Source of the DNA: a bacterium
GTDB taxonomy: Bacteria; Actinomycetota; Coriobacteriia; Coriobacteriales; CADBOM01
Assembly (NCBI GenBank): GCA_024698685.1
Contig: JAILQZ010000002.1
Span: 4,366 to 68,365, forward strand
Reading direction: 5' to 3'
Length of the DNA: 64,000 nucleotides
The position numbers were made by a program, and so were the translations under genes. Under the pieces are notes generated by a model. The model had not been told where the DNA came from and made no database searches. It was given only the letters and a program-made list of their open reading frames with translations. The first letter of the stretch is position 1. Every line of letters starts with the position of its first letter. Below, piece by piece: positions 1 to 64,000 of this stretch.

Positions 1-2694
1 GCCGTCACCGCCCATCCAGCACCAGCCCTTGGAGTCCTTGGCCCAGCCGTTGGTCACCATCTTGCCGTCAGCGCCCAGGTAGCACCAGCCGTGCGAATCC
101 TTCATCCACTTGCTCTGGTCGCGGTAGCCCTTCGTGATGTGGTACCAGTCGCTGCCGATTTTGAGCCATTTCGTCGAGGTGACCCAATACCCGCTGGAGT
201 CGACCCAGCAGAAACCTTTGCTGTCCTTGACCCACTGATTAGTCACCATGCGACCATCGGAGCCGAGCCAGCACCAGCCCTTGGAATCCTTCTTCCAAGT
301 GTCCTTGACCATGGAACCGTCGTTGTTGAAGAAATACCAGTAGCCGCCTGCCTTGACCCAGCCGGGCTTGGCGGTGATGGCGAAAGAAAGCGACGCTATA
401 GTGCCCGAATAGTTGCCCGTTCCGATAACCGCGTACGTGGCCGTTCCGGGGTAGATGTTGCTGCCATAGTCGACGACGAAGTCCGTCTCGGCGACAAGCG
501 TCTGCAGGATTCCGCCAACCATGAGCTTGACGGTAGGCACCGGCTTGATCTCGGAGCCCGTGAAGTCGTACGAATACTCGACACTGGAGACGGTCGCGCC
601 CGACAGATCGATCGGATTGATCATGAAGCTGACGGCCTTAGATCCAGTGAAGTTGTTCTTGCCCGTAATCACCGCGCGATACGTGCCAGCCGCAGCGGGC
701 GTCACCGTCTGCCCCATGCTGTTCTGAAGGACGTAAGTGTAGTCGACCCCCTCGGTCAGCGTCTTGCCGCCATACGTCACAACGGGAGCCGGCGTGTATG
801 CGTTGCCGTCGTAGGGATGGTCGGGGATAGTCGCAACCGTCGCGTCGGCGATGTTGCTGCCCCTGATCACATACTCGACGGTCATGGAACCCGTATACGG
901 GCTTTTGCCGGTGATGGTGATCTGCTTCGTGCCCGTGCTGACGCAGTCGTCTGGGAAGGACAGCGTGTAGTGCGTGCCCTCCGTCAGCGTGTTGCCTTCC
1001 GAATCCTTGACCGCCACAGATGGCTTGTGAGCCGCACCGTCATACTGGAATTCCGCCGGCTCTACAGTGGCGGTGAGCCCGAAGACGAAGCCGGCAGGCG
1101 CGCTCTCCACCCAACTGCTATCTCCGTAATTGTCCGTTGAATCCGATGCCATCACCAGGAACGTGTACGTGTCCGCAGTGCTGACGATGTAATCGGAGAA
1201 ATCGACCTCTGTTGAGCTCGTGGACGCTGTTGTCACATGGGCATGGTTCCTGCGCAGGATCACCGTATACTCATCTGCATTGGCGACCGCATCCCATTTT
1301 GCAACCTTGCCTTCCCACCTGAGATTGACCGGATTGTCGAGGCTCTCGTTGACGAATCCTGTGTAGGTGCGATTCATCTCGTTTGAGATCCGGTACCCCT
1401 CGTCATCTCCCGCATAAATCGTGAAAGGATAGTCGCCCGATGGACGTCCCTGAGTTTTCAGGAACCCCCTTAAGTCGAACGATGTGTCAGAGGTTGAATC
1501 CCCATAGAAATTGTTCGGGAATACTTCAACGCTGATGTTGTACTTTGCCGCACCAGGATAGGCATCCCATGTCAAAACGCCGTCATCGGAAAGACGCAGG
1601 TTGGTAATATCCCTGTACTCGAACGCGATTCCGTAGGTCAGCGGGCTGTCCTCCGATTTGCTGGTCGCATACTCGTCTGTCCAATCAGATGAGTAGATGT
1701 AGAAATAGTATTGAGCTTCGGTGTCAGTGATGATCCTGGTGCAATCAAATGATGTTTCGTATACGCCCCCATAGTATTCAAGCGTATCTGAATAGCCTGG
1801 CTTGCCCTTGCGCATCACATAGATCGTGTAATCGGTGGCATGCGCAACGGAATCCCATTTGGCCGTCGTTCCATCCCATCTGAGATTCGTGGCCTGATCG
1901 AGCGCTGGATGGTAATACCCGTAGTAGGTGAGCTCCGTAGGGTTGGAGATTTCGACGTCGTTCGCATTCAGGGCGACGACCCTCAGACGATAGTCACCTG
2001 TCGCGAATCCTGACGACTTCATCTTCGCGCAAAGGTCGAATCTGGTGCTTTTGAAACTCATGGAATAGTACTCGTCTATGAAGGTCACCTTGTATTCGGC
2101 TGCTCCTCCATAAGAGCCTATAGTCATGATTCCGTCGTCCGAGAGCTGCACGTACGGAAGATCGCCCAGCCCTCCTTCAGCATATGCCGTGTAGGAGATG
2201 TACCCTACAAAGTCGGTGTCCGAGTCGTAGAGCTTGTAGAAGCTCATTTTCTGGCCGTTGAGGTACACCTGCGTGTCCTCCGTAAACACCGCGTCGGCAT
2301 CTACCCAGATGTCCACCATCATGCGGCTCTCACCGGGAGTGAAGAAGAGGTCCTGGATGCCGTCCTCCGCATAGCGGAACCAGTCCACTTCGCCCTCCCA
2401 GATGTAGGACTGGCACCACCCAAGATAATCGTCCGAGATGAACTCCAGGTCGGAAGCGCTGACAGCCCCGAGCGTCGACGTCACGCTCGTGACCGAGAAC
2501 GTCGGCTGAACCACTGGATCACCGGCATGGAACGAGCTGGGCAGCGCCTCGTTCGTAACGACATCCACCCTGGTGATAGTGTCCGTTGCTGCCTGCGCCT
2601 GCTGCGTGCCCACCACGCAAAAGCCCAGCGCCAACATGAAAACAGCAGCCAAAACCAAGAGCTTGGTGGCTGCCTTCCTTACGATTCCTGTCAT
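1..2694 (-). CDS. Large secreted cell-surface protein whose 3' end is cut by the window edge. It has a signal peptide, an N-terminal domain shared with the neighbouring gene, four ~95-aa FN3-like modules, three YDG/MBG-type Ig-like modules and C-terminal GW-rich cell-wall-binding repeats.
   Basis: Absent from the ORF track because no stop lies inside the window. I translated the minus strand from the ATG at 2694 (MTGIVRKAATKLLVLAAVFMLALGFCVVGTQQAQAATDTITRVDV...). I spot-checked the frame at 2640, 2580, 2520, 1860, 1200 and 60 and it was open each time, ending ...MVTNGWAKDSKGWCWMGGDG at nt 1. AGGAGGG lies 7 nt upstream of the ATG. Confidence 0.8.
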   Translation of the reverse strand, partial: MTGIVRKAATKLLVLAAVFMLALGFCVVGTQQAQAATDTITRVDVVTNEALPSSFHAGDPVVQPTFSVTSVTSTLGAVSASDLEFISDDYLGWCQSYIWEGEVDWFRYAEDGIQDLFFTPGESRMMVDIWVDADAVFTEDTQVYLNGQKMSFYKLYDSDTDFVGYISYTAYAEGGLGDLPYVQLSDDGIMTIGSYGGAAEYKVTFIDEYYSMSFKSTRFDLCAKMKSSGFATGDYRLRVVALNANDVEISNPTELTYYGYYHPALDQATNLRWDGTTAKWDSVAHATDYTIYVMRKGKPGYSDTLEYYGGVYETSFDCTRIITDTEAQYYFYIYSSDWTDEYATSKSEDSPLTYGIAFEYRDITNLRLSDDGVLTWDAYPGAAKYNISVEVFPNNFYGDSTSDTSFDLRGFLKTQGRPSGDYPFTIYAGDDEGYRISNEMNRTYTGFVNESLDNPVNLRWEGKVAKWDAVANADEYTVILRRNHAHVTTASTSSTEVDFSDYIVSTADTYTFLVMASDSTDNYGDSSWVESAPAGFVFGLTATVEPAEFQYDGAAHKPSVAVKDSEGNTLTEGTHYTLSFPDDCVSTGTKQITITGKSPYTGSMTVEYVIRGSNIADATVATIPDHPYDGNAYTPAPVVTYGGKTLTEGVDYTYVLQNSMGQTVTPAAAGTYRAVITGKNNFTGSKAVSFMINPIDLSGATVSSVEYSYDFTGSEIKPVPTVKLMVGGILQTLVAETDFVVDYGSNIYPGTATYAVIGTGNYSGTIASLSFAITAKPGWVKAGGYWYFFNNDGSMVKDTWKKDSKGWCWLGSDGRMVTNQWVKDSKGFCWVDSSGYWVTSTKWLKIGSDWYHITKGYRDQSKWMKDSHGWCYLGADGKMVTNGWAKDSKGWCWMGGDG

Positions 2695-2789
2695 CTGGTT
2701 GCCCTCCTAACCTGTGGGTTTTTACCACGTGGGAATCATCTTCTCTTGAATCGTTTTTACCTTCCCCACTCCGCTTCTGTCAACTAAAG
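2691..2789 (-). repeat. 99-nt promoter/leader/start-codon unit, identical to 5341..5439.
   Basis: Direct comparison shows tcatctggttgccctcctaacctgtgggtttttaccacgtgggaatcatcttctcttgaatcgtttttaccttccccactccgcttctgtcaactaaag at both sites (offset 2650 nt). Similarity continues at lower identity into both coding regions. Confidence 0.95.
2754..2783 (-). promoter_or_regulatory. Candidate sigma-70-type promoter for the 1..2694 surface-protein gene.
   Basis: On the minus strand: TTGACA (2783..2778), an 18-nt spacer, then TAAAAA (2759..2754). It sits about 60 nt upstream of the ATG and directly after the upstream terminator hairpin. Confidence 0.4.
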
Positions 2790-2822
2790 CGGGGGCCCGG
2801 TAATGCGATTGCCGAGCCCCCG
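2790..2822 (-). terminator. Hairpin terminator downstream of the 2849..5344 gene.
   Basis: cgggggc (2790-2796) pairs with gcccccg (2816-2822). On the minus strand the hairpin is followed by TTTAGTT. Confidence 0.5.
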
Positions 2823-2848
2823 TTTCTAAACCTATGCGCTAAGTCGAA

Positions 2849-5344
2849 CTACGAAACCCAGTGTCCCTTGGAGTCGAAGGTGTAGGTCTTGCTTCCGATG
2901 GTGATCGTGCCAGTGGCCATCTTGCCGTTGGCCTGCAGGTAGTACCAGTAGCTTCCTGACTTGACCCACTCAGACTTCGCCATGTAGTGGTTGGATTTGA
3001 TGTAGTACCAGGCATCTCCATCCTTGACCCACTTGTTTGCGACCCAGTAGCCATCTGCGCCCATCCAGCACCAGCCCTTGCTGTCCTTGGCCCAGCCGTT
3101 GGTCACCATCTTGCCGTCGGGGCCGAGGTAGCACCAGCCCTTCGAATCCTTCATCCACTTGCTCTGGTCGCGGTAGCCCTTGGTGATGTGGTACCAGTCG
3201 CCATCAATCTTGAGCCACTTGGTCGTCACGAGCATGTAGCCGTTGGATCCGATCCAGCACCATCCCTTGGAGTCCTTTGCCCAGTCGTTGGTGACCATAC
3301 GGCCATCAGCTCCGAGGTAGCACCAACCCTTGCTGTCCTTCTTCCAGACATTGGTGGCCATGGTGTCGTCGGAATTGAAGTAGTACCAATAGCCTTCGAT
3401 CTTGTTCCATCCGGCCTTGATGATCTTGAAGGACACTGATGCCGTGCCCTCGTAGCGATTGCCGGTAAACGTCACCGTAGCGGTGGCGTTGCCAGGATTC
3501 TTGTTGTTGGAATAGGTGACGGAATACTGCGCAGCTGGGATGGTATTCCCGTTGGAGTCCACAACCGTAACCACGGGCTCCCTTGCGCTGCCGTTGGAAA
3601 CGCAAAACTCCGGATCTACCAAGAAGGTTGCGGGCGAATAAATCGTCTCGCCTTTCGTGTCGCCACACCTATCGCACGTATACCCAACACTGCCGTTCGA
3701 GGTAAGGGTCGCCTTAGTTATCGCATTCTCAACCCAGCAATGGAATCCTTCTGGCCCCATATCGAAGAGGATATTGTTGCCTTGGCTGGAGACGTCGACT
3801 GCAGCCCATTGCTCCTCCGAGCCCATGTAGTTGATCGTCTCGAGGCCGGTGTTGCTGAATGCTTCGCTGTCGATCCGGGCAACCGACGAAGGCAGTGTGA
3901 TTTCCTTCAACTTCTCATCGTTTGCAAATGCTGCCCAGCCAATCCTCTCTAGGGTGCTGGGAAGAGAAATGCTTGTGCAGTTGCGGAAACTCGTTGTCGA
4001 GCAGGAGCCGAGAGTCGTCACACCCTCTCCAACCTCGAGCGCCTTCACGTAATACGCAAAGGGGCTGAATGGCGAATACGCGGAATTCCCGTAATCGATC
4101 ATCGGACCAGAACCAGTGATCGAGAGAACGCCGCTCTCCTCGTCGTAAGCCCAATAGACATCTTCACCGCACTTGCCAGACCTGGCATCGGGATCGGGCG
4201 GTCTCAGCGCTCCGCACACCGTGCATCTCTCATCTGCTCCCCAGATATGCTCTCCGGTCGCGGGCTCGGTTTCCTGATTGTAACTGCTGCCGCAACTGCA
4301 CTCATAAACATCGTATCCGGCTGCTCCGCAAGTCGCAGCGTGCGACTCTACCTTAACGAAATTATGGGTATGGCCTTGGATTACCAGCGCATCGGTGCCG
4401 AGGATATCGTTTCCTTGGTTGGAGACGACTACTGCAGCCCATTGTTCCATCGTTCCCAGATAATTGATTGTCTCGAGGCCGGTGTTGCTGAATGCTTGGC
4501 CGTCGATCCGGGCAACCGACGAAGGCAGTGTGATCTCCTTCAGCTTCTCATAGTTGGCAAAATCAGCCCAGCCGATCCTCTCCAGCGTGCTGGGAAGGGA
4601 AACGCTGGTGCAGTTAGTGAAGCCAGCGGTCAAGCATGACCCGAGGCCAGTAATTCCCTCTTCCACAATCAGCGTTTTGATATACCAGCGATATGGTGAG
4701 AACGGCGAGAACATGGAGTTGCCGTAGTCGTTCGTCGCGCCCATTCCCGAAAGCGTCAGCGTCCCGGTTTCCATGTCGATGGAGTAGGTGACGCCATCGC
4801 CGCAGGAGCCCGTCGTTTCAGACGCATAGCGGGAAACGTAGTAGATGACGTCCTGGTTGTTGTACCTCTTGTAGAGCGTCATTTCCTCGCCATTGACGTA
4901 GAACTTGCAATCATCCGCAAAGACATAGCCTGAATCTTCGCCGACCCACAGCTCCACCATGAACCGACTCTCTCCACCTGTGTAGTAGAGATCTTGTACG
5001 CCATCTTCGGAATATTTAATCCAGTCCACGTTCCCGTGGGTATCGGTATAGGATTGGCACCATCCGTAGTACTCGCTTGGGTCGAACTGGAGATCGGATG
5101 CCGTGACCAGCCCGTTGGTGGATTCCACCGATTTGACGCTGAAGGGCAACAGTTCGACGTAATCCCCTGGCTTGAAGGCATAGTTAAGAGAATAGCCCGA
5201 TCCAGTGATGATATTGACCCTAGTGATAGTGTCCGTTGCCGCCTGCGCATGTTGTGCGCCCACGACGCAAAAGCCCAGCGACAACATGAAAACGGCAGCC
5301 AATGCCAATAGCTTGGTGGCTGCCTTCCTTGCGATTCCTCTCAT
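2849..5344 (-). CDS. Secreted cell-surface protein. It has a signal peptide, an N-terminal domain paralogous to the 1..2694 gene, two BspA-type leucine-rich-repeat modules separated by a Cys-rich linker, one Ig-like module and C-terminal GW-rich cell-wall-binding repeats.
   Basis: 831-aa ORF. The N-terminus is MRGIARKAATKLLALAAVFMLSLGFCVVGAQHAQAATDT. The LRR signature ITLPSSVARID..AFSNTGLETINY occurs twice. The C-terminus carries repeated GWCYLGADGKMVTNGWAKDSKGWCW units. Confidence 0.85.
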   Translation of the reverse strand: MRGIARKAATKLLALAAVFMLSLGFCVVGAQHAQAATDTITRVNIITGSGYSLNYAFKPGDYVELLPFSVKSVESTNGLVTASDLQFDPSEYYGWCQSYTDTHGNVDWIKYSEDGVQDLYYTGGESRFMVELWVGEDSGYVFADDCKFYVNGEEMTLYKRYNNQDVIYYVSRYASETTGSCGDGVTYSIDMETGTLTLSGMGATNDYGNSMFSPFSPYRWYIKTLIVEEGITGLGSCLTAGFTNCTSVSLPSTLERIGWADFANYEKLKEITLPSSVARIDGQAFSNTGLETINYLGTMEQWAAVVVSNQGNDILGTDALVIQGHTHNFVKVESHAATCGAAGYDVYECSCGSSYNQETEPATGEHIWGADERCTVCGALRPPDPDARSGKCGEDVYWAYDEESGVLSITGSGPMIDYGNSAYSPFSPFAYYVKALEVGEGVTTLGSCSTTSFRNCTSISLPSTLERIGWAAFANDEKLKEITLPSSVARIDSEAFSNTGLETINYMGSEEQWAAVDVSSQGNNILFDMGPEGFHCWVENAITKATLTSNGSVGYTCDRCGDTKGETIYSPATFLVDPEFCVSNGSAREPVVTVVDSNGNTIPAAQYSVTYSNNKNPGNATATVTFTGNRYEGTASVSFKIIKAGWNKIEGYWYYFNSDDTMATNVWKKDSKGWCYLGADGRMVTNDWAKDSKGWCWIGSNGYMLVTTKWLKIDGDWYHITKGYRDQSKWMKDSKGWCYLGPDGKMVTNGWAKDSKGWCWMGADGYWVANKWVKDGDAWYYIKSNHYMAKSEWVKSGSYWYYLQANGKMATGTITIGSKTYTFDSKGHWVS

Positions 5345-5439
5345 CTGGTTGCCCTCCTAACCTGTGGGTTTTTACCACGTGGGAATCATCTTCTCTTGAA
5401 TCGTTTTTACCTTCCCCACTCCGCTTCTGTCAACTAAAG
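5341..5439 (-). repeat. Second copy of the 99-nt promoter/leader unit (identical to 2691..2789).
   Basis: See 2691..2789. The copies are identical base for base. Confidence 0.95.
5404..5433 (-). promoter_or_regulatory. Candidate sigma-70-type promoter for the 2849..5344 gene.
   Basis: Same TTGACA-18 nt-TAAAAA arrangement as at 2754..2783, because it lies inside the identical repeat. Confidence 0.4.
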
Positions 5440-5442
5440 TAG

Positions 5443-5469
5443 AGGCCCGGCAATGCGATTGCCGGGCCT
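5443..5469 (-). terminator. Hairpin terminator downstream of secF.
   Basis: A 9-bp stem formed by aggcccggc (5443-5451) and gccgggcct (5461-5469) with a 9-nt loop. It resembles the hairpin at 2790-2822. Confidence 0.55.
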
Positions 5470-5497
5470 TTGTATCGAAAGCTATTAAAAGCGCAGG

Positions 5498-6532
5498 CTA
5501 CTTGCCCTTCTTCTTCTCCTTCTCCCTCGCGTTCTTTGCGGCCTTCTTGACGACCGACTGCGGGAGGTTCTCCTCGCGGAACATCTCGGGCAGCTGATCT
5601 CCGCTGAAGTCGCCGACGCCCTCGCCGTACTTGACAGCAAGCGGGGCGTACTCGGGCTCCCTGGACTTCCACAGCGAGAAGATCGGAACCGAGATTCCGA
5701 ACGACGAGTAGGAGCCGAGGATGAGTCCGATCGTCATCGCGAACGCGAAGTCCTTCAGCGTGTCGCCACCGAAGAAGAGCATCGCGAGAACCGGGAGCAG
5801 CGAGGTCAGCGTGGTGTTGATCGTACGCGCGAAGACCTGGTTGACCGAGTGGTTCGCAATGGTCATGTAGGAATGCTGCATGTCCGGGCTGGCGTTCTCG
5901 TTGATTCGGTGGAATACGACGACGGTGTCGTATAACGAGTAGCCCATGATGGTCAGCAGCGCGGCGATCGCGTTAGGCGTGACCTCGCGCCCGAACAGCG
6001 CGTAGATGCCGATGACGATCAGCAGGTCGTGGCAAAGGCCGAGGATCGCGGTGAGAGACATCTTCCACTCGAACCTGATCGCGATGTAGCAGATGATCAG
6101 CAGCATCGCGATGATGAACGCCTTCAGCGAGGTCTTCAGGACGCTCGATCCCCAGTCAGGACCGATGGTCTGGACCTCGTAGGAGGACTCCTCGAGCTGA
6201 AGGTCGCCGGTCAGCTGGATAGCTACGGCGGTTGCAGCCTCGGGGCTGGTCTCGCTCGTGCGGATGATGAATCCATGCGTGGTTCCCGAGTCAGAAGTCT
6301 GGATGATCGGGTTCTCCAGACCCGCGTTGTCGCATGCTTCGCGCATCTGCTCGATGGTGAGCTCGCCGGTGTTGGTGAACGTGATGTTCGTGCCGCCGAC
6401 GAACTCGATGCCGAGGTTGAGACCCCTGATGGCAAGCGCGCCAATCGAGAGGACGACCAGGAAGAGAGAGATAGCGAAGAAGATCTTCCTATGACCCATG
6501 AAGTTCAGGTCATGCTTGAAATACCTAGCCAT
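5498..6532 (-). CDS. secF: Protein translocase subunit SecF.
   Basis: 344-aa polytopic membrane protein with SecF-like sequence (MARYFKHDLNFMGHRKIFFAISL... FHRINEN...). It overlaps the secD stop by 8 nt. Confidence 0.9.
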   Translation of the reverse strand: MARYFKHDLNFMGHRKIFFAISLFLVVLSIGALAIRGLNLGIEFVGGTNITFTNTGELTIEQMREACDNAGLENPIIQTSDSGTTHGFIIRTSETSPEAATAVAIQLTGDLQLEESSYEVQTIGPDWGSSVLKTSLKAFIIAMLLIICYIAIRFEWKMSLTAILGLCHDLLIVIGIYALFGREVTPNAIAALLTIMGYSLYDTVVVFHRINENASPDMQHSYMTIANHSVNQVFARTINTTLTSLLPVLAMLFFGGDTLKDFAFAMTIGLILGSYSSFGISVPIFSLWKSREPEYAPLAVKYGEGVGDFSGDQLPEMFREENLPQSVVKKAAKNAREKEKKKGK

Positions 6533-7922
6533 TCTCGCCTCCTCTCACCATCTCGCCAGCAGCGATCGCTTCGGCAAGGTCGTCCTTGACGCCCCAGAAC
6601 TTCGGGTTGTTGGCGATGACCTTGGGAGCGAGAAGCCTGATGATCGGACCCTTGAAGCAGACCATCGTGATGATGTCGCAGACGATTCCGAGAGCAAGCG
6701 TGAGGCCGAAGCCCTTGACCGCGCCAGCCGCGAAGATCAACAGCGCGAGCGCTGAGACGATCGTGACGACGTCGGCGTCGATCGAGGTCATGATTCCGTG
6801 ATGGACACCGCTCTTGGACGAAGCCTTGATCGAACGCCCCATGCGGATCTCCTCCCGGAACCTCTCCAAGACGAGAATCGACGAGTCCGCCGCCATGCCT
6901 ATCGTCAGGATGATTCCCGCAATGCCCGCGAGCGAGAGCGAGAAGAGCCCCATCGCCGAGAGCAATGCGAGTATTCCGAGGTAGATCGTGCCGAAGACCA
7001 GCATCGCCGCAGCGGTGAGGAGGCCGAGACCCCTGTAGTAGAAGATCAGGTAGCAGATGACGACGATCATTCCGACGAGCATCGCGATGAGGCCGGCACG
7101 AAGCGAGTCCTGACCGAGCGTCGGACCGACGACCTGCGACTGCGAGTAGGTCAGCGTGACCGGCAGCGAGCCTGACTCGAGAATCGTCACGAGCGACTCT
7201 GCCTGCTCCTGCGTGTAGTTGCCGGTGATCTCGACGCGGCCGTTGGGAATCTCGCTTTGAACCGCGGGGGCCGACTGAACCACGCCGTCGAGGACGATCG
7301 CAACTTTGCCGTGCGTGGGCGCGAGCCTCTTGGTGAGCTTGCCGAACGCATCGGCGCCCTCAGAGTTGAGCGTGATGTCGACCGCGTAGTAGGCGCTGAT
7401 CTCCGACTCCGTGCCGATCGTCACATTGTTGATGTTATCGCCAGTGATGTTGGTTTCGTAGGTGCCTGGCGCAAGGGTGACGCCCGTGTAGCCCTGATCG
7501 ATCATGTCGCGGGTCTGCTTATCCGTAATCGTCGAGACGTCGACGAACTCGAGGTAGCCGACCGTTCCGATCGTGTCGAGCGCGGTTTGCGGATCCGCGA
7601 CTCCGGGGATTTGGATGAGGATCTGGTCATCGCCCTGGAGCTGCACCGTCGCCTCGGACGCGCCAAGTGCGTTGACGCGGTTCTCGAGGACCTTGACCGT
7701 GGTGTCCATGTCGTCGGAGCTCGGAGCCTCACCGGAGGCGGTCTCGGCCGTCATGACCACCGAAATTCCTCCTTGGATGTCCAAGCCCTGGTTGATGCGC
7801 TCCGTAGGCGGCCAGAACAACGCTATCGAGCCCGCCACCAGCGCGGCAACCACGACGAGAAGGGTGACGGGGATTCGCCTCTCCGACATCTTCTTCTTTG
7901 GTTTGAACCTGCTAGTTGCCAT
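6525..7922 (-). CDS. secD: Protein translocase subunit SecD.
   Basis: The ORF runs 6525..7985. I place the start at the internal ATG (MATSRFKPKKKMSERRIPVTLLVVVAAL), which is preceded by GGAAAGAA. The sequence is SecD-like, with a periplasmic domain and a C-terminal 6-TM block. Confidence 0.9.
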   Translation of the reverse strand: MATSRFKPKKKMSERRIPVTLLVVVAALVAGSIALFWPPTERINQGLDIQGGISVVMTAETASGEAPSSDDMDTTVKVLENRVNALGASEATVQLQGDDQILIQIPGVADPQTALDTIGTVGYLEFVDVSTITDKQTRDMIDQGYTGVTLAPGTYETNITGDNINNVTIGTESEISAYYAVDITLNSEGADAFGKLTKRLAPTHGKVAIVLDGVVQSAPAVQSEIPNGRVEITGNYTQEQAESLVTILESGSLPVTLTYSQSQVVGPTLGQDSLRAGLIAMLVGMIVVICYLIFYYRGLGLLTAAAMLVFGTIYLGILALLSAMGLFSLSLAGIAGIILTIGMAADSSILVLERFREEIRMGRSIKASSKSGVHHGIMTSIDADVVTIVSALALLIFAAGAVKGFGLTLALGIVCDIITMVCFKGPIIRLLAPKVIANNPKFWGVKDDLAEAIAAGEMVRGGENG

Positions 7923-7987
7923 CGATTCTTTCCGTTCTTGTGATTGATTGCCTTGAGCCCATGGCCCTGCGCAACGTACAACCAATC

Positions 7988-8017
7988 ATTATACAATCCC
8001 GAGTATAGCAACTGGAA
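7988..8017 (-). promoter_or_regulatory. Candidate secDF promoter.
   Basis: On the minus strand: TTCCAG (8017..8012), an 18-nt spacer, then consensus TATAAT (7993..7988). It lies about 65 nt upstream of the secD ATG. Confidence 0.4.
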
Positions 8018-8144
8018 GGGAGCTGGGGTTCACGCTCCCAGCGCTGGATAAGCGGCATATCTGACATGGCGCAAACCCGCTGAGCAGCGTTTTTGGACAT
8101 GTTTTGCCCGATAGGGCCGCAATTCGAGAGCGAACGCGATGCAG

Positions 8145-10178
8145 CTAGCGCGCGCCGCCTCCGCCGCCGCCGAAGCCGCCTCCTCCGCCTCCGGAGAAGC
8201 CGCCTCCTCCGCCGCCTCCGCTTGACCATCCGCCGCCGCCTCCGCCGCCTCCATCGCTGGAGGGATGGGCCTCGCGATAGGCGCTCCTGCGAACGTCATC
8301 GAAGCGATCCTCGAAGCGCTCGACGAAGCTATGGCGCCCGAAGAGGCCGGAGTCGCCGGAGGAACCGGACGAGTACCAGACGAACCACGGGACTGTGCTG
8401 GAGCTCGAATCGCGATCGAATAGGCTCGGACGCACTTCCTGCAGCTTGTCGATGGTCTTGTCGGCAACTCCGATCAGGTACGCGTAGACCATGAACTCGC
8501 CCCAAAGCCGAGTGTCCGCCGAAGGCACGTCATCGAGCGTCGCGATGCTCCCCAGCCACTTCTTGAAGGCGCGGCACTTCTCGTAGATATCCGTGGCGCG
8601 CTGAGTCATACGCGGCATGCGCGCTCCGACGATGAGCGAGATCAGCGAGGTGATGAAGAGCCCGATGGTCCACCCGCTGCCCGATATGCCGAGCAAGAAG
8701 AAGGCCGCGATCATCGCGATAACCGAAACCCTCCTGACCTTGGAGCCCCATTGGATGCTCTTCTTGTCCTTGATTCCGATGCGGTTGGCGCTCTTGGTAA
8801 CGACGCTTTGCCAATGCGAGTAGCCGTTGTCGAAAGACACCGCGTGATTATCCGCGAACTCCGCGATCGAAGAGAGCGTCACGGCGCTGCGGTTGCGCCC
8901 GATGCGGCCGAAGAAGAAGCGCAGGGTCTCGTCGTCGATCGGGTCGTTGAAGTCGTCGAAGGCATTCGGCGCGCACTTGAACGCGTAGGCATCCTCCGGC
9001 CTGCGCGCATTCTGGATTCCCGTCGGCACGAGCTCGATCGCTCCCCTGTTGGCCAACGACATCAGCGTGGCGATGAGGTCGGCGCTGCTTTCCTTGCCCT
9101 CACGCCAGATCCGGCCGATCACCGCAGGATGGACGCTCCTGTCGGGCACGTCGTTCCAGTACTCGTAGCGTTGCGTGGGCCTGAGCTTCCTGCCGTACTT
9201 GGCGTAGGCGTAGATCGTGAAGATGATGAGCGCGAGCACAAACGCTGCAGGCAGATAGTGGAGGAATATCTCGAGCGCACGCTGCATGTTGGCCTCGCGC
9301 GCCCAGCTCTGCTCTTCGGCCAGGATGTCATCGAGGATATCCTCGCCCTTATGCGCTGCCAGCGCGGCCTCGGAGGGGTTGGTGATCCAATCGCGCGGGA
9401 AGGTGACACGCGCCTCGGCGAAATCGCCGGGAAAGACGTACGGCGACGAGTATGTGATGCACTTGCCATCATCGCTGAGCGCCACATAGCCGGAAAGGTC
9501 GCCGTGGCCCCATGCGCGCACCTCATCGCCGAGTTCGCCCAGCGTTTTGTTGGGACTGGGCAGCGTCAGCGACATTTCGACCGAACCCGAGGCAACCGCC
9601 CATTCGCTTCCGACGTATTGCCAGTAGAGCTCGGCGACGTCATCGTAGATCGCCACGGCATCGGTGACCGTGTAGTCGATCTCGATCGAGAGCAGCGAGT
9701 CAGTGGCATCGAAGAAGACGTAGATGCCGTTCTCCTCATAGTCCACCGAGTAGCAGTTCTTGCCAGGCCCGCCGTAGTCGCGCCATTCCTCTTGGAAGGG
9801 CACCTCCTCGAGTTGAGCATCTACCGTGATGTCACCGTAATAATCAACCGACCGATCCTTCTGCCTGTACCTCACGCCGTTGACGATGAGCGGATTGTCG
9901 CCGGGCAGAGAGTCGAAGACCCACCATACGCAGGTGAAGCTGCCGTCGAGATCGAAGAGCCTTTCCTCGGTTACGTGGAGGTTGCCGTTGCTCTCCACCA
10001 CCGCATCGATGTGCACTTCGGGCATCGTGTAGTCTTTGGCTTGCGCGCTGTTGAAGTTCGCGGGGAGCAGTGTGAACAGCGCCAGAGCCAGCGCGAAGAG
10101 CGCGAGCGCGGCTACGCGCAGCCTGCGCTGGGGAAGCCTTTCGGCCAAGGTGCCATTTGCGTGGGAAACGTCGGACAT
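8145..10178 (-). CDS. DUF2207-family membrane protein with a Gly-rich C-terminal tail.
   Basis: 677 aa. It has an N-terminal signal/anchor and a DUF2207-like start to the extracytoplasmic domain (YTMPEVHIDAVVESNGNLHVTEERLFDLDGSF). TM helices sit in the middle. The tail is GGGGGGGWSSGGGGGGGFSGGGGGGFGGGGGGAR. Confidence 0.75.
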   Translation of the reverse strand: MSDVSHANGTLAERLPQRRLRVAALALFALALALFTLLPANFNSAQAKDYTMPEVHIDAVVESNGNLHVTEERLFDLDGSFTCVWWVFDSLPGDNPLIVNGVRYRQKDRSVDYYGDITVDAQLEEVPFQEEWRDYGGPGKNCYSVDYEENGIYVFFDATDSLLSIEIDYTVTDAVAIYDDVAELYWQYVGSEWAVASGSVEMSLTLPSPNKTLGELGDEVRAWGHGDLSGYVALSDDGKCITYSSPYVFPGDFAEARVTFPRDWITNPSEAALAAHKGEDILDDILAEEQSWAREANMQRALEIFLHYLPAAFVLALIIFTIYAYAKYGRKLRPTQRYEYWNDVPDRSVHPAVIGRIWREGKESSADLIATLMSLANRGAIELVPTGIQNARRPEDAYAFKCAPNAFDDFNDPIDDETLRFFFGRIGRNRSAVTLSSIAEFADNHAVSFDNGYSHWQSVVTKSANRIGIKDKKSIQWGSKVRRVSVIAMIAAFFLLGISGSGWTIGLFITSLISLIVGARMPRMTQRATDIYEKCRAFKKWLGSIATLDDVPSADTRLWGEFMVYAYLIGVADKTIDKLQEVRPSLFDRDSSSSTVPWFVWYSSGSSGDSGLFGRHSFVERFEDRFDDVRRSAYREAHPSSDGGGGGGGGWSSGGGGGGGFSGGGGGGFGGGGGGAR

Positions 10179-10223
10179 GCTACATCCTCACCGTCGAAGA
10201 ATCGGTCGATCCAATACTCGCCA

Positions 10224-12469
<2,246 letters not shown>

Positions 12470-12583
12470 CTGCGTTCCTGTGGTCGGTACCATCGTTGGC
12501 GGGCCATGCGGTCAACGCCGCGTAAGACCTGCGAAGAACATTCTACATGGATTGGGGGCGCAGCGGGTACACCTATCAGGCGG

Positions 12584-13186
12584 CTAGCCCTCGCCACCCT
12601 CGGCAGACTTGGCAGCGCGCTTGGCGGCTTTGCGGGCCTTGCGCCTTTCGGTGCGCTCCTCGGCCGCCTCCACCATCGAGTACATGCAACCGCAGTAGTT
12701 CTGGCGGTACATATTGGCCTCGCGCGACAAATCAACCGAATCCTGGTACATCTCGCGGTAGTCCGCTGGCAGCGCGACGAGCCCGTGCCGCTCGGCAGCG
12801 GCTTCTAGCTCCTCGTTGATAACCTGGGTGAATTGGTAGGGGCTGACCGAAAGCGACGTGGCGATAGCCTCGAAACCGTTATTCGCGGCGAAATCGGCGG
12901 TGCGCTCGAACCTCAGACGATAGCAGCGCCTGCAGCGCTCGGGGGTGCGCTCCTTGCACTCCCCTATTGCGTCGATCCACCTGTTCGGCACGTATTCGTC
13001 CGCAACGAGCTCGATGCCAAGCGCGCTGGCGTAGGCCTCGATCGTGTCGAGGCGCCGCAGATACTCCGATTCCGGGTGGATGTTCGAGTTGGAGAAGAAG
13101 ATGGCTGTGTCGTGGCCTTGCTGGGATAGCTCTCTAAGCGCCACGGTGGAACATGGCCCGCAGCATGCGTGCAGTGCGACTTTCAT
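12584..13186 (-). CDS. queH: Epoxyqueuosine reductase QueH (DUF208 family).
   Basis: 200 aa. It carries the MKVALHACCGPCS motif and C-terminal Cys residues (RCYRLR, NYCGC). Confidence 0.8.
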   Translation of the reverse strand: MKVALHACCGPCSTVALRELSQQGHDTAIFFSNSNIHPESEYLRRLDTIEAYASALGIELVADEYVPNRWIDAIGECKERTPERCRRCYRLRFERTADFAANNGFEAIATSLSVSPYQFTQVINEELEAAAERHGLVALPADYREMYQDSVDLSREANMYRQNYCGCMYSMVEAAEERTERRKARKAAKRAAKSAEGGEG

Positions 13187-13232
13187 TCAAACCTCTTGGA
13201 ACCTGCAAACCCTTTGAAAACCTGCTTTTGCA

Positions 13233-13264
13233 GACCAAAAGAGGCGATCGTTGCCAATCGCCTC
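13233..13264 (-). terminator. Rho-independent terminator downstream of csp.
   Basis: The stem is gaggcgat (13241-13248) paired with atcgcctc (13257-13264). On the minus strand it is followed by TTTTGGT. Confidence 0.7.
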
Positions 13265-13288
13265 CCCGTAGGATTTCAAACCTTGCAA

Positions 13289-13492
13289 TTAAAGCTTGAC
13301 GACGTTGCTCGCCTGAAGCTTGCCGTTCTGACCAGTGGTGATGTCGAACTCGACTTCAGCGCCCTCGTCCAAGGTCTTATAGCCTTCGCACTGAATCTCG
13401 GAATAGTGGACGAAGAGGTCATCCCCGTCTTCTCTGGAGATGAATCCATATCCCTTCTCAGCGTTGAACCACTTAACTTTTCCTCTTGCCAT
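13289..13492 (-). CDS. csp: Cold-shock protein (CspA family).
   Basis: 67 aa: [33 protein letters not shown]..., with RNP1/RNP2 motifs. Confidence 0.95.
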
Positions 13493-13728
13493 TTCGAGCC
13501 TTTCTTCCTTCTTTCGCAGTCATATTCGCTGCTAAAACGCCCTTTTCGGGCTTTTCCAGTTTATCACAGCAAAAAGGCGCGGGCAGCGGCTTTTCAACAA
13601 AATTTAAATTCGTATTGATTTTTTATGACCGAAGCAAGAGTTTATGGGGTAGAAATTGGCGTTTTAGCCAACACTATGGCGGAGTCTGCATGGTTGTCGT
13701 GCAGTGGCGGCTAAACATGGGTGCAAGG

Positions 13729-14154
13729 CTATTCCTCAGGCCAGCGATCGCTTTCGGAAAGCGTGATGAGGAAGGGCTCCGCGAGCTCTTCGACCGTCAT
13801 CGTGGTCAGCTTGACGTCGCACCCGAACGCCGACGCGATGGCCTCTGCCTGGCGCCTGCGCAGCTCCCCAAGGCCAATCTTGCCCTCGGCCTGCAGGAAC
13901 ATCGCGTCGAGGAGCATCGAGCGCACCACGAAGGAGGCGGCCTCGTCGCCCAGATCGCCGATCTGCAGCATCAGCACCATAGAATCGGGATCGAGCGAGA
14001 AGAAGAGCTCCGGATCCATGTTGACCGCATCCCCGATGGCGAGTTCGAGGTCGTCGATATCGGGATTGCCGTCACCTTGGCCGCGCAGAGCCTTGGCGAT
14101 GGCCGTTGCCAAGTCGAGGATCATGCGCATGAGATAGTCTTGCCGAATAGCCAT
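13729..14154 (-). CDS. Hypothetical acidic protein.
   Basis: 141-aa ORF in the same orientation as its neighbours, lying between csp and ruvB. I recognise no family. Confidence 0.5.
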   Translation of the reverse strand: MAIRQDYLMRMILDLATAIAKALRGQGDGNPDIDDLELAIGDAVNMDPELFFSLDPDSMVLMLQIGDLGDEAASFVVRSMLLDAMFLQAEGKIGLGELRRRQAEAIASAFGCDVKLTTMTVEELAEPFLITLSESDRWPEE

Positions 14155-14181
14155 CGATCTCCCCTGCCAAGCGTCTATAGC

Positions 14182-15252
14182 CTAGAGCGGATATGGTATG
14201 CCGAGATGATCGAATGCCCTCTTGGTGGCCACGCGACCCTTTGCAGTGCGGGAGATGAGGCCGCGCTGGAGCAGGAACGGCTCGTAGACATCCTCGAGGG
14301 TGCCCGGGTCCTCTCCGAGCGCGGACGCGAGCGTGCTGAGGCCAACGGGCTTGCCGGCGAAGGTATCCGCCAGCAGCGTGAGAATCTTGACGTCCATCAC
14401 GTCGAGGCCGATCTCGTCGACCTCGAAGAACGAGAGCGCCTCCGAGGCAACCTGCGCGTCGATGTAGCCCTGGGCGCGCACCTCCGCGAAGTCGCGCACG
14501 CGCTTGAGCAGCCTGTTGGCCAAACGCGGGGTTCCGCGGCTGCGGCTGGCGATCTCGAGCGCGCCGTCGGAATCGATGCTGACATCGAGCTTCTGCGCCG
14601 AGCGCACCACGATCTGCGCGAGCTCCTCGGTGCTGTAGTAGTCGAGACGGAATGCCATGCCGAACCTGTCGCGCAGAGGGCCAGTGAGCAGTCCGGTGCG
14701 CGTGGTGGCGCCGATGAGCGTGAAGGGGGCGAGGTCGAGGCGCAGCGAACGCGCCGCCGGGCCCTTGCCGATGACGATGTCGAGGAAGCAATCCTCCATT
14801 GCCGGGTAGAGGACCTCCTCCACAGCACGGTTGAGACGATGGATCTCGTCGATGAAGAGGATGTCGCCGGGCTCCAAGTTGGTGAGCAGCGCCGCGAGGT
14901 CGCCCGCACGCTCGATAGCCGGACCGCTGGTGGCGCGCAGGGAGACGTCGAGCTCATTGGCGACAACGGAGGCCAACGTGGTCTTGCCGAGCCCCGGAGG
15001 ACCTGAGAAGAGGATGTGGTCGAGCGTTCCGCCGCGCTTGAGCGAAGCCTCGATAAGCACGCGGAGGTTCTCCTTAACGCGCTCTTGGCCGATGTACTCC
15101 TCGAGTCTCTTGGGGCGAAGCGAACGATCGATGCCGAGATCCTCGACGCTGAGCTCGGGGTCCATAGTGCGCGATGCTGCGTCATCGTAGGCGGCGAGGC
15201 GCTCGTTGGCGTCCCCAGCCTCCCAGACTACATCTTTCCCATTGGCAACCAA
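14182..15252 (-). CDS. ruvB: Holliday junction branch-migration helicase RuvB.
   Basis: 356 aa with Walker [12 protein letters not shown] and RuvB-like sequence throughout. Confidence 0.95.
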
Positions 15253-15262
15253 CTATACGCTC

Positions 15263-15856
15263 CTAAAATCCGCCAAGCCTCTTGAGCGCGAACCGCACGA
15301 TCTCCTGGGTATCGTCTGGTCCAGTATAGCTCTTGATGGCCAGGTTGGCCTCTTCCATGGTGAAGCCCATCGACAGCAACGCCTCGACAGCCTCGGACCC
15401 CTGGATTGCAGGCTGTGCATCAGCACCCGAATCTCCGAGCGACATTGCGGCAAACGACTCGAACGAATCCTTGAGATCGACCAGAATGCGCTGCGCGGTC
15501 TTCTTGCCGATGCCGGGGATCTTGGCGAGACGCGCGGCGTCCTGCGTTGCGATGATTCCCATGAGGTCGTTGGAGCTGTAGGCGGAAAGGGCGCTGATGG
15601 CGACCTTGGGGCCTACGCCTGAAACGCTGATGAGCTTTTCGAAGACGGCCTTCTCCTGCTCGTTGGAAAAGCCGTAGAGGGCCACGCCCGCCTCGGAAAC
15701 CTGCATGTACGTGTAGGCGGTGACCTCCTCGCCGATGGTGCCGAGCGCCTCGGCGGCAACGGAGGGCATGAATACCTGGTAGCCCACCCCGCCGACGTCG
15801 ATGACTACGTATTGCGCATTTCTGGCGGCTAGGAATCCGCGCAGGTAAGAGATCAT
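15263..15856 (-). CDS. ruvA: Holliday junction DNA helicase RuvA.
   Basis: This is the C-terminal 197 codons of the 395-aa ORF 15263..16450, starting MISYLRGFLAARNAQYVVIDVGGVGYQV. Its ATG (15856) overlaps the ruvC stop as ATGA. Confidence 0.9.
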   Translation of the reverse strand: MISYLRGFLAARNAQYVVIDVGGVGYQVFMPSVAAEALGTIGEEVTAYTYMQVSEAGVALYGFSNEQEKAVFEKLISVSGVGPKVAISALSAYSSNDLMGIIATQDAARLAKIPGIGKKTAQRILVDLKDSFESFAAMSLGDSGADAQPAIQGSEAVEALLSMGFTMEEANLAIKSYTGPDDTQEIVRFALKRLGGF

Positions 15857-16374
15857 CGGGCAGCCTCCTTCTTCAAGGATCTCCGCAGCGCGTCGTTGCG
15901 GAAGTTGGCATGGCAGATGGCAGCGCCCAGGGCATCTGCGGCATGATCGGGCTTGGGAACGTGGTCGAGCTTGAGGATTGCGCGTACCATGTATTGGATT
16001 TGCTCCTTGGTGGCCACTCCGTTGCCGACGATGGTCTGCTTGATTTGCAGCGGAGTGTATTCGCCAACCTCGAGGCCGGCCCCGGCAACGGCGACGAGCG
16101 CGGCTCCCCTGGCCTGGCCAGTGGCGATGGCGCTCTTGGCGTTGGCGCTGAAGAAGATCGACTCGATGCCGAGCTCGGTGGGATGGTAGCGCTCGATGAC
16201 GGCGGAGATGCCATCGTAGATCTGCTTGAGGCGCAAGTCGATGGGATCGCCTGCCGCAGTGGAGATGCACCCATAGGCCAGGCAGCTCTTCTTGCTGCCG
16301 GCAACCTCGATGATTCCCCAGCCCGTGTTCGCCAGGCCTGGATCGATTCCCAAGATGAACGTTGGCTGCGACAT
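15853..16374 (-). CDS. ruvC: Crossover junction endodeoxyribonuclease RuvC.
   Basis: 173 aa, beginning ILGIDPGLANTGWGIIE. Confidence 0.95.
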   Translation of the reverse strand: MSQPTFILGIDPGLANTGWGIIEVAGSKKSCLAYGCISTAAGDPIDLRLKQIYDGISAVIERYHPTELGIESIFFSANAKSAIATGQARGAALVAVAGAGLEVGEYTPLQIKQTIVGNGVATKEQIQYMVRAILKLDHVPKPDHAADALGAAICHANFRNDALRRSLKKEAAR

Positions 16375-16540
16375 CTTCCTCGCCTTCGATATGCCGTCGC
16401 AATGATTCTATACGAACATTTGTTCGTGTGCAAGTGGAATTGCTGCGCAAAAAGATCGATGGCAGCGAGGGCGCACTTCGGCACTGCTATCCTAGGGTTT
16501 GCGGCTGTTTGGGCCAACCTAGGCGCCGCAAGCCACAGGG

Positions 16541-16578
16541 TTCTTAATAGGTTCTTAAGGCTCTTAAGGAATTCTTAA
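16541..16578 (+). promoter_or_regulatory. Four phased (T/C)TCTTAA direct repeats; candidate response-regulator binding array.
   Basis: ttcttaa at 16541, ttcttaa at 16552, ctcttaa at 16561 and ttcttaa at 16572, giving spacings of 11, 9 and 11 nt. The array lies 62-99 nt upstream of the RR ATG. A possible TTAACC-17 nt-CATAAT promoter follows immediately. Confidence 0.4.
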
Positions 16579-16639
16579 ACTCGCGACACCTTTAACCTTA
16601 ATCGGCGCCGAGCGCATAATGCTCCACGGGAGGGAAGCC

Positions 16640-17338
16640 ATGTACAACATCTTGATCTGCGACGACGAAAAAGACATCGTGAACGCCCTGAAAATCTACC
16701 TCGCAAACCCAGAGTACCGCTTCTTTGAGGCGTTCAACGGCATCGATGCGCTAAAGATCGTCGAAGATGAGGAGGTCCACCTGGTGATCATGGACATCAT
16801 GATGCCGCAGCTCGATGGCATCTCCGCGATGGCGAAGATCCGCGAGAGCAGCAACGTCCCGATCATCCTCCTGACTGCGAAATCCGAGGACAGCGACAAG
16901 ATCCTGGGGCTCAACGTCGGCGCCGACGATTACATCACCAAGCCCTTCAACCCGGTCGAGGTCGCCGCCAGGGTCCATTCGCAGCTCAGGCGCTACATCC
17001 ATCTCGGATCTGCTGTTGTGCAACCCGATCAGCTGGTCATAGGCGGCATCGAGCTCGACGACAAGGCGAAGGAGGTCCGCCTCGATGGCGAGCCTGTCTC
17101 GCTGACGCCGAAGGAGTTCGACATCCTTAAGCTGCTCATGTCCAACCCGGGGCAGGTCTTCTCTCCCAAGGACATATATCGCGAGGTGTGGAAGGAGGAG
17201 CCGTTCGGCACCGACAAGACCGTGGCGGTTCACATCCGGCACCTGCGCGAGAAGCTGGAGATAGAACCTGCCGAGCCCAGATACATAAAGATGGTCTTCG
17301 GGCAGGGCTACAAGATCGAAGGGAGAGGGAATCGATGA
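16640..17338 (+). CDS. OmpR/PhoB-family response regulator.
   Basis: The ORF runs 16619..17338. I chose the start at MYNILICDDEKD, preceded by GGGAGGGA. It has a receiver domain followed by a winged-helix domain. Confidence 0.9.
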   Translation: MYNILICDDEKDIVNALKIYLANPEYRFFEAFNGIDALKIVEDEEVHLVIMDIMMPQLDGISAMAKIRESSNVPIILLTAKSEDSDKILGLNVGADDYITKPFNPVEVAARVHSQLRRYIHLGSAVVQPDQLVIGGIELDDKAKEVRLDGEPVSLTPKEFDILKLLMSNPGQVFSPKDIYREVWKEEPFGTDKTVAVHIRHLREKLEIEPAEPRYIKMVFGQGYKIEGRGNR

Positions 17339-19398
17339 GTCGATCCTTTGATAACCTGAACGAGACCGCCGAACTGGCCGCGGAGACCACCGAGCTGAAG
17401 ATGCCCAAGAACCGCCGTTGCTCGAATGGCTACAAGGGAAGCATGTTCGCCATAGCGCTGATATTCGCGCTCGCGTTCTTCGTCTGCCTGGGCACCGCGC
17501 TCTACGGAGGCACGAAGTACGACATTTACGGCGCGGACTCTGAAAGCGACGCACTCGCCGCCGCATACAAGAGCGTCGCAGGAGGGATGATCGCCGGGAT
17601 GACCTCCGAGGCAATCGACCATGATTCGCCCGACCGCGTCACCGCGAACGGCAAGAAGAACATCATCGGCATCGTCGACGAGACGAGCCTTACGTCCGTC
17701 GCGATCTACACCGCCGCAAATGGCGATGAGCCGCTACTCGTCTACGAGGGAGATGACTTCGCCTCCGACGACGTGTGGCTCAGCATGGAGGTCTGGGTCG
17801 AGGTCGACGGATCCGATCTGGTTCAGGAGGACAAGCCGCTCGATTACGTCTACTACGACGAGGAGGGCAACGAGATCGACGGCAGCGGCGAGCTGATGGA
17901 GAGCAACTCCGAAACGGTCATGTACACGGTGGAATGCACCGTTTCGGCCGAGCCCACCATGGACGGCGCCATCCTCACCGCCTTCAAGGAGTGCACGACG
18001 CTCTACAGCATCCGCTGGATCCTGGTCGGACTGATGATACTGTTCTTCGCCATCGCGCTCGCAGCCTTCATCGCACTGCTCAAGAGCGTCGGGCACCGCC
18101 CCGACGCCAACGGGCTCGTTCCCGGCCGCTTCGCCAAGATCCCGCTCGACATCTTGACCGTCGCCGTGGTTGCGATAACGGCTCTGATGATGTTCCTGCT
18201 CGAAGCCATAGGCTCTCACATCCTCGCAGGCTCGGGCTTCGTATCGGCTATGATCGGGCTGTCGCTCTTCGGCGCGATCGTCGGCGCTGTGGTCATCCTC
18301 TGGTCGATGGCGCTTGCCAGCAGGATCAAGATGCACACGCTCGTAAGCGGACTTGCGGTCACGCGCCTCTTCCGCTGGATAGGCCGTTGGCTCAAGCGCT
18401 TCGGCCTCATCAAGCGCACGGTGATCATCATCGCCGCGGTAGTCATCATCGAGCTCATCGCTGTCGCGATCTTCATCAACGAGTGCGACATGGAAGGGCT
18501 CGTTATCTTCTTCGTCCTCCTGAACGTGATCTTCATAGTGCTGGCCATCGGAGCGGCCTGGTCTATGCGCGGGCTCGAGGAGGCACGCGAGCAGCTTGCC
18601 GCCGGCAACTACGACTATCGCGTCGACACCTCCAAGATGCGCGGTGGCCTGAAACGCCACGGTGAGGAGCTCAACGCGATCGCCGAAGGACTCGCCGAGG
18701 CTGTCGAGGAGGGTGTTCGCAGCGAGCGCATGCGCACCGAACTGATCACCAACGTCTCGCATGACATCAAGACCCCGGTCACCTCGATCGTCAACTACGC
18801 CGACCTGCTCTCGAAGGAGGAGACCGACAACGAGAAGATCCGCGAGTACACAGAGGTCATCGGGCGCCAGGCCAACAGGCTCAAGCATCTCGTCAGCGAT
18901 CTCGTCGATGCCTCGAAGGCCTCGAGCGGAACGGTCGAAATCAATCTCGAGCGCTGCGACCTCGGGATCATCCTGAGCCAGGTCGTCGGCGAATTCGAGT
19001 TCAAGCTCGAGGATCAGGGGCTGCAGCTGGTCATCGACACGCGCGCGGAGAACGTTGCGATCAACGCCGACACCAGGCACCTTTGGAGAATCTTCAACAA
19101 CCTGATGGGCAACATCTGCAAGTACTCCGCCCCCGGCACGCGCGTCTACGTTACGCTCGAGACGGTTGGAGACGCGGCGGTCATCACGTTCCGCAACACC
19201 TCGCGCGACCCGCTGAACATCACGGCCGACGAGCTGATGGAGCGCTTCGTGCGCGGCGACCAGTCGAGGAGCACCGAGGGCAGCGGCCTAGGCCTCGCGA
19301 TCGCGCGCAGCCTCACCGAACTGCAGCGCGGCACGTTCGACCTGAAGATCGACGGGGACCTCTTCAAGGCGATCCTTTCCTTCCCCACCTGCGTCTAG
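17335..19398 (+). CDS. Sensor histidine kinase. It has a large N-terminal extracytoplasmic region, a multi-TM block, a HAMP-like segment and HisKA plus HATPase domains.
   Basis: The ATG at 17335 overlaps the RR stop as ATGA. The H-box is ELITNVSHDIKTPVTS and the G-box is GSGLGLAIARS. Confidence 0.9.
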   Translation: MSRSFDNLNETAELAAETTELKMPKNRRCSNGYKGSMFAIALIFALAFFVCLGTALYGGTKYDIYGADSESDALAAAYKSVAGGMIAGMTSEAIDHDSPDRVTANGKKNIIGIVDETSLTSVAIYTAANGDEPLLVYEGDDFASDDVWLSMEVWVEVDGSDLVQEDKPLDYVYYDEEGNEIDGSGELMESNSETVMYTVECTVSAEPTMDGAILTAFKECTTLYSIRWILVGLMILFFAIALAAFIALLKSVGHRPDANGLVPGRFAKIPLDILTVAVVAITALMMFLLEAIGSHILAGSGFVSAMIGLSLFGAIVGAVVILWSMALASRIKMHTLVSGLAVTRLFRWIGRWLKRFGLIKRTVIIIAAVVIIELIAVAIFINECDMEGLVIFFVLLNVIFIVLAIGAAWSMRGLEEAREQLAAGNYDYRVDTSKMRGGLKRHGEELNAIAEGLAEAVEEGVRSERMRTELITNVSHDIKTPVTSIVNYADLLSKEETDNEKIREYTEVIGRQANRLKHLVSDLVDASKASSGTVEINLERCDLGIILSQVVGEFEFKLEDQGLQLVIDTRAENVAINADTRHLWRIFNNLMGNICKYSAPGTRVYVTLETVGDAAVITFRNTSRDPLNITADELMERFVRGDQSRSTEGSGLGLAIARSLTELQRGTFDLKIDGDLFKAILSFPTCV

Positions 19399-19453
19399 CC
19401 GCGCTGGCAACATAGCCGCGCCGGCAGCATAGCCGCGCCCGTCCCGCACCACC

Positions 19454-19492
19454 AAAAGGCCGCACCCGAGCGATTCGGACGCGGCCTTTTCG
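19454..19492. terminator. Bidirectional-looking terminator hairpin after the kinase gene.
   Basis: aaaaggccgc (19454-19463) pairs with gcggcctttt (19481-19490). Confidence 0.6.
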
Positions 19493-19545
19493 TTCGGACG
19501 CGGCCTTCGCTTGCTGATTCCGCGATCGCAATGGCCAAAAAACTG

Positions 19546-19771
19546 GACTTTTGTATGATTTCGGCCATTTTCGGGCTTGCGCTGACCATTTTTCCGACTT
19601 TTGTACGATTTTTCGAAGGGGATTCGCATTCGCAAAAGCAGACAAGCCCTCTGACCTGCGGTTTTGCCGTAGCTGGCATCGCGCTTTCGGGAAGCGCTGG
19701 AAAAAATCGTACAAAACTCGGTATTTTGGCTACCGAGGAGGTTCCACCCCCGAAAATCGTACATTTCGGCG
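19546..19771. repeat. Nested inverted repeats built from a TTTTGTA(C/T)GATTT core; MITE-like element or structured RNA.
   Basis: The inner pair is a perfect 15 bp: ttttgtacgattttt (19599-19613) against aaaaatcgtacaaaa (19702-19716). The outer pair is ttttgtatgatttcgg (19549-19564) against ccgaaaatcgtaca (19750-19763), with one wobble and one bulge. Confidence 0.6.
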
Positions 19772-19829
19772 ATTTTTTGCCACAGGATTTCCACGGCTCG
19801 GCCCCAAAAGGCGCTCGAGGCGCAAAGAG

Positions 19830-19855
19830 GGGGCGCTGGCCTGCGCCAGCGCCCC
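19830..19855 (-). terminator. Terminator hairpin downstream of yebC.
   Basis: ggggcgctggc (19830-19840), loop ctgc, gccagcgcccc (19845-19855). Confidence 0.6.
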
Positions 19856-19889
19856 ATCGCTCACATCATTGGCCTGTTTGCGCCAGCAA

Positions 19890-20648
19890 CTACTCCTCGA
19901 GCGCCGCGGCGATCTCGTCGGTGATGTCCATCGTGTTGTAGACGTTCTGGATGTCCTCGAGGTCCTCGAGCCTATCGACGAGCCTCATGACCTTGCGCGC
20001 GTCAGCGACGCTGACCTGGGTGGGGTTGGTGGGCTGCATGATCGGCTCGGCGCCCTTGATCTCGATGCCCTGCTCGCCAAGCGCGATGCGCACGTCGTTG
20101 AGGGCGGTGAACTCGGTGTAGATGATCCACTCGTCCTCGGCATCCTCGTAATCGTCTCCGCCAGCCTCGGCGACCGCCATCATCAGCTCGTCCTCGTCCT
20201 CGCACTGGGCCTTGTCGATGATGATCTGGCCCTTGCGCTCGAACTGGAAGGCAACCGAGCCGCTGGTGCCGAGGTTGCCGCCGGAATGCGTGAACGCGGA
20301 GCGGACGTCCGCGGCGGTGCGGTTGCGGTTGTCGGTGAGGGCCTCGCAGTAGAACGCGACGCCAGCAGGGCCATAGCCCTCGTAGACCACGGTCTCGTAG
20401 TTCGCGCCGTCGGAGCCGGAGCCGAAGGCCTTCTTGATCGCGGACTCGATCTTGTCCTTGGGAAGCGAATAGCCCTTGGCCTTGGTGATCGCGGCTGCGA
20501 GCGCTGCGTTGTTATCGGGATTGGGGTCGCCGCCCTCCTTGGCGGCAACGGTGATGTTGCGGGAAAGCTTCGAGAACAGGGCGGATCTCTTGGAGTCCTG
20601 CGCTGCCTTGCGATGCTTTGTGGTCGCCCATTTCGAATGTCCGGACAT
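19890..20648 (-). CDS. yebC: YebC/PmpR-family DNA-binding transcriptional regulator.
   Basis: The ORF runs 19890..20861. I chose the start at MSGHSKWATTKHRKAAQDSKR (ATG 20648), preceded by AGGAGGGCC. Confidence 0.9.
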   Translation of the reverse strand: MSGHSKWATTKHRKAAQDSKRSALFSKLSRNITVAAKEGGDPNPDNNAALAAAITKAKGYSLPKDKIESAIKKAFGSGSDGANYETVVYEGYGPAGVAFYCEALTDNRNRTAADVRSAFTHSGGNLGTSGSVAFQFERKGQIIIDKAQCEDEDELMMAVAEAGGDDYEDAEDEWIIYTEFTALNDVRIALGEQGIEIKGAEPIMQPTNPTQVSVADARKVMRLVDRLEDLEDIQNVYNTMDITDEIAAALEE

Positions 20649-20892
20649 CTTGGCCCTCCTAGTTATCGGTTCGAATACATGAATGATAGCGCACATGGCA
20701 CCCGCGTAAAAGGGATAGCGTGGACGGACGGGCAGCAGCTGTTGCATAAACGCGCGGAAATATGCTGGAGGCTGCAGGTTGGGGCGCCGGAGCTGCGCTT
20801 TAGGGGCGTCGGGAAAGCACTCTTCCCAAAAGAAATCCGGCGCCGACCGTCTGGCCAGCACCGGAAGACTTAAGAGATATGCAGCGGTTTCG

Positions 20893-21201
20893 CTACTTGG
20901 TGAGCGCCTTGGAGAAGATCCTCTTGGGGTCGCGCGCGATGTTGATGACGGCCCAGACCGCCAGGCCGACGATCACGACGACGAGCCCGAGAACCGCATC
21001 ATCGAGCATTGCCGCGGTGTCGGCGATCTCGATGAAGGCCTCGCCCTCGACCAGACATGCAATGCCGTCGACGCACCACATCAGCGTTGCCGCCCAGTAC
21101 ATGAGCGCAAGGGAGCCGATGCTGAACGTGCTGTTGGGAGCCTTGGAGTACCAGACGATCGAGGCGACAACTGCTGCGAGCAGCGTGATCATCAGGGTCA
21201 T
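20893..21201 (-). CDS. Small hydrophobic membrane protein, unknown function.
   Basis: 102 aa with about 3 predicted TM stretches. Its start abuts the stop of the upstream gene. Confidence 0.55.
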   Translation of the reverse strand: MTLMITLLAAVVASIVWYSKAPNSTFSIGSLALMYWAATLMWCVDGIACLVEGEAFIEIADTAAMLDDAVLGLVVVIVGLAVWAVINIARDPKRIFSKALTK

Positions 21202-21620
21202 TAGAGCTCAGCCTCCTTGGCGGCCTCGGTCTTGGCGGAGCGCTTGACTACCGCATCGGCCACGAACGTGACCACGAGCCATGTCACCGTGACAAGCACG
21301 GCCATCGCCACGCCTACCGTTGCCATCTCGTGCAGGACCGTTGCCATCTCGCCGGGAACGCTCGCGGCGGTCAGGAAGGGTGGCCAGAGAACCACCTCCC
21401 CATGCCAGATGTGCTCGATTGCCAGGAGGAGCACTCCGCCCCAAAGCATATTCATGAGCCATCCGAGCTTGCGGGTCCAGCAGATGCCATGCTCTGCAGG
21501 GTCGGTGATCTGCTTGCCCTTCTCATCGACGATGCCCTTCTTCTGCTCGCTCTTCTTGACAGCGGCGCGAACGGCGGTCACGACGATTGCCTCACCACCA
21601 CTAACGAGGAAACATGCCAT
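21201..21620 (-). CDS. Small membrane protein, unknown function.
   Basis: 139 aa with a strong RBS (GAAGGAGATCGAA-ATG). It has hydrophobic segments and a repeated EMATV motif. Confidence 0.55.
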   Translation of the reverse strand: MACFLVSGGEAIVVTAVRAAVKKSEQKKGIVDEKGKQITDPAEHGICWTRKLGWLMNMLWGGVLLLAIEHIWHGEVVLWPPFLTAASVPGEMATVLHEMATVGVAMAVLVTVTWLVVTFVADAVVKRSAKTEAAKEAEL

Positions 21621-21679
21621 TTCGATCTCCTTCTCTTCTTTTCAAGACGTTGCGATTATAACGCTGTTTGCCTATATCG

Positions 21680-21706
21680 GTATTACGATTTCCGCATTCG
21701 TAATAC
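21680..21706. promoter_or_regulatory. Perfect 9-bp inverted repeat upstream of the small-membrane-protein pair.
   Basis: gtattacga (21680-21688), 9 nt, tcgtaatac (21698-21706). A minus-strand TATAAT lies at about 21654-21659, between the repeat and the gene. Confidence 0.35.
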
Positions 21707-21736
21707 TGCAATGTGCGGGAACGCCCGCCGAACGCC

Positions 21737-22507
21737 TCAGCGGGGCCGCTTGCGCTTGGGCTGCCCCAGGAAGACGTATTCGTCCTCGCTCGAGAGCTCC
21801 GGCGCGAACGCGTAGCCAAGTCGGTCGAAGCCCTTCAGTTCCTCGAGCTCCTCGATTCCGCGCTCCGCCATATATCGTACCATCTCCCCGCGCGCCATCT
21901 TGCAGTAGACGCCCTTTTGTACCAGTTTGCCGCTTTGTTCCTCGGCAAACGTGCATGTGAGGAATTTATCGCTAGGCTGCAGATGCGATTCGACGGCCTT
22001 GGAGTACTCCTTCGAGGCAAGGTTGACAACCGTACGCGAGCCGTCATCGCGCAGCAGCTCGTCGTAGAGCGCGCCTCCCCAGTACTCGTAGAGGTCGCGC
22101 GTGCCACCCACGTGAGCCTTCGCCTGCATCTCCAACCTGTAGGGCACCACGCCATCGAGCGGGCGCAGGATCCCATAGAAGCCGGAGATGATGCGCAGAT
22201 GCTCCTGAACGTAGTCGAACTGCCCGGCTTCGAAGACCGAAGGCGCCATGTACTTGTACGCGATGCCGTCGTAGGCCAGAATGGCCGGCGTGAGCCCCTC
22301 GCGCAGGTCGACTTCGCCAAGCAGCTCGTAGTTCTGGAGGGTGAGCTTGTCGTTGGTGCCCCAGAGCGCCTTAGCCTCGGGATACGAGAGCAGCCGCAAC
22401 CAATCGAGCACCTCTTGGGCGCGGTCTATGAGCGAGGGCAGGTCCTGCCAATCGAGCGCCTCATCTAGCCTGTGCATCTGCTTGGCCGGCGAGATTATGA
22501 TTCTCAT
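21737..22507 (-). CDS. yaaA: Peroxide-stress protein YaaA (UPF0246).
   Basis: This is the last 256 codons of the 1151-aa ORF 21737..25192, starting MRIIISPAKQM. The remainder of that ORF is antisense to moeA, the mogA/moaB-family gene and the AKR gene. Confidence 0.85.
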   Translation of the reverse strand: MRIIISPAKQMHRLDEALDWQDLPSLIDRAQEVLDWLRLLSYPEAKALWGTNDKLTLQNYELLGEVDLREGLTPAILAYDGIAYKYMAPSVFEAGQFDYVQEHLRIISGFYGILRPLDGVVPYRLEMQAKAHVGGTRDLYEYWGGALYDELLRDDGSRTVVNLASKEYSKAVESHLQPSDKFLTCTFAEEQSGKLVQKGVYCKMARGEMVRYMAERGIEELEELKGFDRLGYAFAPELSSEDEYVFLGQPKRKRPR

Positions 22508-22669
22508 GCGACGCGCCTCCTCTCCCCTTGCGCCTACAAGCGTACGATAGCGCAATTGTCCGACCACGGCAGCAGTTTTCGCCCTTCGATGGGCTATCAT
22601 ATTCAAGGATAAACCGCTGAGGCGGCCGCCAAAGCAGCCTCGGCTTCGCAAGGCAGGAAAGGAACCGCA

Positions 22670-23926
22670 ATGCCAGAGATGATCTCCCTCGAAGAGGCCC
22701 GCGAACTCGTTCTCTCCCGCGTCAGCGCGCTCGAATCTGAGACCGTGCCGCTGCTCGATGCAGCTGGACGCGTGGCCGCCGCCGACCTCGCGAGCGACAT
22801 CGACGTCAGCCCCTTCGCGCACTCCGCCATGGACGGTTTCGCAGTCAAGAGCGCCTCGCTGGCTGGCGCGTCCGCAGACTTCCCGGTGGAGCTCGACGTG
22901 ATCTTCGAGGTGCCGGCGGGAGTGGCCTATGAGGGCGACGCCGCCGATGGTCAGTGCGTTCGCATCATGACCGGCGCACCGCTGCCCGAGTGCTTCGACG
23001 CCGTCGTCAAGTACGAGATCGTCGGCGTGGTCTCCGGCGATGGGCGCACGGGAAGCCGCGTCTCCTTCACCTCCCCTGCCGCCGTGGGCGACAACATCCG
23101 CGCAGCAGGCGAGGAGGCCAAGGCCGGCGAGACCATCATCACCGCAGGCGAGCCCATCGGAACCGCGGGCATCGGCTTCATAGCCGGCTGCGGGATCCTC
23201 GAAGTGCCGGTCTACTCGCGCCCGAAGGTCGCCATCATCTCGATCGGCAGCGAGCTCGTCGAGCCTAGCGTCAAGCCCGCGCCGGCCCAGATCCGCAACT
23301 CCAACAGCTACGCACTGGCCGCCTGCGCCCGCGCCGCCGGCTGCATCCCCGAGATCCTCCCGATCGTGGCAGACGACGAGGCCGAGCTCTCCACCGCCGT
23401 GCTCGCCGCAACAGAGGGCCACGACTTCGTCATCACCTCCGGAGGCGCCTCTAACGGCGACTTCGACTTCATCAAGAAGATCGTCGAGGAGCAGGGCGAT
23501 CTGCTGATGACCACGGTCAACATGCGCCCGGGCAAGGCGCAGACCTTCGGCATCGTCAACGACACGCCGGTCTTCGGGCTGCCTGGCAATCCCGCGGCGG
23601 CGTACATGGGCTTCGAACTCATCATCCGCCCGGCGCTGCGCAAGATGCAGGGCTACAGCTGCTTCGAGCACCCGATGGTCAAGGCGAGGCTCACCTGCGA
23701 CCGCAAGAAGAAGGACCCGCGCCGCCTCTTCATGCGCTCTACGCTTACCAAGGGCGCGGACGGAGAGCTCGAGGTGACCCCCGCTAAGAACCAGAGCTCG
23801 GGGCTCTTCGGCGTGATCCAAAAGACCAACTGCATGGCCATCCTGCCCGAGGGCGAGGTCAGCGCTAAGGCCGGGGACATCCTCGACTGCGTGCTGCTCG
23901 ACGTCCCCGAGGAGGTCGTGCTCTAG
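22670..23926 (+). CDS. moeA: Molybdopterin molybdotransferase MoeA.
   Basis: 418 aa, MoeA-like throughout (...SPFAHSAMDGFAV..., ...GLPGNPAAAYMGFE...). Confidence 0.9.
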   Translation: MPEMISLEEARELVLSRVSALESETVPLLDAAGRVAAADLASDIDVSPFAHSAMDGFAVKSASLAGASADFPVELDVIFEVPAGVAYEGDAADGQCVRIMTGAPLPECFDAVVKYEIVGVVSGDGRTGSRVSFTSPAAVGDNIRAAGEEAKAGETIITAGEPIGTAGIGFIAGCGILEVPVYSRPKVAIISIGSELVEPSVKPAPAQIRNSNSYALAACARAAGCIPEILPIVADDEAELSTAVLAATEGHDFVITSGGASNGDFDFIKKIVEEQGDLLMTTVNMRPGKAQTFGIVNDTPVFGLPGNPAAAYMGFELIIRPALRKMQGYSCFEHPMVKARLTCDRKKKDPRRLFMRSTLTKGADGELEVTPAKNQSSGLFGVIQKTNCMAILPEGEVSAKAGDILDCVLLDVPEEVVL

Positions 23927-23962
23927 AGGCCGGCGCACAGCGCGCGAAGCAAGGAGAGGGCT

Positions 23963-24457
23963 ATGGGCGAGAGTTACGAGCCAATGAAGATCAGGTTTGC
24001 AATCATCACGTGCTCCGACACGCGCACGATCGAGCAGGACACCGCAGGCGCGGCGCTGGCGGGCCTGATTGCCGAGCAGGGCTGGATCTGCGAAAGCCAT
24101 GTCATCGTCAAGGACGAGATCGAGCAGATCTCCCTGGCGATAGTCGAGGCGGCGGACGACCTCGATGTCGACATCATCCTGACCTGCGGCGGAAGCGGTC
24201 TCTCGCTGCGCGACGTGACCCCCGAGGCCACGCGCGCCGTCTGCGAGCGCGAGGTTCCCGGCATCGCCGAGGGAATGCGCGCCCACAGCATGCAGATCAC
24301 GCCGCGAGCGATGCTCTCCAGGGCCATCGCGGCGCAGCGCGGGCGCACCCTCGTCATCAACTTCCCCGGCAGCGAGAAGGCCGCGCGCGAGAACTGGGAG
24401 GGCGTCGTCGGCGTCCTCGAGCACGCTGCCCACATGATGGCGGGCGAAGGCCACTAG
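23963..24457 (+). CDS. MogA/MoaB-family molybdenum cofactor biosynthesis protein.
   Basis: 164 aa with the motifs TCGGSGLSLRDVTPEAT and INFPGSEKAA. Confidence 0.85.
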   Translation: MGESYEPMKIRFAIITCSDTRTIEQDTAGAALAGLIAEQGWICESHVIVKDEIEQISLAIVEAADDLDVDIILTCGGSGLSLRDVTPEATRAVCEREVPGIAEGMRAHSMQITPRAMLSRAIAAQRGRTLVINFPGSEKAARENWEGVVGVLEHAAHMMAGEGH

Positions 24458-24532
24458 AACGCCGCGGTCACCGGCAACAGCAGCGCCACCTCGGCCCATC
24501 CAGCAGCGCCACCCAAGCGAAAGGCGGCACCG

Positions 24533-25621
24533 ATGGAATACGTGGATCTCAACGGCGTGAAGGTCTCTAGGCTCGGCATGGGCAACATGCGCCTGCCCAG
24601 GAGCATCGCCAAGCTCGGAGGCATCGACTACAAGCGCGCGGAGAGGCTCATCAGCACCACGCAGGAGCTCGGAATCAACTACTACGATGCCGCGATCGTC
24701 TACCTGGGCTCGGAGGAGTTCCTCGGCAAGGCGCTCGTCAAGCGCTACGACCGCGACAGCTTCCACATCGCCACCAAGTACTACGCGCTCGGTCACCCCG
24801 ACTACCGCAAGGCGTTCGAGAACCAGCTCAGGCGCCTTAAGGTCGACTTCATCGACTTCTACCTCATCCACGGCCTCACCGACAGCAGCTACAAGACCTA
24901 CACGAACAAGGGCAGCATCGAATACTTCCAGCGCATGAAGGAGCAGGGCAAGATCGGGCAGTTCGGCTTCTCGACGCACGCATCGGTCAAGACCTCGCGG
25001 CGCTTCGCAGACGAACACGACTGGGACTTCGCGCAAATCCAATTCAACTACTACGACTGGGTCAACGGAACCGCCAAGGAGGAGTACGAGCTCTTCGAGC
25101 AGCGCGGGATTCCGCTGGTCATCATGGAGCCGGTGCGCGGCGGAAAGCTCGCAAAGTTCGTCGGAGACGCAACCGAGATGCGCAGCCTGCAACCCGATTG
25201 GAGCGCCGCCTCATGGGCGATGCGCTGGGTGAAGCGCTTCGACAACGCGAAGGTCATCCTCTCCGGAATGTCGAATCTCGAGCAGCTGACGGACAACGTC
25301 GCGACCTTCAACGACAGGGCGCTCAATGCCCGCGAGGTCGAACTGGTGCTGAAGTCGTGCGGTGCGATCAGGGAGTCGATGGCTGCCCCGTGCACCGCAT
25401 GCAGGTACTGCACCGAGAGCTGCCCGGCGGGCATAGACATCCCCGTGGCGATGGATGCCTTCAACGAGCTTGCAATGGGAAACGAGAGCGCTGCCGAAGA
25501 TCAGCTGAGCTGGCTGGAAAACGGCCCCGAGACATGCGTGGGCTGCGGCGCTTGCGCACAGCACTGCCCGCAAGGGATAGATATCCCCTCGATTATGGAA
25601 AAGCTGGCGAAAAGGCCCTAG
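24533..25621 (+). CDS. Aldo/keto reductase with a C-terminal 4Fe-4S ferredoxin-type domain.
   Basis: 362 aa. The AKR core is followed by CTACRYCTESCP and CVGCGACAQHCP motifs. Confidence 0.85.
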   Translation: MEYVDLNGVKVSRLGMGNMRLPRSIAKLGGIDYKRAERLISTTQELGINYYDAAIVYLGSEEFLGKALVKRYDRDSFHIATKYYALGHPDYRKAFENQLRRLKVDFIDFYLIHGLTDSSYKTYTNKGSIEYFQRMKEQGKIGQFGFSTHASVKTSRRFADEHDWDFAQIQFNYYDWVNGTAKEEYELFEQRGIPLVIMEPVRGGKLAKFVGDATEMRSLQPDWSAASWAMRWVKRFDNAKVILSGMSNLEQLTDNVATFNDRALNAREVELVLKSCGAIRESMAAPCTACRYCTESCPAGIDIPVAMDAFNELAMGNESAAEDQLSWLENGPETCVGCGACAQHCPQGIDIPSIMEKLAKRP

Positions 25622-26184
25622 TCGTTCGTTCCGAACATCGCCGCGCCATACGAGAAGCACTTCTTGAAGATCTCGAAAAGCTCCTCGGGGGTTTCGCGCT
25701 GGCCGCGCTGAACCCATGTGTAGAGCATGGACGATACGAAGATCGGCATGTCGTGTATGAGATACTGCGCGACTGCATCGTCTGCAGTCAAATCGCTGTC
25801 GACCTGCTTGACGATGTCTTCCGCATGCTTGAGATAGGAGCGATACAGTATGTCGACGTGGTTGTTTTCCACGAGAATCTGAAGCAGGGCGGAGTTCTCC
25901 ATTCCGTTGGTGATGATCGAGAGCATGGCTTCTCGCCTTGAAACATCGCCGATCTCATCTGCTTTGCGCGTGGTGGCGTCGACCATCTGGTCGCACATGT
26001 ACGCCAACACGTCCATGATGTTGTCGAAAAGGCGATAGAAGGTGCTACGGCTGACCGTCGACTGCTTTTGGATGTCCGAAACATTGATGTAGTCGAGCTT
26101 CTTCGTCTGTGCCAGCTCAAGAACCGCATCGCAGATCAGTGTGGCCGATTTCCTCGCGCGTGCATCTTTGGAAATATGGTACAT
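25618..26184 (-). CDS. TetR-family transcriptional regulator.
   Basis: The ORF runs 25618..26253. I chose the start at MYHISKDARARK, preceded by GAAGGGA. The HTH is ...VSDIQKQSTVSRSTFYRLF. Confidence 0.8.
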   Translation of the reverse strand: MYHISKDARARKSATLICDAVLELAQTKKLDYINVSDIQKQSTVSRSTFYRLFDNIMDVLAYMCDQMVDATTRKADEIGDVSRREAMLSIITNGMENSALLQILVENNHVDILYRSYLKHAEDIVKQVDSDLTADDAVAQYLIHDMPIFVSSMLYTWVQRGQRETPEELFEIFKKCFSYGAAMFGTND

Positions 26185-26374
26185 ACTGGTCCCTTCTATA
26201 CATTTACGTTTCGTTTGTATCCCAGGGAGAGTGGGTCGGAGTGGAAAAATCAAGCGGCGAGCTGGTTATTATTGGTAAGTGGATGCGCGTGAATCGGCCT
26301 CCCGAAGCCCGCATCACATTCGCATGATTCCAAAATTTGCATACAGCAGGGCAGGTGCGCTTGCTTCCCCCCGC

Positions 26375-27493
26375 TTAGCCCAACTCGCCGCCCAACAGCG
26401 CTGCGATCACCGCTTTGGTGATCTCGTAGACGCCGGGGAGCTTCGACTCGCGCGGCCCGGCAACGTTGAGCACCAGGCCCCTGCCCTCGCGCTCCAGCCA
26501 CGGGATGATGTCGTCCAGGTCCTCTGGCCCCGCCACCACTATGCATGGTCTGCCATACGCCTCTGCAAAGCGCTTGGTCATCTCGGTGCCGCTGCCTGGC
26601 TCCAGGCCATCGGGTGCCACTATCAGCGTGGCGTGGGAGTCGCGCACGTTCCATGCGGTGCGCTGCACATAGCCCGCCGACGGCGTGGGAACGAGCTCGG
26701 GGTATAGCTCGAGCAGCGTGTGGCCGGGGGTCGAGTCCTCTGCAAGCCCGTTGGCGGGGCACCATCCGCAGATCGGGATGCCCGCCTCGCGCGCCGCATC
26801 CAGCGAGCCGCGATCGGCGCCGGTCTGGCCGCCCGAGCGAATCTGAGCGACCAGTGGGATTCTCTCGATGAGGTCGGCTGCCTCGTCAAGCTGATTGGCT
26901 ACGGAAGCGGAATCGATGGGGTCGTTGCCCTGCCCCCTCTGCCATTCCTCTCGGGTCAGGCGAGTGAAATGCTTGATGGCGGTGTCGCTGTAGAACGGTC
27001 TCGGCGCGTCGGCAATCGTGTACTGGAAGATGAAGCCCGTCTTCTCCTGCACGCGTGCACCCTGGGCATTGCCCTCGAAGTAACCGCACCATACGGCCGA
27101 TAGCCCAAGGTCGAGGAAGGCATGGCGCAGCAGCGCGATGATCGCCTCCGGCATGTAGCCGTTGCCCCAGAAGGGCTTTGCGATCCAGAACGTGAGCTCC
27201 GCCTCGTCGGCTCCGATGTCGAGGTCGTCGCCGCCACCGAGGGTGAGCTCTATCGAGCCCACAGGGCGTATCGAGCGAGCGGTTCCCTTGATGGTCAGCG
27301 CGTAGTTCCCGGGTGCCATGAGCGCATCGACTATCGCCCGCCTGCACTCCTCGACGCTCCTATGGGGCGCCCAGCCCGCCTTCGAGCCAACCTCGGGATC
27401 GCAGGTTGCAACGTAGAGAGCGCGGGCATCGCTTGCCCTCCACGGACGCAGAATGAGTCTCGGGGTTTCGATCGTGCTGGCAGTGCTCTCCAT
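26375..27493 (-). CDS. Fusion protein: an N-terminal RimJ/RimL-type GNAT acetyltransferase joined to a C-terminal SLOG domain of the 'putative molybdenum carrier' (circularly permuted YpsA) type.
   Basis: The ORF runs 26375..27601. I chose the start at MESTASTIETPRLILRPW, preceded by GAAAGG. The C-terminal half carries SGGQTGADRGSLDAAREAGIPICGWCP...NVAGPRES, the signature I associate with Pfam PF12694. Confidence 0.7.
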   Translation of the reverse strand: MESTASTIETPRLILRPWRASDARALYVATCDPEVGSKAGWAPHRSVEECRRAIVDALMAPGNYALTIKGTARSIRPVGSIELTLGGGDDLDIGADEAELTFWIAKPFWGNGYMPEAIIALLRHAFLDLGLSAVWCGYFEGNAQGARVQEKTGFIFQYTIADAPRPFYSDTAIKHFTRLTREEWQRGQGNDPIDSASVANQLDEAADLIERIPLVAQIRSGGQTGADRGSLDAAREAGIPICGWCPANGLAEDSTPGHTLLELYPELVPTPSAGYVQRTAWNVRDSHATLIVAPDGLEPGSGTEMTKRFAEAYGRPCIVVAGPEDLDDIIPWLEREGRGLVLNVAGPRESKLPGVYEITKAVIAALLGGELG

Positions 27494-27804
27494 TGGAAAC
27501 CTTTCTTCGATTGCGCGGTTCAGCAACATTCTCGCACAAAACGAGCTGTGGGGCGCCCATATCGTGCTCGCTCGCTGCCGAATCCAACAGCGCAGAGCCA
27601 CCGGAGCGCGCTCGTCATTTCACTACATATGTAAGCAAATCGTCAATTACGAACGTCAACTTTGGAAACCTCTCTATAATTTGAATCACAGGGATACCGA
27701 ATGCGTCTGACTGGCAATCGATGCATTCTTCGCGAACGCGTGGCAGCTGGCATGGCCGCGCAGCCGCAGCAAAGACGACTCGCAACGCATGGAAAGGGGT
27801 AACT

Positions 27805-29061
27805 ATGTCCAATCAAGCCAAATACGACGAGAAGATAAGCAGATTGTACGACGCGATTGCCCTCAAGGAACCAGATCGCGTACCCATCAATCCGATTCTG
27901 CAGTGCTTCCCATTCTACGATGCCGGCCACACGATGGCGGAAATCCTCTACGACGAGAAGGCAGAGCTGGCAACCGCAGACATGCTGAGATTCGCCGAGG
28001 AGTTCGACCCAGACATGGTCATGGGCCAAGACTACGTCAACGTCGGCATGGGCCCGATCTACGAGCTCGCCGATCCGAAGACGATCATGTGGGCCGGCAT
28101 GCCCAACGCCAGGATCGACAAGAACTCTATCCACCAGTTCCTCGAGTTCCCGGTGGTAGAAGATGACGAGGTCGAGGACTTCACGTACAACCGCGCCGAG
28201 TGGGCGCTCTCGAAGGGCGCACCGCGCTCGAGCGGCCTGCTCGCTCCACTGGCCATGATTCCCGCCCGCGGGCTCAACCCGTTCGTCAGCTTCCTGCAGA
28301 TGGCGGGCACCTTCAGCCATCCGGACTTCCGCAACATGGTCGAGAAGCTCTGGGCCATCGGCGACAAGCTCATGGTCAACGGCCCGGCGATGGCGGGTCT
28401 CAACGCTGCTATCGAGGAGGCTGGCTACCCGGTGATGACCCGCGCGATGGCCTCCGTTCCCTTCGACACCTACAGCGACTTCTACCGCGGCACCGTCGAC
28501 GGCCTGATCGACATGGGCGAGTATCCCAAGGAGGTCATGGCGTTTTGCGAGGAGGAGCTCCAGAACCAGCTGATGATGATCGACATGGCGGCGCAGGCAT
28601 GGCCAGGCAAGTACGTCTTCATGCCGCTGCACAAGGGTATGGACGGCTTCATGAGCGACGAGGACTACGTCAAGTTCTACTGGAACCACCTGCAGATCAT
28701 CATCAACCATATCATCGACGTGGGCATGATCCCCTACATCTACACCGAGGGCCCCTACACCACGCGTCTCGAGCATCTCGCCGAGGTGCCGACCGGCAAG
28801 GTGGTCTACCACTTCGAGAACGTCGACTGGGTCAAGGCGAAGAAGGTTCTCGGCGGGGTCGCGTGCCTCGCTGGAGGATTCCACACGCCGTATCTCGACC
28901 GCAGGACCCCCGAGCAGATCAAGGACGAGACGAAGCGCATCCTCGACCTGCTGGCCCCTGGCGGCGGATTCATCTTCGAGACCAGCCACGGCATCGACTA
29001 CTCGCCGCACGAGAACGTCATGGCGATGATCGAGACGGTCAAGGAGTACGGCAAGTACTAG
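27805..29061 (+). CDS. Uroporphyrinogen-decarboxylase (URO-D) family protein (MtaA/CmuA-like methyltransferase superfamily).
   Basis: The ORF runs 27721..29061. I chose the start at MSNQAKYDEKISRLYDAI, preceded by GGAAAGGGG. The call rests on overall length and a sequence pattern like URO-D-family proteins of anaerobes. It is made by eye only. Confidence 0.55.
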   Translation: MSNQAKYDEKISRLYDAIALKEPDRVPINPILQCFPFYDAGHTMAEILYDEKAELATADMLRFAEEFDPDMVMGQDYVNVGMGPIYELADPKTIMWAGMPNARIDKNSIHQFLEFPVVEDDEVEDFTYNRAEWALSKGAPRSSGLLAPLAMIPARGLNPFVSFLQMAGTFSHPDFRNMVEKLWAIGDKLMVNGPAMAGLNAAIEEAGYPVMTRAMASVPFDTYSDFYRGTVDGLIDMGEYPKEVMAFCEEELQNQLMMIDMAAQAWPGKYVFMPLHKGMDGFMSDEDYVKFYWNHLQIIINHIIDVGMIPYIYTEGPYTTRLEHLAEVPTGKVVYHFENVDWVKAKKVLGGVACLAGGFHTPYLDRRTPEQIKDETKRILDLLAPGGGFIFETSHGIDYSPHENVMAMIETVKEYGKY

Positions 29062-29107
29062 GAGCTCGTCCGCTGAATGTGCCTGCCAAGTTGGCAGGTT
29101 GAACGAA

Positions 29108-29141
29108 GCGCCCGCCTCGGAACCGTTACCGGGGCGGGCGC
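29108..29141. terminator. Convergent-gene terminator hairpin.
   Basis: gcgcccgcc (29108-29116) pairs with ggcgggcgc (29133-29141), between the URO-D-family gene and the kinase gene. Confidence 0.55.
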
Positions 29142-29147
29142 ACTGCG

Positions 29148-30545
29148 TCAGTTGGAATCCATCTGGCTCGCTGGGAGAACGATCTTGAATCGCGCGCCTC
29201 CTAATGGCGACTCCTCCACGCTCACCATCCCTCCAAGCGTCCCGGCGGCGTGCTTGACTATCGCAAGCCCGAGGCCCGTTCCGCCTGATTCGCCATCCGC
29301 TCTCGTGCGGCTCGTGTCAACGCGATAGAAGCGCTCGAACACCCTGTCGCGAAGATCTTCGGGCACTCCCGGGCCATCGTCGTCAACCGTGAGCACGGCG
29401 TTGCCATCAAGGTTCGCCACCGCCACGCAGGCAACTCCGCCGCGCTGGTTGTACTTGATTGCGTTGTCGACCAGGTTGTAGACCATCTGCTCGACGAGAG
29501 GCTCGCTTCCGAGAACGATCACCTCTTCGTCCAGCTCGAGCCGAATGGCGATGCCCTTCTCCTGGGCTGCGGCTTCGAGGCGATTTGCCACTCGCTGGCA
29601 CGCTTGGGATAGCGACACCATGTCGCGCGTCTCATCCGCGCGCTCGTCGAGCCGAGACAGCACCAGAACGTCGTCGATGAGGGCGCGCATGGAATCCGAT
29701 TCCCGGTGTATGAGGTTCGCGAACCTGGGAACGTCCTCTGGCGCCACCATGCCGTTCTCCATAAGCTCTGCGTACCCGCTGATCACCTGAAGCGGGCTTT
29801 TCATCTCGTGGCTCACATTGCCCGTGAACTCCCTTCGCTGCACCACCGCGCGCTCGAGCTCCGCATTCTTGTCCTCGAGCTCGCGGCGCTGCGCATCGAT
29901 GCGGCGAAGAAGGGGGCGCAGCTCCTCGTAGGCTCCCGCTATCGATTCCTCCCCCTCGCTCTTGAGGTCGATTTCCCGCAAGGGACGGACGATCATGCGG
30001 GTGAGCAGCCGCGCGACGAGAAACGAGATGACGATGATGGCGAACAGGGAGACTGCAAGCTGGGTCGACATGCTGCCGAGAAAGGACGCGAGGGAGGCGC
30101 GGGTTTCCGCCAAGCGCAGGATCATCCCGCTGTCGAGCTGGACTGCAGCGTAGAGCGTGTCGGACCCGAGCGTCTGCGACCTGCGCATCACGGTAACCCT
30201 TCCGCTCTCTCGCGCAGTGACGATCTCCTCGCGCTCGGAATGGTTGTCCATGCTGGCGGGATCGGCAAAGTTGTCGTAAAGCACGGTCCCGTCTTCGGCG
30301 ACAAGCGTGCAGCGGGTGTTCACGAATGGCATCTCCTCCAACGTCCTGCAGGCTTCGGACGCGCTTTTGCCCTCGATCTCATGGGCGCATGTCGAAGTCT
30401 GGGAGAGGAGCAGCTCCTCCGCCTCGGATTCATATGACGAGAAGCTCGCGCTCGTGATGGCCACGGTCACCGCAAGCACCACGACAAGCGACAGCGCGAA
30501 CAGAACGGCGAAGACCCTGCCCTGGAGTGTACGCAATCCACGCAT
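29148..30545 (-). CDS. PhoR-like sensor histidine kinase.
   Basis: The ORF runs 29148..30578. I chose the start at MRGLRTLQGRVFAVLF. The H-box is FTGNVSHEMKSPLQVISGYAELM and the G-box is GTGLGLAIVKH. Confidence 0.85.
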   Translation of the reverse strand: MRGLRTLQGRVFAVLFALSLVVVLAVTVAITSASFSSYESEAEELLLSQTSTCAHEIEGKSASEACRTLEEMPFVNTRCTLVAEDGTVLYDNFADPASMDNHSEREEIVTARESGRVTVMRRSQTLGSDTLYAAVQLDSGMILRLAETRASLASFLGSMSTQLAVSLFAIIVISFLVARLLTRMIVRPLREIDLKSEGEESIAGAYEELRPLLRRIDAQRRELEDKNAELERAVVQRREFTGNVSHEMKSPLQVISGYAELMENGMVAPEDVPRFANLIHRESDSMRALIDDVLVLSRLDERADETRDMVSLSQACQRVANRLEAAAQEKGIAIRLELDEEVIVLGSEPLVEQMVYNLVDNAIKYNQRGGVACVAVANLDGNAVLTVDDDGPGVPEDLRDRVFERFYRVDTSRTRADGESGGTGLGLAIVKHAAGTLGGMVSVEESPLGGARFKIVLPASQMDSN

Positions 30546-30546
30546 G

Positions 30547-31239
30547 TCAGCTCTCCAACTTGATGCAGTAGCCCACACCGCGAATCGTCTTTATAAGATC
30601 GCCAGCGCCGGAACTGGCATCATTGAGCTTGCGGCGAAGCGTTTGCACATGCGTGTCGACCGTACGCGTCTCCCCAGCATACGACAGGTCCCATACGTCC
30701 TCGAGAATCCTCGTACGCGAAAGAACCCTGCCCTGCGAGGAGAGCAGTGCCCTTAGCAATTCGAACTCCTTGGGCGTCAGCTCGACGAGCACATCGCCGA
30801 CGAAAACCTCGTGGGTCTCGGTTCCAAGGGACACGGGACCGCACTCGAGCATCTCGTCGTTGCGTCGAGACAATGCGCCCGCCCTTCGCAAGAGGGCGTT
30901 GCATCGACTCACGAGCTCCATCATCCCGAAGGGCTTTGCGAGGTAATCGTCCGCGCCCGCATCGAGCCCGCGCACCTTGTCATACTCCGTGCCCTTGGCG
31001 GTGAGCATAATCACGGGAACGTGCGAGATGGAGCGATCGTTGCGTATCAGATCGAGCAGTTCGAGTCCATCGATTCCCGGCAGCATGATATCGAGCAAGA
31101 TGAGATCGGGAGGCTCCTCGGCGCAAGCTATCAGAAAGGACTCGCCGCTCGGGAAGCCCTTGGCGTCGAGGCCGGCCTTTCTGAGAGCGTAGAGGGTCAG
31201 CTCCCTGATGTTCGTATCGTCTTCAACGTAATAGATCAT
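30547..31239 (-). CDS. OmpR/PhoB-family response regulator.
   Basis: 230 aa, beginning MIYYVEDDTNIRELT, with a receiver domain followed by a winged-helix domain. Confidence 0.9.
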   Translation of the reverse strand: MIYYVEDDTNIRELTLYALRKAGLDAKGFPSGESFLIACAEEPPDLILLDIMLPGIDGLELLDLIRNDRSISHVPVIMLTAKGTEYDKVRGLDAGADDYLAKPFGMMELVSRCNALLRRAGALSRRNDEMLECGPVSLGTETHEVFVGDVLVELTPKEFELLRALLSSQGRVLSRTRILEDVWDLSYAGETRTVDTHVQTLRRKLNDASSGAGDLIKTIRGVGYCIKLES

Positions 31240-31283
31240 GATCTAATCCTAACTCTAGTTCTGCGTTAATTACCGAACGAGAG

Positions 31284-32333
31284 TTAAAGAATCACAAGGA
31301 ACAGGCGGGTAAACGCATATGCCAAGAGTCCGCAGCCGGGAAATGTGAGCACCCATGTGAGCACCATGTTTCCTGCCAGATTCCACCGCACCGCGCGGAG
31401 GCGTCGCTCCGTTCCAACGCCCATGACGGCCGTCGAATTGGTGTGGGTGGTCGAAACCGGCATGCCCGTAAACGTAGCCAGCGCGATGCACAGACAGCCC
31501 GAGAGGCAGGCGCAAAAGCCTTGATACGGCTCGAGCTTGACCATGTTCATTCCCACCGACTTGATGATCTTGCGTCCTCCCAGCGCCGTGCCGAGGGATA
31601 TGACGAGGCTGACGAGTATCACGAGCCATACGGGGAAGTTGTGCATCTCGGGCGTGCCGTAGACCCCGAGCATGATCGCAAGCATGCACAGGCTCAGGAA
31701 CTTCTGGCCGTCTTGGGCGCCGTGAAGCACTGCGACACCGGCTCCGGCGACGATCTGGGCCCGTCTGAAGAACCTGTCGGCCTTGCGACGATCAAGCCTG
31801 GAGCAGGTCACCCGGATAATTCGCGCGAACAGCCATCCTGCGCCAAAGCCCAAACCCGTGCTGACGACGAGTCCGTAGATCACCTTGACCCATTGCTCGG
31901 GGTTGACGCCGGCAAAGCTTCCCTGCAGCGCGATCGCCGCTCCGGTGATGCCCGCTATGAGGGAGTGGCTCTGGCTCGTCGGGATGCCGAATGCCCAGGC
32001 GGCGACGCCCCAGACGATGATGGCGACCATAGCGGCGGCAAGCGCGATGAGAGCGGCGTGATTGTCGCCTCCGAAGTCAACCATGGTGAAGATGGTGTCG
32101 GCAACTGCCGTGCTCACGATCGTTATGAAGACAAGGCCCACGAAGTTGCAAATCGCCGCCATCACGATGGCCGGAGTGGGTTTCATGGAGCGCGTTCCCA
32201 CAACGGTTGCGATGGCATTCGGCGCATCTGTGGCTCCGTTGACAGCCGTGGCTCCGAGAGCCAGCGCGATGATGAGGAGAAGGACCGGCTCTGCCATAAC
32301 CGCGGATGCCACTGCTCCCAAAGATGCAACCAT
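31284..32333 (-). CDS. pit: Inorganic phosphate transporter, PiT family.
   Basis: The ORF runs 31284..32828. I chose the start at MVASLGAVASAV (ATG 32333). It has the PHO4-type motif NGATDAPNAIATVVGTR and a second half-repeat. Confidence 0.8.
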   Translation of the reverse strand: MVASLGAVASAVMAEPVLLLIIALALGATAVNGATDAPNAIATVVGTRSMKPTPAIVMAAICNFVGLVFITIVSTAVADTIFTMVDFGGDNHAALIALAAAMVAIIVWGVAAWAFGIPTSQSHSLIAGITGAAIALQGSFAGVNPEQWVKVIYGLVVSTGLGFGAGWLFARIIRVTCSRLDRRKADRFFRRAQIVAGAGVAVLHGAQDGQKFLSLCMLAIMLGVYGTPEMHNFPVWLVILVSLVISLGTALGGRKIIKSVGMNMVKLEPYQGFCACLSGCLCIALATFTGMPVSTTHTNSTAVMGVGTERRLRAVRWNLAGNMVLTWVLTFPGCGLLAYAFTRLFLVIL

Positions 32334-32408
32334 GTAACCCTCGTTCCCTTTCTCGCCTTCTTCTTCGAATCGATCGATTGACTTTCGAAGGCTGATGCTA
32401 GGAAACGC

Positions 32409-32447
32409 GCGCAAAGGGACTGCAAGGCATTTGCAAGGATTGTGCAA
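32409..32447 (-). promoter_or_regulatory. Four TTGC(A/G)N direct repeats at exact 11-nt phasing; Pho-box-like array upstream of pit.
   Basis: The minus strand reads TTGCAC AATCC TTGCAA ATGCC TTGCAG TCCCT TTGCGC. The plus-strand hexamers start at 32409, 32420, 32431 and 32442. The array ends about 76 nt upstream of the pit ATG. Confidence 0.45.
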
Positions 32448-32557
32448 AGTCAAGGCGAGCGGGGCGTGGCGGGCGCTTTGCGGGTGCTGCGGCGCAGTCG
32501 AATGCAAAGATGGCATCGTTGTCCAGCATGCTGGCAACCAGCCAGCAGCTGCGAGGG

Positions 32558-33061
32558 CTAGTCCCTCTGCCAGAGGCCGCTCTTGCCGCCGTCCTTCTTC
32601 AGCAGGCGCACGTCCATGATCTCCATGCCGCGGTCTACCGCCTTGCACATGTCGTAGATCGTCAGGCAGGCGACGCTGGCGGCGGTGAGCGCCTCCATCT
32701 CGATTCCGGTCTTCCCGGTGACTCCGCAGGTCGTGACCACGTGGATGCCGACGCGCCCATCCTCGCGCTGACCCGCCTGGACCGGCGCGCACGAGACCTT
32801 GGCCTTGGTGATGTTGAGCGGATGGCACATCGGGATGATGTCGCTCGTCTTCTTTGCAGCCATGACGCCGGCGACGCGCGCGCAGGCAAGGACGTCGCCC
32901 TTGGCCGCCTCGCCGCTAGTGATGAGATCGAGCGTCTCCTGACGCATGCTGATGAAGCCCTCGGCGACCGCTATGCGCTGGGTGTCGGCCTTTTCCGAGA
33001 CGTCGACCATGCGAACGTCGCCCTGCTCGTCGATGTGCGTGAGGTGCTGGTTGTCTGCCAT
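32558..33061 (-). CDS. moaC: Cyclic pyranopterin monophosphate synthase MoaC.
   Basis: The ORF runs 32558..33094. I chose the start at [22 protein letters not shown], preceded by AAGGAGCA. It carries the motif IPMCHPL. Confidence 0.9.
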
Positions 33062-33121
33062 TTCATGCTCCTTGGTCAAGCTGCTTGGCTGCAATTATAC
33101 GCTCGAGGGGCTCTCGTTGCG

Positions 33122-34123
33122 CTAGCCGCCTATCTGCGACATCTTCCTCGCGGTGCCCACCCTGCTGTGGTGCTCGTCAGGTTTGAGCTGCAGTGCCTGG
33201 AGGAAGACCTCGCGGATGTCCTCGTCGGTGCCCTCGCGCACGGCCGTACGCAGGTCGAGCTCCTCATCGCTGAAGAGGCACGGACGGATCTTGCCGTCGG
33301 CGGTCATGCGCAAGCGGTTGCACTCGCTGCAGAAGTGGTTGGAGATCGGAGAGATGAATCCAACGGTGCCCTGCGCTCCCGGGAACTCGTAGTAGCGCGC
33401 TGGCCCCCAACCCGTCGGGCGGTGCTTGCCAGCAGGGACGAGTTCGGGAAATCCGAGCTCTCTGGCGCGCGCGTTGATCGTCTCCATGATCTCCTCGCAG
33501 GGGACCACGTCCTGCTCTCCCCAACCGCTACCATCGTAGCCGGAGCTCTCTCCCACGGGCATGTATTCGATGAAGCGCATGTGCAACGGCCTGTCGACCG
33601 ACATGCGCGCGAACTCGAAGACGTCCTGATCAAGGCTGCGGATGACAACCGAATTCACCTTGACCGGCTTGAACCCGACGCGCAGCGCCGCATCGATTCC
33701 GGCGTGAACGTCGTTGACGTGCCCCCAGCGCGTGATGTAGTGGTATTGCTCCTCGTCGAGCGTGTCGAGCGAGATGTTGACCCGCGAGAGGCCCGCTGCC
33801 TTGAGGTCGTCGGCCATTTCGGGCAGGAGGATGCCGTTGGTGGTCAGCGCGATCGACTCGATCTCGGGGATGGCCTTGATGTCGCGCACAAGATCGACCA
33901 CGCCATGGCGCACAAGGGGCTCCCCGCCGGTTAGACGCACGCGCGTGATGCCCGTTTGCGCCGCTACGCGCACGATTCGGGAGATTTCCTCGATGCGAAG
34001 GATGTCTTCGTGATCGAGCGCCGCCACGCCATCCTCGGGCATGCAGTAGATGCACCGAAGATTGCAACGGTCGGTCAGCGATATGCGCAGGTAATCGATT
34101 ACCCTTCCATGCGAATCGATCAC
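33122..34123 (-). CDS. moaA: GTP 3',8-cyclase MoaA (radical SAM).
   Basis: 333 aa with LRISLTDRCNLRCIYCMP and C-terminal Cys motifs. Confidence 0.95.
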   Translation of the reverse strand: MIDSHGRVIDYLRISLTDRCNLRCIYCMPEDGVAALDHEDILRIEEISRIVRVAAQTGITRVRLTGGEPLVRHGVVDLVRDIKAIPEIESIALTTNGILLPEMADDLKAAGLSRVNISLDTLDEEQYHYITRWGHVNDVHAGIDAALRVGFKPVKVNSVVIRSLDQDVFEFARMSVDRPLHMRFIEYMPVGESSGYDGSGWGEQDVVPCEEIMETINARARELGFPELVPAGKHRPTGWGPARYYEFPGAQGTVGFISPISNHFCSECNRLRMTADGKIRPCLFSDEELDLRTAVREGTDEDIREVFLQALQLKPDEHHSRVGTARKMSQIGG

Positions 34124-34191
34124 ACGAAGCCCCCATTCACTATTCGCGAATGGCTATTATATACCATCTTGGAGAAAGCGCCGCCGCTGCA

Positions 34192-35319
34192 CTACCTCGT
34201 GACCATGTACATCGCGCTGGACGGAATCTCGATGAGGAGCTCGTCGCCCACCTCGGGCAACTCGTCCGCGGGCACAGCGAGCTTGTCGACCTTCCATTGG
34301 ATATGGAGCTTGAGGAATTTCATCGACTCCTCTTCCTCGGCGATGTCCTTCTCCATCTGATCGCTCATGCGCGGATCGAGGAAGGAGAGCATGACCGATC
34401 GCTCGAAGCGCGAGTCGCTGACGCGGTCGGCGCGGACGCGGAAGACGTTCGGGCCGGGCTCGGTGGCACGACGCAGGAAGAACGCGCGGACGCCGAACCA
34501 TCTGACGTCGTGCGGAACTGGCTTGTCGCTGAACAGGCTGATGCCCCAATCGGGCAGATAGATCTCGCTGTCGGAGACGTACTCGGCGGCGGTGGTGTTC
34601 TTGCAGCCCGAGAGCTTGACCGCGGCGAGGCTCTTCGGGTTGTAGACTATCTCCTCCTTCGACCCCATCTCGCTGATCGACCCCGCGTCGACCACGGCGA
34701 TGCGGTCGCAGAACCTGAAGGCCTCATCGATGTCGTGGCTGACGTAGAGGATCGTCCCCTCGAACTCCTTGAATAGACCGATGAGGTTCTGCTCCAGCGC
34801 GCTCTTGAGATGTGCGTCGAGCGCGGAGAAGGGCTCGTCGAGCATGAGGATCGCGGGCTGGGCTGCGAGCATCCTGGCCAGCGCCACGCGCTGCTGCTGG
34901 CCGCCGGAGAGCTGGCTGGGATAGCGGCCGCCGAGGCCGATGAGGCCGAAGCGATGGAGCTGGTCCTCGACTATCGCGGTGCGCTCCGCCTGGGTGGCGT
35001 CCTTGGAAACTCCGGCAAGCACGTTCTGCTCCACCGTCATGTTCGGGAAGAGCATGTAATTCTGGAAGAGCAGCGCCGTCTTGCGCTCCTGCGGAGTGAG
35101 GTCGATGCGTGCCTTCTTGCCAGCGGCCTTGTCGAAGAAGGTCTGGCCGTTGACGACGATCTTGCCCTCGTCGGGGTGCTCGATGCCCGCGATGCAGCGC
35201 AGCGTCAGCGACTTGCCGCATCCAGATGCGCCAAGGAAGCCGACCGTCTCGTTGCCCGCTTCGAAGGCCACGTCGAGCTTGAACGAGCCCCAGTCCTTCT
35301 TGACCGCTACCTCAAGCAT
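34192..35319 (-). CDS. modC: Molybdate ABC transporter ATP-binding protein with a C-terminal TOBE-like extension.
   Basis: 375 aa with Walker A GASGCGKS and the signature [13 protein letters not shown]. It overlaps the modB stop by 8 nt. Confidence 0.8.
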
Positions 35320-36652
35320 CGTCCACCTCCACCTGGCGGTACTTGGTCGTCCTGCGCCCCCAGAGGTTGATGAAGAGAATCACCAGGAAGCTGACGATCA
35401 GGATGATTATCGTCCAGAAGATCGCGATGTCGGTGTTGCCATTCATCCATTCGAAGTAGATCGCGATCGGGATGGTTCGCGTGATGCCGAGGTAGTTGCC
35501 CGCTAGGAAGAGCGTGGCGCCGAACTCGCCGAGGGCACGCGCGAAGGCGAGTACCGTGCCGGCGGCGATCGAGCTCCACGCCAGCGGGAGCATGAGCTTG
35601 AAGAAGATACGGCTCTCGCTCCAGCCGAGCGTGCGCGCCGCATCGAGCATGTTCGGGTCTAGCGCCTCGAACGCACCGCGTGCACTGCGGTACATCAGCG
35701 GGAAGGCGACGACGGTTGCAGCGATGACCGTTGCGGGCCAGCTGAAGATCAGCGGGAATCCGATGTCGATGAACCAACGGCCGAGCCCGGTGTTGTTGCC
35801 GAGCGCGAGCAGGAGCAGAAAGCCGCAGACCGTTGGCGGCAGGACCATCGGAATGGTGAAGATCGCATCGAAGATGTCGCGCTTGCGCGGCGAGATGCGC
35901 AGGCATAGGTAGCCGGCTGCAAGCCCGAGTATGAAGACGAAGATGATCGCGGTGAGCGTCGTCTTGAGCGTTACCCACAGAGGCGACCAATCAAGGTTGG
36001 AGAGGAACGAGGTAAAGCGCTCGAACAGGCCGGGCTGGGCGAGGATCGCGGTATCCTCCGCCCTGACCAGCGAGGCGAAGAGCGCATGCGTGGGCTTGGA
36101 AGAGCCCGTGATGTCGGAGCCATCGATGCCGATCACGCAGTTGTAGCGCTTGCCGTCGATGCTCTCGGCGAATGTATAGCGCACGCCCTCGACGTCGATC
36201 GAGCTCTCGGTGGTGAAGTGCCACGGGGCGCTCGTCGAGATCTTGAGCCCGCCGCCGGCATTCGCCTCGTCAAGGGCCACGATGTAGGACTGCAAATCCG
36301 CCAGATCGGCGTCGGAAGAGACCTCGAAGCCAGTGGACTGGGCGGCCGCCGCGTCGATGTAGACGACGGTGGCGTTGCAGTTGGCCACCACCATCAGGTC
36401 GCTGGCCTTCTCGCCGATCAGGTAGGCGTAGCCGTGGTAGGCGCCGCCGATCTTGGCGTTGCTTCCCGCGGAGGCGCGCTCGCAATCGTTGATGCCGAAC
36501 GCGCAACCGCCGATGACGGCGGAGAGGTTGTCGGCCGAGACGGTCATCTCGCCTTCGGCAGGCTGCGCCTCCTCAGCCCAAGCAAACGGCGCAAGCAGCG
36601 TGCTTGCGACGAGCGCTAGGGCCGCGAATATGCAAATGAGGCGCTTGCGCAT
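35312..36652 (-). CDS. modB: Molybdate ABC permease ModB carrying a ~215-aa N-terminal signal-anchored extracytoplasmic extension.
   Basis: The ORF runs 35312..36757. I chose the start at MRKRLICIFAALALVAS, preceded by GAAAGG. The C-terminal ~230 aa are a CysTW/ModB-type permease (EAA-loop region DAARTLGWSESRIFFKLMLP). Confidence 0.8.
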   Translation of the reverse strand: MRKRLICIFAALALVASTLLAPFAWAEEAQPAEGEMTVSADNLSAVIGGCAFGINDCERASAGSNAKIGGAYHGYAYLIGEKASDLMVVANCNATVVYIDAAAAQSTGFEVSSDADLADLQSYIVALDEANAGGGLKISTSAPWHFTTESSIDVEGVRYTFAESIDGKRYNCVIGIDGSDITGSSKPTHALFASLVRAEDTAILAQPGLFERFTSFLSNLDWSPLWVTLKTTLTAIIFVFILGLAAGYLCLRISPRKRDIFDAIFTIPMVLPPTVCGFLLLLALGNNTGLGRWFIDIGFPLIFSWPATVIAATVVAFPLMYRSARGAFEALDPNMLDAARTLGWSESRIFFKLMLPLAWSSIAAGTVLAFARALGEFGATLFLAGNYLGITRTIPIAIYFEWMNGNTDIAIFWTIIILIVSFLVILFINLWGRRTTKYRQVEVDDA

Positions 36653-36761
36653 CGGAAACCTTTCGGCGGGCATTATGTCCTCACAACAATAGACTTGATG
36701 AAGTATAGACCACTTTGCTGCGGCATCAAAGCTGCGGGAGCAGCAAATGCCCTGCAAGAGC

Positions 36762-36802
36762 GGGAAAACTGCGGCCCGATCGGGTTTCCAATCGGGCCGC
36801 AG
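36762..36802 (-). terminator. Strong intrinsic terminator/attenuator between modA and modB.
   Basis: A 12-bp stem formed by ctgcggcccgat (36769-36780) and atcgggccgcag (36791-36802). On the minus strand it is followed by TTTTCCC. Confidence 0.7.
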
Positions 36803-36851
36803 AACTCAGCAACGCCATATCTCTATGGCAGGGACTGCCTAACTCGTGCGC

Positions 36852-37736
36852 TTACTCGCCAGCGAGCTCGAATCCCCACTTCTGCCAGATCTCCTGAGCG
36901 CCCTCGTCTGTCAGGCACCAGTCGATAAAGGCCTGAGCAGCCTGGGAGTTAGCGGAGTTGGCGATGACGGCCGCGGGATAGACGATGTCCTTGTGGGTAT
37001 CGGCAGCAACAGTGCCGACGACCTTGACGCCACCGAAGCGATAGACATCGGAGGTGTAGACGAACGCGATGTCGACGTCGCCGGACTCAGCATGCTTGCA
37101 GACGTTGCCGACGCTGGTGTCGGTGACTACCTTGCCATCGATCGGGGTTCCGGCATATGCATCGGTTCCGTTGGCCTTGCCAGCGCTCTCAGAACCGGTC
37201 TTGCCATCGGGATCGACGAAGCAGCCGACGGTGGAGAGGGACTGGTTGGCATAGTTGCCGGCGGGTACGGAGTCATCGCCGACGGCGACCGTGTACTGGC
37301 CGGAAGCAATGTCATCGAGGGTGACCTCGGCGATCGCATCGTTGTTGGCTGCAGTGACCATAACGAGATCGTTCTTGAACATAGTGGTGCGGCTCGCAGC
37401 ATCGATGTAGCCAGCAGCTTCGGCATCATCCATCTTGCCAGCGGATGCGCTGATCAGGACGTCAGCCTGGCCACCAGCCTCGAGCATCGAGTTGAGCTCG
37501 CCGGAGCTCTTGTACTGGGTATCCGCGAAGGTGACGTTGGGATGCTGCTCGGTGAAGAGGGCCTGAGCCTCCTCCATCGCTTTGGAAAGCGAGTTCGCCG
37601 CGTAGATCTGCAGCGTAACGTCCTCGGTTGGGACCTCGGTTGCCTTCTTGCCCGAGCATCCGCCGAGAAGCGCCACGCAAGCCAGCGAAAGGGCTACGAC
37701 GAGCGACAGCACGACTGCGGAAATCTTCTTCATCAA
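36852..37736 (-). CDS. modA: Molybdate ABC substrate-binding lipoprotein ModA.
   Basis: 294 aa with the lipobox LLGGCSG and ModA-like sequence (...IYAANSLSKAMEEA...VLISASAGKMD...). Confidence 0.85.
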   Translation of the reverse strand: MMKKISAVVLSLVVALSLACVALLGGCSGKKATEVPTEDVTLQIYAANSLSKAMEEAQALFTEQHPNVTFADTQYKSSGELNSMLEAGGQADVLISASAGKMDDAEAAGYIDAASRTTMFKNDLVMVTAANNDAIAEVTLDDIASGQYTVAVGDDSVPAGNYANQSLSTVGCFVDPDGKTGSESAGKANGTDAYAGTPIDGKVVTDTSVGNVCKHAESGDVDIAFVYTSDVYRFGGVKVVGTVAADTHKDIVYPAAVIANSANSQAAQAFIDWCLTDEGAQEIWQKWGFELAGE

Positions 37737-37811
37737 TTGCCTCCTTGTTTGGTATGACCTTGCGCCCTTTGACTCGATTCGGGCGCACTGTATGATTTAA
37801 TTATTCTCCAA

Positions 37812-37831
37812 TTAAAATAATTTTAAGTCAA
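37812..37831 (-). promoter_or_regulatory. AT-rich palindrome abutting a TTGACT -35-like box upstream of modA.
   Basis: ttaaaataattttaa (37812-37826) is a 7-1-7 palindrome. The minus-strand TTGACT is at 37831..37826. The surrounding ~60 nt are far more AT-rich than the rest of the window. Confidence 0.35.
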
Positions 37832-37850
37832 GTATATTCGCGAGACAGAA

Positions 37851-37889
37851 TAGCAAACGGAGGCGCCGCGAGCATGCGCCGCACCTCCG
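37851..37889 (-). terminator. Terminator after the MoaE-like gene.
   Basis: An imperfect 13-bp GC-rich stem spans 37858-37889. On the minus strand it is followed by TTTGCTATT. Confidence 0.55.
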
Positions 37890-37927
37890 ATGATCGCTTC
37901 CGAGAGTGCTCTTCGAGGAGCCTCCCG

Positions 37928-38341
37928 CTATGCGTAGTTCTCGTGCTCGACGACGAGATTCTCCTTGATGTTCCCTACGAGCCTCTGCAGCGCATCGATC
38001 GCATTCGGCCTGATATCCGCTCCGATCAGGACGTACATCAGCGAGTCGCCCACCTTCAGCGTTCCCTCGTTGAGCCACACGCGCACGTAGTGGACGCCAG
38101 GCCAGGTCCTGGCATCGGCGATCGCCCTCTCCAGCCCCTCGGCATCGTATGAGAAGTCGACCGAGACCACCTCGCCGAGCGCCGCACCTGCTGCGCGCTC
38201 CTCATCGGTCTGTGCGCGCGCCTGCTTCTTTGGCGTGATCCTCACAACGCCGTTATGGGTTAGGTACATGCCGATCTCGGCCGCTTCGGGCGAGGCCTTG
38301 GCCTCAGCCAGCCACTGATCGATCGAAGGCGTCTGCTTCAT
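37928..38341 (-). CDS. MoaE-like protein (distant molybdopterin synthase large-subunit family).
   Basis: 137 aa. By eye the pattern G.Y.THNGVVR...VRVWLNEGTLKVGDSLMYVLIGADIRPNAIDALQRLVGNIKE resembles MoaE (G.VR...G.L..GD......V....R..AF.A......LK). No moaD is adjacent. Confidence 0.45.
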   Translation of the reverse strand: MKQTPSIDQWLAEAKASPEAAEIGMYLTHNGVVRITPKKQARAQTDEERAAGAALGEVVSVDFSYDAEGLERAIADARTWPGVHYVRVWLNEGTLKVGDSLMYVLIGADIRPNAIDALQRLVGNIKENLVVEHENYA

Positions 38342-38359
38342 TTTGCGCTCCCTTCCCCT

Positions 38360-39229
38360 CTAGAATGTGCCGCCGTAGACCGGGAAGAAGCTGTGCTCTC
38401 CGTAGTCCTTGATCTGCTCGATGTTCTTCAGCGCCTCCATGTCCTCGTCGGAGATGACGAAGTCGACGTTGGCGTTATCGCGCATGTGGTCTGGGTTGGC
38501 GGTCTTCGGCAGCGAGACCGTGCCTAGCTGCAGAGTGTAGCGCACGCAGAGCGCAGCCACAGAGACGCCGTACTTGGCCGCCATCGCCTTGATCGCCTCG
38601 TTCTTGAACGCCTCGCCGTGGGCAATGGGCGAATACGCCTCGACTACGATGTCGTTGGCCTGGCAATATTCGATGAGCTCCAACGGCGTGTTGGAGATGT
38701 GCGCGAGGATCTGGTTGACCATCGGCTTGATCTCGCAGTTCTCGATGATGTTGTCGAGGTCGCCCTCGAGGAAGTTCGAGACGCCGATCGCGCGCAGCTT
38801 GCCCGCCTTGTAGGCATCCTCGAGTGCGCGCCATGCCGCGATGTTGCCCTCGTAGAACCTGTCCTCGGACTTATTGACCTCCATCCACGGCTGCGGGCTG
38901 TGGATAATCATGAGATCGAGGTAGTCGAGCCCGAGCTTCTCCAATGACGCATCGATTCCGGCCGCCGCTTCCTCGTAGGTCTTGTGCTCGGCTGCCACCT
39001 TGGTGGTGACGAAGAGCTCCTCGCGCGGAATGCCGCTCCTGCGGATGCCTTCGCCGCAGCCGACCTCGTTCTCATAGGCCTGGGCAGTGTCGATGTGGCG
39101 ATAGCCGATCTCGATGGCCTGCTCGACCGCGGTTGCCGCAACCTCGTCAGGGTTGATCAGCCAAGTCCCGAACCCGAGCACCGGGATGTCCGCGCCGTTG
39201 TTCAACTTGATGGTCTCGTTGAAGATCAT
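38360..39229 (-). CDS. Aldo/keto reductase (2,5-diketo-D-gluconate reductase-like).
   Basis: The ORF runs 38360..39247 and begins with GTG. I prefer the ATG at 39229 (MIFNETIKLNNGADIPVLGFGTW), which has AAAGGAAAG 5 nt upstream. Confidence 0.85.
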   Translation of the reverse strand: MIFNETIKLNNGADIPVLGFGTWLINPDEVAATAVEQAIEIGYRHIDTAQAYENEVGCGEGIRRSGIPREELFVTTKVAAEHKTYEEAAAGIDASLEKLGLDYLDLMIIHSPQPWMEVNKSEDRFYEGNIAAWRALEDAYKAGKLRAIGVSNFLEGDLDNIIENCEIKPMVNQILAHISNTPLELIEYCQANDIVVEAYSPIAHGEAFKNEAIKAMAAKYGVSVAALCVRYTLQLGTVSLPKTANPDHMRDNANVDFVISDEDMEALKNIEQIKDYGEHSFFPVYGGTF

Positions 39230-39325
39230 TCTCTTTCCTTTCGTCACATGGGCTCGCCCGATTCAATGCTGTGAATATGGTAGCATTTCCCAAACACGCT
39301 AAGAGCCTCGCGAAGGGAGCCGAGC

Positions 39326-39820
39326 ATGAGCCCGAACATCGACAGCAGCGTCTACATCGCCGAAGGGGCGATAGTCGTCGGTGACGTCACCTTGGGAAGG
39401 GACTGCAACATCTGGCACAACGCCGTACTGCGTGGCGACATCGGCCCGATAGTCGTTGGCGAGGGCACCAGCATCCAGGACAACTGCGTCCTCCACTGCG
39501 GCCCCGGATTCCCCATATCAGTTGGCAATGGAGTCACCATCGGGCACGGAGCGATCGTCCACGGGTGCATGGTGGGCGACAACTCCATGATCGGCATGGG
39601 GGCAACGGTCCTCAACGGCGCTAAGATCGGCAAGAACTGCATCGTGGGAGCGGGCGCGCTGGTCACGCAGGGAACGGAAATCCCCGACGGCAGCATCGCG
39701 TTCGGCAATCCCGCGAAGATCCGCAGGGAAGCAACCGAGAAGGACATCGAGGGCAACCGCCTCAACGCGGAAGGCTACGTGGAGATGGGACGCAAGGCCA
39801 AGCTGGCGCAGGAGGGCTAG
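39326..39820 (+). CDS. Gamma-class carbonic anhydrase / hexapeptide-repeat family protein.
   Basis: 164 aa, with left-handed beta-helix hexapeptide repeats and the motif NIWHNAVLRGD. Confidence 0.8.
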   Translation: MSPNIDSSVYIAEGAIVVGDVTLGRDCNIWHNAVLRGDIGPIVVGEGTSIQDNCVLHCGPGFPISVGNGVTIGHGAIVHGCMVGDNSMIGMGATVLNGAKIGKNCIVGAGALVTQGTEIPDGSIAFGNPAKIRREATEKDIEGNRLNAEGYVEMGRKAKLAQEG

Positions 39821-39865
39821 CGGCCCGTTCCCGACGCTAGCTCACCGCATCCGCCTAAGCCTCAC

Positions 39866-40762
39866 TCAGACCAGATACGGGTTCGGATCGGTAAAAAAAC
39901 CAGGGTCGACCTCCTCGGGCATGCCGTATTTGCCGATCATGATGAACAGGTTGCGGTCCTCCCCGTCGACGGTCTTCTTCCCAAAAGCGCGACCGATGCT
40001 GTACATGCGGTCCCAGTTGTCCAGGAAGCACAGAGTGTCGCTGCGGAAGCCGAAGCGCTCGGCCAGGATCTTCTCCAGGTTCTGCTCCGTGACGCTGACC
40101 AGATACATGGCCTCCTTGATCTTGACGTAATAGGCCTGCTCGTCGCTGCTAGGCATCTCCTGCATCAACTCGCGCAGCTCCTTGGTGGAATCCGGCACCT
40201 CTTGCGTGTCCACCGCGCTCCTCGGGTACGTGATGCGGTACCAATGCGGGTCGTGATAGATGTGGACCGTGGACATGTTGTGCCCGTACACCCAGCGAAC
40301 GCTGGTGCCGGTTACATCGTTGGTGAAGCCATGGCGCCTGATGCCTGTGTGCTCCTTGCCCTCGATGGCGATGTACCCGAAGCCGAAGTGCGATTCGATG
40401 ATGTACGGATAGTATGGGTTCTCCCCCGCCTTGCACAGCAGGAACGTCACCAGCTCCTGCTCCAGGTCGATCACGAAGGTGTGGTTCTCCCGATGCTCCG
40501 TGCCGTCGATGACGAAGGTCAGCAGGTACGTCCAGTCGTCCGACTTCCTGCATTCGTACGCCTCCCGCTTCATCGGGCTGCCGCGGAAGCTCCACTCCAA
40601 CTCCACTCCATCTGCTATCTTGAGCAGATACTCGCCGGCTTCCTCTCCGGTATCCAGAACGAATCGGAATTCCCTTCCCGCGAGCTCGAAGCATTTGGGC
40701 GGGCAGTACTGGTTGATTGATTTTTCCGCTGCTACCGGGCCGAACTTCTCGATAAGATCCAT
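39866..40762 (-). CDS. Hypothetical two-lobed protein, possibly MoaF-family.
   Basis: The ORF runs 39866..40807. I chose the start at MDLIEKFGPVAAEK, preceded by AGGAGG. The N-terminal half (LAGREFRFVLD...YECRKSDDWTYLLTFVI) and C-terminal half (DVTGTSVRWVYGHN...HIYH) resemble my recollection of MoaF N- and C-terminal domains. This is unverified. Confidence 0.4.
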   Translation of the reverse strand: MDLIEKFGPVAAEKSINQYCPPKCFELAGREFRFVLDTGEEAGEYLLKIADGVELEWSFRGSPMKREAYECRKSDDWTYLLTFVIDGTEHRENHTFVIDLEQELVTFLLCKAGENPYYPYIIESHFGFGYIAIEGKEHTGIRRHGFTNDVTGTSVRWVYGHNMSTVHIYHDPHWYRITYPRSAVDTQEVPDSTKELRELMQEMPSSDEQAYYVKIKEAMYLVSVTEQNLEKILAERFGFRSDTLCFLDNWDRMYSIGRAFGKKTVDGEDRNLFIMIGKYGMPEEVDPGFFTDPNPYLV

Positions 40763-40886
40763 GGCGCACGCCTCCTGTTTGCCCTGCGTTTGCAGTTGCC
40801 GCTGCATAGAATGCGACGGCTTCCCCCGAATCAGAACATCAACAGCATTATATTGCGTACTGCCGCACAGAGAAACGGCGGGCGAA

Positions 40887-41630
40887 TCAGCCGATGTTGG
40901 CCAGGATGGCGTTTGTCAGGAAGCGCGTGGCCCCCTCGCCAGCGCGCTCATCGTAGTAGGCCACGAACCGCGGGTCTTTGAGATAGCCCTGCGCCAGACC
41001 CCTGTGGGCCTGCTCGTTGTAGGCGCCCTCGCCCCATTGCATCGAGATCCACTTGGCATGCATCGACGCGAGCTCGCACGCCGCAACCCCAGCGGCGTCT
41101 CCCGTGGCCATCGCAGCTTTGAGCTGCTCGATTATCGCCAGCTCCAGCTCGCCGAGGCCCTTCCATTCGCGCTCGTCCATCGCAAGCAGCCTCTCGTTTG
41201 CGGCATCGACCGCCTCATCGCCGTAGCGCTCGCGCGCCTCGGCGCCATACTCGCGCTCATTGGCGCTAACGGCCCTCCAGCGCTCCAGCGCTGGGAGCAT
41301 CGCGCCCATGAAGGAGACCGCCTCGTCGAGCGTCGTCCCAGCGTAGCGGGATAGCAAGGGCGCGCACCCTTCGATCAACGCTTCGGAATCGCCGTCGCCC
41401 TCGGCTGTCGGGATCAGCGCACTCTCCCCGATCTCCGGCATCTCGAGAAGGCTCGAAATGGGCACGTCGAGCGTTACCGCGATCAGCTTGCACATGTCGA
41501 TTCCCGGGGTGGTCTCACCGTTCTCCCAGCGCGAGATGGCCTGCCTCGTCACGTAGAGCCTCTCGGCGAGCTCGCTCTGCGAAAGGCCGCTGGACTGCCG
41601 AAGCCTCGCGATCATGTCTCCAAGCGCCAT
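40887..41630 (-). CDS. XRE-family HTH regulator fused to a TipAS-like effector domain.
   Basis: 247 aa. The N-terminus is LSQSELAERLYVTRQAISRWENGETTP. The C-terminus GLAQGYLKDPRFVAYYDERAGEGATRFLTNAILANI is like the TipAS antibiotic-recognition domain. Confidence 0.7.
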   Translation of the reverse strand: MALGDMIARLRQSSGLSQSELAERLYVTRQAISRWENGETTPGIDMCKLIAVTLDVPISSLLEMPEIGESALIPTAEGDGDSEALIEGCAPLLSRYAGTTLDEAVSFMGAMLPALERWRAVSANEREYGAEARERYGDEAVDAANERLLAMDEREWKGLGELELAIIEQLKAAMATGDAAGVAACELASMHAKWISMQWGEGAYNEQAHRGLAQGYLKDPRFVAYYDERAGEGATRFLTNAILANIG

Positions 41631-41871
41631 ATCTCTCCCTTCATCGTGCTTCTTCGTCGATTCTCCCAGCTTGAAGCCGCGTCGTCCAGAAACGGCCTGT
41701 TGCTAGCTGGAAACCAGGGCGCTTAACTTGTCCAAAAAACTCATTATCTCGAATCCATCACCCCTTTGGTCGCCTTTTTGCGAATTGATTGGGCCATAGC
41801 CTCGCGCGGCTTGTCCGTGGCGGGTAAACTTAGCACATGCAAGCCAACCGCGATGAAAGCAAGGTGCGCCG

Positions 41872-42969
41872 ATGGCAAACGCCCCCTCTCGGAACCAGCT
41901 GATATGCCTTAGCTGCTCGGAGACCTTCGAGCTTGACGAGCTCGAAGTCAAGGGAGGAATCGGCTATTGCCCGAGGTGCGGCGCGCAGCTGCTCGAGCGC
42001 GATTACGACGCGGCGGCCAACGCGATCTTCGAGAAGGTCGCGCAGACCAAGGACACCGTCGGCCAACTCGAGGAGGAGATCTCCGAACTCAACGCGCAGA
42101 TCGACTCGCTCGGCAAGCTCAAGGCGCTCAAGAGGCGCTCGCTTTCCAAGCAGGTCCTCGCCAAGGAGATGGAGATCGACGAGCTCAACGAGAGCATCGG
42201 CCCCACGCGCAAGCCGCTAGGCTCCATCGCGCGCAGCAGATACCTCTCCGGCAGTTGGAACGTCGGCGCGCAGATCGGGCTGCGCACCGATGGCGAGGAG
42301 CAGGACGAGGGCCATTCGCTCGAGCCTCGCTACGCCAGCGACGGCACCTTCGAGCTCATCCCAAGCGCCTATCCCTCCCCGACTCCCACGGACAAGCACA
42401 TCATCGAGCGCTTCGACGTCTTCGAGATCCTGCGCAAGGCTATCGATGGCGGAGACCTGCGCATGGCGGGAGCGCGCATAGTGCCGTTAGCCAACCTGCG
42501 CCTTCCCTCGACGGAGGACCGCTTCGACCCCAGCGCCGACATGGTGATCCTAGCCCCCAGCAGCGCATTCGTCATCGACGTGCGCGGGTGGAGCGAGCAT
42601 GTGGAGATCATGAACGATGCGCTGTCGAAGGCCTCGGAGGGCGAGGGCCCCGCAGACGACGGCGAACCCGAGATGGATGACCCGCGCCCGAGCAAGCGCA
42701 GCCTCGAATACCATGCGGCGCTCTCCGACTACGGCGCGAACATCTTCGACGTCATCGTCTTCGTCAACCCGCGTTCCTTCATCTCGTCGGGAAGCAGCTT
42801 CCACAGCAACTACTTCGCAGGCTGGTTCAGAAACGGCAACACCAACATCACCGAGGTCATCGCCAAGAAGTGCGCGGCACTCCCCGCGGCATTTTCCGAC
42901 GACGAACTCGAGCAGCGCTTCGACAGCATGTCCGCGAAGCTCATCGACATCGCACGAAGGCTGGGATAG
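41872..42969 (+). CDS. Hypothetical protein with an N-terminal zinc ribbon, a coiled coil and a NERD-like (PD-(D/E)xK-like) central region.
   Basis: 365 aa. The zinc ribbon is CLSC...(x16)...CPRC. Heptad-rich residues run from about 50 to 110. The NERD-like layout is ...ERFDVFEILRKAI...DMVILAPSSAFVIDVRGWS. The stop is 8 nt before the cbiD ATG. Confidence 0.5.
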   Translation: MANAPSRNQLICLSCSETFELDELEVKGGIGYCPRCGAQLLERDYDAAANAIFEKVAQTKDTVGQLEEEISELNAQIDSLGKLKALKRRSLSKQVLAKEMEIDELNESIGPTRKPLGSIARSRYLSGSWNVGAQIGLRTDGEEQDEGHSLEPRYASDGTFELIPSAYPSPTPTDKHIIERFDVFEILRKAIDGGDLRMAGARIVPLANLRLPSTEDRFDPSADMVILAPSSAFVIDVRGWSEHVEIMNDALSKASEGEGPADDGEPEMDDPRPSKRSLEYHAALSDYGANIFDVIVFVNPRSFISSGSSFHSNYFAGWFRNGNTNITEVIAKKCAALPAAFSDDELEQRFDSMSAKLIDIARRLG

Positions 42970-42977
42970 GGGCGCCA

Positions 42978-44114
42978 ATGGCTTTCGAGCACTACGTCTA
43001 CTCCGGAACCGAGAAGCTGCGCCGTGGATTCACCACCGGCACCTGCGCCGCGCTGGCAGCCAAGGCCGCCGCGCTCGCTCTGCTGACCGGCGAGGAGCAG
43101 GCAAGCGTCTCGCTGATGACCCCGGCTGGCCTCGAGGTCGACGTGGAGCTGAGCCGCATGGAGCTCGGCGAGTCGCGCGCAACCTGCGGAGTCTTAAAGG
43201 ATGCCGGCGATGACTACGACGTCACCAACGGCACCGAGGTCATCTCCACCGTCGCGCTCATCGAGCGCGGGGTCGAAATCGACGGCGGACACGGAGTCGG
43301 CAGGGTGACCAAGCCTGGGCTCGACCAGCCCGTCGGCAACGCGGCGATAAACTCAGGCCCGCGCAAGATGATCGCGGGCGAGGTGATGGCCGTCGCCGAA
43401 GACCTCGGCTACACCGGAGGCTTCAGCGTGCTCGTCGAGATACCTGACGGGGCCGAGCTGGCCGCGAAGACCTTCAATCCGCACATCGGCATCGAAGGCG
43501 GCATCTCCGTCCTCGGCACCTCGGGCATCGTCGAGCCGCGCAGCCTCAAGGCACTGATGGACTCCCTCGAGGTCGAGATCCACGCCTGCGCCGCCTCTGG
43601 CAGCAAGCGCCTGATAGTCACCCCTGGCAATTACGGCGAGAACTTCCTTGCAACGATGGGGTTGCCCGAGGGCATTCCCACCGTCAAGTGCGCGAACTTC
43701 ATCGGCAACACGCTCGACTGCATCGCGCGCGAGGGGTTCGAGGAGGTCCTGCTCGTCGGGCACATCGGCAAGATGGTCAAGGTAGCCGGCGGCATCATGG
43801 ACACGCACTCGAAGGTGGCTGACTGCCGCTGCGAGATCTTCGCCGCGCACGCGGCCTATTGCGGCGCGAGCCAAGAGGCCATAGCGCGGATATTCGACGC
43901 GGCCACCAGCGATGCCTGCCTCGACATCCTCGAGGAATGCGGACTCAAGGAGCCCGTGATCGAGCGGGTGATCGATGCCATCCAATCGCGCCTGGAGCAT
44001 CGCGTCGACGGCGCGTATGGAATCGGCTGCGTGGTCTTCACCAATCGCACGGGCAGCCTTGGAATGAGCGACGAGGCGAAGGTCCTCGTCGAGAACTGGA
44101 GGGAAAGGGCATGA
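42978..44114 (+). CDS. cbiD: Cobalt-precorrin-5B (C1)-methyltransferase CbiD.
   Basis: The ORF runs 42870..44114. I chose the start at MAFEHYVYSGTEKLRRGFTTGTCAA. Confidence 0.9.
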   Translation: MAFEHYVYSGTEKLRRGFTTGTCAALAAKAAALALLTGEEQASVSLMTPAGLEVDVELSRMELGESRATCGVLKDAGDDYDVTNGTEVISTVALIERGVEIDGGHGVGRVTKPGLDQPVGNAAINSGPRKMIAGEVMAVAEDLGYTGGFSVLVEIPDGAELAAKTFNPHIGIEGGISVLGTSGIVEPRSLKALMDSLEVEIHACAASGSKRLIVTPGNYGENFLATMGLPEGIPTVKCANFIGNTLDCIAREGFEEVLLVGHIGKMVKVAGGIMDTHSKVADCRCEIFAAHAAYCGASQEAIARIFDAATSDACLDILEECGLKEPVIERVIDAIQSRLEHRVDGAYGIGCVVFTNRTGSLGMSDEAKVLVENWRERA

Positions 44115-44872
44115 TTCACTTCGTTGGAGCCGGCAGCGGCGCAACCGACCTCATCACGCTCAGGGGCGCCAAGCACCTCGAGAGCGCCGACGTCATCATC
44201 TACGCCGGAAGCCTCGTCAATCCCGAGCTGTTGGCCTTGGCCAAGCAGGGCTGCGAGATTCACAACAGCGCGACGATGACGCTCGAGGAGGTCATCGAGG
44301 TCATGCTGCGCGCAGAGGCCGAAGGGCTGAAGACCGTGCGCCTGCACACCGGCGATCCCTGCCTCTACGGCGCGATCCGCGAGCAGATGGACATCCTCGA
44401 CGAGCACGGCATCGAATACGACTACACCCCCGGCGTCTCGAGCTTCTGCGGCGCGGCCGCCGCGCTCAAGGCCGAGTACACGCTCCCCGAGGTTTCGCAG
44501 AGCGTCATCATCACTCGCCTCGAGGGGCGCACCCCCGTCCCCAGCGGAGAGGCGATGGCGAAGATGGCCTCGCACGGCTGCTCGATGGTGATCTTCCTCT
44601 CGACGGGCATGCTCGAGAGGCTGCAGGCCGAGCTCATCGCGGGCGGAGCCTACACCGAAGATACCCCGGCGGCGCTCGTCTACAAGGCCACTTGGCCGGA
44701 TGAGAAGGTCTTCCGCTGCACTGTCGGCACGCTCGCGCAAACCGCGGCGGACAACAACATCACCAAAACCGCGCTCGTCTGCGTTGGCGGCTTCCTCGAC
44801 AGCGCATACGACCGCTCCAAGCTCTACGACCCGACGTTTTCCACCGAATACCGCAAAGCGAGCGCGCATTGA
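44111..44872 (+). CDS. cbiF: Cobalt-precorrin-4 C11-methyltransferase CbiF.
   Basis: Starts MIHFVGAGSGATDLITLRG. The ATG overlaps the cbiD stop as ATGA. Confidence 0.9.
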   Translation: MIHFVGAGSGATDLITLRGAKHLESADVIIYAGSLVNPELLALAKQGCEIHNSATMTLEEVIEVMLRAEAEGLKTVRLHTGDPCLYGAIREQMDILDEHGIEYDYTPGVSSFCGAAAALKAEYTLPEVSQSVIITRLEGRTPVPSGEAMAKMASHGCSMVIFLSTGMLERLQAELIAGGAYTEDTPAALVYKATWPDEKVFRCTVGTLAQTAADNNITKTALVCVGGFLDSAYDRSKLYDPTFSTEYRKASAH

Positions 44873-45870
44873 GAATCTCGACGATCGCATTCACCGATAG
44901 CGGGCTGGATCTCGCCAACAGGATAGCCGCCGCCCTCGAGGCCGAGGGCGAGCAGGTCGACGTAGCGCGCGGCTTCGGCGAGGGCAAGGCCAACCACAGG
45001 GAGTGGGCCGCCGAGCGATTCGGCACCTCCGACGCGCTGCTGTTCGTGGGTGCGCTCGGCATCTGCGTGCGCTCTATCGCGCCGCATATCGCGTCGAAGG
45101 CGACAGACCCCGCTGTGGTCTGCATCGACGAGGGCGCGCGCTTCTGCATCTCGGTGCTCTCCGGGCACATCGGCGGGGCGAACCAGCTGGCTCATCGCAT
45201 CGCGAGCGCTTGCGGAGCGACCCCCGTCGTCACCACGGCAACCGATGTCCGCGGCGTCTTCGCCATCGACAGCTGGGCGGTGTCGCAGGGCCTCGCGGTG
45301 GCGAATCCGCAGGTCATCAAAGAGATCTCGAGCACGCTGCTCGCTGGCGGCACCGTGAGCTACGCTAGCAGGCTGCCCATCGAGGGCGAGGTTCCCAAGG
45401 GGCTCGTCGAGGCCAGCGACCCCTACTCCGCCAGCATCTTCATAGGCGAGCGAGCCCCCGAAGGTGCGCTGCATCTCATCCCGCGCACCGGCATCCTCGG
45501 CATCGGCTGCAGGCGCGGCACTAGCTGTGAGACGATCGAGGCCGCAGCGGCGAGGTTCCTCGCCGACAACGCCATCGACCCGCTCTCCATCGCGCTCATA
45601 GCGAGCATCGACCTCAAGGCCAACGAGGAAGGTCTTCTCGCTTTCGCAGCATCGCGCAGGCTCGAGCTCGTCACGTTCGATTCGGAAACGCTCAACGCCC
45701 AGGAGGGCGACTTCTCCTCCTCGGGCTTCGTCAAGGGAATCACAGGCACAGACAACGTCTGCGCACGCGCGGCGGTAGCGGCTGGCGGAGAGGTCGTCGT
45801 CGGCAAGACGGTCGTCAACGGCATGACGTTCGCTCTCTCCAAGCGCTCGCTAACGCTGGCGTGGCAGTGA
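44869..45870 (+). CDS. cbiG: Cobalt-precorrin-5A hydrolase CbiG.
   Basis: 333 aa with a TTG start that overlaps the cbiF stop. It carries the motif SVLSGHIGGANQLA. Confidence 0.85.
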   Translation: MRISTIAFTDSGLDLANRIAAALEAEGEQVDVARGFGEGKANHREWAAERFGTSDALLFVGALGICVRSIAPHIASKATDPAVVCIDEGARFCISVLSGHIGGANQLAHRIASACGATPVVTTATDVRGVFAIDSWAVSQGLAVANPQVIKEISSTLLAGGTVSYASRLPIEGEVPKGLVEASDPYSASIFIGERAPEGALHLIPRTGILGIGCRRGTSCETIEAAAARFLADNAIDPLSIALIASIDLKANEEGLLAFAASRRLELVTFDSETLNAQEGDFSSSGFVKGITGTDNVCARAAVAAGGEVVVGKTVVNGMTFALSKRSLTLAWQ

Positions 45871-45882
45871 AGGGAAGTTGAA

Positions 45883-46638
45883 ATGGGAAAGCTCTACATC
45901 GTTGGACTCGGGCCCGGCAACGCGGAGTACATGACGGTCGAAGCCGTAGAGGCGCTCAAGGAGGCGGATCTCGTCTGCGGCTACCCGGTCTACGTCGAGT
46001 TGGCCAAGCAGGTCGCACCCGACACCGAGACCTTCACCACTCCGATGACCAGGGAGGTCGAGCGTTGCCGCGCGGCGCTCAGCGAGGCAGCCAGCGGCAA
46101 GAGCGTCGCGATGGTCTGCAGCGGCGATGCAGGCGTCTATGGCATGTCCGGGCTCATCTACGAGCTCGCCGGCGAGTATTCGCCCGTCGAAATCGTCGTC
46201 ATCAGCGGAGTGACTGCTGCGCTCTCCGGCGGCGCAGTTCTCGGTGCCCCGCTCACGCACGACTTCTGCGTCATCTCGCTCTCCGACCTCCTCACCCCCT
46301 GGGAGAAGATCGAGAAGCGCCTGGAAGCGGCGGCTGAGGCGGACTTCTGCACCGCCATCTACAACCCCATGAGCCACAAGCGCAGAGATCATCTAAACCG
46401 CGCGTGCCGGATCATGATGAAGCACAAGAGCCCGCAGACTGTCTGCGGCTACGTGCGAAACATCGGACGCGAGGGCGAGGAGAGCTGGGTCGGCACACTC
46501 GAGGAGCTTGCCGATCTTGAGCTCGACATGTTCTGCACCGTGTTCATCGGCAACTCGCAGACCAAGGAAATCGACGGCAAGATGGTCACCCCGCGCGGCT
46601 ATCAGAAACGCATCGAAGAGGAAAGGCAGGGCCGATGA
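45883..46638 (+). CDS. cbiH: Cobalt-factor III / precorrin-3B C17-methyltransferase CbiH.
   Basis: 251 aa, beginning MGKLYIVGLGPGNAEYMT, with the motif VCSGDAGVYGM. Confidence 0.9.
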   Translation: MGKLYIVGLGPGNAEYMTVEAVEALKEADLVCGYPVYVELAKQVAPDTETFTTPMTREVERCRAALSEAASGKSVAMVCSGDAGVYGMSGLIYELAGEYSPVEIVVISGVTAALSGGAVLGAPLTHDFCVISLSDLLTPWEKIEKRLEAAAEADFCTAIYNPMSHKRRDHLNRACRIMMKHKSPQTVCGYVRNIGREGEESWVGTLEELADLELDMFCTVFIGNSQTKEIDGKMVTPRGYQKRIEEERQGR

Positions 46639-47390
46639 CGCGCGTTCTCCTATACGGAGGGACGACCGAAGGGCACGAGCTCGCCTGCGCGCTTGCGGAG
46701 GCTGGCCTCGAGGTCTGCGTCAGCGTGGCCACCGACGAGGGCGCCAAGGTGCTCCCGAAGGACCTCGCAGGGCTCACCGTGCGCATCGGCGCGCAGGATG
46801 CGGAGGAAAAGCACGAGTTGATGACCAGCGGCTTCGACGTCGTCGTCGACGCCACGCACCCCTATGCGACATCCGTTAGCAAGTCGGTGCGGGAGGCGGC
46901 GCAGCGGGCGGGTCTTCCGCTGCTGCGGATCATCAGGCCCAAAGGCGACACCGAGGGCTGCATCCTCGCCAGCTCGATTGCCGACGCGGTGGGCAAGATC
47001 CCGCCAGAGGGCAACGTGCTCGCCACCACCGGGAGCAAGGAAATCGGCCTCTACGCTGCGATGGAAGGCGTAGGAGAGCGCCTGTTCGCGCGCGTGCTCA
47101 ACGTTGAATCGTCCGTCGAGGCGTGCCGTGCGGCGGGCATCCCCGACGAGCACATCATCGCCAAGCGCGGACCCTTCTCGGTAGAGGAGAACATGGAATG
47201 CATCGACGAGCATCGCATCGAGGTGCTCGTGACCAAGGACGGCGGCAACGCCGGAGGATACCCCGAGAAGCTCGAGGCAGCGCGTGCCCGCGGCGTGACG
47301 ATGATCGTCATCGAGCGCCCCGAAGAGGAGACGGGCATCGAGAAGGACGAGGCGCTGCGGATGATACTCGAAGGAAGGTTTTCGCTATGA
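46635..47390 (+). CDS. cbiJ: Cobalt-precorrin-6A reductase CbiJ/CobK.
   Basis: 251 aa, beginning MTRVLLYGGTTEGHELA. The start overlaps the upstream stop as ATGA. Confidence 0.85.
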   Translation: MTRVLLYGGTTEGHELACALAEAGLEVCVSVATDEGAKVLPKDLAGLTVRIGAQDAEEKHELMTSGFDVVVDATHPYATSVSKSVREAAQRAGLPLLRIIRPKGDTEGCILASSIADAVGKIPPEGNVLATTGSKEIGLYAAMEGVGERLFARVLNVESSVEACRAAGIPDEHIIAKRGPFSVEENMECIDEHRIEVLVTKDGGNAGGYPEKLEAARARGVTMIVIERPEEETGIEKDEALRMILEGRFSL

Positions 47391-48652
47391 GAATCTCTCT
47401 CGTTGGAATCGGAATGGGCAGCGCGAGCACGGTTACCGCGCAGGCACGCGAGGCGATCGATGCCGCCGAGGTCCTGATCGGTGCCGAGCGCATGCTGCAG
47501 GCCGCTCTCGAGCTGGCTGACGAGCCCATGGGCAAGGCCCGCGTCGAGGCAATCGCCCCGAGCGAGATAGCCCGCGCGATCGAAGGGCTCGACGGCTATG
47601 AGAGCATCGCTGTCGTCTGCTCCGGAGACACGGGCTTCTACAGCCTCGCGTCGACGATCCGCAAGACCCTCGAAGAGCTGAACCTCGCGCCGCAGATCGA
47701 GCTGATCCCGGGCATCACGACAGTGCAGCATATGGCCGCCAAGCTCGGCCGCCCATGGCACAGCGCCAAGCTCGCTAGCGCGCACGGCCGCAGCTGCAAC
47801 TTCCTCGGAACGGTGCTGGCCAACGGCGAGTCGTTCTTCCTTACGGGCGGAAGCGCAACGCCGGCGACGATGATCGCCGAGCTCGTCGAGTGCGGTCTGG
47901 GCGAGCTGCAGGTTGCGGTTGGAGAGCGCCTCTCCTACGCCGACGAGCGCATCGTCTGCGGCAAGGCCTCCGAGCTGCTCGGCGAGGAGTTCGACAGCCT
48001 CGCAGCGATCTGGATCGTCCGCGGCGAGCTTGCCGACGAGGAGGTCGCACCCTTCATCGGCTTCAGCGGAATCCCCGACGAGCTCTTCACGCGCGGCAAG
48101 GCCCCGATGACCAAGCAGGAGGTCAGGGCTCTCGTCACATCCAAGCTGCGCCCGCAGCGCGGCGAGGCGATCTTCGATGTCGGCGCGGGCACAGGCTCCG
48201 TGGCCATCGAGACGGCCGGCCTCAATCCCTTCGCGCGCATCTTCGCAATCGAGAAGGAGCCAGATGCCTGCGAGCTCATCGAGATCAACCGCAAGCGCTT
48301 CGGCACCTTCAACGTACAAGTGGTCGAGGGGCGCGCACCAGAGGCCTTCGAAGGCCTGCCGGCTCCCGATGCCGCGTTCATCGGTGGCAGCACCGGCGAC
48401 TTCAACGCGATCATCGACAGGCTGCTCAAGCTCAATCCGAGCGTGCGCATCGTCGCCACCGCAGTGACGATGGAGACGGTCTCCCAGGCCACCGACGCCT
48501 TCGGCAAGCTGACCGAACAGGGCAAGATCTCCAACTTCAGCGCAACGCAGGTCGGCGTCACGCGAACGAAGCAAGCTGGCCGCTACCATCTGCTCTCCCC
48601 CGAGAGCCCGATATACATCTTCGAGGCGCAAGGCGCAGGTGAGCGCGAATGA
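47387..48652 (+). CDS. cbiET: Fused cobalt-precorrin-6B/7 methyltransferase-decarboxylase CbiE-CbiT (CobL-like).
   Basis: The ORF runs 47123..48652. I chose the start at MRISLVGIGMGS (ATGA overlap). The N-terminal half is a tetrapyrrole methylase. The C-terminal half has the SAM motif DVGAGTGSVAIE. Confidence 0.9.
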   Translation: MRISLVGIGMGSASTVTAQAREAIDAAEVLIGAERMLQAALELADEPMGKARVEAIAPSEIARAIEGLDGYESIAVVCSGDTGFYSLASTIRKTLEELNLAPQIELIPGITTVQHMAAKLGRPWHSAKLASAHGRSCNFLGTVLANGESFFLTGGSATPATMIAELVECGLGELQVAVGERLSYADERIVCGKASELLGEEFDSLAAIWIVRGELADEEVAPFIGFSGIPDELFTRGKAPMTKQEVRALVTSKLRPQRGEAIFDVGAGTGSVAIETAGLNPFARIFAIEKEPDACELIEINRKRFGTFNVQVVEGRAPEAFEGLPAPDAAFIGGSTGDFNAIIDRLLKLNPSVRIVATAVTMETVSQATDAFGKLTEQGKISNFSATQVGVTRTKQAGRYHLLSPESPIYIFEAQGAGERE

Positions 48653-50049
48653 GCGGCAAGGCCAAAGCCGCCGCTATCCCGCGCATCATGATCTCTGCGG
48701 GCGCCAGTGGATCCGGCAAGACGACGATAACCTCCGGGCTGCTGCGATGCCTTTCGAACAAGGGCATCGCCACCATCGCCTACAAGTGCGGCCCCGACTA
48801 CATCGACCCGATGTTCCACAAGACTGTCCTCGGCATTCCCTGCCGCAATCTCGACCTCTTCTTCTCCGACGAGAGCGAGGTGCGCACGCTGATGGCCGAA
48901 AGCTCCAGCGGCTACAGCGTGGCCGTGGTCGAGGGCGTCATGGGATTCTACGACGGCCTCGGCGGATCGGATACGCAGGCTTCGGCCTACCATGTGGCGC
49001 GCACGACCGGCACCCCTGTCATCCTGGTAGTCGACGGGCGCGGAGTCTCGTTGACGCTGGCCGCGACGATCAAGGGGCTCATCGGCTTCCGCGAGGGCAG
49101 CAACATCGCCGCCGTCATCATCAACCGCTGCTCCAAAGCGCTCTTCGAGCACCTCAGGCCGATCATCGAGAGCGAGTGCGGCGTCAAGGCGCTCGGATAC
49201 GTCGAGAACAGTCCCGAGATGGCTCTGGAAAGCCGGCATCTCGGCCTCGTCACCGCAGGCGAGGTCGATGACCTGCAGGCGCGCATCGACGCGATAGCGA
49301 GCCGCCTCGAGGTCTCGATCGACTTCGACGCGCTGCTCGAGATAGCCCGCGGCGCAGAGCCGATCGATTTCGAACCCTCTTCCGTGGAGCCGCTGGCAAC
49401 GGCAGCGGAGGCGCCCTGCATCGCGGTGGCGAGAGACGATGCCTTCTGCTTCTACTACGAGGAGAGCCTCGAGCATCTGCGCAGGCTGGGGGCCAGAATC
49501 GTCCCCTTCTCCCCCATCGCGGACAACGAGCTTCCATCCGAGGCCGACGCGCTCTACATCGGAGGCGGCTACCCCGAGCTGCACGCCGAGGAGCTCTCCG
49601 GCAACTCGACGATGCTCGAGTCGATCAGGCGCGCGCACGGAGAGGGCATGCCGATCTTCGCCGAATGCGGGGGCTTCATGTATCTCAAAGAACGCATGGC
49701 CGACCTCGACGGACGCGAGTTCGAGATGGTCGGGGTCCTCAGCGGCGGGGCGCACTACACAGGCAAGCTCACGCGCTTCGGCTACGTCGACCTCGAGGCG
49801 AAAGCCGATGGCCTCGGCATCGCCAAGGGCAGCCACATGAGGGCGCACGAGTTCCACTATTACGACAGCGACGACAACGGCAGCGCGATGCATGCCTCCA
49901 AGCAGCACTCCAAGCGCAGCTGGGACTGCTGCATAGCAGAGAAGAGGCTGTTCGCGGGCTTTCCGCACCTCTACCTGCCGGCGTGCGACGAGTTCGCGCG
50001 CGGGTTCGTGAGCACCGCGATCGAATACAGGGCGGAGCGGCTCGGATAG
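48649..50049 (+). CDS. cbiA: Cobyrinate a,c-diamide synthase CbiA.
   Basis: 466 aa with GASGSGKTTITSGL and a C-terminal glutamine amidotransferase (FAECGGFMYL). Confidence 0.9.
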   Translation: MSGKAKAAAIPRIMISAGASGSGKTTITSGLLRCLSNKGIATIAYKCGPDYIDPMFHKTVLGIPCRNLDLFFSDESEVRTLMAESSSGYSVAVVEGVMGFYDGLGGSDTQASAYHVARTTGTPVILVVDGRGVSLTLAATIKGLIGFREGSNIAAVIINRCSKALFEHLRPIIESECGVKALGYVENSPEMALESRHLGLVTAGEVDDLQARIDAIASRLEVSIDFDALLEIARGAEPIDFEPSSVEPLATAAEAPCIAVARDDAFCFYYEESLEHLRRLGARIVPFSPIADNELPSEADALYIGGGYPELHAEELSGNSTMLESIRRAHGEGMPIFAECGGFMYLKERMADLDGREFEMVGVLSGGAHYTGKLTRFGYVDLEAKADGLGIAKGSHMRAHEFHYYDSDDNGSAMHASKQHSKRSWDCCIAEKRLFAGFPHLYLPACDEFARGFVSTAIEYRAERLG

Positions 50050-50089
50050 GCCGAGCGCTGACGCAAGCACCAAAAGGGCAAGGAGACGA

Positions 50090-51616
50090 ATGGGCAAGGC
50101 ACTGATGATACAGGGGACCACCTCCAACGCGGGCAAGAGCCTGACCGTTGCGGCGATCTGCCGCATCCTGGCGCAGGACGGCTACAGCGTCGCCCCCTTC
50201 AAGAGCCAGAACATGGCGCTCAACAGCTTCATCACGCACGAGGGTCTCGAGATGGGCCGCGCACAGGTGATGCAGGCAGAGGCGGCGGGCATCGAGCCGC
50301 TCGTCGCGATGAACCCTATCCTGCTCAAGCCGACCGGCGACACGGGCAGCCAGATCATCGTCAACGGCGAGGTCACGGGGAACATGAGCGCAACCGACTA
50401 CTTCGACTTCAGGCACACGCTGCGCCCGAAGGTCATGGAGGCGTTCGATTCGCTGGCCAGCACGCACGACTTCGTCATAATCGAGGGCGCGGGCTCGCCG
50501 GCGGAGATCAACCTCAAGAAGGACGACATCGTCAACATGGGCATGGCGAAGATGGCCAAGGCTCCCGTGCTGATCGTCGGCGACATCGACCGTGGCGGCG
50601 TCTTCGCGAGCCTTTACGGCACGGTAGCGCTGCTCGACGATGACGAACGTACGCTCGTGAAGGGAACGATCATCAACAAGTTCCGCGGCGACAAGACGCT
50701 GCTCGACCCCGGCCTCGTCATGCTCGAGGACCTCACCGGCGTTCCGTGCCTCGGCGTCATTCCCTACATGCACCTTGACATCGACGACGAGGACTCGCTA
50801 TCCGACCGCATCGCCGGCGGCCGAGTCGGAGATGGTCCGATCGACATCGCGGTAGTGCGCCTCTCGCACCTGTCGAACTTCACCGACACCAACCCGCTGT
50901 CGCGCTATCGCCAGCTCTCGGTGCGCTATGTCGACAGACCCGAGGACCTGCGCAGCCCCGACCTCATCATCCTGCCAGGCACCAAGAACACGATGGACGA
51001 CATGGATTGGCTAGTCTCGCGCGGGCTGGACGTGGCGATTCGCCGCAGGGCAGCGGAAGGCGCGCTCATCCTCGGGATCTGCGGAGGCTACCAGTTGCTT
51101 GGCGAACGCCTCGACGACCCCGAGGGCGTCGAGCACGGCGGCTCGATGGCGGGCCTCGGCCTCCTCCCGATGCGCACGGTCTTCACCTCCGACAAGCGCC
51201 GCACGCGCGTCGACGCGATCACCGGCGAATTCATCGGCGAATTCGCGCAGCTTTCGGGCAAGACTCTCACCGGATACGAGATCCACATGGGCGCAACCGT
51301 GCCGGTCAACGGCGAGTGGGCGGAAGGCGCCAGGCCCTTCGCGACGTTGACCGACGACAACGGCAACACCATGGTTGACGGTTGCGTCTGCGGCAACGTC
51401 ATCGGCAGCTACTGCCATGGCATGTTCGAGGACGGCAGCTTCGGGCAGGCGCTCGTCGGGATGCTGTGCGAGCGCAAGGGCGTCGCAGCGAGCGACTTCC
51501 CCATCGAGACCTTCAGGCGTTACAAGGACAGGCAGTACGACGAGCTCGCCGCCACTGTGCGCGAGAGCATAGACATGGAGCTTCTGATGAGGATCATCGA
51601 GGAGGGTGTGCGATGA
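50090..51616 (+). CDS. cobQ: Cobyric acid synthase CobQ/CbiP.
   Basis: 508 aa, beginning MIQGTTSNAGKSLTVAAICR, with GICGGYQLLG. Confidence 0.95.
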   Translation: MGKALMIQGTTSNAGKSLTVAAICRILAQDGYSVAPFKSQNMALNSFITHEGLEMGRAQVMQAEAAGIEPLVAMNPILLKPTGDTGSQIIVNGEVTGNMSATDYFDFRHTLRPKVMEAFDSLASTHDFVIIEGAGSPAEINLKKDDIVNMGMAKMAKAPVLIVGDIDRGGVFASLYGTVALLDDDERTLVKGTIINKFRGDKTLLDPGLVMLEDLTGVPCLGVIPYMHLDIDDEDSLSDRIAGGRVGDGPIDIAVVRLSHLSNFTDTNPLSRYRQLSVRYVDRPEDLRSPDLIILPGTKNTMDDMDWLVSRGLDVAIRRRAAEGALILGICGGYQLLGERLDDPEGVEHGGSMAGLGLLPMRTVFTSDKRRTRVDAITGEFIGEFAQLSGKTLTGYEIHMGATVPVNGEWAEGARPFATLTDDNGNTMVDGCVCGNVIGSYCHGMFEDGSFGQALVGMLCERKGVAASDFPIETFRRYKDRQYDELAATVRESIDMELLMRIIEEGVR

Positions 51617-52143
51617 GCGAGGATGCCAAGAGGGGCCTCGTCCACCTCTACTCCGGGGACGGCAAGGGCAAGACGACCGCAGCTATGGGCTTGGCGGCCA
51701 GGGCTGCAGGCAGCGGAAAGCACGTGGTGATCGCGGAGTTCCTCAAGGGCGACCGCTCCTGCGAGCTCAACACGCTGCGACTCAGCGACAACGTCGAGGT
51801 CATGAAGGCCGACTGCCCCGTCAAGTTCTCCTTCCGGATGACCGACGAGGAGAGGGAGCGCACCAGGCTCGCGAACGACGAGCTGCTCGCGCGTCTCGCG
51901 CAGTGCGATTGCGACCTCATCGTGGCCGACGAGGCCATCAACGCCTACAGGCTCGACCTCATCGACCGCCAGGCGCTCAAGGACTTCGTCGTCAACAAGC
52001 CCGAGGGCACGGAGCTCGTGCTCACCGGCCGCCAGCCAGACGAGTTCTTCATCGAGCACGCGGACTACGCAACGGAGATGGTGTGCCGCAAGCATCCATA
52101 CCGAGAGCAGGGAATCAAGGCAAGAAAGGGTATCGAATTCTGA
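51613..52143 (+). CDS. cobO: Cob(I)yrinic acid a,c-diamide adenosyltransferase (CobO/BtuR type).
   Basis: Starts MSEDAKRGLVHLYSGDGKGKTTAAMG (ATGA overlap with cobQ). Confidence 0.85.
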   Translation: MSEDAKRGLVHLYSGDGKGKTTAAMGLAARAAGSGKHVVIAEFLKGDRSCELNTLRLSDNVEVMKADCPVKFSFRMTDEERERTRLANDELLARLAQCDCDLIVADEAINAYRLDLIDRQALKDFVVNKPEGTELVLTGRQPDEFFIEHADYATEMVCRKHPYREQGIKARKGIEF

Positions 52144-52787
52144 TGGCAACTATCGAACAGGTGCTTCCGAACGAGATCGAGAAGCGCAGCATGCAAATCA
52201 TCGGCGAGGAGCTCGCCGAGATGGGAATCGAGCTCGACCCGCGCAACGAGGCGGTCATAAAGCGGGTGATCCACACCTCCGCCGACTTCGACTACGCCAC
52301 CAGCCTCGCCTTCTCCGAGGGCGCGGTGGACGCCGGCGTGGCGGCACTCAAGCGCGGAGCCACCATCGTCACCGACACCAAGATGGCATGGTCGGGAATC
52401 AGCAAGCCCGCGTTGGCCAAGCTAGGCGCCGACGCGCAGTGCTACATGAGCGACCCAGACATCGCGCAGGCCGCCAAGGACAATGGCACGACCCGCGCTG
52501 TGGCTTGCATGAACAAGGCCGCAAGGCTCGAAGGCGACGTCATCATCGCTGTCGGCAACGCGCCAACCGCGCTCATCGAGCTGGACAAGCTGATCAAAGA
52601 TGGTAGAATCTCCCCCGCTCTGGTTATCGGCGTGCCAGTCGGCTTCGTCAACGTGGTCGCCAGCAAGGAGATCATCATGGAATCCGGCGTGCCCTACATC
52701 GTCGCGAAGGGGCGCAAGGGCGGAAGCAACATCGCAGCAGCGATCTGCAACGCCATGTTGTATGAGGCAACGAGGCGCGAGCTCTAG
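52143..52787 (+). CDS. cbiC: Cobalt-precorrin-8 methylmutase CbiC.
   Basis: Starts MATIEQVLPNEIEKRSMQII, with the motif VGNAPTAL. Confidence 0.9.
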   Translation: MATIEQVLPNEIEKRSMQIIGEELAEMGIELDPRNEAVIKRVIHTSADFDYATSLAFSEGAVDAGVAALKRGATIVTDTKMAWSGISKPALAKLGADAQCYMSDPDIAQAAKDNGTTRAVACMNKAARLEGDVIIAVGNAPTALIELDKLIKDGRISPALVIGVPVGFVNVVASKEIIMESGVPYIVAKGRKGGSNIAAAICNAMLYEATRREL

Positions 52788-52805
52788 GCATTGGAAGGAA
52801 GCGTC

Positions 52806-53837
52806 GTGAAGGACACTAAAGCAAGGCGCAAGACGAGATGGACGATGTCGTTCATCATACTCGGAGTGCTCCTGATAGTCTTCATGATCCTCAACATCGT
52901 CAAGGGCAGCGTCGACGTGCCCTTCTCCGACGTCATCGCGATCTTCTCAGGCGGTGACGCCAACGAGGTATCGCGGCAGATCGTGCTCTCGATGCGCATG
53001 CCGCGCGCTCTGGCCGCGGTGCTGCTCGGCGGCGCGCTAGCCCTCTCGGGCTACCTGCTGCAGACCTTCTTCCACAACCCGCTGGCCGGCCCGTTCGTCC
53101 TGGGAATCTCCTCGGGCGCAAAGCTGATCGTCGCCATCACGATGGTCTTCTTCCTCGGGTTCGGCATCAAGATGGGCTCGATCGCGATGATCGTCGCGGC
53201 GTTCATCGGCTCGATGATCGCGATGGGCTTCGTGCTGCTGATATCCAAGCGCGTCAACAACATGTCGATGCTGATCGTCGCCGGCATCATGGTCGGCTAC
53301 ATCTGCTCGGCCATCACCGAGTTCATCGTCACATTCGCTGACGACTCCGATATCGTCAACCTGCACAACTGGTCGCTGGGAAGCTTCTCGGGCACCACAT
53401 GGGACAACGTCGGCGTGATGGCGGTCATCGTCATCATCACCACGATCTTCGTCTTCCTGCTCTCCAAGCCGATCTCGGCCTACCAGCTCAGCGAGACATA
53501 CGCGGCCAACATGGGCGTCAACGTCAAGGCCTTCCGCGCGATCCTCGTCCTTCTCTCCAGCCTGCTCTCCGCCTGCGTAACCGCATTCGCCGGCCCGATC
53601 TCGTTTGTCGGAATCGCGGTGCCCCAGATAGTCAAGAACCTGTTCAAATCGTCGAAGCCGCTGCTGATGATACCCGCCTGCTTCGTGGGAGGAGGGGTCT
53701 TCTGCCTCCTCTGCGACCTGCTGGCGCGCATCGCTTTCGCACCCACCGAGCTATCGATCTCGACGGTAACCGCGGTCTTCGGCGCGCCGGTCGTCATCGC
53801 GGTCATGCTCCGCAGGCGCGCTGGGAAGATGGACTGA
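52806..53837 (+). CDS. FecCD/BtuC-family ABC permease (corrinoid/siderophore/heme type).
   Basis: The ORF runs 52791..53837 and begins with TTG. I prefer the GTG at 52806, which follows GGAAGGAAG. It carries the motif RMPRALAAVLLGGALALSGYLLQTFFHNPLAGPFVLGISSGA. Confidence 0.85.
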   Translation: MKDTKARRKTRWTMSFIILGVLLIVFMILNIVKGSVDVPFSDVIAIFSGGDANEVSRQIVLSMRMPRALAAVLLGGALALSGYLLQTFFHNPLAGPFVLGISSGAKLIVAITMVFFLGFGIKMGSIAMIVAAFIGSMIAMGFVLLISKRVNNMSMLIVAGIMVGYICSAITEFIVTFADDSDIVNLHNWSLGSFSGTTWDNVGVMAVIVIITTIFVFLLSKPISAYQLSETYAANMGVNVKAFRAILVLLSSLLSACVTAFAGPISFVGIAVPQIVKNLFKSSKPLLMIPACFVGGGVFCLLCDLLARIAFAPTELSISTVTAVFGAPVVIAVMLRRRAGKMD

Positions 53838-53847
53838 GGTGGTGGCG

Positions 53848-55005
53848 ATGGCTCAGGGCGCAGCTCCTCACGACAAGTACTACTTCACCGCCGAGAAGAT
53901 GACCGTCGGCTACGATGGCGTGCCCTTGATCGAGAACATCGACATCGAGATCGCAAAGGGCGAGATCCTCACGCTCATCGGGCCCAACGGCGCAGGCAAG
54001 TCGACGATTCTCAAGACGATTACCAAGCAGCTCTCGCTGCTCGGCGGCGCTGTCTACCTCAACGGCGAGGACATCCACAAGGTCAATCAGAAGGAGCTCG
54101 CGAAGCAGATCGCGGTCATGCTCACCGAGCGCATCCGCCCCGAGCTCATGACCTGCGAGGACGTCGTCGGAACGGGTCGCTATCCCTACACGGGCAGTCT
54201 GGGCCTGCTCACGGAGGAGGATGAGGCGGTCGTCAAGCGGACGATGGAGCTCGTGCGCATCTCCGAACTGGCCGATCGCGACTTCATGGCGATCAGCGAT
54301 GGCCAGCGCCAGCGCGTCATGCTCGCCAGGGCGATCTGCCAGGAGCCCGAGCTCATGATCCTCGACGAGCCCACCTCCTTCCTCGACATACGCTACAAGC
54401 TCGAGTTTCTCAACATCCTGCAGGAGATGTCGCGCAAGCAGGGAATGACCGTCGTGATGTCGCTGCACGAGCTCGACCTCGCCGAGCGTATCAGCGACAA
54501 GATCCTCTGCGTGCGTGGCAAGACCATCGACCGCTTCGGCACCCCCGACGAGGTCTTCGAGCCCGGATACATCGACAGCCTCTACGAGCTCACCGTCGGC
54601 TCCTACGATGCGTCATCGGGTCGCGTTGAGCTGCCGCGCATCGAGGGCGAGCCGGAGGTATTCGTCATCTCCGGCAACGGCACGGGCACCAGCTTCTTCA
54701 GGCAGCTGCAGCGTCTCTCCGTCCCCTTCGCCACCGGCATCCTCTCGCAAAACGACATCGATTATCCGGTCGCCTCGGTGCTGGCCGCCAACGTGATATC
54801 GGTTCCGGCATTCACCTTCTTCGGCGAGGGCGAGCTCGCGCAGGCGCGCGCGCAGATCGATTCCTGCGGCTGCGTCGTCATAACGCTAGGCAGCGAGGCT
54901 ACGATCCCGCATGAGCTGAACTCGCTGCTCGAATACGCAGCCGGCATTGGCAAGCAGGTCCTCTCCCCCGGCGAATACCTGGCGCAAAGGGCCGCCCAAG
55001 CCTGA
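53848..55005 (+). CDS. FecE/BtuD-family ABC ATPase with a ~125-aa C-terminal extra domain.
   Basis: The ORF runs 53839..55005 and begins with GTG. I prefer the ATG at 53848, which follows GAGGTG. It has Walker A GPNGAGKST and the signature ISDGQRQRVMLARA. Residues after about 262 (EPEVFVISGNGTGTSFF...) lie beyond a normal ABC cassette. Confidence 0.85.
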   Translation: MAQGAAPHDKYYFTAEKMTVGYDGVPLIENIDIEIAKGEILTLIGPNGAGKSTILKTITKQLSLLGGAVYLNGEDIHKVNQKELAKQIAVMLTERIRPELMTCEDVVGTGRYPYTGSLGLLTEEDEAVVKRTMELVRISELADRDFMAISDGQRQRVMLARAICQEPELMILDEPTSFLDIRYKLEFLNILQEMSRKQGMTVVMSLHELDLAERISDKILCVRGKTIDRFGTPDEVFEPGYIDSLYELTVGSYDASSGRVELPRIEGEPEVFVISGNGTGTSFFRQLQRLSVPFATGILSQNDIDYPVASVLAANVISVPAFTFFGEGELAQARAQIDSCGCVVITLGSEATIPHELNSLLEYAAGIGKQVLSPGEYLAQRAAQA

Positions 55006-55161
55006 GGCGCTGGCGATTTCCCCACAGCGAGCCTCCCCCCCCCTGTCGGCATAGGGCGAACAGGGCTATCATTGTTCGTGTAACCGATTGCCCGGGCCCA
55101 ACGCTTGCAGCACCTTGTCCGGGCGCGCCAATAGATACGAACGCGAAAGAGGGAGGTTCCA

Positions 55162-56049
55162 ATGAGCTATGCTCAGAGCCCGAAGGTCAAGTATCCCGAC
55201 GATTACCTGGTTTCACCCGATGCTGAATGGGAGCTCGTCGCCCATACGGACGATTGCATCGTGCTCGAGGGCATAAACTTCGTCGGAGACGAGCTATGGC
55301 TCCTCGACACCGGCCGCGGTCGCATCCTCAAGGTCGAGGGCGACAAGATCGTCGTCGCGCTCCAGAGCGAGAAGGGAATGCCCAACGGAATGAGGCCGCT
55401 CGATGACCACACGATCCTTGTGGCCGACCGCATCCTGGGGCTATGCACCTACGACACCATCACCGGCGAATACGTGGTTCGCTGCACGGGTCTGCCAGAC
55501 GCCCCGTTCATCCACATCGACGACCTCGTGCTAGATGGGCGCGGCGGCGCATACATCACCGACCCCGGCGGCAGCAACTACATCAACCCGTTCGGCCGCG
55601 TATTCTACGTCCGCTACGGCGACGGCAGCTGGGAGTGCGAGGAGTTCCTCAAAGGCATCGCGTTCCCTAACGGAATCACGCTCTCGCCCGACGGGATCTT
55701 CGTCTACATCGCCGAATTCAGTTCCAACACGATCATCGCCGCTCCCTCGAAGCTCTACGACGACGACAAGGAGGCACCCTATGCATTCGCGCGCCTCGTC
55801 GGAGGCATCGGCCCCGACGGGCTCATCACGGACACGCAGGGCAACATCTACGCGGCGCATCTGCACGCAGGCGAGGTCGTGGCCTTCGACAAGAAGGGCT
55901 GGCCGATCGCGGAGATCCGACTCCCCGAATGCGCTGGCGTCGTGAACACCAACCTCTGCATCCACGATGGATACCTCTACACGTGCGAGCTCGAGAAGGG
56001 CGACGTGTGGCGCATCCCGATCAAGGCGGAGCAGCACCAGCTCTCGTAG
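55162..56049 (+). CDS. SMP-30/gluconolactonase/LRE-family beta-propeller protein.
   Basis: 295 aa with the motifs PNGMRPLDD, DDLVLDGRGGAYITD, FPNGITLSPDG and GPDGLITDTQGN. Confidence 0.7.
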   Translation: MSYAQSPKVKYPDDYLVSPDAEWELVAHTDDCIVLEGINFVGDELWLLDTGRGRILKVEGDKIVVALQSEKGMPNGMRPLDDHTILVADRILGLCTYDTITGEYVVRCTGLPDAPFIHIDDLVLDGRGGAYITDPGGSNYINPFGRVFYVRYGDGSWECEEFLKGIAFPNGITLSPDGIFVYIAEFSSNTIIAAPSKLYDDDKEAPYAFARLVGGIGPDGLITDTQGNIYAAHLHAGEVVAFDKKGWPIAEIRLPECAGVVNTNLCIHDGYLYTCELEKGDVWRIPIKAEQHQLS

Positions 56050-56264
56050 CGCGTCGCCGCATATGACGATCGCAGCGAAGCGCCTTGGGATACAGCAATT
56101 ATGGACAACTGCTTCCAGGGCGCTTCCGTTTGCCTCCATTCAATAGCTCGATTTCTAGGCATTTTGTACGCCTTTTTGCGAAAAACCATGCCTTTATCGG
56201 CACTTTTGTCGATTTGCAGAGACCTTTCACCTCTTTCGAATGTAAACTATTCTCGCAATTGCAA

Positions 56265-56480
56265 ATGGCTAGATGGAACGCGCCCACGGGCGCGGGCTGT
56301 TCGAAAGGGCAGCAAGGGGAATGCGGGTGAGAGTCCCGCGCTATACCAGTAACCGTAAGGCTTTGCATCAAGATCCTCTAAGCGATGCAGACGAAGTCGG
56401 AATGCCTTTCCATCGAAAACTTTGTTGCCCTGGATGGCTTTGCGCTCGAATGAATCCTCCAGGAAAAGTTGGCTCCAATG
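56265..56480 (+). promoter_or_regulatory. Cobalamin (B12) riboswitch. Boundaries are approximate.
   Basis: The core is AAGGGGAATGCGGGTGAGAGTCCCGCGCTATACCAGTAACCGTAAGG (about 56313-56360). This compares with the consensus GGGAA..GGTG.A.ATCC...C.GT.CCCGCAACCGTAA. A B12-box-like GAAGTCGGAATGCC lies at 56393-56406. The element sits about 110-320 nt upstream of the cbiK-like gene. Confidence 0.75.
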
Positions 56481-56587
56481 ATGCAGGCGCGACCATGCCC
56501 GGCGCGTTTGCATTTAGGCTGAAGGGTGCGCCCTGAAGCCGGGCAGATTGTCAGCCGGGCAAAAAGAAAAGGAAACGGAGAAAGAAT

Positions 56588-57469
56588 ATGAAGAAGCTAC
56601 TTGTTGCAATCACTGTCGTGGCTGCCCTGTGCGCTGGAATGATCGCAGGTTGCTCCGGCAGCAAGGCCGAGCCGGATCCCACCAAGGAGATCCTGGTCGT
56701 GAGCTTCGGCACCAGCTTCGCCGATAACCGCGAGGAGACCATCGGCGCAGTCGAGAGCGCGATCCAGGAGGCGTTCCCGGAGTGGACCGTCGCTCGCGCG
56801 TTCACCGCTCAGATCATCATCGACAAGGTTGCCAAGGAGGAGGGCGTCGAGATCGATAACTTCGAGCAGGCACTCCAGAGGGCACATGACAACGGCGTCA
56901 CCACGCTCGTCATCCAGCCTACCCACCTGATGCATGGCCTCGAGTACACCGATGTCAAGAACACCCTCGCCCAGTATGAGGACCAGTTCGAGACGGTCGT
57001 CCTGGCAGAGCCGCTGCTCTCCAGCGATGAGGACTTCGAGGCAGTCGCGAAGGCCATCACCGACGCAACCAAGGACAGCGACAACGGCACCACCGCCCTC
57101 GTCTTCATGGGCCATGGCACCGAGGCCGACTCCAACGCAGTCTATGCTAAGATGCAGGGCGTCCTGACCGCTGATGGCTTCGCCAACTACTATGTCGGCA
57201 CCGTCGAGGCAACCCCGTCCCTCGATGACGTCATCGCCGCAATCGACGGTAAGGGCTACACCGATGTCGTCCTCACCCCGCTCATGGTTGTCGCTGGCGA
57301 TCATGCCAACAACGACATGGCTGCTCAGGATGATCCCGAGTCCTGGTACAGCATCCTCACCGCCAAGGGCTATAACGTAACTGCCAATCTCACCGGCCTT
57401 GGCTCGCTCAAGCCGATCCAGGATCTCTACGTTCAGCACACCCAGGCTGCCATCGATAGCATTCAGTAA
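56588..57469 (+). CDS. cbiK: CbiK-type sirohydrochlorin cobaltochelatase homologue with a lipoprotein signal peptide (exported).
   Basis: 293 aa with the lipobox AGMIAGCSG. It is CbiK-like throughout (ILVVSFGTS, FMGHGTE, PLMVVAGDHANNDM). Both catalytic His positions are present. Confidence 0.85.
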   Translation: MKKLLVAITVVAALCAGMIAGCSGSKAEPDPTKEILVVSFGTSFADNREETIGAVESAIQEAFPEWTVARAFTAQIIIDKVAKEEGVEIDNFEQALQRAHDNGVTTLVIQPTHLMHGLEYTDVKNTLAQYEDQFETVVLAEPLLSSDEDFEAVAKAITDATKDSDNGTTALVFMGHGTEADSNAVYAKMQGVLTADGFANYYVGTVEATPSLDDVIAAIDGKGYTDVVLTPLMVVAGDHANNDMAAQDDPESWYSILTAKGYNVTANLTGLGSLKPIQDLYVQHTQAAIDSIQ

Positions 57470-57510
57470 GCGAGTGCAACGCATACGGCAAGCCTGCTAA
57501 TGCAGTCTTG

Positions 57511-57542
57511 GAGCCCCAGATGATTAGCTTCGTCTGGGGCTC
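57511..57542 (+). other. Intercistronic 10-bp-stem hairpin.
   Basis: gagccccaga (57511-57520) pairs with tctggggctc (57533-57542). There is no U-tract, so it is more likely a processing or stability element than a full terminator. Confidence 0.4.
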
Positions 57543-57566
57543 TGAGCACAGAAAGGGAGGTAGGCT

Positions 57567-58769
57567 TTGAAGAAGTTTCTGAGCATGGCGATGTCGCTGG
57601 CGCTCGCGCTCGCGATGTGCTTCGGCATCCCTGCGGCGATCGCCGATGACGGAGTTGCCGGCAGCGACGAGTATGGCGGTCGCGAGGCCGTCGCCAACGA
57701 TGGCATGATCCCCGTCTCGGGCGACCAGCTGCCCGATGGCACCTACAACATCGACGTCATCTCCGATTCCGGGATGTTCAACATCGTCAACTGCGTCCTC
57801 AAGGTGAAGGACGGCAACATGACCGCCACCGTGACGCTCTCCGGCGATGGCTACGACTTCCTCTACATGGGAACCGGCGAGGAGGCCGTCAAGGCCGGAA
57901 CCGCCGCATATTCGGGCTATAAGGAGAACTCGGACGGCAAGTACGAGTACACCGTCGAGGTCTCGGCCCTCAACGAGGGCATTCCCTGCGCGGCGTTCAG
58001 CCACCGCAAGCAGCAGTGGTACGACCACACAATCGTCTTCTCCCCCGCCAAGATCGACAAGGACATCCTGCCTGCAGGAACCTACTGCGCCGAGAGCACC
58101 GATCCATTCAACGGGGCCGGCTACATCGACCTCGAGGACGGTACCTACACGATGGATGTCGAGTTCGCGGGTGGAAGCGGCAAGGCATCGATCAACTCCC
58201 CGGCGAAGCTGACCGTCAAGGACAAGTGCGCCTCCGCCGAGCTCGAGTGGAGCAGCGATGGCTACGACTACCTGGTCGTCAACGGCTACAAGTACCCGAA
58301 GACCAATACCGAGGGCAACTCGAAGTTCGAGATCCCGGTGCTCTGCTACGACAAGCCGATGGACATCATCGGCGACACCACGAAGATGAGCACGCCGCAT
58401 GAGATCGACTACACCCTCACCTTCAAGAAGGACACCGCGAAGGCGGCTGGATCGCTTGGCGGCTCGACCCTGTGGATCATCATCGGCATCGTCGTCATCG
58501 CGGTCATCGTCGTCGCAGCGCTTCTCGTGAGAAAGAGCCGCAAGAAGAAGGCGAGCGACCTGCCGATGACTGCTGCTGCAGCTGAGGAAGCGGTAGAGGA
58601 AGCTGCCGCAGACGCAGCCGATGCCGTCGAAGCTGTCGAAGAGAAGGTCGAGGAGATCGCCGAGACTGCCGAAAACGCAGCTGCCGAGGCCGAAGAGGCC
58701 GCCGAAGAGGTTGCCGAGATCGCAACCGATGTCGCTGACGATGCGGCCGAGGCTATCGAGGAGAACTAG
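57567..58769 (+). CDS. Surface protein with a signal peptide, two tandem ~120-aa beta-rich domains, a single C-terminal TM anchor and an Ala/Glu-rich acidic cytoplasmic tail.
   Basis: 400 aa with a TTG start 6 nt after GAAAGGGAGG. The internal repeat is LPDGTYNIDV...LKVKDGNMTATVTLSGDGYDFLYMG against LEDGTYTMDV...LTVKDKCASAELEWSSDGYDYLVVNG. The TM helix is LWIIIGIVVIAVIVVAALLV, followed by RKSRKKK. Confidence 0.8.
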   Translation: MKKFLSMAMSLALALAMCFGIPAAIADDGVAGSDEYGGREAVANDGMIPVSGDQLPDGTYNIDVISDSGMFNIVNCVLKVKDGNMTATVTLSGDGYDFLYMGTGEEAVKAGTAAYSGYKENSDGKYEYTVEVSALNEGIPCAAFSHRKQQWYDHTIVFSPAKIDKDILPAGTYCAESTDPFNGAGYIDLEDGTYTMDVEFAGGSGKASINSPAKLTVKDKCASAELEWSSDGYDYLVVNGYKYPKTNTEGNSKFEIPVLCYDKPMDIIGDTTKMSTPHEIDYTLTFKKDTAKAAGSLGGSTLWIIIGIVVIAVIVVAALLVRKSRKKKASDLPMTAAAAEEAVEEAAADAADAVEAVEEKVEEIAETAENAAAEAEEAAEEVAEIATDVADDAAEAIEEN

Positions 58770-58772
58770 GCG

Positions 58773-59951
58773 ATGGCAAAGGTTATCACCAAGGCTTTGA
58801 GGCGCGTTGCCGTTGCGATGGCGTGCATCGCGCTCTCCGCCTTCGCGCTGGCTGGCTGCTCTGGGGACAAGAGCATCTCCCCCGAGAACGTCAGCTCCGA
58901 GTTGACGTACGACCACAGCATGGAGCTCAAGTATGCGAAGCTGTTCTCAGTCGACTACTACAACGACGGCTACAAGCTGATCACGCTCGATGGCGAAGGC
59001 AGCTATCTCGTCGTTCCTGAAGGCGCGGCCATCCCAGGCGATCTCTCGCCTGAGATAGTCGTTTTGCAGCAGCCGCTCGACCAGATCTACCTCGTCGCCT
59101 CATCCGCCTTCGATATGTTCAAGGCGATCGACGGCATCGACACGATCCACCTCTCCGGCACCAAGGTCAGCTCCTGGCACATCAAAGAGGCCGTCGACGC
59201 GATGAACTCAGGGAAGATCCTCTACGCGGGCAAGTACAACATCCCCGACTACGAGCTGATCCTCTCCGAAGGTTGCGACCTCGCGATCGAGTCGACGATG
59301 ATCTACCACACCCCCGAGGTAAAGGAGGCGATCGAGGGCTACGGCATCCCGGTATTCGTCGACATGTCGAGTTACGAGGATGAGCCGCTCGGCCGCTCCG
59401 AGTGGGTCAAGGTCTACGGCGCGATGCTGAACAAGGAGGCCGAGGCCGAGGCCGCCTTCGATGCGCAGGAGGCCATGTTCGACGCGGTGGCCGATGAGGT
59501 CGCCGGCACCAGCACGGGCAAAACCATCGCCTTCTTCTACATCACGACGAGCGGCGAGGTCAACGTGCGCAAGTCGACCGACTACGTGCCGAAGATGATC
59601 GCCCTTGCCGGCGGAGAATACGCCTTCTCCGACCTCGAGGGCGACCCCGATAGCAGGACGAGCAGTGTCACGATGCAGATGGAGGACTTCTACAACACCG
59701 CGAAGGACTGCGACATCCTGATCTACAACTCGACGATCACCGGCGAGGTCGATTCCATCGATGAGCTGCTCGGCCTGAGCAGCTTCATGGGCGAATTCAC
59801 CGCGGTGTCGACGGGCAACGTCTGGTGCACCTCGCAGAACATGTATCAGGAGTCGATGCAGCTGGGTTACTTCGTCAAGGACCTCCACACAATCCTCGTC
59901 AACCCAGATGCCTCCGACAGCGAACTCGTCTATCTGCGAAAGCTGCACTAA
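58773..59951 (+). CDS. ABC substrate-binding lipoprotein, BtuF/HmuT/FecB class.
   Basis: 392 aa with the lipobox ALAGCSG. Its layout is that of a class III periplasmic-binding protein (...LQQPLDQIYLVASSAFDMFKAIDGIDTI...). Confidence 0.7.
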   Translation: MAKVITKALRRVAVAMACIALSAFALAGCSGDKSISPENVSSELTYDHSMELKYAKLFSVDYYNDGYKLITLDGEGSYLVVPEGAAIPGDLSPEIVVLQQPLDQIYLVASSAFDMFKAIDGIDTIHLSGTKVSSWHIKEAVDAMNSGKILYAGKYNIPDYELILSEGCDLAIESTMIYHTPEVKEAIEGYGIPVFVDMSSYEDEPLGRSEWVKVYGAMLNKEAEAEAAFDAQEAMFDAVADEVAGTSTGKTIAFFYITTSGEVNVRKSTDYVPKMIALAGGEYAFSDLEGDPDSRTSSVTMQMEDFYNTAKDCDILIYNSTITGEVDSIDELLGLSSFMGEFTAVSTGNVWCTSQNMYQESMQLGYFVKDLHTILVNPDASDSELVYLRKLH

Positions 59952-60018
59952 CGGGCTCGGGGCAGGCAATGCGGCACGAGAACCGCTCTCCTAGCCCACA
60001 CAATCGCCTCTAAGGCAC

Positions 60019-60058
60019 GAAAAGGGTGGCACCCGATAGGGATGCCACCCTTTCATTT
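60019..60058. terminator. Bidirectional terminator between convergent operons.
   Basis: aaagggtggca (60021-60031) pairs with tgccacccttt (60043-60053), flanked by A and T tracts. Confidence 0.75.
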
Positions 60059-60106
60059 CTGCCGCTGAGCGCGATCTCAGCGCCTTGCCGCTCCTTTGGC
60101 CAGCGG

Positions 60107-60454
60107 CTACTTGCAGGTGTAGGGGCCGGGAACGAACAGAACCTGGTTGGGCTTCTTGTCCATCTCGACGATGAGCTCGTCAATCGGTCCGAACCTCATG
60201 ACGCCAGCGAGGCAGTGATGGACGCAGGTGGGAAGCTTGCCCTTGGCCTGACGGTCTGCGCAGAGGTCGCACAGCGAAGTCGGGGTTGGGATCTTGTTCC
60301 AGTTCATCGTCTTCTCGTCGATCTCCCAGGGACCCTCGTCGAGGACCCTGATGCCCCACTTGCCAACGCCGAAGCCATGCTCCTGCTTGCAGGCGATCTC
60401 GCAGGATTGGCAACCAGAGCAGAACTCGTAATCGATCAAAAGGCCGTTTCTCAT
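60107..60454 (-). CDS. Mini-ferredoxin subunit (two predicted [4Fe-4S] clusters) of the molybdopterin oxidoreductase.
   Basis: 115 aa. CSGCQSCEIAC together with CDLC...CVHHC gives 8 Cys in two cluster motifs. It lies 12 nt downstream of the catalytic-subunit gene, with an AGGAGG RBS. Confidence 0.8.
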   Translation of the reverse strand: MRNGLLIDYEFCSGCQSCEIACKQEHGFGVGKWGIRVLDEGPWEIDEKTMNWNKIPTPTSLCDLCADRQAKGKLPTCVHHCLAGVMRFGPIDELIVEMDKKPNQVLFVPGPYTCK

Positions 60455-60466
60455 TGCTAATCCTCC

Positions 60467-62755
60467 TTATTTGTTCAGCTTCTCGATCTTGCAGATGATG
60501 CACTTGAAGGGTGCGCCGAAGCCGAGCTTGCCGACGAACTTGTGTGGCATGAGGTTGTTGATGTTGCAGCGCCAGACTCCGTAGAGATGCGGCTCTTCAG
60601 CATCCTCCTCAGGGAACCAGAAGCCATGCTGGGCGTTTGCAAGGCCCTGCCTGACGACCGGAGTGATCTTGGCCTTGAGCTCGCATCTGCCGAACTCGTT
60701 CTCGACGTTGACCCACTCGCCATCGATGATGCCGAGCTTCTCGGCGTCCTTCGGATTGATCTCGATCCACGGATCGGGATTGAGCTCGCGGAGCAGCGGG
60801 ATCTGCTTGCCCTCGGAGTGGAAGTACGCATAGACGCGCGAACCAGTGGTGAGGACGAACGGATACTCCTCCATCAGCTCCGGAGTGGAGATCGGCGAAC
60901 GCTGCGGCTCCTCGTAGTAGGGCAGCGGATCCTCGCCGAACTGGGCGAACATCGTCGAGTAGAGCTCAACGCGGCCGGTCGGGGTGTTGAATCCCCTCTT
61001 GCGATCGGGACGCAGGAGGCCGAGCTCGTACTTCTTGTAGGTGACCTTGCGCTGGCGGGTGACCTCTTCCTTGAGCTCGTTGTAGTCGATGTTGTTGCCG
61101 AAGCGGAACTCCTCCATGAAGTCGTAGAGGGTCGGGAACTTGGCGTAGTTGTCGGGCATGATCCTGCGGCCGATCTCGTACTGGATCTCGAGGTCGCCCT
61201 TGGTCTCGCCAACCTGGACGGCGTTGACCACGGAACCGGTCATGTTCGGCGATGCGCCGTAGTGGACCGCGACGCCCGACTCCCTCTCGGCGAAGGTGGC
61301 CAGCGGGAGGATGACGTCCGCGCAGCACTGGATCGTCGGGGTGATCCAGCAGTCGGCGGCGAAGACGAAGTCGAGCTTCTGCATGGCGTCATGCCAGCGC
61401 TTGGGCTGTGCGGCGCAGGTTCCTGCGAGCAGGTTGGTGGATGCGATGAAGCCAGCGTGGATCTCATAGGGCTCGCCGGTCTCCATGGCCTCGAGCGTGA
61501 GGTCCGCATGCGAGTTGAGGACGATCGCGACGTAGGCCGGATACTCCTTGAGGCCGATGATCTTGTTCTGAAGCTCAGGACCGAGCGAGCTCCAGCCGAA
61601 ACCGAGGTCGGCCAGGGAGTCGGTCACGTCTCCGAGGAGCTGTCCGCCGGGGACGTCGAGGTTGCCGGTGAGGGCCTCGAGGGCGAGGATGCAGTGTCCA
61701 GCCTGCGCGCCGTTGGCCTTCTGGTCGATCGCGAGACCCCAGAGGATCGCCGCGTTCTGGGCGTTGGCGTACATGCGGGTGGCGCCGTAGATGTCCTCGA
61801 CGTCGATGCCGCAGATCTCGGCGGCTCTCTCGGGAGGCATCGTCGCGACGCGCTCCGCGAGCTGCTCGAATCCGTAGCAGTACAGGCTGACGAACTCCTC
61901 ATCGTAGAGCCCCTCGCTGATGATGATGTTGAGCATCGCCATGCCGAGCGCGGCATCGGTGCCGGGACGCAGCGGCAGGTGATAGACGGCGCGGGTGGCC
62001 AGCCAGTTGGTGCGCGGGTCGACCGAGATGAGCTTGGAACCGCGCTTCATGCAGTCGATGACGGAGTGTCCGAAGAATCCGTCGCCGTTGGAGGGCAGAG
62101 GCTCCTTGCCCCAGGTCATCATGACCTCGGGGATCTTGTACATCGGGTCATCATAGCGCCCCGGCAGACCGCCTGCATAGTCCATCTCGGGATAGGTTGC
62201 GCCGGTGACGAACGTCGCAGCGGCAACGCGCGGGATGTAGCATGCATAGCCCGACTGGGTGTAGCAGGAGTTGGGGGTTCCGAGCATAGCCTGCCCGTAG
62301 GGGCCGCACATCGGGCCGCCCTCGCGGCCGGTTCCTCCGAAGACGACGATGGACTCCGGGCCGTACTTCTCCTTGATGTCCTTGATGTTGGTCTCGATGA
62401 TCTCGTAGGCCTCGTCCCAGGTGATGCGCTCCCACTTGTTCTTGCCGCGATCCTCGAAGGCGCGCTTCATCGGGTAGATGACGCGATCGGGATGGTAGGT
62501 CATGTCCGGGAGGGTCAGGCACCTGACGCACAGGCGGCCCTGGGTGATGGGCTGGTTCTCATCGCCCTCGACCTTCTCCAGGATTCCATCCTCGTTCACG
62601 TAGAATTTGATGCCGCATCCAACAGGATGGCATCCGGGTGCGGACCATGCGCAACCGCGGGTGACGGTATATCCGTCCTCCTCGAACTGCCACGGCTTGT
62701 CGAGGTCGTTGTTGAAGGCCTCGATTCCGCTATCGATTTTCGGTCGTGTTGCCAT
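60467..62755 (-). CDS. Molybdopterin (bis-MGD, DMSO-reductase superfamily) oxidoreductase catalytic subunit with no Tat signal.
   Basis: The ORF runs 60467..63085. I chose the start at MATRPKIDSGIEAFNNDL (ATG 62755), preceded by GGAAAGAAAGG; upstream of that point the ORF overlaps the torD-like gene. The N-terminal Cys cluster is GCAWSAPGCHPVGCG...CVRC. The body is MopB-like. Confidence 0.85.
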   Translation of the reverse strand: MATRPKIDSGIEAFNNDLDKPWQFEEDGYTVTRGCAWSAPGCHPVGCGIKFYVNEDGILEKVEGDENQPITQGRLCVRCLTLPDMTYHPDRVIYPMKRAFEDRGKNKWERITWDEAYEIIETNIKDIKEKYGPESIVVFGGTGREGGPMCGPYGQAMLGTPNSCYTQSGYACYIPRVAAATFVTGATYPEMDYAGGLPGRYDDPMYKIPEVMMTWGKEPLPSNGDGFFGHSVIDCMKRGSKLISVDPRTNWLATRAVYHLPLRPGTDAALGMAMLNIIISEGLYDEEFVSLYCYGFEQLAERVATMPPERAAEICGIDVEDIYGATRMYANAQNAAILWGLAIDQKANGAQAGHCILALEALTGNLDVPGGQLLGDVTDSLADLGFGWSSLGPELQNKIIGLKEYPAYVAIVLNSHADLTLEAMETGEPYEIHAGFIASTNLLAGTCAAQPKRWHDAMQKLDFVFAADCWITPTIQCCADVILPLATFAERESGVAVHYGASPNMTGSVVNAVQVGETKGDLEIQYEIGRRIMPDNYAKFPTLYDFMEEFRFGNNIDYNELKEEVTRQRKVTYKKYELGLLRPDRKRGFNTPTGRVELYSTMFAQFGEDPLPYYEEPQRSPISTPELMEEYPFVLTTGSRVYAYFHSEGKQIPLLRELNPDPWIEINPKDAEKLGIIDGEWVNVENEFGRCELKAKITPVVRQGLANAQHGFWFPEEDAEEPHLYGVWRCNINNLMPHKFVGKLGFGAPFKCIICKIEKLNK

Positions 62756-62829
62756 AGCGTACCTTTCTTTCCTTTTCCATTTATATGCAGGCGTCCACCT
62801 GTGCAAACCTGCAGGCAGAGCGCCCTTTT

Positions 62830-63525
62830 TCACAACTCCAAAGCCTGCGAGATGCGATCTCTGTCGGCCTCCAGGACTGCCAGCGCGAGCTTTGCGAGCG
62901 CGCTGTAGAAGGCGGTCTCGGAGAATTGCTGGACGAGCTGGGCGAACTGCGGAACCCATGTGAGCATGTGAGCGTCGATGAAGTCCCTTTGCTCTCGCAG
63001 ATATCCCTCGGCCTTGCTCGGCTCGCCCTCGCGCACGGCCAGGATCTCCTGCCCGGTGAGGAACTGCATGAACTCGAGCTCGCACGCGATGTGGTCGTCG
63101 AAATCGATGCGAGTTTTGGTTGGGCGGAATCCGTAGGCGTTGTAGGTGGCGGTAACATCGAGGGTGCTCTCTTGAAGCAGGCTGCCGTTGCGCGAGACGT
63201 AGACCGACTCGTAGGGAACCGCAGCCCTCGGCCCCTTGGGCCTGTTCTTGTCGTTGGGATCCGGAGGGTATCCGATGAACGATATGACGTAGTCGATCGC
63301 AAGATTGGACTTGGTGCGATCGTTCGCCTCATCGAGGTATGCCCTCATCTCGGCATAGGAAGCGTCGATAGCCTCGTTGCCCGATGGCTCGGGAACGGGG
63401 CTATCGATCAGATCCTTGAGAAGCGGCGCGTCGATTTCCAGCCTGAACAGGCGCGAGAGCATTGCATAGTCCTCGTACCTTTCCTGAAGAAGCTCCTCGG
63501 AAAGCATCCTGTCCAGGCTCGACAT
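62830..63525 (-). CDS. TorD/DmsD-family cofactor-insertion chaperone.
   Basis: 231 aa. The motifs YAMLSRLFRLEID and DHIACELEFMQFL are typical of TorD-like chaperones. Confidence 0.75.
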   Translation of the reverse strand: MSSLDRMLSEELLQERYEDYAMLSRLFRLEIDAPLLKDLIDSPVPEPSGNEAIDASYAEMRAYLDEANDRTKSNLAIDYVISFIGYPPDPNDKNRPKGPRAAVPYESVYVSRNGSLLQESTLDVTATYNAYGFRPTKTRIDFDDHIACELEFMQFLTGQEILAVREGEPSKAEGYLREQRDFIDAHMLTWVPQFAQLVQQFSETAFYSALAKLALAVLEADRDRISQALEL

Positions 63526-63540
63526 CGCTAGTATCGCCGC

Positions 63541-63888
63541 CTAGCCGTAGTGATAGGGCTGGGGAACGAAGAGAACCTGGTTGGGCTTGAGTTCAAGCTC
63601 CTTGGCCAGCTCCTCGACCGTTCCATACTGCATGACGCCAGCCAGGCAATGATGCACGCAGAAAGGCTGCTTGCCCTTGGACGTCCTGTCTTCGCAGAGG
63701 TCGCAAAGACGCGTGGGAACCGGGATCTTGTTCCAGTTGTACTTGCCGTCGGAGCACTTCCAGGGGCCGTCGTCGAGAAGGCGGATGCCCCACTGGCCTA
63801 CCGGGATGCCGTGCTCTTCCTTGCAGGCTACCTCACAAGATTGGCAACCGGTGCAGAACTCGTAATCGATCAGAAGTCCGTATGCCAT
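63541..63888 (-). CDS. Mini-ferredoxin subunit, paralogue of 60107..60454.
   Basis: 115 aa, beginning MAYGLLIDYEFCTGCQSCEVACKEEHG. It has the same length and Cys pattern as the first copy. Confidence 0.8.
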   Translation of the reverse strand: MAYGLLIDYEFCTGCQSCEVACKEEHGIPVGQWGIRLLDDGPWKCSDGKYNWNKIPVPTRLCDLCEDRTSKGKQPFCVHHCLAGVMQYGTVEELAKELELKPNQVLFVPQPYHYG

Positions 63889-64000
63889 TATTCAATCACC
63901 AGCTTTCCGAAGCGATCCCAGATCTCCTGCATGTCGGTATCGTAGTTCTCGTTGATCGGCTCGACGGAGCAGATCATGCACTTGAAGTCAGCGCCGAATC
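63888..64000 (-). CDS. 3' end of a second molybdopterin oxidoreductase catalytic-subunit gene. The 5' part lies outside the window.
   Basis: My translation of the minus strand gives ...FGADFKCMICSVEPINENYDTDMQEIWDRFGKLVIE*. It aligns with the C-terminus FGAPFKCIICKIEKLNK* of 60467..62755. Its TAA overlaps the next gene's ATG (TAATG). Confidence 0.7.
   Translation of the reverse strand, partial: FGADFKCMICSVEPINENYDTDMQEIWDRFGKLVIE

Follow-up and report, generated by a model that had tools for sequence, protein, structure and literature searches.

A B12-riboswitch cassette with an exported CbiK lipoprotein, a tandem NEAT-fold surface protein and a class III binding lipoprotein: a candidate corrinoid surface relay in bacteria without an outer membrane

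We analysed a 64-kb stretch of DNA from a member of the Coriobacteriia (the window), in which a cobalamin riboswitch is followed by genes for an exported CbiK-family chelatase, a tandem NEAT-fold surface protein (NEAT2) and a class III substrate-binding lipoprotein (Table 1). An earlier note on this DNA had read the leader as a B12 riboswitch. Rfam bore this out, although the match was to the AdoCbl-II class, RF01689 (41.5 bits vs a gathering score of 36.5, E 1.6e-6), instead of RF00174, the family that the note had named. It was the sole Rfam match at gathering score across the entire window. Three relatives from Coriobacteriia (loci L081, L082 and L083) carry RF01689 directly 5' of cbiK, at 44.2, 41.0 and 37.1 bits, respectively. 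The aptamer of L081 has a core nearly identical to that of the window, with an inserted stem unlike in length and sequence, despite an identity of 44% between the two 400-aa proteins. The riboswitch lies 172 nt from cbiK in the window, and the median distance in 68 related loci is 173 nt. A purine-rich ribosome-binding site, AAGGAAACGGAG, precedes the cbiK ATG; a search of the leader for an intrinsic terminator found none, and its predicted RNA fold has a z of -1.05.

Table 1. Coordinates of the riboswitch, cassette genes, protein domains and importer genes in the window.
Feature	Positions	Strand	Basis
BtuC-like FecCD permease	52791..53837	+	PF01032, E 2.3e-82
BtuD-like ABC ATPase with C-terminal extension of ~130 aa	53839..55005	+	ABC_tran, E 1.2e-30
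Cobalamin riboswitch aptamer (Rfam RF01689, AdoCbl-II class)	56298..56415	+	Rfam match
Leader from aptamer to cbiK (putative expression platform)	56416..56587	+	sequence
Exported CbiK-family class II chelatase lipoprotein, 293 aa	56588..57469	+	PF06180, E 2.5e-79
NEAT2 tandem NEAT-fold surface protein, 400 aa	57567..58769	+	sequence, model, Foldseek
NEAT-fold domain 1, residues 47-165	57705..58061	+	pLDDT, invariant columns
NEAT-fold domain 2, residues 186-292	58122..58442	+	Pfam sub-threshold, Foldseek, invariant columns
C-terminal transmembrane anchor, residues 300-325	58464..58541	+	sequence
Class III (FecB/BtuF/IsdE-type) substrate-binding lipoprotein, 392 aa	58773..59951	+	PF01497 (Peripla_BP_2), E 5.9e-25

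The N-terminus of the CbiK protein, MKKLLVAITVVAALCAGMIAGC, is a lipobox with the lipidation site at Cys22, and residues H176, E207 and H239 make up a complete chelatase triad at the metal site. This His/Glu/His triad is invariant in all 77 cassette CbiK homologues. The best PDB matches were CbiK of S. enterica (1qgo, E 2.8e-43), FetB of P. gingivalis (9b86, E 1.1e-42), which aligned over the full length including the signal peptide, and the periplasmic CbiK of D. vulgaris (2xvx, E 4e-30). Signal peptides are conserved among the cassette homologues, which also carry long low-complexity linkers, and because of these two features we ruled out that the protein is a cytoplasmic enzyme.

The NEAT2 gene begins 97 nt after cbiK. 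Its product is predicted to consist of a signal peptide (ending ...IPAAIA|DD), two domains, a membrane anchor and an acidic cytoplasmic tail; the anchor is followed by an RKSRKKK stop-transfer and an Ala/Glu-rich acidic tail that extends to 58766. Two tandem beta-rich domains with a C-terminal anchor had been proposed previously, and Foldseek with an AlphaFold2 model assigned the NEAT fold to both. The model has pLDDT >90 for residues ~47-160 and 190-290 and helices at 300-329 and 336-399. It matched the two-NEAT chains of IsdB and IsdH with an E of 1e-7, and IsdX1 and Hbp2-N2 with a TM of ~0.65. The two domains are homologous to each other (hhalign probability 97.8%, E 1.2e-12). By sequence the Pfam NEAT match was sub-threshold and fell on domain 2 (residues 189-287, E 8.7e-4, 20.2 bits vs 32.8), a profile search of the PDB gave no NEAT match, and some family members exceed the Pfam threshold (P0243, 55 bits). 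Conserved residues are S68, M70, F71, Y96, K148, W151 and Y152 in domain 1, and GGSG, Y233/Y235, M274, H278 and Y282 in domain 2, the last two forming HxxxY on the last strand. As judged from the alignment of conserved positions, the heme-iron tyrosine site of NEAT domains appears to be occupied by Lys in domain 1 and His in domain 2, and the iron-ligand motif YxxxY would accordingly read KxxxY and HxxxY. Across the family, 43 proteins carry an N-terminal lipobox, 19 a C-terminal membrane helix and none both; anchoring is thus under selection, by lipobox or helix and never by both. No sortase signals were found in the family.

The third gene starts 3 nt downstream. That it encodes a class III substrate-binding lipoprotein, as first suggested, was confirmed by Pfam, by the fold match and by a lipobox (...FALAGC, Cys29), and all three products carry signals for export and anchoring, with signal peptides or lipoboxes also on their relatives across the family. 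The binding protein has an additional N-terminal beta region (residues ~45-100, model pLDDT 87). Foldseek retrieved class III folds including V. cholerae BtuF, among the top matches, ShuT/PhuT and IsdE, a fold search that is unable to tell binders of B12, heme and siderophores apart. In a sequence-profile search of the PDB the best match was Lmo2184 (6.9e-9), which we take to be the binding protein encoded in the NEAT/srtB locus of Listeria, followed by IsdE (0.018); BtuF was not matched in that search.

The BtuCD-like importer that the relay had been supposed to feed is encoded upstream in the window, in a separate transcription unit behind cobO-cbiC. Among NCBIfam models, that of BtuC scored best with the permease (NF003001, 208.6 bits, under its cutoff of 334), and residues 19-349 of the ATPase aligned with the corrinoid ABC transporter ATPase PRK09536; importer scores are under all NCBIfam equivalog cutoffs. 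PF27219 (MJ0874) is listed in orthologues of the ATPase. In more than 60 related loci, and also in L081 and L083, the importer genes are contiguous with the cassette.

Relatives of NEAT2 occur in at least 579 species-level genomes. Gene order was examined in 80 sampled loci from Lachnospiraceae, Ruminococcus, Oscillospiraceae and Eggerthellaceae, and in nearly all of them the order was CbiK, NEAT2, binding protein, permease and ATPase on one strand, with independent gene calls in agreement. The earlier note had placed the system in Coriobacteriia. It is present there, but this setting was too narrow, as the cassette is mainly a feature of Clostridia (Lachnospiraceae, Ruminococcus and Oscillospiraceae). 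Its carriers include the cultured Enterocloster lavalensis and [Clostridium] asparagiforme. NEAT2 homologues and B12 riboswitches are found together: in 72 loci the available sequence reached 500 nt or more upstream, and 68 of these have a riboswitch directly 5' of the cassette, as do six further loci (L081-L083 and L084-L086). An Rfam test of related loci found the riboswitch in 11 of 11, at 86-114 bits. Three aptamer classes (RF00174, RF01482 and RF01689) share one position before orthologous genes. Three cassette loci (L009, L051 and L052) have no detectable riboswitch, and L060 carries a solitary NEAT2 gene without the cassette.

Gene fusions join the cassette proteins to one another. CbiK and NEAT2 form a single lipoprotein in L073 and P0298, and NEAT2 is fused to the binding protein in L051, L070, P0248, P0258 and P0272; among the best 150 cluster representatives, about 16 proteins of 640-780 aa resemble the latter fusion. 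Nor are the homologues confined to heme or iron loci, the situation that would have refuted the original proposal; their flanks carry cbi and cob genes. Same-strand neighbours include CobQ/CbiA-type amidotransferases (18), CbiC (7), CobT (6) and CbiD (5), as well as CbiB, CobD, CobU, CbiJ and methylases, and heme oxygenase, sortase, Fur and CbiM/Q are absent among the 25 commonest neighbour families. The cassette lies inside or beside ring-synthesis operons and heads them in L058 and L085. In L058, cbiD and other genes of ring synthesis come immediately after the riboswitch, cbiK and NEAT2, and no transporter is encoded within 6 kb. Their cbi operons suggest that the hosts make cobamides. Neither a CbiM/Q cobalt transporter nor a cytoplasmic cbiK or cbiX was seen in the window or flanks. 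One ring methylase gene, probably cbiL, is likewise missing from the adjacent cbi clusters, so that the genes for early steps, that of a cytoplasmic chelatase among them, probably lie elsewhere in the genome, outside the sampled DNA.

The riboswitch, export signals, folds, gene order, fusions and cobamide-gene neighbourhood are all directly observed, and we think it rather likely that the cassette is a B12-repressed surface uptake system for corrinoids in bacteria without an outer membrane. We infer the identity of the ligand, the direction of its hand-over and the job of the chelatase; proposed ligands are cobamides and their incomplete precursors, for example cobinamide and cobyric acid. At low intracellular cobalamin the riboswitch would permit expression of the operon, and a lipid anchor or a C-terminal helix would hold each of the three proteins on the outside of the membrane. 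The tandem NEAT-fold protein would serve as the outer receptor, holding a cobalt tetrapyrrole in its two beta-sandwich pockets, with the conserved K/HxxxY, Met and Tyr residues as candidate contacts. It would then pass the ligand to the class III lipoprotein, which would dock on the BtuC/BtuD-type type II ABC importer. The exported CbiK beside NEAT2 may be an additional tetrapyrrole-binding station, or may insert metal into an incomplete tetrapyrrole.

Several observations count against such a relay. The nearest solved relatives of the binding protein by sequence are Isd-type (Lmo2184 and IsdE), and the NEAT domains characterised so far all, to our knowledge, bind heme or hemoglobin. Hosts that appear to make cobamides have no obvious need of uptake, the arrangement in L058 ties the CbiK-NEAT2 pair to synthesis rather than import, and the riboswitch-less cassettes and the solitary NEAT2 gene also weigh against it.

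Known systems resemble parts of the cassette. The Isd/Hbp relays (IsdB/IsdH/IsdA/IsdC to IsdE to IsdF in S. aureus; Hbp2 with Lmo2184 in Listeria) likewise combine tandem NEAT-fold surface proteins with a class III binding lipoprotein and a FecCD/ABC importer, and it is their binding proteins that the cassette protein matches best in the PDB. Those relays are controlled by Fur and iron and anchored by sortase, whereas the cassette is under a B12 riboswitch, its NEAT2 is anchored by lipobox or C-terminal helix and, in the window, sub-threshold in Pfam NEAT, KxxxY/HxxxY stands in place of YxxxY, and a CbiK chelatase and cobamide-gene neighbours are added. The periplasmic CbiK of D. vulgaris is, like the cassette CbiK, an exported member with the chelatase fold; it differs in being a soluble periplasmic protein of an outer-membrane bacterium, and we know of no NEAT partner for it. 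It binds metalated porphyrins (per PMC13065792). In the Iht system of P. gingivalis (IhtA; IhtB/FetB; IhtC/D/E), a surface CbiK lipoprotein accompanies a receptor, a class III protein, a FecCD permease and an ATPase (PMC12094164), and FetB is an active Co/Mn chelatase (PMC13065792). The Iht receptor, however, is a TonB-dependent outer-membrane barrel rather than a NEAT-fold protein of an organism without an outer membrane, and Iht is treated as a system for heme and iron, with no mention of a B12 riboswitch (PMC12094164).

BtuFCD of E. coli and C. difficile likewise pairs a type II ABC importer with a class III binding protein, downstream of a cobalamin riboswitch, and in C. difficile deletion of riboswitch-btuFCD showed import of cobamides and cobinamide (bioRxiv 10.1101/772582). 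BtuC is the best model for the cassette permease and V. cholerae BtuF is a top fold match, but the cassette binding protein is ~120 aa longer with its additional beta region, BtuF is unmatched by sequence, and two more exported partners, CbiK and NEAT2, are conserved. The Bacteroides surface lipoproteins BtuG, BtuH and BtuJ, from B12-riboswitch loci, capture cobamides before the transporter, likewise in a stepwise relay outside the cell (PMC13616437). They feed the outer-membrane BtuB, in contrast to the cassette in its host without an outer membrane, and no homology of the window NEAT2 to them was detected (Pfam gave a weak NEAT match alone and Foldseek NEAT). Bacteroides also has Hmu-like operons and BtuS, heme-uptake-type machinery with an exported chelatase homologue behind a cobalamin riboswitch (PMC10100974; PMC6460266), and hence a precedent for the re-use of heme machinery (PMC10100974), with a CobN-like chelatase instead of CbiK, TonB-dependent receptors and a different phylum.

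The invariance of the chelatase triad goes unexplained by a passive relay, and it favours a different possibility, that exported CbiK loads Co(II) onto an outside tetrapyrrole, either sirohydrochlorin or a porphyrin-type macrocycle from the anoxic gut. The NEAT-fold protein would catch the cobalt tetrapyrrole, and the binding protein and ABC importer would bring it in. Once inside, it would either supply cobalt or enter the anaerobic B12 pathway directly as cobalt-sirohydrochlorin. Control of cobalt importers by B12 riboswitches is common, and the position in, beside or at the head of ring-synthesis operons (L058 and L085) fits, as does the lack of CbiM/Q and cytoplasmic cbiK/cbiX in the window and flanks. 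FetB, the closest exported relative, inserts Co and Mn into porphyrin in vitro (PMC13065792), is required for cell-surface Mn-protoporphyrin, and has a receptor, binding protein, permease and ATPase encoded alongside it (PMC13065792; PMC12094164). Nonetheless, we judge this extracellular cobalt loading to be rather unlikely. It needs export of an oxygen-labile intermediate or reliance on foreign macrocycles, a cytoplasmic chelatase is probably encoded elsewhere, as indicated by the methylase also missing from adjacent cbi clusters, and genes for late steps and salvage, which are frequent neighbours (CobT, CobU, CbiB and CobQ), fit corrinoid salvage better.

The gene cbiK belongs to the B12 regulon of many bacteria, and the importer genes of the window are in a different transcription unit. 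The binding protein, permease and ATPase might therefore transport corrinoids alone, as btuFCD suffices to do in C. difficile (bioRxiv 10.1101/772582), with CbiK and NEAT2 as passengers that have envelope or storage functions, or CbiK as a biosynthetic enzyme. We give this little credence, as the gene order is conserved in more than 80 loci, both kinds of fusion occur, the anchoring of NEAT2 is under selection, and the export signals and linkers of CbiK exclude a cytoplasmic enzyme. Least probable of all, and very improbable in our estimate, is heme or porphyrin uptake of the Isd/Iht type with incidental B12 control, in which NEAT would bind heme, the importer would take in heme or iron and CbiK would remove or exchange metal, as proposed for IhtB: the NEAT fold of both domains, the Isd-type relatives of the binding protein, the similarity of CbiK to FetB/IhtB and the effect of CobN-like BtuS from B12-type loci on heme-iron use in Bacteroides fragilis (PMC6460266) speak for it, but B12 riboswitches of three classes precede the cassette in 68 of 72 loci, its neighbours are cobamide-synthesis genes with heme oxygenase, sortase B and Fur-type genes not among the common ones, NEAT2 proteins lack sortase signals and appear to have Lys or His at the heme-iron tyrosine site, and FetB showed no reverse chelatase activity on hemin (PMC13065792).

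Our literature search turned up no paper that connects NEAT domains with cobalamin and no description of a riboswitch-CbiK-NEAT2-binding protein-importer cassette, and a 2026 review calls extracellular cobamide capture in Gram-positive bacteria 'entirely uncharacterized' (PMC13616437). The idea of the earlier note, that a surface relay for corrinoids or tetrapyrroles is an undescribed system, has thus gained support from the riboswitch, export, NEAT fold, importer and literature, with corrinoids as the putative ligand. The cassette is real, widespread in hundreds of gut Clostridia and Coriobacteriia and apparently undescribed, and it has the look of a heme relay of the Isd/Hbp type that was recruited into the B12 regulon.

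The riboswitch-led genes of the window belong to a cassette that is real and far more widespread than the earlier note could tell. The cassette comprises a CbiK lipoprotein, a 400-aa surface protein with two tandem NEAT-fold domains (called NEAT2 here, together with its relatives), a class III binding lipoprotein, a FecCD permease and an ABC ATPase. More than 3,600 NEAT2 relatives were found among 8,000 scored candidates from a 90%-clustered protein collection, and 2,626 among the 50%-identity representatives, 980 of these with E 1e-30 or lower; when one genome per species was scanned, at least 579 genomes had a relative. The hosts of the cassette are mostly Lachnospiraceae, Ruminococcus, Oscillospiraceae and other Clostridia, together with Eggerthellaceae, and cultured carriers include R. 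flavefaciens 007c, Enterocloster lavalensis, [Clostridium] asparagiforme DSM 15981 and Brotonthovivens ammoniilytica. Gene order was read by tblastn with the window proteins on 80 sampled genomic loci (numbered with L; proteins from the collection are numbered with P) and was confirmed by independent gene calls and Pfam labels. In nearly every locus that was long enough, the five genes lie on one strand in the order CbiK, NEAT2, binding protein, permease and ATPase. The order is rotated in Coriobacteriia (the window, L081 and L083), where it runs permease, ATPase, riboswitch, CbiK, NEAT2 and binding protein. Neighbouring genes are also found fused: CbiK and NEAT2 form a single lipoprotein in L073 and P0298, and NEAT2 is joined to the binding protein in L051, L070, P0248, P0258 and P0272. 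Within the best 150 cluster representatives, some 16 with a length of 640-780 aa resemble the latter fusion, and L020 and L062 encode CbiK-CbiK tandem lipoproteins.

Positions of cassette genes and neighbouring features in the window and in sampled loci of relatives
Feature	Sequence	Position	Strand	Evidence or remark
365-aa ORF just 5' of cbiD	window	41872-42969
cbi cluster	window	42870-52787
Permease and ATPase genes	window	52791-55005		behind cobO and cbiC, end of cbi operon
BtuD-like ATPase	window	53839-55005
SMP-30/gluconolactonase-like gene	window	55162-56049		PF08450, E 2.1e-21
Cobalamin riboswitch aptamer RF01689 (AdoCbl-II)	window	56298-56415	+	Rfam 41.5 bits, E 1.6e-6
CbiK lipoprotein	window	56588-57469	+	PF06180, E 2.5e-79, 266.7 bits
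NEAT2 (400 aa)	window	57567-58769	+	weak NEAT match, below Pfam threshold
NEAT2 cytoplasmic tail	window	58542-58766		residues 326-400
Class III binding lipoprotein	window	58773-59951	+	Peripla_BP_2, E 5.9e-25
4Fe-4S ferredoxin-like proteins, two	window	60107-60454, 63541-63888	-	translation by eye
Large molybdopterin oxidoreductase	window	60467-63085	-	translation by eye
TorD-like chaperone	window	62830-63525	-	translation by eye
CbiK-CbiK tandem lipoprotein	L020	4065-5816		583 aa
CbiK-CbiK tandem lipoprotein	L062	4017-5774		585 aa
NEAT2-binding protein fusion	L051	5986-7848		620 aa
NEAT2-binding protein fusion	L070	5866-7818		650 aa
CbiK-NEAT2 fusion	L073	5025-6671		548 aa
CbiK-NEAT2 pair with synthesis genes	L058	4437-12095
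Lone NEAT2 gene	L060	5833-6999
Second NEAT2-like gene	L061	12346-12771
ATPase with C-terminal extension	L083	3714-4871
SMP-30-like gene	L083	5026-5913
ABC ATPase and CbiD in one product	L085	13259-15154		631 aa
cbi cluster	L085	15807-20527
ATPase with C-terminal extension	L086	13234-14334

An SMP-30/gluconolactonase-like gene lies between btuD and the riboswitch of the window; it is also found in the closest relative, L083, is absent at that place in L081, and has no evident link to the cassette. In L061, from Eggerthellaceae, another NEAT2-like gene follows the cassette at a distance of about 5.5 kb, and the lone NEAT2 gene of L060 lies beside ABC-2 exporter and two-component genes.

B12 riboswitches turn off genes for B12 synthesis, cobalt and corrinoid transporters, and B12-independent isozymes. 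A B12 riboswitch had been proposed for the window leader in the earlier note, and Rfam confirmed it at 41.5 bits against a gathering score of 36.5; the class named then was RF00174, for which Rfam gives RF01689 instead (cobalamin riboswitches make up Rfam clan CL00101). No other Rfam family reaches its gathering score anywhere in the 64-kb window, and the aptamer ends 172 nt before cbiK. A terminator scan of the leader found no intrinsic terminator, and the folded leader was not distinctive, with no expression platform apparent. The window riboswitch may act by translational control.

The same arrangement recurs in the relatives. RF00174 was found by Rfam at 86-114 bits 5' of cbiK in 11 of 11 loci tested, a sequence profile made from these elements matched 67 of the 80 loci, and Rfam supplied an RF01482 element in L073. 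When eight loci with a contig end too near cbiK are set aside, a riboswitch lies directly upstream on the same strand in 68 of 72 loci, with a median gap of 173 nt. The remaining four are the lone NEAT2 gene of L060 and the cassette loci L009, L051 and L052, in which no riboswitch was found even in a re-search at a permissive threshold. RF01689 stands at the same position in three Coriobacteriia relatives (L081-L083), with an aptamer core nearly identical to that of the window at a protein identity of just 44% for L081, and the classical cobalamin element is present in three further loci (L084-L086). The co-occurrence of B12 riboswitches with homologues of the 400-aa protein, which the earlier note had put forward as a check, came out clearly positive in this sample. 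Recurrence in the 11 loci, in the 68 and in the Coriobacteriia rules out a chance match, and the use of three aptamer classes ahead of orthologous genes points to selection for B12 control rather than to one accidental inherited sequence.

Downstream of the leader, the earlier picture of three tightly spaced, co-oriented genes with products outside the membrane held in its parts. All three genes lie on the plus strand, with gaps of 97 nt between cbiK and NEAT2 and 3 nt between NEAT2 and the binding protein. Export of all three is predicted from a lipobox on CbiK (IAGC, Cys22, read from the window sequence), another on the binding protein (LAGC, Cys29), and a cleavable signal peptide and a hydrophobic helix (residues 300-325) on NEAT2, followed by RKSRKKK and an acidic Ala/Glu tail. 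The two tandem beta-rich domains and C-terminal membrane anchor claimed for the 400-aa protein agree with its AlphaFold2 model and sequence, and the third product is a class III substrate-binding lipoprotein by its Peripla_BP_2 match, lipobox and modelled fold. Genes for the postulated BtuCD-like importer are present in the window itself, and the relay would feed that importer.

CbiK matches its family profile and retains the catalytic His/Glu/His. It aligned with S. enterica CbiK (PDB 1qgo) at 2.8e-43, with P. gingivalis FetB/IhtB (9b86) at 1.1e-42 over its full length, signal peptide included, and with D. vulgaris periplasmic CbiK (2xvx) at 4e-30. Residues H176, E207 and H239 fall on the conserved motifs FMGHG, VE and AGDHA in the alignment with 1qgo, where we take their counterparts to be the catalytic H145, E175 and H207, and they are invariant in 77 of 77 cassette homologues. 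Almost all of the homologues begin with a lipobox or Sec signal followed by a long low-complexity linker. The score against the NCBIfam equivalog for sirohydrochlorin cobaltochelatase (NF047852) was 219.9 bits, below the cutoff of 400. The export signals, the linker and the invariant residues show CbiK to be an exported protein with an intact metal site, and not the cytoplasmic pathway enzyme. A cytoplasmic CbiK with a miscalled start codon is ruled out by the conserved signal peptides, linkers and fusions. A passive relay is no explanation for an invariant metal site in an exported CbiK. FetB, the exported relative closest to it, inserts cobalt and manganese into a porphyrin in vitro, and P. 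gingivalis requires it for the Mn-protoporphyrin of its surface (PMC13065792); it is encoded together with a receptor, binding protein, permease and ATPase (PMC12094164).

The Pfam NEAT profile (PF05031) scored 20.2 bits on the window NEAT2, against a gathering score of 32.8 and on domain 2 only; some relatives pass this threshold (P0243, 55 bits), and many carry a precomputed PF05031 label. The AlphaFold2 model, built on 79 homologues, places two beta-rich domains with pLDDT >90 at residues ~47-160 and 190-290, with helices after them. Foldseek matched it with the two-NEAT chains of IsdB and IsdH at E 1e-7 to 1e-5, and with the single NEAT domains of IsdX1, IsdX2-N5, Hbp2-N2, Hal, IsdA and Shp at a TM score of ~0.65 on the target; the modelled beta-sandwich can be superposed on solved NEAT structures. 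An hhalign comparison shows homology between domain 1 and domain 2 (97.8%, E 1.2e-12). When each of them was searched against the PDB as a sequence profile, no NEAT chain was retrieved, even at E 10, so the NEAT link draws on the fold, the weak Pfam matches and the relatives that pass the threshold, and the family is, judged by sequence, remote from canonical NEAT proteins. A search of the 400-aa protein for homology with BtuG, BtuH or BtuJ (e.g. DUF4465 for BtuJ) gave only the weak NEAT match and a weak DUF4446 match in Pfam, and NEAT domains lead its fold matches.

Conserved residues of NEAT2 include S68, M70, F71, Y96, W151 and Y152 in domain 1, and M274, H278 and Y282 in domain 2. In NEAT domains the tyrosine of a YxxxY motif on the last strand is the heme-iron ligand. 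The last strands of NEAT2 carry K148-x-x-x-Y152 and H278-x-x-x-Y282, which at least 90-100% of the sequences share, and we equated these motifs with YxxxY by strand position only. Of 74 full-length homologues, 43 carry a lipobox at the N-terminus, 19 a membrane helix at the C-terminus and none both; a sortase-like motif occurs in one of the 74 tails. Most relatives stop a few residues past the anchor, unlike the window protein, whose cytoplasmic tail is a predicted Ala/Glu-rich helix of 70 aa. The family also has giant members with almost no Pfam annotation (P0241, 1965 aa; P0242, 1473 aa; P0249, 1605 aa; P0368, 2538 aa) and up to nine NEAT2-type stretches, which recall multi-NEAT hemophores and may be multi-site surface or secreted scavengers.

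The binding protein was modelled from an alignment of database proteins with a pLDDT of 87, and the predicted fold is class III. V. cholerae BtuF, heme binders (ShuT, PhuT, BhuT, IsdE) and siderophore binders all match this fold at E ~1e-9, and the matches favour neither B12 nor heme as ligand. The best solved relatives of its sequence profile were Lmo2184 (6.9e-9), presumably the protein of the Listeria NEAT/srtB locus, and IsdE (0.018); BtuF was not found among the PDB matches of the profile, and NCBIfam gave no match. The NEAT domains and the binding protein of the cassette appear to descend from Isd/Hbp heme relays. For the permease, the best NCBIfam model was BtuC (NF003001, 208.6 against a cutoff of 334), and for the ATPase the corrinoid ATPase PRK09536 (194.9 against 537); similarity to characterised BtuC, BtuD and BtuF did not reach the equivalog level. 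The layout is that of BtuFCD, with a FecCD permease, an ABC ATPase and a class III binding protein in a B12-regulated unit. In C. difficile, the riboswitch-controlled type II importer BtuFCD is a corrinoid importer (10.1101/772582), and we read the cassette in the same way because a type II importer with a class III protein behind a B12 switch has this role where tested. The ATPase has a conserved C-terminal extension of ~130 aa (residues ~260-388), found also in L083 and L086. Orthologues are labelled PF27219 (MJ0874), the alignment with the NCBIfam model of an archaeal corrinoid ABC ATPase covers residues 19-349, and the extension could be a regulatory or ligand-sensing domain.

The explanation that we favour, and regard as reasonably probable, is that the cassette is a B12-repressed corrinoid uptake system with a surface relay. 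B12 would repress its expression; NEAT2 would serve as the outer receptor on the cell surface and hand the ligand to the binding lipoprotein, which would pass it on to BtuC/BtuD. CbiK and NEAT2 would thus be two extra exported partners extending the importer on the surface. Regulation, export, folds, gene order, fusions and neighbourhood are observed; the ligand and the hand-over we infer. A further proposal, to which we give slightly less than an even chance, is that a large sister branch of the NEAT fold binds corrinoid, as a Gram-positive counterpart of BtuG/H/J, and that the exported CbiK carries out cobalt-tetrapyrrole chemistry outside the cytoplasm, putting metal into an incomplete or foreign macrocycle before import. 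To our knowledge, the NEAT fold is known only as a binder of heme and hemoglobin.

We scanned 225 same-strand ORFs from the flanks of the 80 loci against Pfam and listed the commonest families in two halves. The commonest were families of cobamide synthesis and salvage: CobQ/CbiA-type amidotransferases (18 ORFs), CbiC (7), CobT (6), CbiD (5) and tetrapyrrole methylases (at least 5), with CbiB, CobD aminotransferase, CbiJ and CobU also present. The cbi operon of the window runs cbiD, methylase, cbiG, methylase, cbiJ, cbiET, cbiA, cbiP, cobO and cbiC. The cassette stands at the end of such a ring-synthesis operon in the window and L086, and at its head in L085. L058 has a riboswitch, a lipoprotein CbiK and a lipoprotein NEAT2 followed immediately by cbiD, a methylase, cbiG/H and cbiJ, with no binding protein or permease within 6 kb, suggesting that the CbiK-NEAT2 pair can travel with synthesis genes alone. 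Several other neighbours were seen. At the junction of cassette and ring genes in L085, an ABC ATPase and CbiD were called as one product, either a fusion or a gene-calling artefact. The ORF just 5' of cbiD in the window has a zinc-ribbon-like CxxC...CxxC N-terminus and no Pfam match at 1e-5. Downstream of the binding protein, the minus strand carries reductase-type genes (60107-63888), which we take to be a typical Eggerthellaceae-type respiratory reductase cluster.

The invariant exported metal site and the FetB precedent suggest a rival that we consider unlikely: the CbiK lipoprotein would insert cobalt into a tetrapyrrole on the outside of the cell, with the product then imported by the remainder as a cobalt source or early intermediate. 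The head position of the cassette in ring-synthesis operons speaks for this, as does the lack of a cobalt transporter or cytoplasmic cbiK in the sampled DNA. Apart from CbiE/T, the cbi clusters next to the cassette in the window and L085 contain just two ring methylases, and a cytoplasmic cbiK or cbiX was found in neither. However, these same clusters are short of one ring methylase, so that the early-step genes (cbiK-cbiL) are probably located elsewhere in the genome, of which ~20 kb was sampled in each case. That the CbiK lipoprotein is the genome's only cobaltochelatase was also considered; on the same count, a cytoplasmic chelatase probably lies outside the sampled ~20 kb. A plain BtuFCD importer with unrelated passengers seems to us quite improbable; the natural fusions are evidence that the cassette proteins would work together. 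A pure heme system, suggested by the Isd-like folds, is the least credible of the readings. Heme oxygenase, sortase, Fur and CbiM/CbiQ were absent from the 25 commonest flank families of either half, as were IsdG-type genes from the common flank neighbours.

As a putative corrinoid uptake system, the cassette resembles an Isd-type relay in its working logic and is not a member of that group. Isd loci have sortase-anchored receptors, a heme-degrading enzyme and iron regulation, whereas the cassette lacks these features, is preceded by a B12 riboswitch, and reads KxxxY and HxxxY, by strand position only, in place of YxxxY. It is alike in working logic to the BtuG/H/J capture of Bacteroides, without detected homology, and, like the P. 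gingivalis Iht system, it pairs a surface CbiK lipoprotein and a type II importer. Bacteroides Hmu-like operons behind a B12 riboswitch (PMC10100974) and loci with BtuS chelatase homologues (PMC6460266) combine heme-type machinery, a chelatase homologue and B12 control, as does the cassette. A 2026 review of the Bacteroides relay called Gram-positive extracellular capture "entirely uncharacterized" (PMC13616437). In the full-text literature, with subscription journals outside its scope, we found no paper in which NEAT domains are brought together with cobalamin, cobamides or riboswitches, and no description of an exported CbiK in a Gram-positive btu locus. Database names are only "hypothetical protein", "ABC transporter substrate-binding protein" and "iron complex transport system substrate-binding protein". 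As far as is visible, the cassette is undescribed, and an earlier description in subscription journals is possible.

By its sequence features, then, the cassette is a putative NEAT-type surface relay recruited to the B12 regulon together with a predicted exported chelatase. Exported homologues of chelatases go together with tetrapyrrole importers in at least two phyla, with FetB/IhtB and BtuS in Bacteroidota and D. vulgaris CbiK as a putative case. A link to a B12 riboswitch is documented only for BtuS-type loci, and the cassette offers a way into the puzzle of exported chelatases. Many "CbiK" proteins of gut Firmicutes are exported, and counting them as biosynthetic cobaltochelatases could mislead predictions of B12 producers, on which early-step genes that lie elsewhere or are missing also bear. 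Corrinoid binding by the NEAT-fold protein would widen the range of ligands for a textbook heme-binding fold, and if the chemistry proposed for CbiK is true as well, abundant gut Clostridia would carry out some of their cobamide acquisition or synthesis at the cell surface. Cobamides are contested in the gut, and the machinery for their capture is known in detail only for Bacteroidota. The cassette is a testable candidate, carried by hundreds of Lachnospiraceae, Ruminococcus, Oscillospiraceae and Coriobacteriia species, and bears on how the dominant Gram-positive gut bacteria compete for cobamides.

Follow-up and report, generated by a model that had tools for sequence, protein, structure and literature searches.

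The closest described systems are built around homologues of the cobaltochelatase CbiK. The enzyme of Salmonella enterica (1qgo/2xwp) is cytoplasmic, has no signal peptide and acts on sirohydrochlorin within the cbi operon. CbiK(P) of Desulfovibrio vulgaris (2xvx/2xvy/2xvz) is an exported paralogue, soluble in the periplasm of a diderm and without a NEAT partner, which according to the title of Lobo et al. 2017 binds haem via two added histidines. IhtB/FetB of Porphyromonas gingivalis (9b86) is an exported CbiK-fold lipoprotein at the outer-membrane surface of a diderm; its partner is a TonB-dependent receptor, not a NEAT protein, and the system has been read in the literature as serving haem/iron or Mn-porphyrin (PMC12094164, PMC13065792). 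In vitro, FetB can load a porphyrin analogue with Co and Mn (PMC13065792), and the iht operon is unresponsive to iron or haem starvation (PMC12094164). Extracellular cobamide capture by Gram-positive gut bacteria 'remains entirely uncharacterized' (2026 review, PMC13616437). The stretch of DNA analysed here, 64,000 nucleotides long and called the window below, holds a CbiK-like gene whose surroundings are listed in Table 1.

Table 1. Coordinates of the CbiK-like gene, its key codons and its neighbours in the window.
Feature	Position	Strand	Details
BtuC-like FecCD permease	52791..53837	+	Pfam FecCD E 2.3e-82
ABC ATPase, 388 aa	53839..55005	+	Pfam ABC_tran; C-terminal extension of ~130 aa
Cobalamin riboswitch aptamer, AdoCbl-II class RF01689	56298..56415	+	cmscan
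Leader, presumed expression platform	56416..56587	+	CCUCC at about 56456-56460; GGAG Shine-Dalgarno
CbiK-fold lipoprotein, predicted exported, 293 aa	56588..57469	+	ATG start; N-terminus MKKLLVAITVVAALCAGMIAGCSGSKAEP; Pfam, alignment, AF2
Codon of Cys22	56651-56653	+	
Codon of H176	57113-57115	+	
Codon of E207	57206-57208	+	
Codon of H239	57302-57304	+	
Perfect 10-bp stem, 12-nt loop	57511..57542	+	GAGCCCCAGA / TCTGGGGCTC; between CbiK-like and NEAT genes
Tandem NEAT-fold surface protein, 400 aa	57567..58769	+	TTG start, GGGAGG in front
BtuF-like substrate-binding lipoprotein (Peripla_BP_2)	58773..59951	+	PF01497 E 5.9e-25; lipobox LAGC; N-terminus MAKVITKALRRVAVAMACIALSAFALAGCSGD

The gene has the codon-position GC content of the remaining window genes (0.62/0.39/0.80), and a Shine-Dalgarno GGAG at 56577-56580 stands 7 nt in front of its ATG. 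Its product matches the Pfam CbiK family PF06180 between residues 33 and 289 (E 2.5e-79, 266.7 bits, threshold 26.2), over profile positions 1-261 of 262. The NCBIfam CbiK equivalog NF047852 gives 219.9 bits and its cut-off of 400 is not reached. The AF2 model (pLDDT 88.4) has the two-lobed alpha/beta chelatase fold, with target-normalised Foldseek TM scores of 0.93 to S. enterica CbiK 1qgo (rmsd 1.9 Å), 0.92 to CbiK(P) 2xvz and 0.88 to FetB 9b86. The S. enterica enzyme is the best match in both sequence and fold (E 2.8e-43, 38% identity). The alignment with FetB (~33% identity, E 1.1e-42) begins at residue 1 and takes in the signal peptide, and CbiK(P) shares 31% identity (Foldseek; phmmer E 4e-30).

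The original prediction described this protein as an exported lipoprotein with a lipobox cysteine, and both a pattern rule, which places the lipobox at Cys22, and conservation among homologues support such an export signal. The rule is PROSITE-style, modelled on PS51257: a positively charged N-region, a hydrophobic core and [LVI..][AST..][GAS]C, the Cys falling within residues 15 to 35. The predicted signal peptide comprises residues 1-22, with K2 and K3 and an h-region hydropathy of 2.98. A lipobox is present in 74 of the 110 nearest full-length homologues and a signal-peptide-like N-terminus in another 29 (together 103/110), and none lacks an N-terminal extension; in the FetB set, 107 of 120 homologues have a signal peptide. 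We also looked for a downstream start that would remove the signal. The only in-frame alternative keeping strand 1, M18, has no Shine-Dalgarno sequence and was rejected as the true start on that ground and by the conservation of the signal peptide among homologues.

The metal site is complete. As had been proposed, the histidines of FMGHG and VAGDHA are kept on alignment to the structurally characterised CbiK and CbiK(P): H176 and H239 correspond to His145 and His207 in 1qgo, and in 2xvx to H154 and H216, and E207 aligns to Glu175 of the S. enterica enzyme and Glu184 of 2xvx, so that the S. enterica triad is kept in full. In an alignment of 250 exported homologues both metal-site histidines, like other cleft residues, are unchanged throughout (250/250), and the position of E207 is Glu in 248. 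Going by the entry title of 2xvz, the same His/Glu/His residues carry Co2+ in CbiK(P). A complete catalytic site under such strict selection suggests that metal-site chemistry matters and speaks against a passive scaffold; we think that this chemistry is either coordination of cobalt or its insertion into cobalt-free corrinoid precursors. The haem ligands of CbiK(P), His96 and His103, align to T121 and A128; both haem histidines are absent from the window protein. A His occupies the first of these positions in 0/114 members of the Clostridia/Coriobacteriales set and in 25/136 of the FetB set.

Upstream of the gene, on the same strand and 172 nt from the ATG, lies the only Rfam match within the window, a cobalamin riboswitch aptamer that covers the full RF01689 model (1-81) at 41.5 bits (gathering score 36.5, E 1.6e-6). 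No riboswitch was found ahead of the window cbi cluster at E up to 1. In the minimum-free-energy fold of the leader, CUCC pairs with the Shine-Dalgarno GGAG, a fold no better than those of shuffled sequences (z -1.05), and a + strand scan of the leader turned up no pattern of an intrinsic terminator; the control mechanism at this leader is one that we infer. The 10-bp stem behind the gene has no T-run following it and the terminator scan gave no call there.

The next gene encodes a protein with a signal peptide, two beta-sandwiches (residues ~50-160 and 190-290), a C-terminal transmembrane helix and an acidic tail. It scores 20.2 bits against Pfam NEAT PF05031, below the threshold of 32.8, and many of its homologues have a precomputed PF05031 match. 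Its AF2 model (pLDDT 77, domain 1 above 90) finds only NEAT domains as best Foldseek PDB matches (IsdH N2N3, 2.4e-6; IsdX1, TMt 0.69-0.71). Haem-binding NEAT domains carry a YxxxY motif on the last strand. Here, domain 1 opens its last strand with an invariant W151-Y152-D153 and has no second Tyr, and domain 2 has an invariant H278-x-x-x-Y282; for both domains, the correspondence to strand beta-8 follows from topology and not from a residue-level structural alignment. A PDB sequence search with the NEAT and BtuF-like proteins gave no useful match. The permease and the ATPase are encoded upstream of the CbiK-like gene, where the cbi cluster ends, and do not lie behind the riboswitch. The best NCBIfam match of the permease is the vitamin B12 permease BtuC NF003001 (208.6 bits; the cut-off of 334 is not reached), and residues 19-349 of the ATPase match 'corrinoid ABC transporter ATPase' PRK09536 at 194.9 bits, below cut-off, as a second-best match of near full length.

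The window cbi cluster encodes CbiD, G, H, J, ET, C, A and P and one further methyltransferase, and no cytoplasmic chelatase. A second chelatase was found neither by phmmer --max on the six-frame translation, with S. enterica CbiK and the ORF itself as queries, nor by a Pfam scan of that cluster and of the genes preceding it, in agreement with the claim that this is the sole cobaltochelatase homologue in the window. This carries little weight, since the cbi cluster of the window is incomplete and the window is only part of the genome. A 365-aa protein ahead of cbiD (41872-42969) was considered as a chelatase and rejected; it is zinc-ribbon/coiled-coil-like, unrelated and without a Pfam match.

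The CbiK-like gene opens a conserved cassette of exported CbiK, tandem NEAT protein, BtuF-like lipoprotein and BtuC/BtuD. Homologues of the CbiK-like protein occur in at least 595 species genomes, mostly Clostridia, and synteny was counted in 80 loci kept from 80 species genomes. A NEAT gene is adjacent in 79/80 loci, with a BtuF-like gene in 71, a FecCD permease in 67 and an ATPase in 64; in these loci the permease gene follows the BtuF-like gene, and the long ATPase form is conserved, 330-370 aa being aligned in most. Rosetta-stone fusions join CbiK to NEAT in 3 loci and NEAT to BtuF in 4. Of the 24 cassette loci scanned for RF00174, 23 have it directly upstream at gathering score. By nhmmer profile, a cobalamin riboswitch was seen in 69 of the 77 loci with enough upstream DNA and a compact RF00174-like element in 5 more (74/77 in all; not seen in 3); for the compact element, RNAalifold on a MAFFT alignment recovered the structure in part only. 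Cobalamin riboswitches also accompany homologues in distant lineages: at P. gingivalis iht, in Puteibacter, upstream of a Desulfospira homologue and, in tandem, at a Porphyromonas-like locus. The original prediction did not mention this widespread cassette.

The known exported paralogues had been held to lie outside B12-riboswitch control, which is wrong. In P. gingivalis, RF00174 scores 74.6 bits ~200 nt ahead of the gene for the TonB receptor, itself followed by fetB, in a locus that also shares with ours a BtuF-like protein, a FecCD permease and an ABC ATPase, as well as an intact chelatase metal site. In the only experimental precedent for such control, coenzyme B12 represses the P. gingivalis TonB receptor PGN_0704 'btuB' via a riboswitch (Hirano et al. 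2012, PMC3422912), and its transcription starts 430 nt upstream of the ATG (PMC3422912). Judging from this 430-nt geometry, which fits the iht locus, PGN_0704 is very probably the first gene of the iht operon. A cobalamin riboswitch also lies beside cbiKP in O. alaskensis (PMC11124144). Diderm homologues are encoded next to a BtuB-like TonB receptor, a place taken in Bacteroides by surface B12-binding lipoproteins such as BtuG.

This context fits best with a role outside the cytoplasm, on external tetrapyrroles or corrinoids. We propose, with about even confidence, that the CbiK-fold protein is membrane-anchored and extracytoplasmic, and the first, riboswitch-controlled part of a corrinoid acquisition system in a monoderm bacterium, probably of the Coriobacteriales. 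At low intracellular adenosylcobalamin, the riboswitch would permit expression of the CbiK-like lipoprotein, the tandem NEAT protein and the BtuF-like lipoprotein, and these three exported proteins, with the BtuC/BtuD-like permease and ATPase, might form an Isd-like relay for corrinoids and not haem. The chelatase cleft may hold a corrin-type macrocycle, sirohydrochlorin and corrinoids having a common acetate/propionate periphery, and the cobalt or empty centre of the macrocycle would face His176/Glu207/His239. The CbiK-fold protein would give its cargo to the NEAT protein, or take it from there, for passage onward to BtuF and BtuCD. The identity of the ligand, the sequence of transfers and any catalysis are what we infer. 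Several observations speak against corrinoid uptake. The two characterised exported paralogues are reported as haem or porphyrin binders, not corrinoid binders. NEAT domains are classically haem binders, and type II ABC importers also move haem and siderophores. The invariance of the whole catalytic apparatus exceeds the needs of simple binding, the riboswitch is missing from 3/77 loci, and btuC and btuD lie outside it here.

That same near-invariance across 250 exported homologues favours a surface cobaltochelatase for precursor salvage, which would insert Co2+ into scavenged sirohydrochlorin/Factor II, hydrogenobyrinic acid or similar, a BtuFCD-type importer then feeding the cytoplasmic Cbi enzymes. 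The lack of a cytoplasmic chelatase in the window cbi cluster points the same way, as does the cobalt chelatase activity of FetB in vitro (PMC13065792); CbiK(P) too has been termed a functional cobaltochelatase (PMC13065792; Lobo et al. 2008, from its title). P. gingivalis is unable to make precorrin-2 (PMC6461909), FetB is its best chelatase homologue as reported (PMC13065792), and 'tetrapyrrole precursor salvagers' are known, mostly among host-associated Firmicutes (PMC6461909). Nevertheless, we regard this explanation as rather unlikely: a CbiC homologue was found within about 7 kb in 0/80 loci, corrin precursors without cobalt should be scarce and unstable in anoxic gut habitats, where cobalt is inserted early, and a cytoplasmic CbiK or CbiX may exist outside the window, which covers only part of the genome. 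Moreover, some cassette-bearing taxa are B12 auxotrophs. A start mis-called on an ordinary cytoplasmic biosynthetic CbiK, the 'signal peptide' being untranslated, would also suit a gene that adjoins a cbi cluster without chelatase. It is most improbable given the good Shine-Dalgarno sequence at M1 and none at M18, the N-terminal extension conserved in all 110 nearest homologues, the equivalog score below cut-off and the two co-transcribed neighbours, which are likewise exported proteins.

The protein might instead be part of haem or iron acquisition, as proposed for IhtB/FetB and CbiK(P), binding haem or stripping or exchanging its metal while the NEAT protein and ABC importer carry haem. Binding of haem or porphyrin by FetB and CbiK(P) is published (PMC13065792, PMC12094164), the neighbour has the NEAT fold of haem receptors and the importer family includes haem transporters. 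This is improbable in our view, because the cassette is under a cobalamin riboswitch in 74/77 loci, both CbiK(P) haem-ligand histidines are missing and NEAT domain 2 has HxxxY where haem binders have YxxxY. Even for the P. gingivalis system, FetB shows neither iron insertion nor haemin dechelation (PMC13065792), and the iht operon's insensitivity to iron or haem starvation argues likewise (PMC12094164). Alternatively, His/Glu/His could simply capture Co2+ outside the cytoplasm under B12 limitation and supply it for uptake, in line with the Co2+ on the equivalent residues of CbiK(P) 2xvz. B12 riboswitches do commonly control cobalt importers. However, the partner importer is of the type II BtuCD/FecCD kind, which takes chelates and not free ions, there would be no need for the tetrapyrrole-cleft residues or for a NEAT partner, and the cassette is also present without visible cbi genes nearby, so that we consider a mere cobalt binder quite improbable.

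Corrinoid acquisition, the reading that we prefer, makes the cassette a concrete candidate for Gram-positive extracellular cobamide capture, with three exported parts; in the literature searched, we found no description of a Gram-positive CbiK-plus-NEAT cassette or corrinoid capture system. The cassette ranges over hundreds of species, in Lachnospiraceae, Ruminococcus, Oscillospiraceae, Coriobacteriales and Treponema. The long puzzling exported chelatases CbiK(P) and IhtB/FetB are recast as members of the B12 regulon, which may explain why the iht operon of P. gingivalis ignores iron and haem. In practice, exported CbiK homologues are annotated 'sirohydrochlorin cobaltochelatase' and can inflate genome-based predictions of B12 production; chelatase annotations in genomes without a corrin pathway have been noted (Shelton et al., PMC6461909). 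A bolder version, which is rather unlikely, would place a competent class II chelatase outside the cell within an Isd-like corrinoid relay, performing cobalt insertion or metal exchange on scavenged corrin-type precursors before import, so that B12 biosynthesis or salvage would be partly extracytoplasmic. If this were true, it would follow that Iht/FetB in P. gingivalis and CbiK(P) in Desulfovibrio, known as 'haem' systems, serve corrinoids.

Beyond the exported CbiK paralogues, three known systems resemble the cassette in part. The BtuG/BtuH/BtuJ proteins of Bacteroides are alike in context only, as B12-riboswitch-controlled surface lipoproteins that form an extracellular relay to a Btu transporter (PMC13616437, PMC8941943); they have no sequence or fold kinship with the window protein, are demonstrated B12 binders and belong to a diderm system built around BtuB. 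CobN-like BtuS/HmuS of Bacteroidota represent another chelatase family in tetrapyrrole transport loci. Hmu-like operons with a cobalamin riboswitch have been noted (PMC10100974) and haem-iron use by B. fragilis requires BtuS1/BtuS2 (PMC6460266), but these are class I (CobN) and not class II chelatases, of unrelated fold and other location. The Isd haem relay of Firmicutes is similar in its NEAT surface proteins, its class III binding lipoprotein (IsdE) and its type II ABC importer (IsdF permease). In contrast to Isd, the window cassette is under a cobalamin riboswitch and has an extra chelatase-fold lipoprotein, and its NEAT protein scores below the Pfam threshold and carries in domain 2 an invariant HxxxY and not YxxxY.

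The cbiK-like gene has a GGAG 7 nt 5' of its start codon, and its codon-position GC (0.62/0.39/0.80) is in line with that of the other genes in this window of 61% GC. By fold and residues, its product is a member of the CbiK family. The Pfam CbiK model matched it end to end (E 2.5e-79), and the best sequence matches among solved structures were S. enterica CbiK (1qgo, 2.8e-43), FetB (IhtB) of P. gingivalis (9b86, 1.1e-42), whose alignment runs from residue 1, and D. vulgaris CbiK(P) (2xvx, 4.2e-30). An AF2 model (pLDDT 88.4) superposed with TMt values of 0.93 on 1qgo, 0.92 on 2xvz and 0.88 on 9b86. Counted along the alignments, the histidines of FMGHG and VAGDHA correspond to His145 and His207 of 1qgo and to His154 and His216 of 2xvx, and E207 is the counterpart of Glu175/Glu184. 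Cys22 satisfies a PROSITE-style lipobox rule, an assignment based on that rule and on conservation in homologues; the 110 nearest full-length homologues include 74 with a lipobox and 29 whose N-terminus resembles a signal peptide, and every one has an N-terminal extension. A six-frame phmmer search of the window at maximum sensitivity returned no other chelatase homologue. Thus, the original prediction of this ORF, with a signal peptide and lipobox, both histidines kept and no second chelatase in the window, was borne out.

Homologues number at least 8000 in the protein database, and when each species was represented by a single genome, relatives turned up in at least 595 species. These belong chiefly to Lachnospiraceae, Ruminococcus, Oscillospiraceae and other Clostridia, but Treponema is also represented. 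Among 250 exported homologues, drawn from two phylogenetically different sets, no substitution is seen at H176, H239, H113, E119 or D243, and Glu207 and Phe40 are kept in 248 and 249 of them, respectively; on sequence grounds, the catalytic apparatus of exported CbiK proteins is under strict selection. His96 and His103, the haem ligands of the D. vulgaris periplasmic paralogue CbiK(P), align to T121 and A128, and a histidine at the first of these positions was found in none of 114 close homologues. Some homologues (P0002-P0007, 402-452 aa) have two CbiK matches per polypeptide, the incomplete copy standing N-terminal to the full one, which suggests tandem CbiK-CbiK proteins with mis-called starts.

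The cbiK-like gene belongs to a cassette. In 80 loci taken from the best-scoring species genomes, so that counts lean to close relatives, it adjoins the NEAT gene in 79; a BtuF-like gene (71/80), FecCD (67/80) and the long ATPase (64/80) also occur, several loci ending at contig ends. The commonest order is CbiK, NEAT, BtuF, BtuC, BtuD; in the window the order is rearranged, with btuC and btuD on the upstream side. Single-ORF fusions of CbiK with the tandem NEAT protein (three loci) and of the latter with the BtuF-like protein (four loci) argue that the three exported proteins would work jointly, the NEAT protein taking the central place.

Coordinates of features in the window and in related loci (L numbers, each with its own coordinates)
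Sequence	Position	Strand	Feature	Remarks
Window	41872-42969		365-aa protein gene	directly 5' of cbiD; GC3 0.87, gene-like codon bias
Window	42870-52787		anaerobic cbi cluster	
Window	53839-55005		ABC ATPase gene	~130-aa C-terminal extension, no Pfam domain, kept across the cassette
Window	55162-56049		SMP-30/gluconolactonase/LRE-like beta-propeller gene	signal-less; between btuD and riboswitch
Window	56298-56415	+	AdoCbl-II cobalamin riboswitch	Rfam; ends 172 nt before the cbiK-like ATG
Window	56588-57469	+	cbiK-like ORF	ATG start, 293 aa, N-terminus MKKLLVAITVVAALCAGMIAGCSGSKAEP
Window	57511-57542		perfect 10-bp GC-rich hairpin	in the 97-nt gap between cbiK-like and NEAT genes; no T-run behind
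Window	60107-63888	-	872-, 115-, 231- and 115-aa ORFs	
L026	~6036-6173		compact element	
L026	7655-9664		tandem NEAT + BtuF-like fusion	
L037	~6412-6555		compact element	
L037	7921-9942		tandem NEAT + BtuF-like fusion	
L049	6564-6708		compact element	
L049	6803-8566		CbiK + tandem NEAT fusion	
L055	~6603-6750		compact element	
L055	7781-9658		tandem NEAT + BtuF-like fusion	
L060	971-3211		CbiK + tandem NEAT fusion	
L069	7770-9890		tandem NEAT + BtuF-like fusion	
L077	~6738-6882		compact element	
L077	6836-8740		CbiK + tandem NEAT fusion	
L083	323-521		riboswitch	first of tandem pair
L083	823-1071		riboswitch	second of tandem pair
L085	3262-3501		RF00174	74.6 bits; ~200 nt before the TonB receptor gene

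The 400-aa product of the middle gene has a signal peptide at one end and, at the C-terminal end, a transmembrane helix and an acidic tail. By sequence, it matched NEAT only below threshold and nothing in the PDB. AF2, run with an alignment of 37 homologues, predicted two beta-sandwich domains, the first with pLDDT >90, and the top Foldseek matches of the model were all NEAT domains (IsdH N2N3, IsdB, IsdX1 and Hbp2; TMt up to 0.71). Family-invariant residues include S66/S68/M70/F71 and W151-Y152-D153 in the first domain and H278-E279-x-x-Y282 in the second. Haem NEAT domains carry YxxxY at their last strand, and H278xxxY282, where the final strand of the model begins, would by topology correspond to it in position.

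Cobalamin control of the cassette appears close to universal, given a canonical riboswitch in 69 of the 77 loci whose DNA reaches far enough 5' of the cbiK-like gene and a compact element in five of the eight negatives. RF00174 lay directly 5' of the cbiK-like gene in 10/10, 7/7 and 6/7 cassette loci of three batches at the Rfam gathering threshold, and a sequence profile built from these matches gave the larger count; in the window, the AdoCbl-II riboswitch is the only Rfam element. The compact element comprises a GGAA-stem-loop, a GGTCACTGT stretch and a B12-box-like AGTCAGA motif. It was missed by Rfam 15 when whole loci were scanned, and on a short stretch it reached only 22.6 bits against RF00174 (E 5e-4), with 7 nt replacing 58 model positions. 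It takes the place of the canonical riboswitch in five of the seven fusion loci. An exact-pattern scan of metagenomes yielded at least 120 copies (L088-L207), many labelled human gut, and one variable hairpin shows strong covariation. The three proteins checked 3' of such copies are very large and secreted, with DUF4430, one having SLH and weak Cobalamin_bind domains as well. The element may be an unrecognised riboswitch sub-class governing surface B12 binders of Firmicutes. L004, a further profile-negative locus, comes immediately behind ORFs that by eye resemble cbiC and cbiF.

The claim that neither exported paralogue is known to be B12-controlled proved incorrect, since riboswitches occur at the P. 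gingivalis locus, in other lineages and close to cbiKP in O. alaskensis (PMC11124144). L085, a P. gingivalis locus encoding an exact FetB variant (TonB receptor, FetB, Peripla_BP_2, FecCD, ABC), has RF00174 ahead of its receptor gene. One cobalamin riboswitch of this species has been validated, upstream of PGN_0704 'btuB', where transcription, repressed by coenzyme B12, begins 430 nt 5' of the ATG (Hirano et al. 2012, PMC3422912). In L085, 3699 - 430 gives 3269, against the Rfam start of 3262, and on this match the two are very probably the same locus; a statement that PGN_0704 is ihtA was not found in the literature searched. Riboswitches also occur in tandem at the related Porphyromonas-type locus L083 and singly, immediately 5', at a Puteibacter 'heme-binding protein' and a Desulfospira homologue. 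The iht operon is unresponsive to iron or haem starvation (2025 haem-uptake review, PMC12094164), and neither that review nor the 2026 FetB paper (PMC13065792) mentions a riboswitch there. In vitro, FetB inserted Co and Mn, not Fe, into a porphyrin analogue and did not dechelate haemin (PMC13065792). The riboswitches suggest that the 'iron/haem' locus ihtA-ihtB(FetB)-ihtCDE may be a corrinoid system.

As a cluster member at 90% identity or higher bears the name Coriobacteriales, the DNA probably comes from a monoderm actinobacterium. The upstream cbi cluster encodes CbiD, a methylase, CbiG, a second methylase, CbiJ, a CbiE/T-like methylase, CbiA, CbiP and CbiC. It has three tetrapyrrole methylases, one short of the full pathway, with no chelatase and no early tetrapyrrole genes; since a chelatase and a methyltransferase are missing here, the only chelatase in the window need not be the only one in the genome. 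By eye, the ORF between CbiP and CbiC looks like a corrinoid adenosyltransferase. The 365-aa protein before cbiD, which matches no Pfam family, combines a zinc-ribbon-like N-terminus (CxxC...CxxC) with a coiled-coil-like stretch; its gene has no riboswitch ahead of it. After the cluster come a FecCD permease, with BtuC as best, sub-threshold match, the long ATPase and the SMP-30-like gene, which was found in none of the 80 related loci. The NCBI 'corrinoid ABC transporter ATPase' model PRK09536 is only the second-best model of the ATPase and below cut-off, yet it covers residues 19-349, almost the whole length. The three genes 3' of the riboswitch all have predicted exported products, the last a Peripla_BP_2 lipoprotein with lipobox LAGC, and the intergenic hairpin could set the expression ratio of the first to the downstream genes. 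Further on, an ORF of 872 aa whose N-terminal motifs are rich in cysteine, two paralogous cysteine-rich 115-aa ORFs and a 231-aa ORF between them resemble by eye the parts of a molybdopterin oxidoreductase set, ferredoxin-like subunits and a chaperone included.

The setting of the cbiK-like gene appears to be that of a corrinoid uptake system, on the basis of the cobalamin riboswitch, the sub-threshold BtuC and corrinoid-ATPase matches and the BtuB-like receptor gene that adjoins it in diderms; in Bacteroides, B12-binding surface lipoproteins occupy the position that exported CbiK takes in diderm loci. This setting and the strict selection on the catalytic site seem to point in somewhat different directions. 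We give about an even chance to the lipoprotein being a surface component that handles tetrapyrroles within a corrinoid relay. A corrin-type macrocycle would sit in the chelatase cleft, engaging the metal site, and be exchanged between the lipoprotein, the NEAT protein and BtuF; such a cleft is plausible as a corrin binder because sirohydrochlorin and corrinoids share an acetate/propionate periphery.

The main alternative, a truly catalytic role in which cobalt is inserted extracellularly into scavenged cobalt-free precursors, is rather unlikely, even if it is favored by the invariant metal site, by the window cbi cluster without a chelatase, and by P. gingivalis, where precorrin-2 cannot be made (PMC6461909) and FetB is the best chelatase homologue (PMC13065792). 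Other explanations fit the evidence less well: haem or iron acquisition is improbable, cobalt capture is a slighter prospect still, and a mis-called cytoplasmic enzyme is scarcely credible.

Extracellular cobamide capture in Gram-positive Firmicutes has been called 'entirely uncharacterized' (September 2026 review, PMC13616437), and we found no paper describing a Gram-positive CbiK-NEAT-BtuF cassette in the literature searched. While the single cbiK-like gene is one among thousands, the cassette puts two questions within direct test, namely the purpose of exported CbiKs and corrinoid capture by monoderm gut bacteria. Compared with biosynthetic CbiK, the window protein is no equivalog, being predicted to be exported and scoring below the NCBI cut-off; it groups instead with CbiK(P) and FetB. 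Unlike either, it is without the haem histidines, is a predicted monoderm membrane lipoprotein and has an obligatory NEAT-fold partner.

Follow-up and report, generated by a model that had tools for sequence, protein, structure and literature searches.

The question raised by this locus is what a two-domain, membrane-anchored surface protein with an acidic tail does in a locus that carries a cobalamin riboswitch. The open reading frame lies in a 64,000-nucleotide stretch of DNA from a member of the Coriobacteriales (the window, from here on) and was described in an earlier note as having no recognisable signature. Our analysis indicates that its product is probably an undescribed corrinoid (B12-family) capture protein, and we put at roughly 0.6 the probability that it serves as a receptor for a cobalt tetrapyrrole, built of tandem NEAT-fold domains and tethered at the surface, and is accessory to a riboswitch-repressed importer of the BtuFCD type. 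The frame encodes 400 residues, and its translation matches exactly the sequence quoted in that note. It starts at a TTG codon with a good Shine-Dalgarno sequence, GAAAGGGAGG, just upstream, and this start is that of the public protein P0001, which is 100% identical. The layout of the protein is the following:

57567-58769, forward strand: target open reading frame (signal peptide, NEAT-like domain 1, linker, NEAT-like domain 2, transmembrane helix, basic stop-transfer segment, acidic tail)
57567-57644, forward strand: signal peptide, residues 1-26, with a likely signal peptidase I site between AIA and DD, as read from the sequence
57729-58046, forward strand: NEAT-like domain 1 (type A), residues about 55-160, pLDDT 93-97
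58128-58436, forward strand: NEAT-like domain 2 (type B), residues about 188-290, pLDDT about 88-93, with a sub-threshold Pfam NEAT match at residues 189-287
58470-58550, forward strand: C-terminal transmembrane helix, residues 302-321, and stop-transfer segment RKSRKKK, residues 322-328, located by inspection of the sequence
58554-58766, forward strand: acidic Ala/Glu-rich tail, 71 residues (330-400), recognised by composition and predicted to be cytoplasmic

The internal duplication claimed for this protein was borne out, since the two halves align by BLASTP (E=5e-6, 44% identity over 48 residues) and profile-profile comparison of the two domain families with hhalign gave 97.9% probability (E=5.8e-13, 98 columns). 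The single transmembrane helix followed by RKSRKKK was also recovered, and residues 299-328, which span both, are predicted to be helical in the AF2 model. Inspection of residues 1-26 revealed no canonical lipobox in the signal peptide, and neither an LPXTG nor an NPQTN sorting signal was found in the sequence of the target. The claimed lack of a signature held in that the protein stays below the Pfam gathering score, and failed in that domain 2, and this domain alone, has a weak match to Pfam NEAT (PF05031; E=8.7e-4, 20.2 bits with a gathering score of 32.8, profile positions 3-116 of 119). A search of PDB sequences with the whole protein gave spurious matches only, to the transmembrane helix and the tail, and the NCBIfam matches (GltJ, PspM, ZipA) were discarded as low-complexity or transmembrane noise.

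The AF2 model has a pLDDT of about 88-97 across both domain cores (10-residue block means), and 8-9 strands are predicted per domain, as in an eight-stranded immunoglobulin-like beta-sandwich. When compared to the PDB with Foldseek, the model matched NEAT structures almost exclusively, which supports the NEAT resemblance suggested previously: every match at E<=0.001 was a NEAT protein, and NEAT or Shp entries made up most of the 50 matches listed. Single-domain matches included IsdX1 (target-normalised TM 0.70-0.72), IsdX2-N5 (0.68-0.70) and Hbp2-N2 (0.65); Shp (2q7a) matched weakly (E=0.047, TM 0.41). At the sequence level, a domain-2 profile aligns to IsdX1 over DGxY...ESPAxLTVKxGK and also to IsdX2-N5, and a domain-1 profile found nothing meaningful among PDB sequences and no NEAT match. 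Furthermore, relatives of the target carry Pfam NEAT matches, and the domain-2-type copy in the homologue P0142 passes the threshold with 55 bits. According to the predicted structure, both ectodomains have the NEAT fold. The BtuG, BtuH and transcobalamin folds that had been put forward for comparison were absent from the 50 Foldseek PDB matches listed, as was BtuJ (DUF4465), and BtuG, BtuH and BtuJ gave no Pfam or NCBIfam match to the target either. As anticipated, there was no Pfam match to HtaA (PF04213) at E<=1.

These comparisons also bear on whether the protein could be an adhesin, or some generic surface protein of the Ig-like kind, without a ligand pocket and present in the operon by chance. 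Such a protein would account for the weak sub-threshold Pfam matches to the Ig-like domains Big_13 and Big_3_5 (E=0.02-0.1), which are all that speaks for it. We consider it highly improbable: the strongest structural matches are all to NEAT proteins, no adhesin or pilin family, which the earlier note had named as the result that would overturn its proposal, appeared in the Pfam, NCBIfam or Foldseek results, and the synteny described below is fixed and includes fusions to the binding protein.

The haem pocket of NEAT domains consists of the lip and the beta7-beta8 hairpin, and in the YxxxY motif on beta8 the first Tyr ligates the haem iron while the second hydrogen-bonds to the first. The target indeed lacks the YxxxY of NEAT domains, as the earlier note had stated, and has as beta8 equivalents K148...Y152 (KxxxY) in domain 1 and H278...Y282 (HxxxY) in domain 2; these were equated with YxxxY via strand order and the Pfam alignment range rather than by residue-level structural alignment. 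Domain 1 has the lip motif S66-D-S-G-M70-F71 and the hairpin C141AAFSHRKQQW151Y152, together with a helix insertion at residues 104-110. Its lip, S-S-S-S-M-F in the family and SDSGMF in the target, aligns at the sequence level where IsdX1 has SSRMN. Domain 2 has the lip G202GSGKA (G-G-S-G-K/R-A in the family) and the hairpin T271-K-M274-S-T-P-H278-E-I-D-Y282. Among 147 diverse representatives, the domain 1 positions W151 (100%), F71 (93%), Y152 (91%) and S145 (91%) are strongly conserved, followed by M70 (82-88%), K148 (68%) and C141 (55%); in domain 2, G202 (100%), Y282 (98%) and M274 (95%) stand out, and position 278 carries His in most copies (78%) and Tyr in a few (8%). The conserved positions cluster in the putative lip and in the beta7-beta8 hairpin, the two elements that shape the pocket of Isd NEAT domains as well. 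Three other interpretations were discarded. Tyr-for-His in domain 2 does not mark a haem-type subfamily outside B12 control, as all six Tyr-278 variants found belong to riboswitch-positive loci; Cys141 is not a conserved axial ligand, being 55% conserved and replaced by Val in locus L038 and Phe in P0142; and a HMMER sub-alignment of IsdX1 YNASY to beta6 of domain 2 (3.4 bits) was set aside for strand order. With respect to ligand size, the NEAT pocket takes planar haem, and a complete cobalamin molecule, which carries a nucleotide loop, takes up far more space, an observation that counts against corrinoids.

The best Foldseek matches were two-NEAT units, IsdH-N2N3 and IsdB, which align with the model across both domains (E down to 1.6e-6). 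IsdB-N1 and IsdH-N1/N2 bind haemoglobin, and in such units one domain binds protein and the other the ligand. By analogy, the target might not bind the small ligand itself but act as a scaffold or carrier-protein receptor, with domain 1 docking a protein loaded with corrinoid close to the binding protein of the importer; this docked protein could be a B12 binder of host or microbial origin, or else the CbiK-like lipoprotein of the operon. The lack of a His or Tyr at the axial position of domain 1 and its helix insertion, conserved in the family as MGTGEEA, fit this idea, as do family members that string together as many as nine domains, including as many as seven of type A, which resemble multi-NEAT receptors and recall IsdX2. 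However, the conserved lip and W151-Y152 of domain 1 look like a ligand site, a variable protein interface would fit this conservation less well, and the partner protein is a candidate only. Such a role, which we regard as quite improbable, overlaps in part with the corrinoid-receptor reading because domain 2 could still bind the ligand.

The genomic context pointed to the B12 regulon. The elements around the target are the following:

52791-55005, forward strand: FecCD permease (52791-53837, Pfam 2.3e-82) and ABC ATPase (53839-55005, ABC_tran 1.2e-30)
56298-56415, forward strand: cobalamin riboswitch aptamer of the AdoCbl-II class (Rfam RF01689, 41.5 bits with a gathering score of 36.5, E=1.6e-6, full model 1-81)
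56588-57469, forward strand: exported CbiK-like lipoprotein of 293 residues, lipobox IAGC (Pfam CbiK 2.5e-79)
58773-59951, forward strand: Peripla_BP_2 substrate-binding lipoprotein of 392 residues, lipobox LAGC (Pfam Peripla_BP_2 5.9e-25)

The riboswitch lies 173 nt upstream of the CbiK-like gene and, judging from its position, would control a three-gene unit that contains the target. The full operon order is CbiK-like, NEAT-like, Peripla_BP_2, FecCD and ABC ATPase; in related loci the last two genes directly follow the binding protein, and in the window they are displaced to the end of a cbi biosynthesis operon. Apart from genes lost at contig ends, this five-gene order is kept in 82 of 84 related loci, which come from Lachnospiraceae, Oscillospiraceae, Ruminococcus, Butyricicoccus and Coriobacteriaceae; the exceptions are L045, without the CbiK-like gene, and L083, without the transporter genes. 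At least 80 species-level loci share this fixed gene order. Cultivable carriers among them include Lachnobacterium bovis S1b (L013), Butyricicoccus porcorum BB10 (L030), Clostridium sp. AM30-24 (L039) and Pilosibacter fragilis (L050). In addition, natural fusions of the NEAT-like pair to Peripla_BP_2 were found in four proteins (P0146, P0152, P0162 and P0163), and L075 probably encodes another one, judging from a frame that stays open for 615 residues.

A cobalamin riboswitch was found upstream in 74 of the 79 evaluable related loci, with two classes in use, so that the absence from B12-regulated loci that the earlier note had considered fatal to its proposal was not observed. An nhmmer model detected it in 73 of the 84 loci, 13 of the 14 loci scanned with Rfam have an RF00174 match of 83-119 bits ahead of the CbiK-like gene, and the Coriobacteriaceae locus L038 has an AdoCbl-II class element at the equivalent place (32.8 bits, E=7e-4). 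The combination of an upstream cobalamin riboswitch with Peripla_BP_2, FecCD and ABC ATPase genes is that of a BtuFCD-type importer locus. The operon of the window adjoins de novo cobalamin synthesis (cbi) genes, and the operon of L076 lies inside a cbi operon; that of L002 is beside the lower-pathway salvage genes cobU, cobS, cbiB and cbiP. Because the organism of the window has de novo cbi genes, uptake would not be obligatory there. At four loci (L015, L019, L049 and L075) no riboswitch was seen, which counts against a corrinoid function.

This regulation weighs on another possible function, an Isd-like uptake of haem or metalloporphyrins, in which the NEAT-like domains would bind haem, PPIX or another metalloporphyrin, the CbiK-like protein would act as a (de)chelatase and the IsdE-like binding protein would import the product, B12 control then reflecting a metabolic link between tetrapyrrole pools. 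Such a function appears unlikely with two cobalamin riboswitch classes in front of the operon, since we know of no rationale for a direct corrinoid sensor controlling haem uptake. Neighbouring genes are moreover cbi/cob genes and not haem-utilisation or Fur-type genes, and the iron-ligand Tyr of NEAT domains is replaced by Lys or His. Yet the predicted NEAT fold of the target is in favour of haem, and so is much of the evidence from its partner proteins. The profile of the binding-protein family is nearest, among PDB sequences, to Listeria Lmo2184 (6.3e-10) and then to S. aureus IsdE (1.2e-3), and it also finds siderophore/haemin binders, with a weak match to HutB; BtuF was not found at E<=1, a weak negative as E. 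coli BtuF is very divergent. On the other hand, where IsdE has its haem-ligand His, the aligned sequences of this family show an invariant YNS, which argues against haem. The P. gingivalis iht operon has an equal layout (lipoprotein, binding protein, permease and ATPase), and a (de)chelatase role has been proposed for its IhtB/FetB. More generally, each of the three extracytoplasmic proteins has haem binders as its closest characterised relatives, which does not favour a corrinoid ligand.

The CbiK-like protein has a class II chelatase fold and keeps the metal-binding His/Glu/His (MGHG, VE and GDHA in alignments). Its nearest solved structures are S. enterica CbiK (2.8e-43) and the haem-binding FetB of P. 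gingivalis (9b86, 1.1e-42), with the periplasmic CbiK of D. vulgaris also near (2xvx, 4.2e-30); both FetB and D. vulgaris CbiK(P) bind metalloporphyrins, and this similarity, together with the retained chelatase residues, would again suit haem uptake. The same residues would suit an acquisition of cobalt or early intermediates, in which the exported enzyme would insert Co2+ into, or otherwise handle, extracellular sirohydrochlorin or a metal-free corrinoid, the NEAT-like domains would hold the planar cobalt tetrapyrrole and the importer would feed the anaerobic B12 pathway. The protein is nearly always a lipoprotein (lipobox-like motif in 73 of 80 copies from related loci), planar tetrapyrroles suit the NEAT pocket, de novo cbi genes adjoin the operon in the window and in L076, and the twin-arginine export signal of the L038 copy suits a folded or cofactor-loaded cargo. 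Nevertheless, we know of no extracellular pool of early intermediates, L045 dispenses with the CbiK-like gene and retains the riboswitch, the NEAT-like gene and the importer, and the salvage genes next to the L002 operon fit corrinoid salvage, so that we give this function a low probability. The retained catalytic residues hint at metal chemistry over simple corrinoid binding, a point that also goes against corrinoid capture.

The acidic tail, which the earlier note had regarded as a possible interaction or regulatory region, does not seem to take part in the capture process. Its composition was as described, with 82% A/E/D/V and a net charge of -25, and its length is slightly greater than the approximately 65 residues given, at 71. 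A general role is not supported, as 81 of the best 120 homologues are N-terminal lipoproteins with neither a transmembrane helix nor a tail. Among these 120, long tails are restricted to the target's own clade, P0024 and one Coriobacteriaceae MAG; they range from about 60 to 115 residues and differ in sequence even between proteins that are 85-88% identical (73-115 residues in P0002 and P0003), and those of P0024 and L038 are unrelated in sequence. A tandem DNA repeat was discarded as the origin of the tail, the sole repeat being a 9-bp unit in the region coding for the transmembrane helix, and its distribution and variability rule out a conserved domain. The tail is therefore an optional, lineage-specific appendage outside the core mechanism. 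In the same set, the N-terminal lipobox and the C-terminal transmembrane helix are almost mutually exclusive (81 versus 18, one protein with both), which points to a surface location of the family.

We propose a model of corrinoid capture, in which low intracellular AdoCbl would let the riboswitch permit expression of the CbiK-like lipoprotein, the NEAT-like protein and the IsdE-like binding lipoprotein. The NEAT-like pair would be tethered on the outside of the membrane, through the C-terminal helix in the target and through a lipid on the N-terminus in most relatives. Its ligand, most likely cobamides or incomplete corrinoids, would be captured in a pocket between the lip loop and the beta7-beta8 hairpin. 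The axial ligand in domain 2 would likely be His278, a position taken by Tyr in some orthologues, with Tyr282 behind it. The ligand could then be handed to the Peripla_BP_2 lipoprotein, its presumed acceptor, which would dock on the FecCD/ABC permease. Such a scheme would carry over to the B12 regulon the way in which Isd systems relay haem (NEAT receptors, IsdE, IsdF).

The Isd relay of Staphylococcus and Bacillus comprises the NEAT receptors IsdB/IsdH, IsdA and IsdC, the hemophores IsdX1/IsdX2, IsdE and the permease IsdF. The target family shares with it and with the Listeria Hbp2/Lmo2184 locus the tandem, in our case predicted, NEAT-fold ectodomains at the surface and an IsdE/Lmo2184-like class III binding lipoprotein encoded alongside a FecCD permease. 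Unlike Isd, which is under iron control, uses sortase anchoring and is found in pathogens, it is preceded by cobalamin riboswitches, has a lipid or transmembrane anchor, is partnered with an exported CbiK-like protein and occurs in commensal gut and rumen Clostridia and Coriobacteriia; the target also scores below the Pfam NEAT threshold. The Streptococcus Shp/Shr and Corynebacterium HtaA systems are looser analogues, as surface tetrapyrrole receptors of Gram-positives feeding a class III ABC importer, but the target has no HtaA match, resembles Shp far less than canonical NEAT domains, and is regulated differently. The D. vulgaris CbiK(P)-btuCDF and P. gingivalis IhtB/FetB-IhtCDE systems also pair an exported, chelatase-like protein that binds tetrapyrroles with a binding protein, permease and ATPase, the former likewise under a B12 element. 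They are periplasmic or outer-membrane systems of Gram-negatives whose own physiological ligand is unsettled, and the published descriptions we found mention no NEAT-like component.

In function, the target would come closest to BtuG, BtuH and BtuJ of Bacteroides, surface-tethered accessory proteins of B12-riboswitch uptake loci that are presumed to take up corrinoids outside the cell and hand them to the transporter. Their folds (beta-propeller, novel globular domain and DUF4465, respectively; 2026 review) are unrelated to the NEAT-like one, and they deliver to an outer-membrane TonB transporter, whereas the target would feed an ABC binding protein directly, there being no outer membrane. Reviews of 2020 and 2026 describe btuFCD without btuB in Gram-positives, and the September 2026 review calls extracellular cobamide capture in these bacteria "entirely uncharacterized". 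In a search of mostly open-access literature, no relevant paper turned up that linked NEAT domains to cobalamin or other corrinoids, cobamides, riboswitches or BtuF. To our knowledge, the NEAT fold is so far known only as a binder of haem or haemoproteins in iron acquisition. More speculatively, with a chance that we rate slightly below even, a branch of NEAT domains binding cobamides or corrinoids, with His in place of the axial Tyr, could form with the CbiK-like and IsdE-like proteins the missing Gram-positive relay for B12 capture, in which domain 1 may also strip the corrinoid from carrier proteins, much as IsdB-N1 acts on haemoglobin.

Cobamides are the object of a competition that shapes the communities of gut and rumen, and the machinery for their extracellular capture is known for Bacteroidota only (BtuG, BtuH and BtuJ). 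The NEAT-like family, which forms about 2,600 clusters at 50% identity and occurs in at least 572 species, is a concrete and abundant candidate for this step in Gram-positives, and its soluble ectodomain of about 270 residues makes it directly testable. If haem were the ligand, its uptake under the control of a B12 riboswitch would be a surprise in its own right. If corrinoid binding is true, it would bear on the unsettled role of the exported CbiK homologues (CbiK(P) and IhtB/FetB), the ligand range of NEAT domains would reach beyond haem, and the architecture of the haem relay would have been re-used for vitamin B12.

The open reading frame at 57567-58769 (+) translates into exactly the 400-aa protein quoted in the earlier note, and its TTG start codon, preceded by a GAAAGGGAGG ribosome-binding site, is also used by P0001, an identical public protein from a MAG annotated as 'hypothetical protein'. 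From N to C terminus, the protein comprises:

aa 1-26: signal peptide, likely cleaved between AIA and DD
about aa 55-160 and 188-290: two ectodomains
aa 302-321: TM helix
aa 322-328: RKSRKKK
71 aa: tail, 82% A/E/D/V, net charge -25

The internal duplication noticed earlier was also recovered: the two halves align to each other with E=5e-6 (BLASTP), and comparison of the two domain families, profile against profile, covered 98 columns with 97.9% probability (E=5.8e-13), pointing to a duplication beyond chance. A 9-bp tandem repeat (TCATCGTCG, 4.2 copies, 58477-58514) lies within the TM-helix coding region and is due to a IIGIVVIAVIVV run in the helix.

The resemblance to NEAT domains, first suspected from the DGTY...PAKLTVKD spacing, was supported by profile and structural comparisons. 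Pfam NEAT matches domain 2 below threshold (20.2 bits vs a cut-off of 32.8) with nearly the full profile covered, a domain-2-type copy in the homologue P0142 lies above that threshold (55 bits), and the domain 2 profile aligns to IsdX1 and IsdX2 across the DGxY...SPAxLTVKxGK segment; NCBIfam and a direct PDB sequence search gave no useful match to the target. An AlphaFold2 model based on a 65-sequence alignment showed 8-9 strands per domain and pLDDT values of about 88-97 in both domain cores (10-residue block means), and all its Foldseek matches in the PDB with E≤0.001 were NEAT proteins. The two-NEAT units IsdH-N2N3 and IsdB matched with E down to 1.6e-6, and the single domains IsdX1 (TM 0.70-0.72), IsdX2-N5 and Hbp2-N2 also matched. 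Among the 50 Foldseek PDB matches listed there was no BtuG, BtuH or transcobalamin structure, folds that the earlier note had listed for comparison, nor any adhesin or pilin, which it had named as evidence against a ligand-binding role. The predicted fold is thus a tandem NEAT.

As already observed, the canonical YxxxY is absent from the target. Domain-to-domain alignment and strand order map this position to the start of beta8, where K148...Y152 is found in domain 1 and H278...Y282 in domain 2. Conservation over 147 representatives (mutual identity ≤50%) was:

Domain 1, W151: 100%
Domain 1, F71: 93%
Domain 1, Y152: 91%
Domain 1, S145: 91%
Domain 1, M70: 82%
Domain 1, C141: 55%
Domain 2, G202: 100%
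Domain 2, Y282: 98%
Domain 2, M274: 95%
Domain 2, position 278: His 78%, Tyr 8%

The most conserved residues cluster in the lip after beta1 and the beta7-beta8 hairpin, the elements that build the haem pocket of NEAT domains in the IsdA, IsdC and IsdX1 structures, and this concentration argues for a putative ligand site with inferred pocket geometry. Fe(III)-haem prefers tyrosinate and cobalt corrinoids prefer imidazole; His-on B12 proteins and transcobalamin are examples of the latter. By this general coordination chemistry, the Tyr-to-His change would fit a ligand switch from Fe(III)-haem to cobalt corrinoids. All six variants with Tyr at 278 (a true YxxxY) among the fetched loci sit behind cobalamin riboswitches; His and Tyr therefore interchange inside one orthologous B12-regulated group.

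The strongest evidence comes from the genomic context. Two elements define it in the window:

42870-52787: contiguous anaerobic cobalamin biosynthesis cluster
56298-56415: AdoCbl-II riboswitch (RF01689, 41.5 bits)

The cluster encodes CbiD, two or three tetrapyrrole methylases, CbiG, CbiJ, CbiA, CobQ, CobO/BtuR and CbiC. The riboswitch, the single one reaching the Rfam gathering score across the 64-kb window, is followed by an exported CbiK-like lipoprotein (the sole CbiK-type chelatase seen in the window), the target and a Peripla_BP_2 lipoprotein, and the FecCD and ABC ATPase genes lie upstream of it, terminating the de novo cbi operon. The gene order of the operon is permuted here (52791-56049 vs 56298-59951), the riboswitch governing the CbiK-like, NEAT-like and binding protein genes only, and an unrelated SMP-30/gluconolactonase-like gene (55162-56049) comes after the FecCD and ABC ATPase genes. 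In 82 of 84 related loci, leaving aside genes lost to contig ends, the order is CbiK-like, NEAT-like, binding protein, FecCD, ABC; the exceptions are L045, without the CbiK-like gene, and L083, without transporter genes. RF00174 (83-119 bits) was found 5' of the CbiK-like gene in 13 of the 14 loci scanned with Rfam, and an nhmmer model built from these hits found the riboswitch in 73/84 loci; in L045 it lies immediately 5' of the NEAT-like gene. Five of the eleven nhmmer-negative loci are truncated upstream and hence not evaluable, L038 (a Coriobacteriaceae MAG) has the AdoCbl-II class as in the window, and in L076 the operon continues a cbi operon. The loci L015, L019, L049 and L075 have no cobalamin riboswitch detectable upstream of the CbiK-like gene; in each, the operon order is preserved over the available contig sequence, and control may rest with a different regulator or a diverged riboswitch. 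A DUF5711 gene is directly upstream of the operon in L019 and L049. Because two riboswitch classes govern the same operon in two phyla, B12-responsive control is hard to dismiss, and the B12 link is supported.

Other features of these loci were also recorded. The importer ABC ATPase is long, 365-388 aa (window 53839-55005; L002 11099-12196; L004 11717-12823), and a C-terminal PF27219 (MJ0874) domain, the only cytoplasmic extra domain of the importer system, is annotated on it in related loci. The CbiK-like lipoprotein of L038 (4807-5880) has a twin-arginine-type signal (SRRSFMTGAAALG...ATGC), not Sec, which suggests that it would be exported folded, possibly cofactor-loaded. On the - strand of the window, a putative molybdopterin-oxidoreductase-like ORF (60467-63085) and a 231-aa ORF lie between two 4Fe-4S dicluster proteins (60107-60454 and 63541-63888), both about 115 aa long. 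Taken with a GC content of 60%, these genes suggest an anaerobe of the Coriobacteriia/Eggerthellaceae type.

When 1.84 billion cluster representatives were searched with a profile, 2,621 clusters matched at E≤1e-3, of which 988 reached E≤1e-30. Relatives, publicly annotated as hypothetical proteins, are carried by at least 572 GTDB species, mostly Lachnospiraceae, Oscillospiraceae, Ruminococcus and Butyricicoccus. The core architecture is a type A domain (domain 1 of the target) followed by type B (domain 2) in 235/287 proteins, and repeated A/B arrays with a terminal A-B pair reach 1,965 aa and nine domains. The giant relatives (P0140, 1965 aa; P0141, 1473 aa; P0147; P0275, 2538 aa) carry as many as nine NEAT-like domains, including up to seven of type A (e.g. 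AAAAAABAB), recalling multi-NEAT hemophores such as IsdX2, and their long N-terminal regions gave no Pfam hits. About one-tenth of top representatives are 640-780 aa long, and in all four checked the NEAT-like pair is fused to Peripla_BP_2; L075, with a reading frame open for 615 aa, is probably a further fusion. These natural fusions indicate that the NEAT-like and binding proteins would act together at the membrane surface. Anchors are an N-terminal lipobox (n=81), a C-terminal TM helix (n=18) or both (n=1), the pattern expected if the sole requirement is an ectodomain tethered outside.

The emphasis placed earlier on the tail as an interaction or regulatory region found no support. Long tails occur only in close relatives of the window (overall identity 85-88%, tails of 73-115 aa), in the homologue P0024 (L001 8001-9662), where the tail consists of unrelated D/S/A/P/E repeats (DSDATADAPEGTA-like), and in L038 (6001-7212), where its sequence is unrelated to the window tail (58554-58766). 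Given this restricted distribution and these unrelated sequences, the tail is lineage-specific, weakly constrained and outside the family's mechanism. Acidic cytoplasmic tails after the C-terminal TM helix recur in three lineages (P0024/L001, L038 and the window) and may be convergent. No DNA tandem repeat encodes the window tail, which rules out such an origin.

We propose, with a probability of about 0.6, that the target is a surface receptor that would capture a corrinoid or tetrapyrrole and hand it to the binding protein of a BtuFCD-type importer, whose operon would be repressed by the cobalamin riboswitch. The logic is that of the Isd relay but placed in the B12 regulon, and Bacteroides BtuG, BtuH and BtuJ, with folds unrelated to the target's, would be functional analogues. 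It is improbable, and in part compatible with this receptor role, that domain 1 binds a carrier protein as in IsdB-N1. The main rival is genuine haem or metalloporphyrin uptake, as each of the three extracytoplasmic proteins has haem binders as its closest characterised relatives. The target is nearest to NEAT domains, the binding protein to Lmo2184 and IsdE (with no BtuF match), and the CbiK-like protein, which retains the catalytic His/Glu/His, to FetB and CbiK(P). However, cobalamin riboswitches precede the operon, its neighbours are cbi/cob genes, the axial Tyr of NEAT is lost and the IsdE haem-ligand His is replaced by an invariant YNS, so we consider haem uptake unlikely. Somewhat less likely still is the import of a planar cobalt tetrapyrrole that the exported chelatase makes or handles outside the cell.

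It was noted in 2004 that Desulfovibrio has exported CbiK homologues beside btuCDF, controlled by a B12 element, an operon logic shared with IhtB/FetB of P. gingivalis. The iht operon of the latter (CbiK-like IhtB/FetB with binding protein, permease and ATPase) is reported to show no transcriptional response to iron or haem starvation (PMC12094164), and in view of the B12 control here and in Desulfovibrio it may be worth asking whether it is corrinoid-regulated. Full-text searches, with most subscription journals outside their scope, yielded no relevant paper linking NEAT to B12, and some prior work may exist. The target is best filed as a NEAT-fold receptor set apart by its B12 regulon and altered axial motif. 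According to reviews, Gram-positives carry btuFCD without btuB and their extracellular cobamide capture is uncharacterised; for this acknowledged gap, the target is a directly testable candidate with a predicted ligand.
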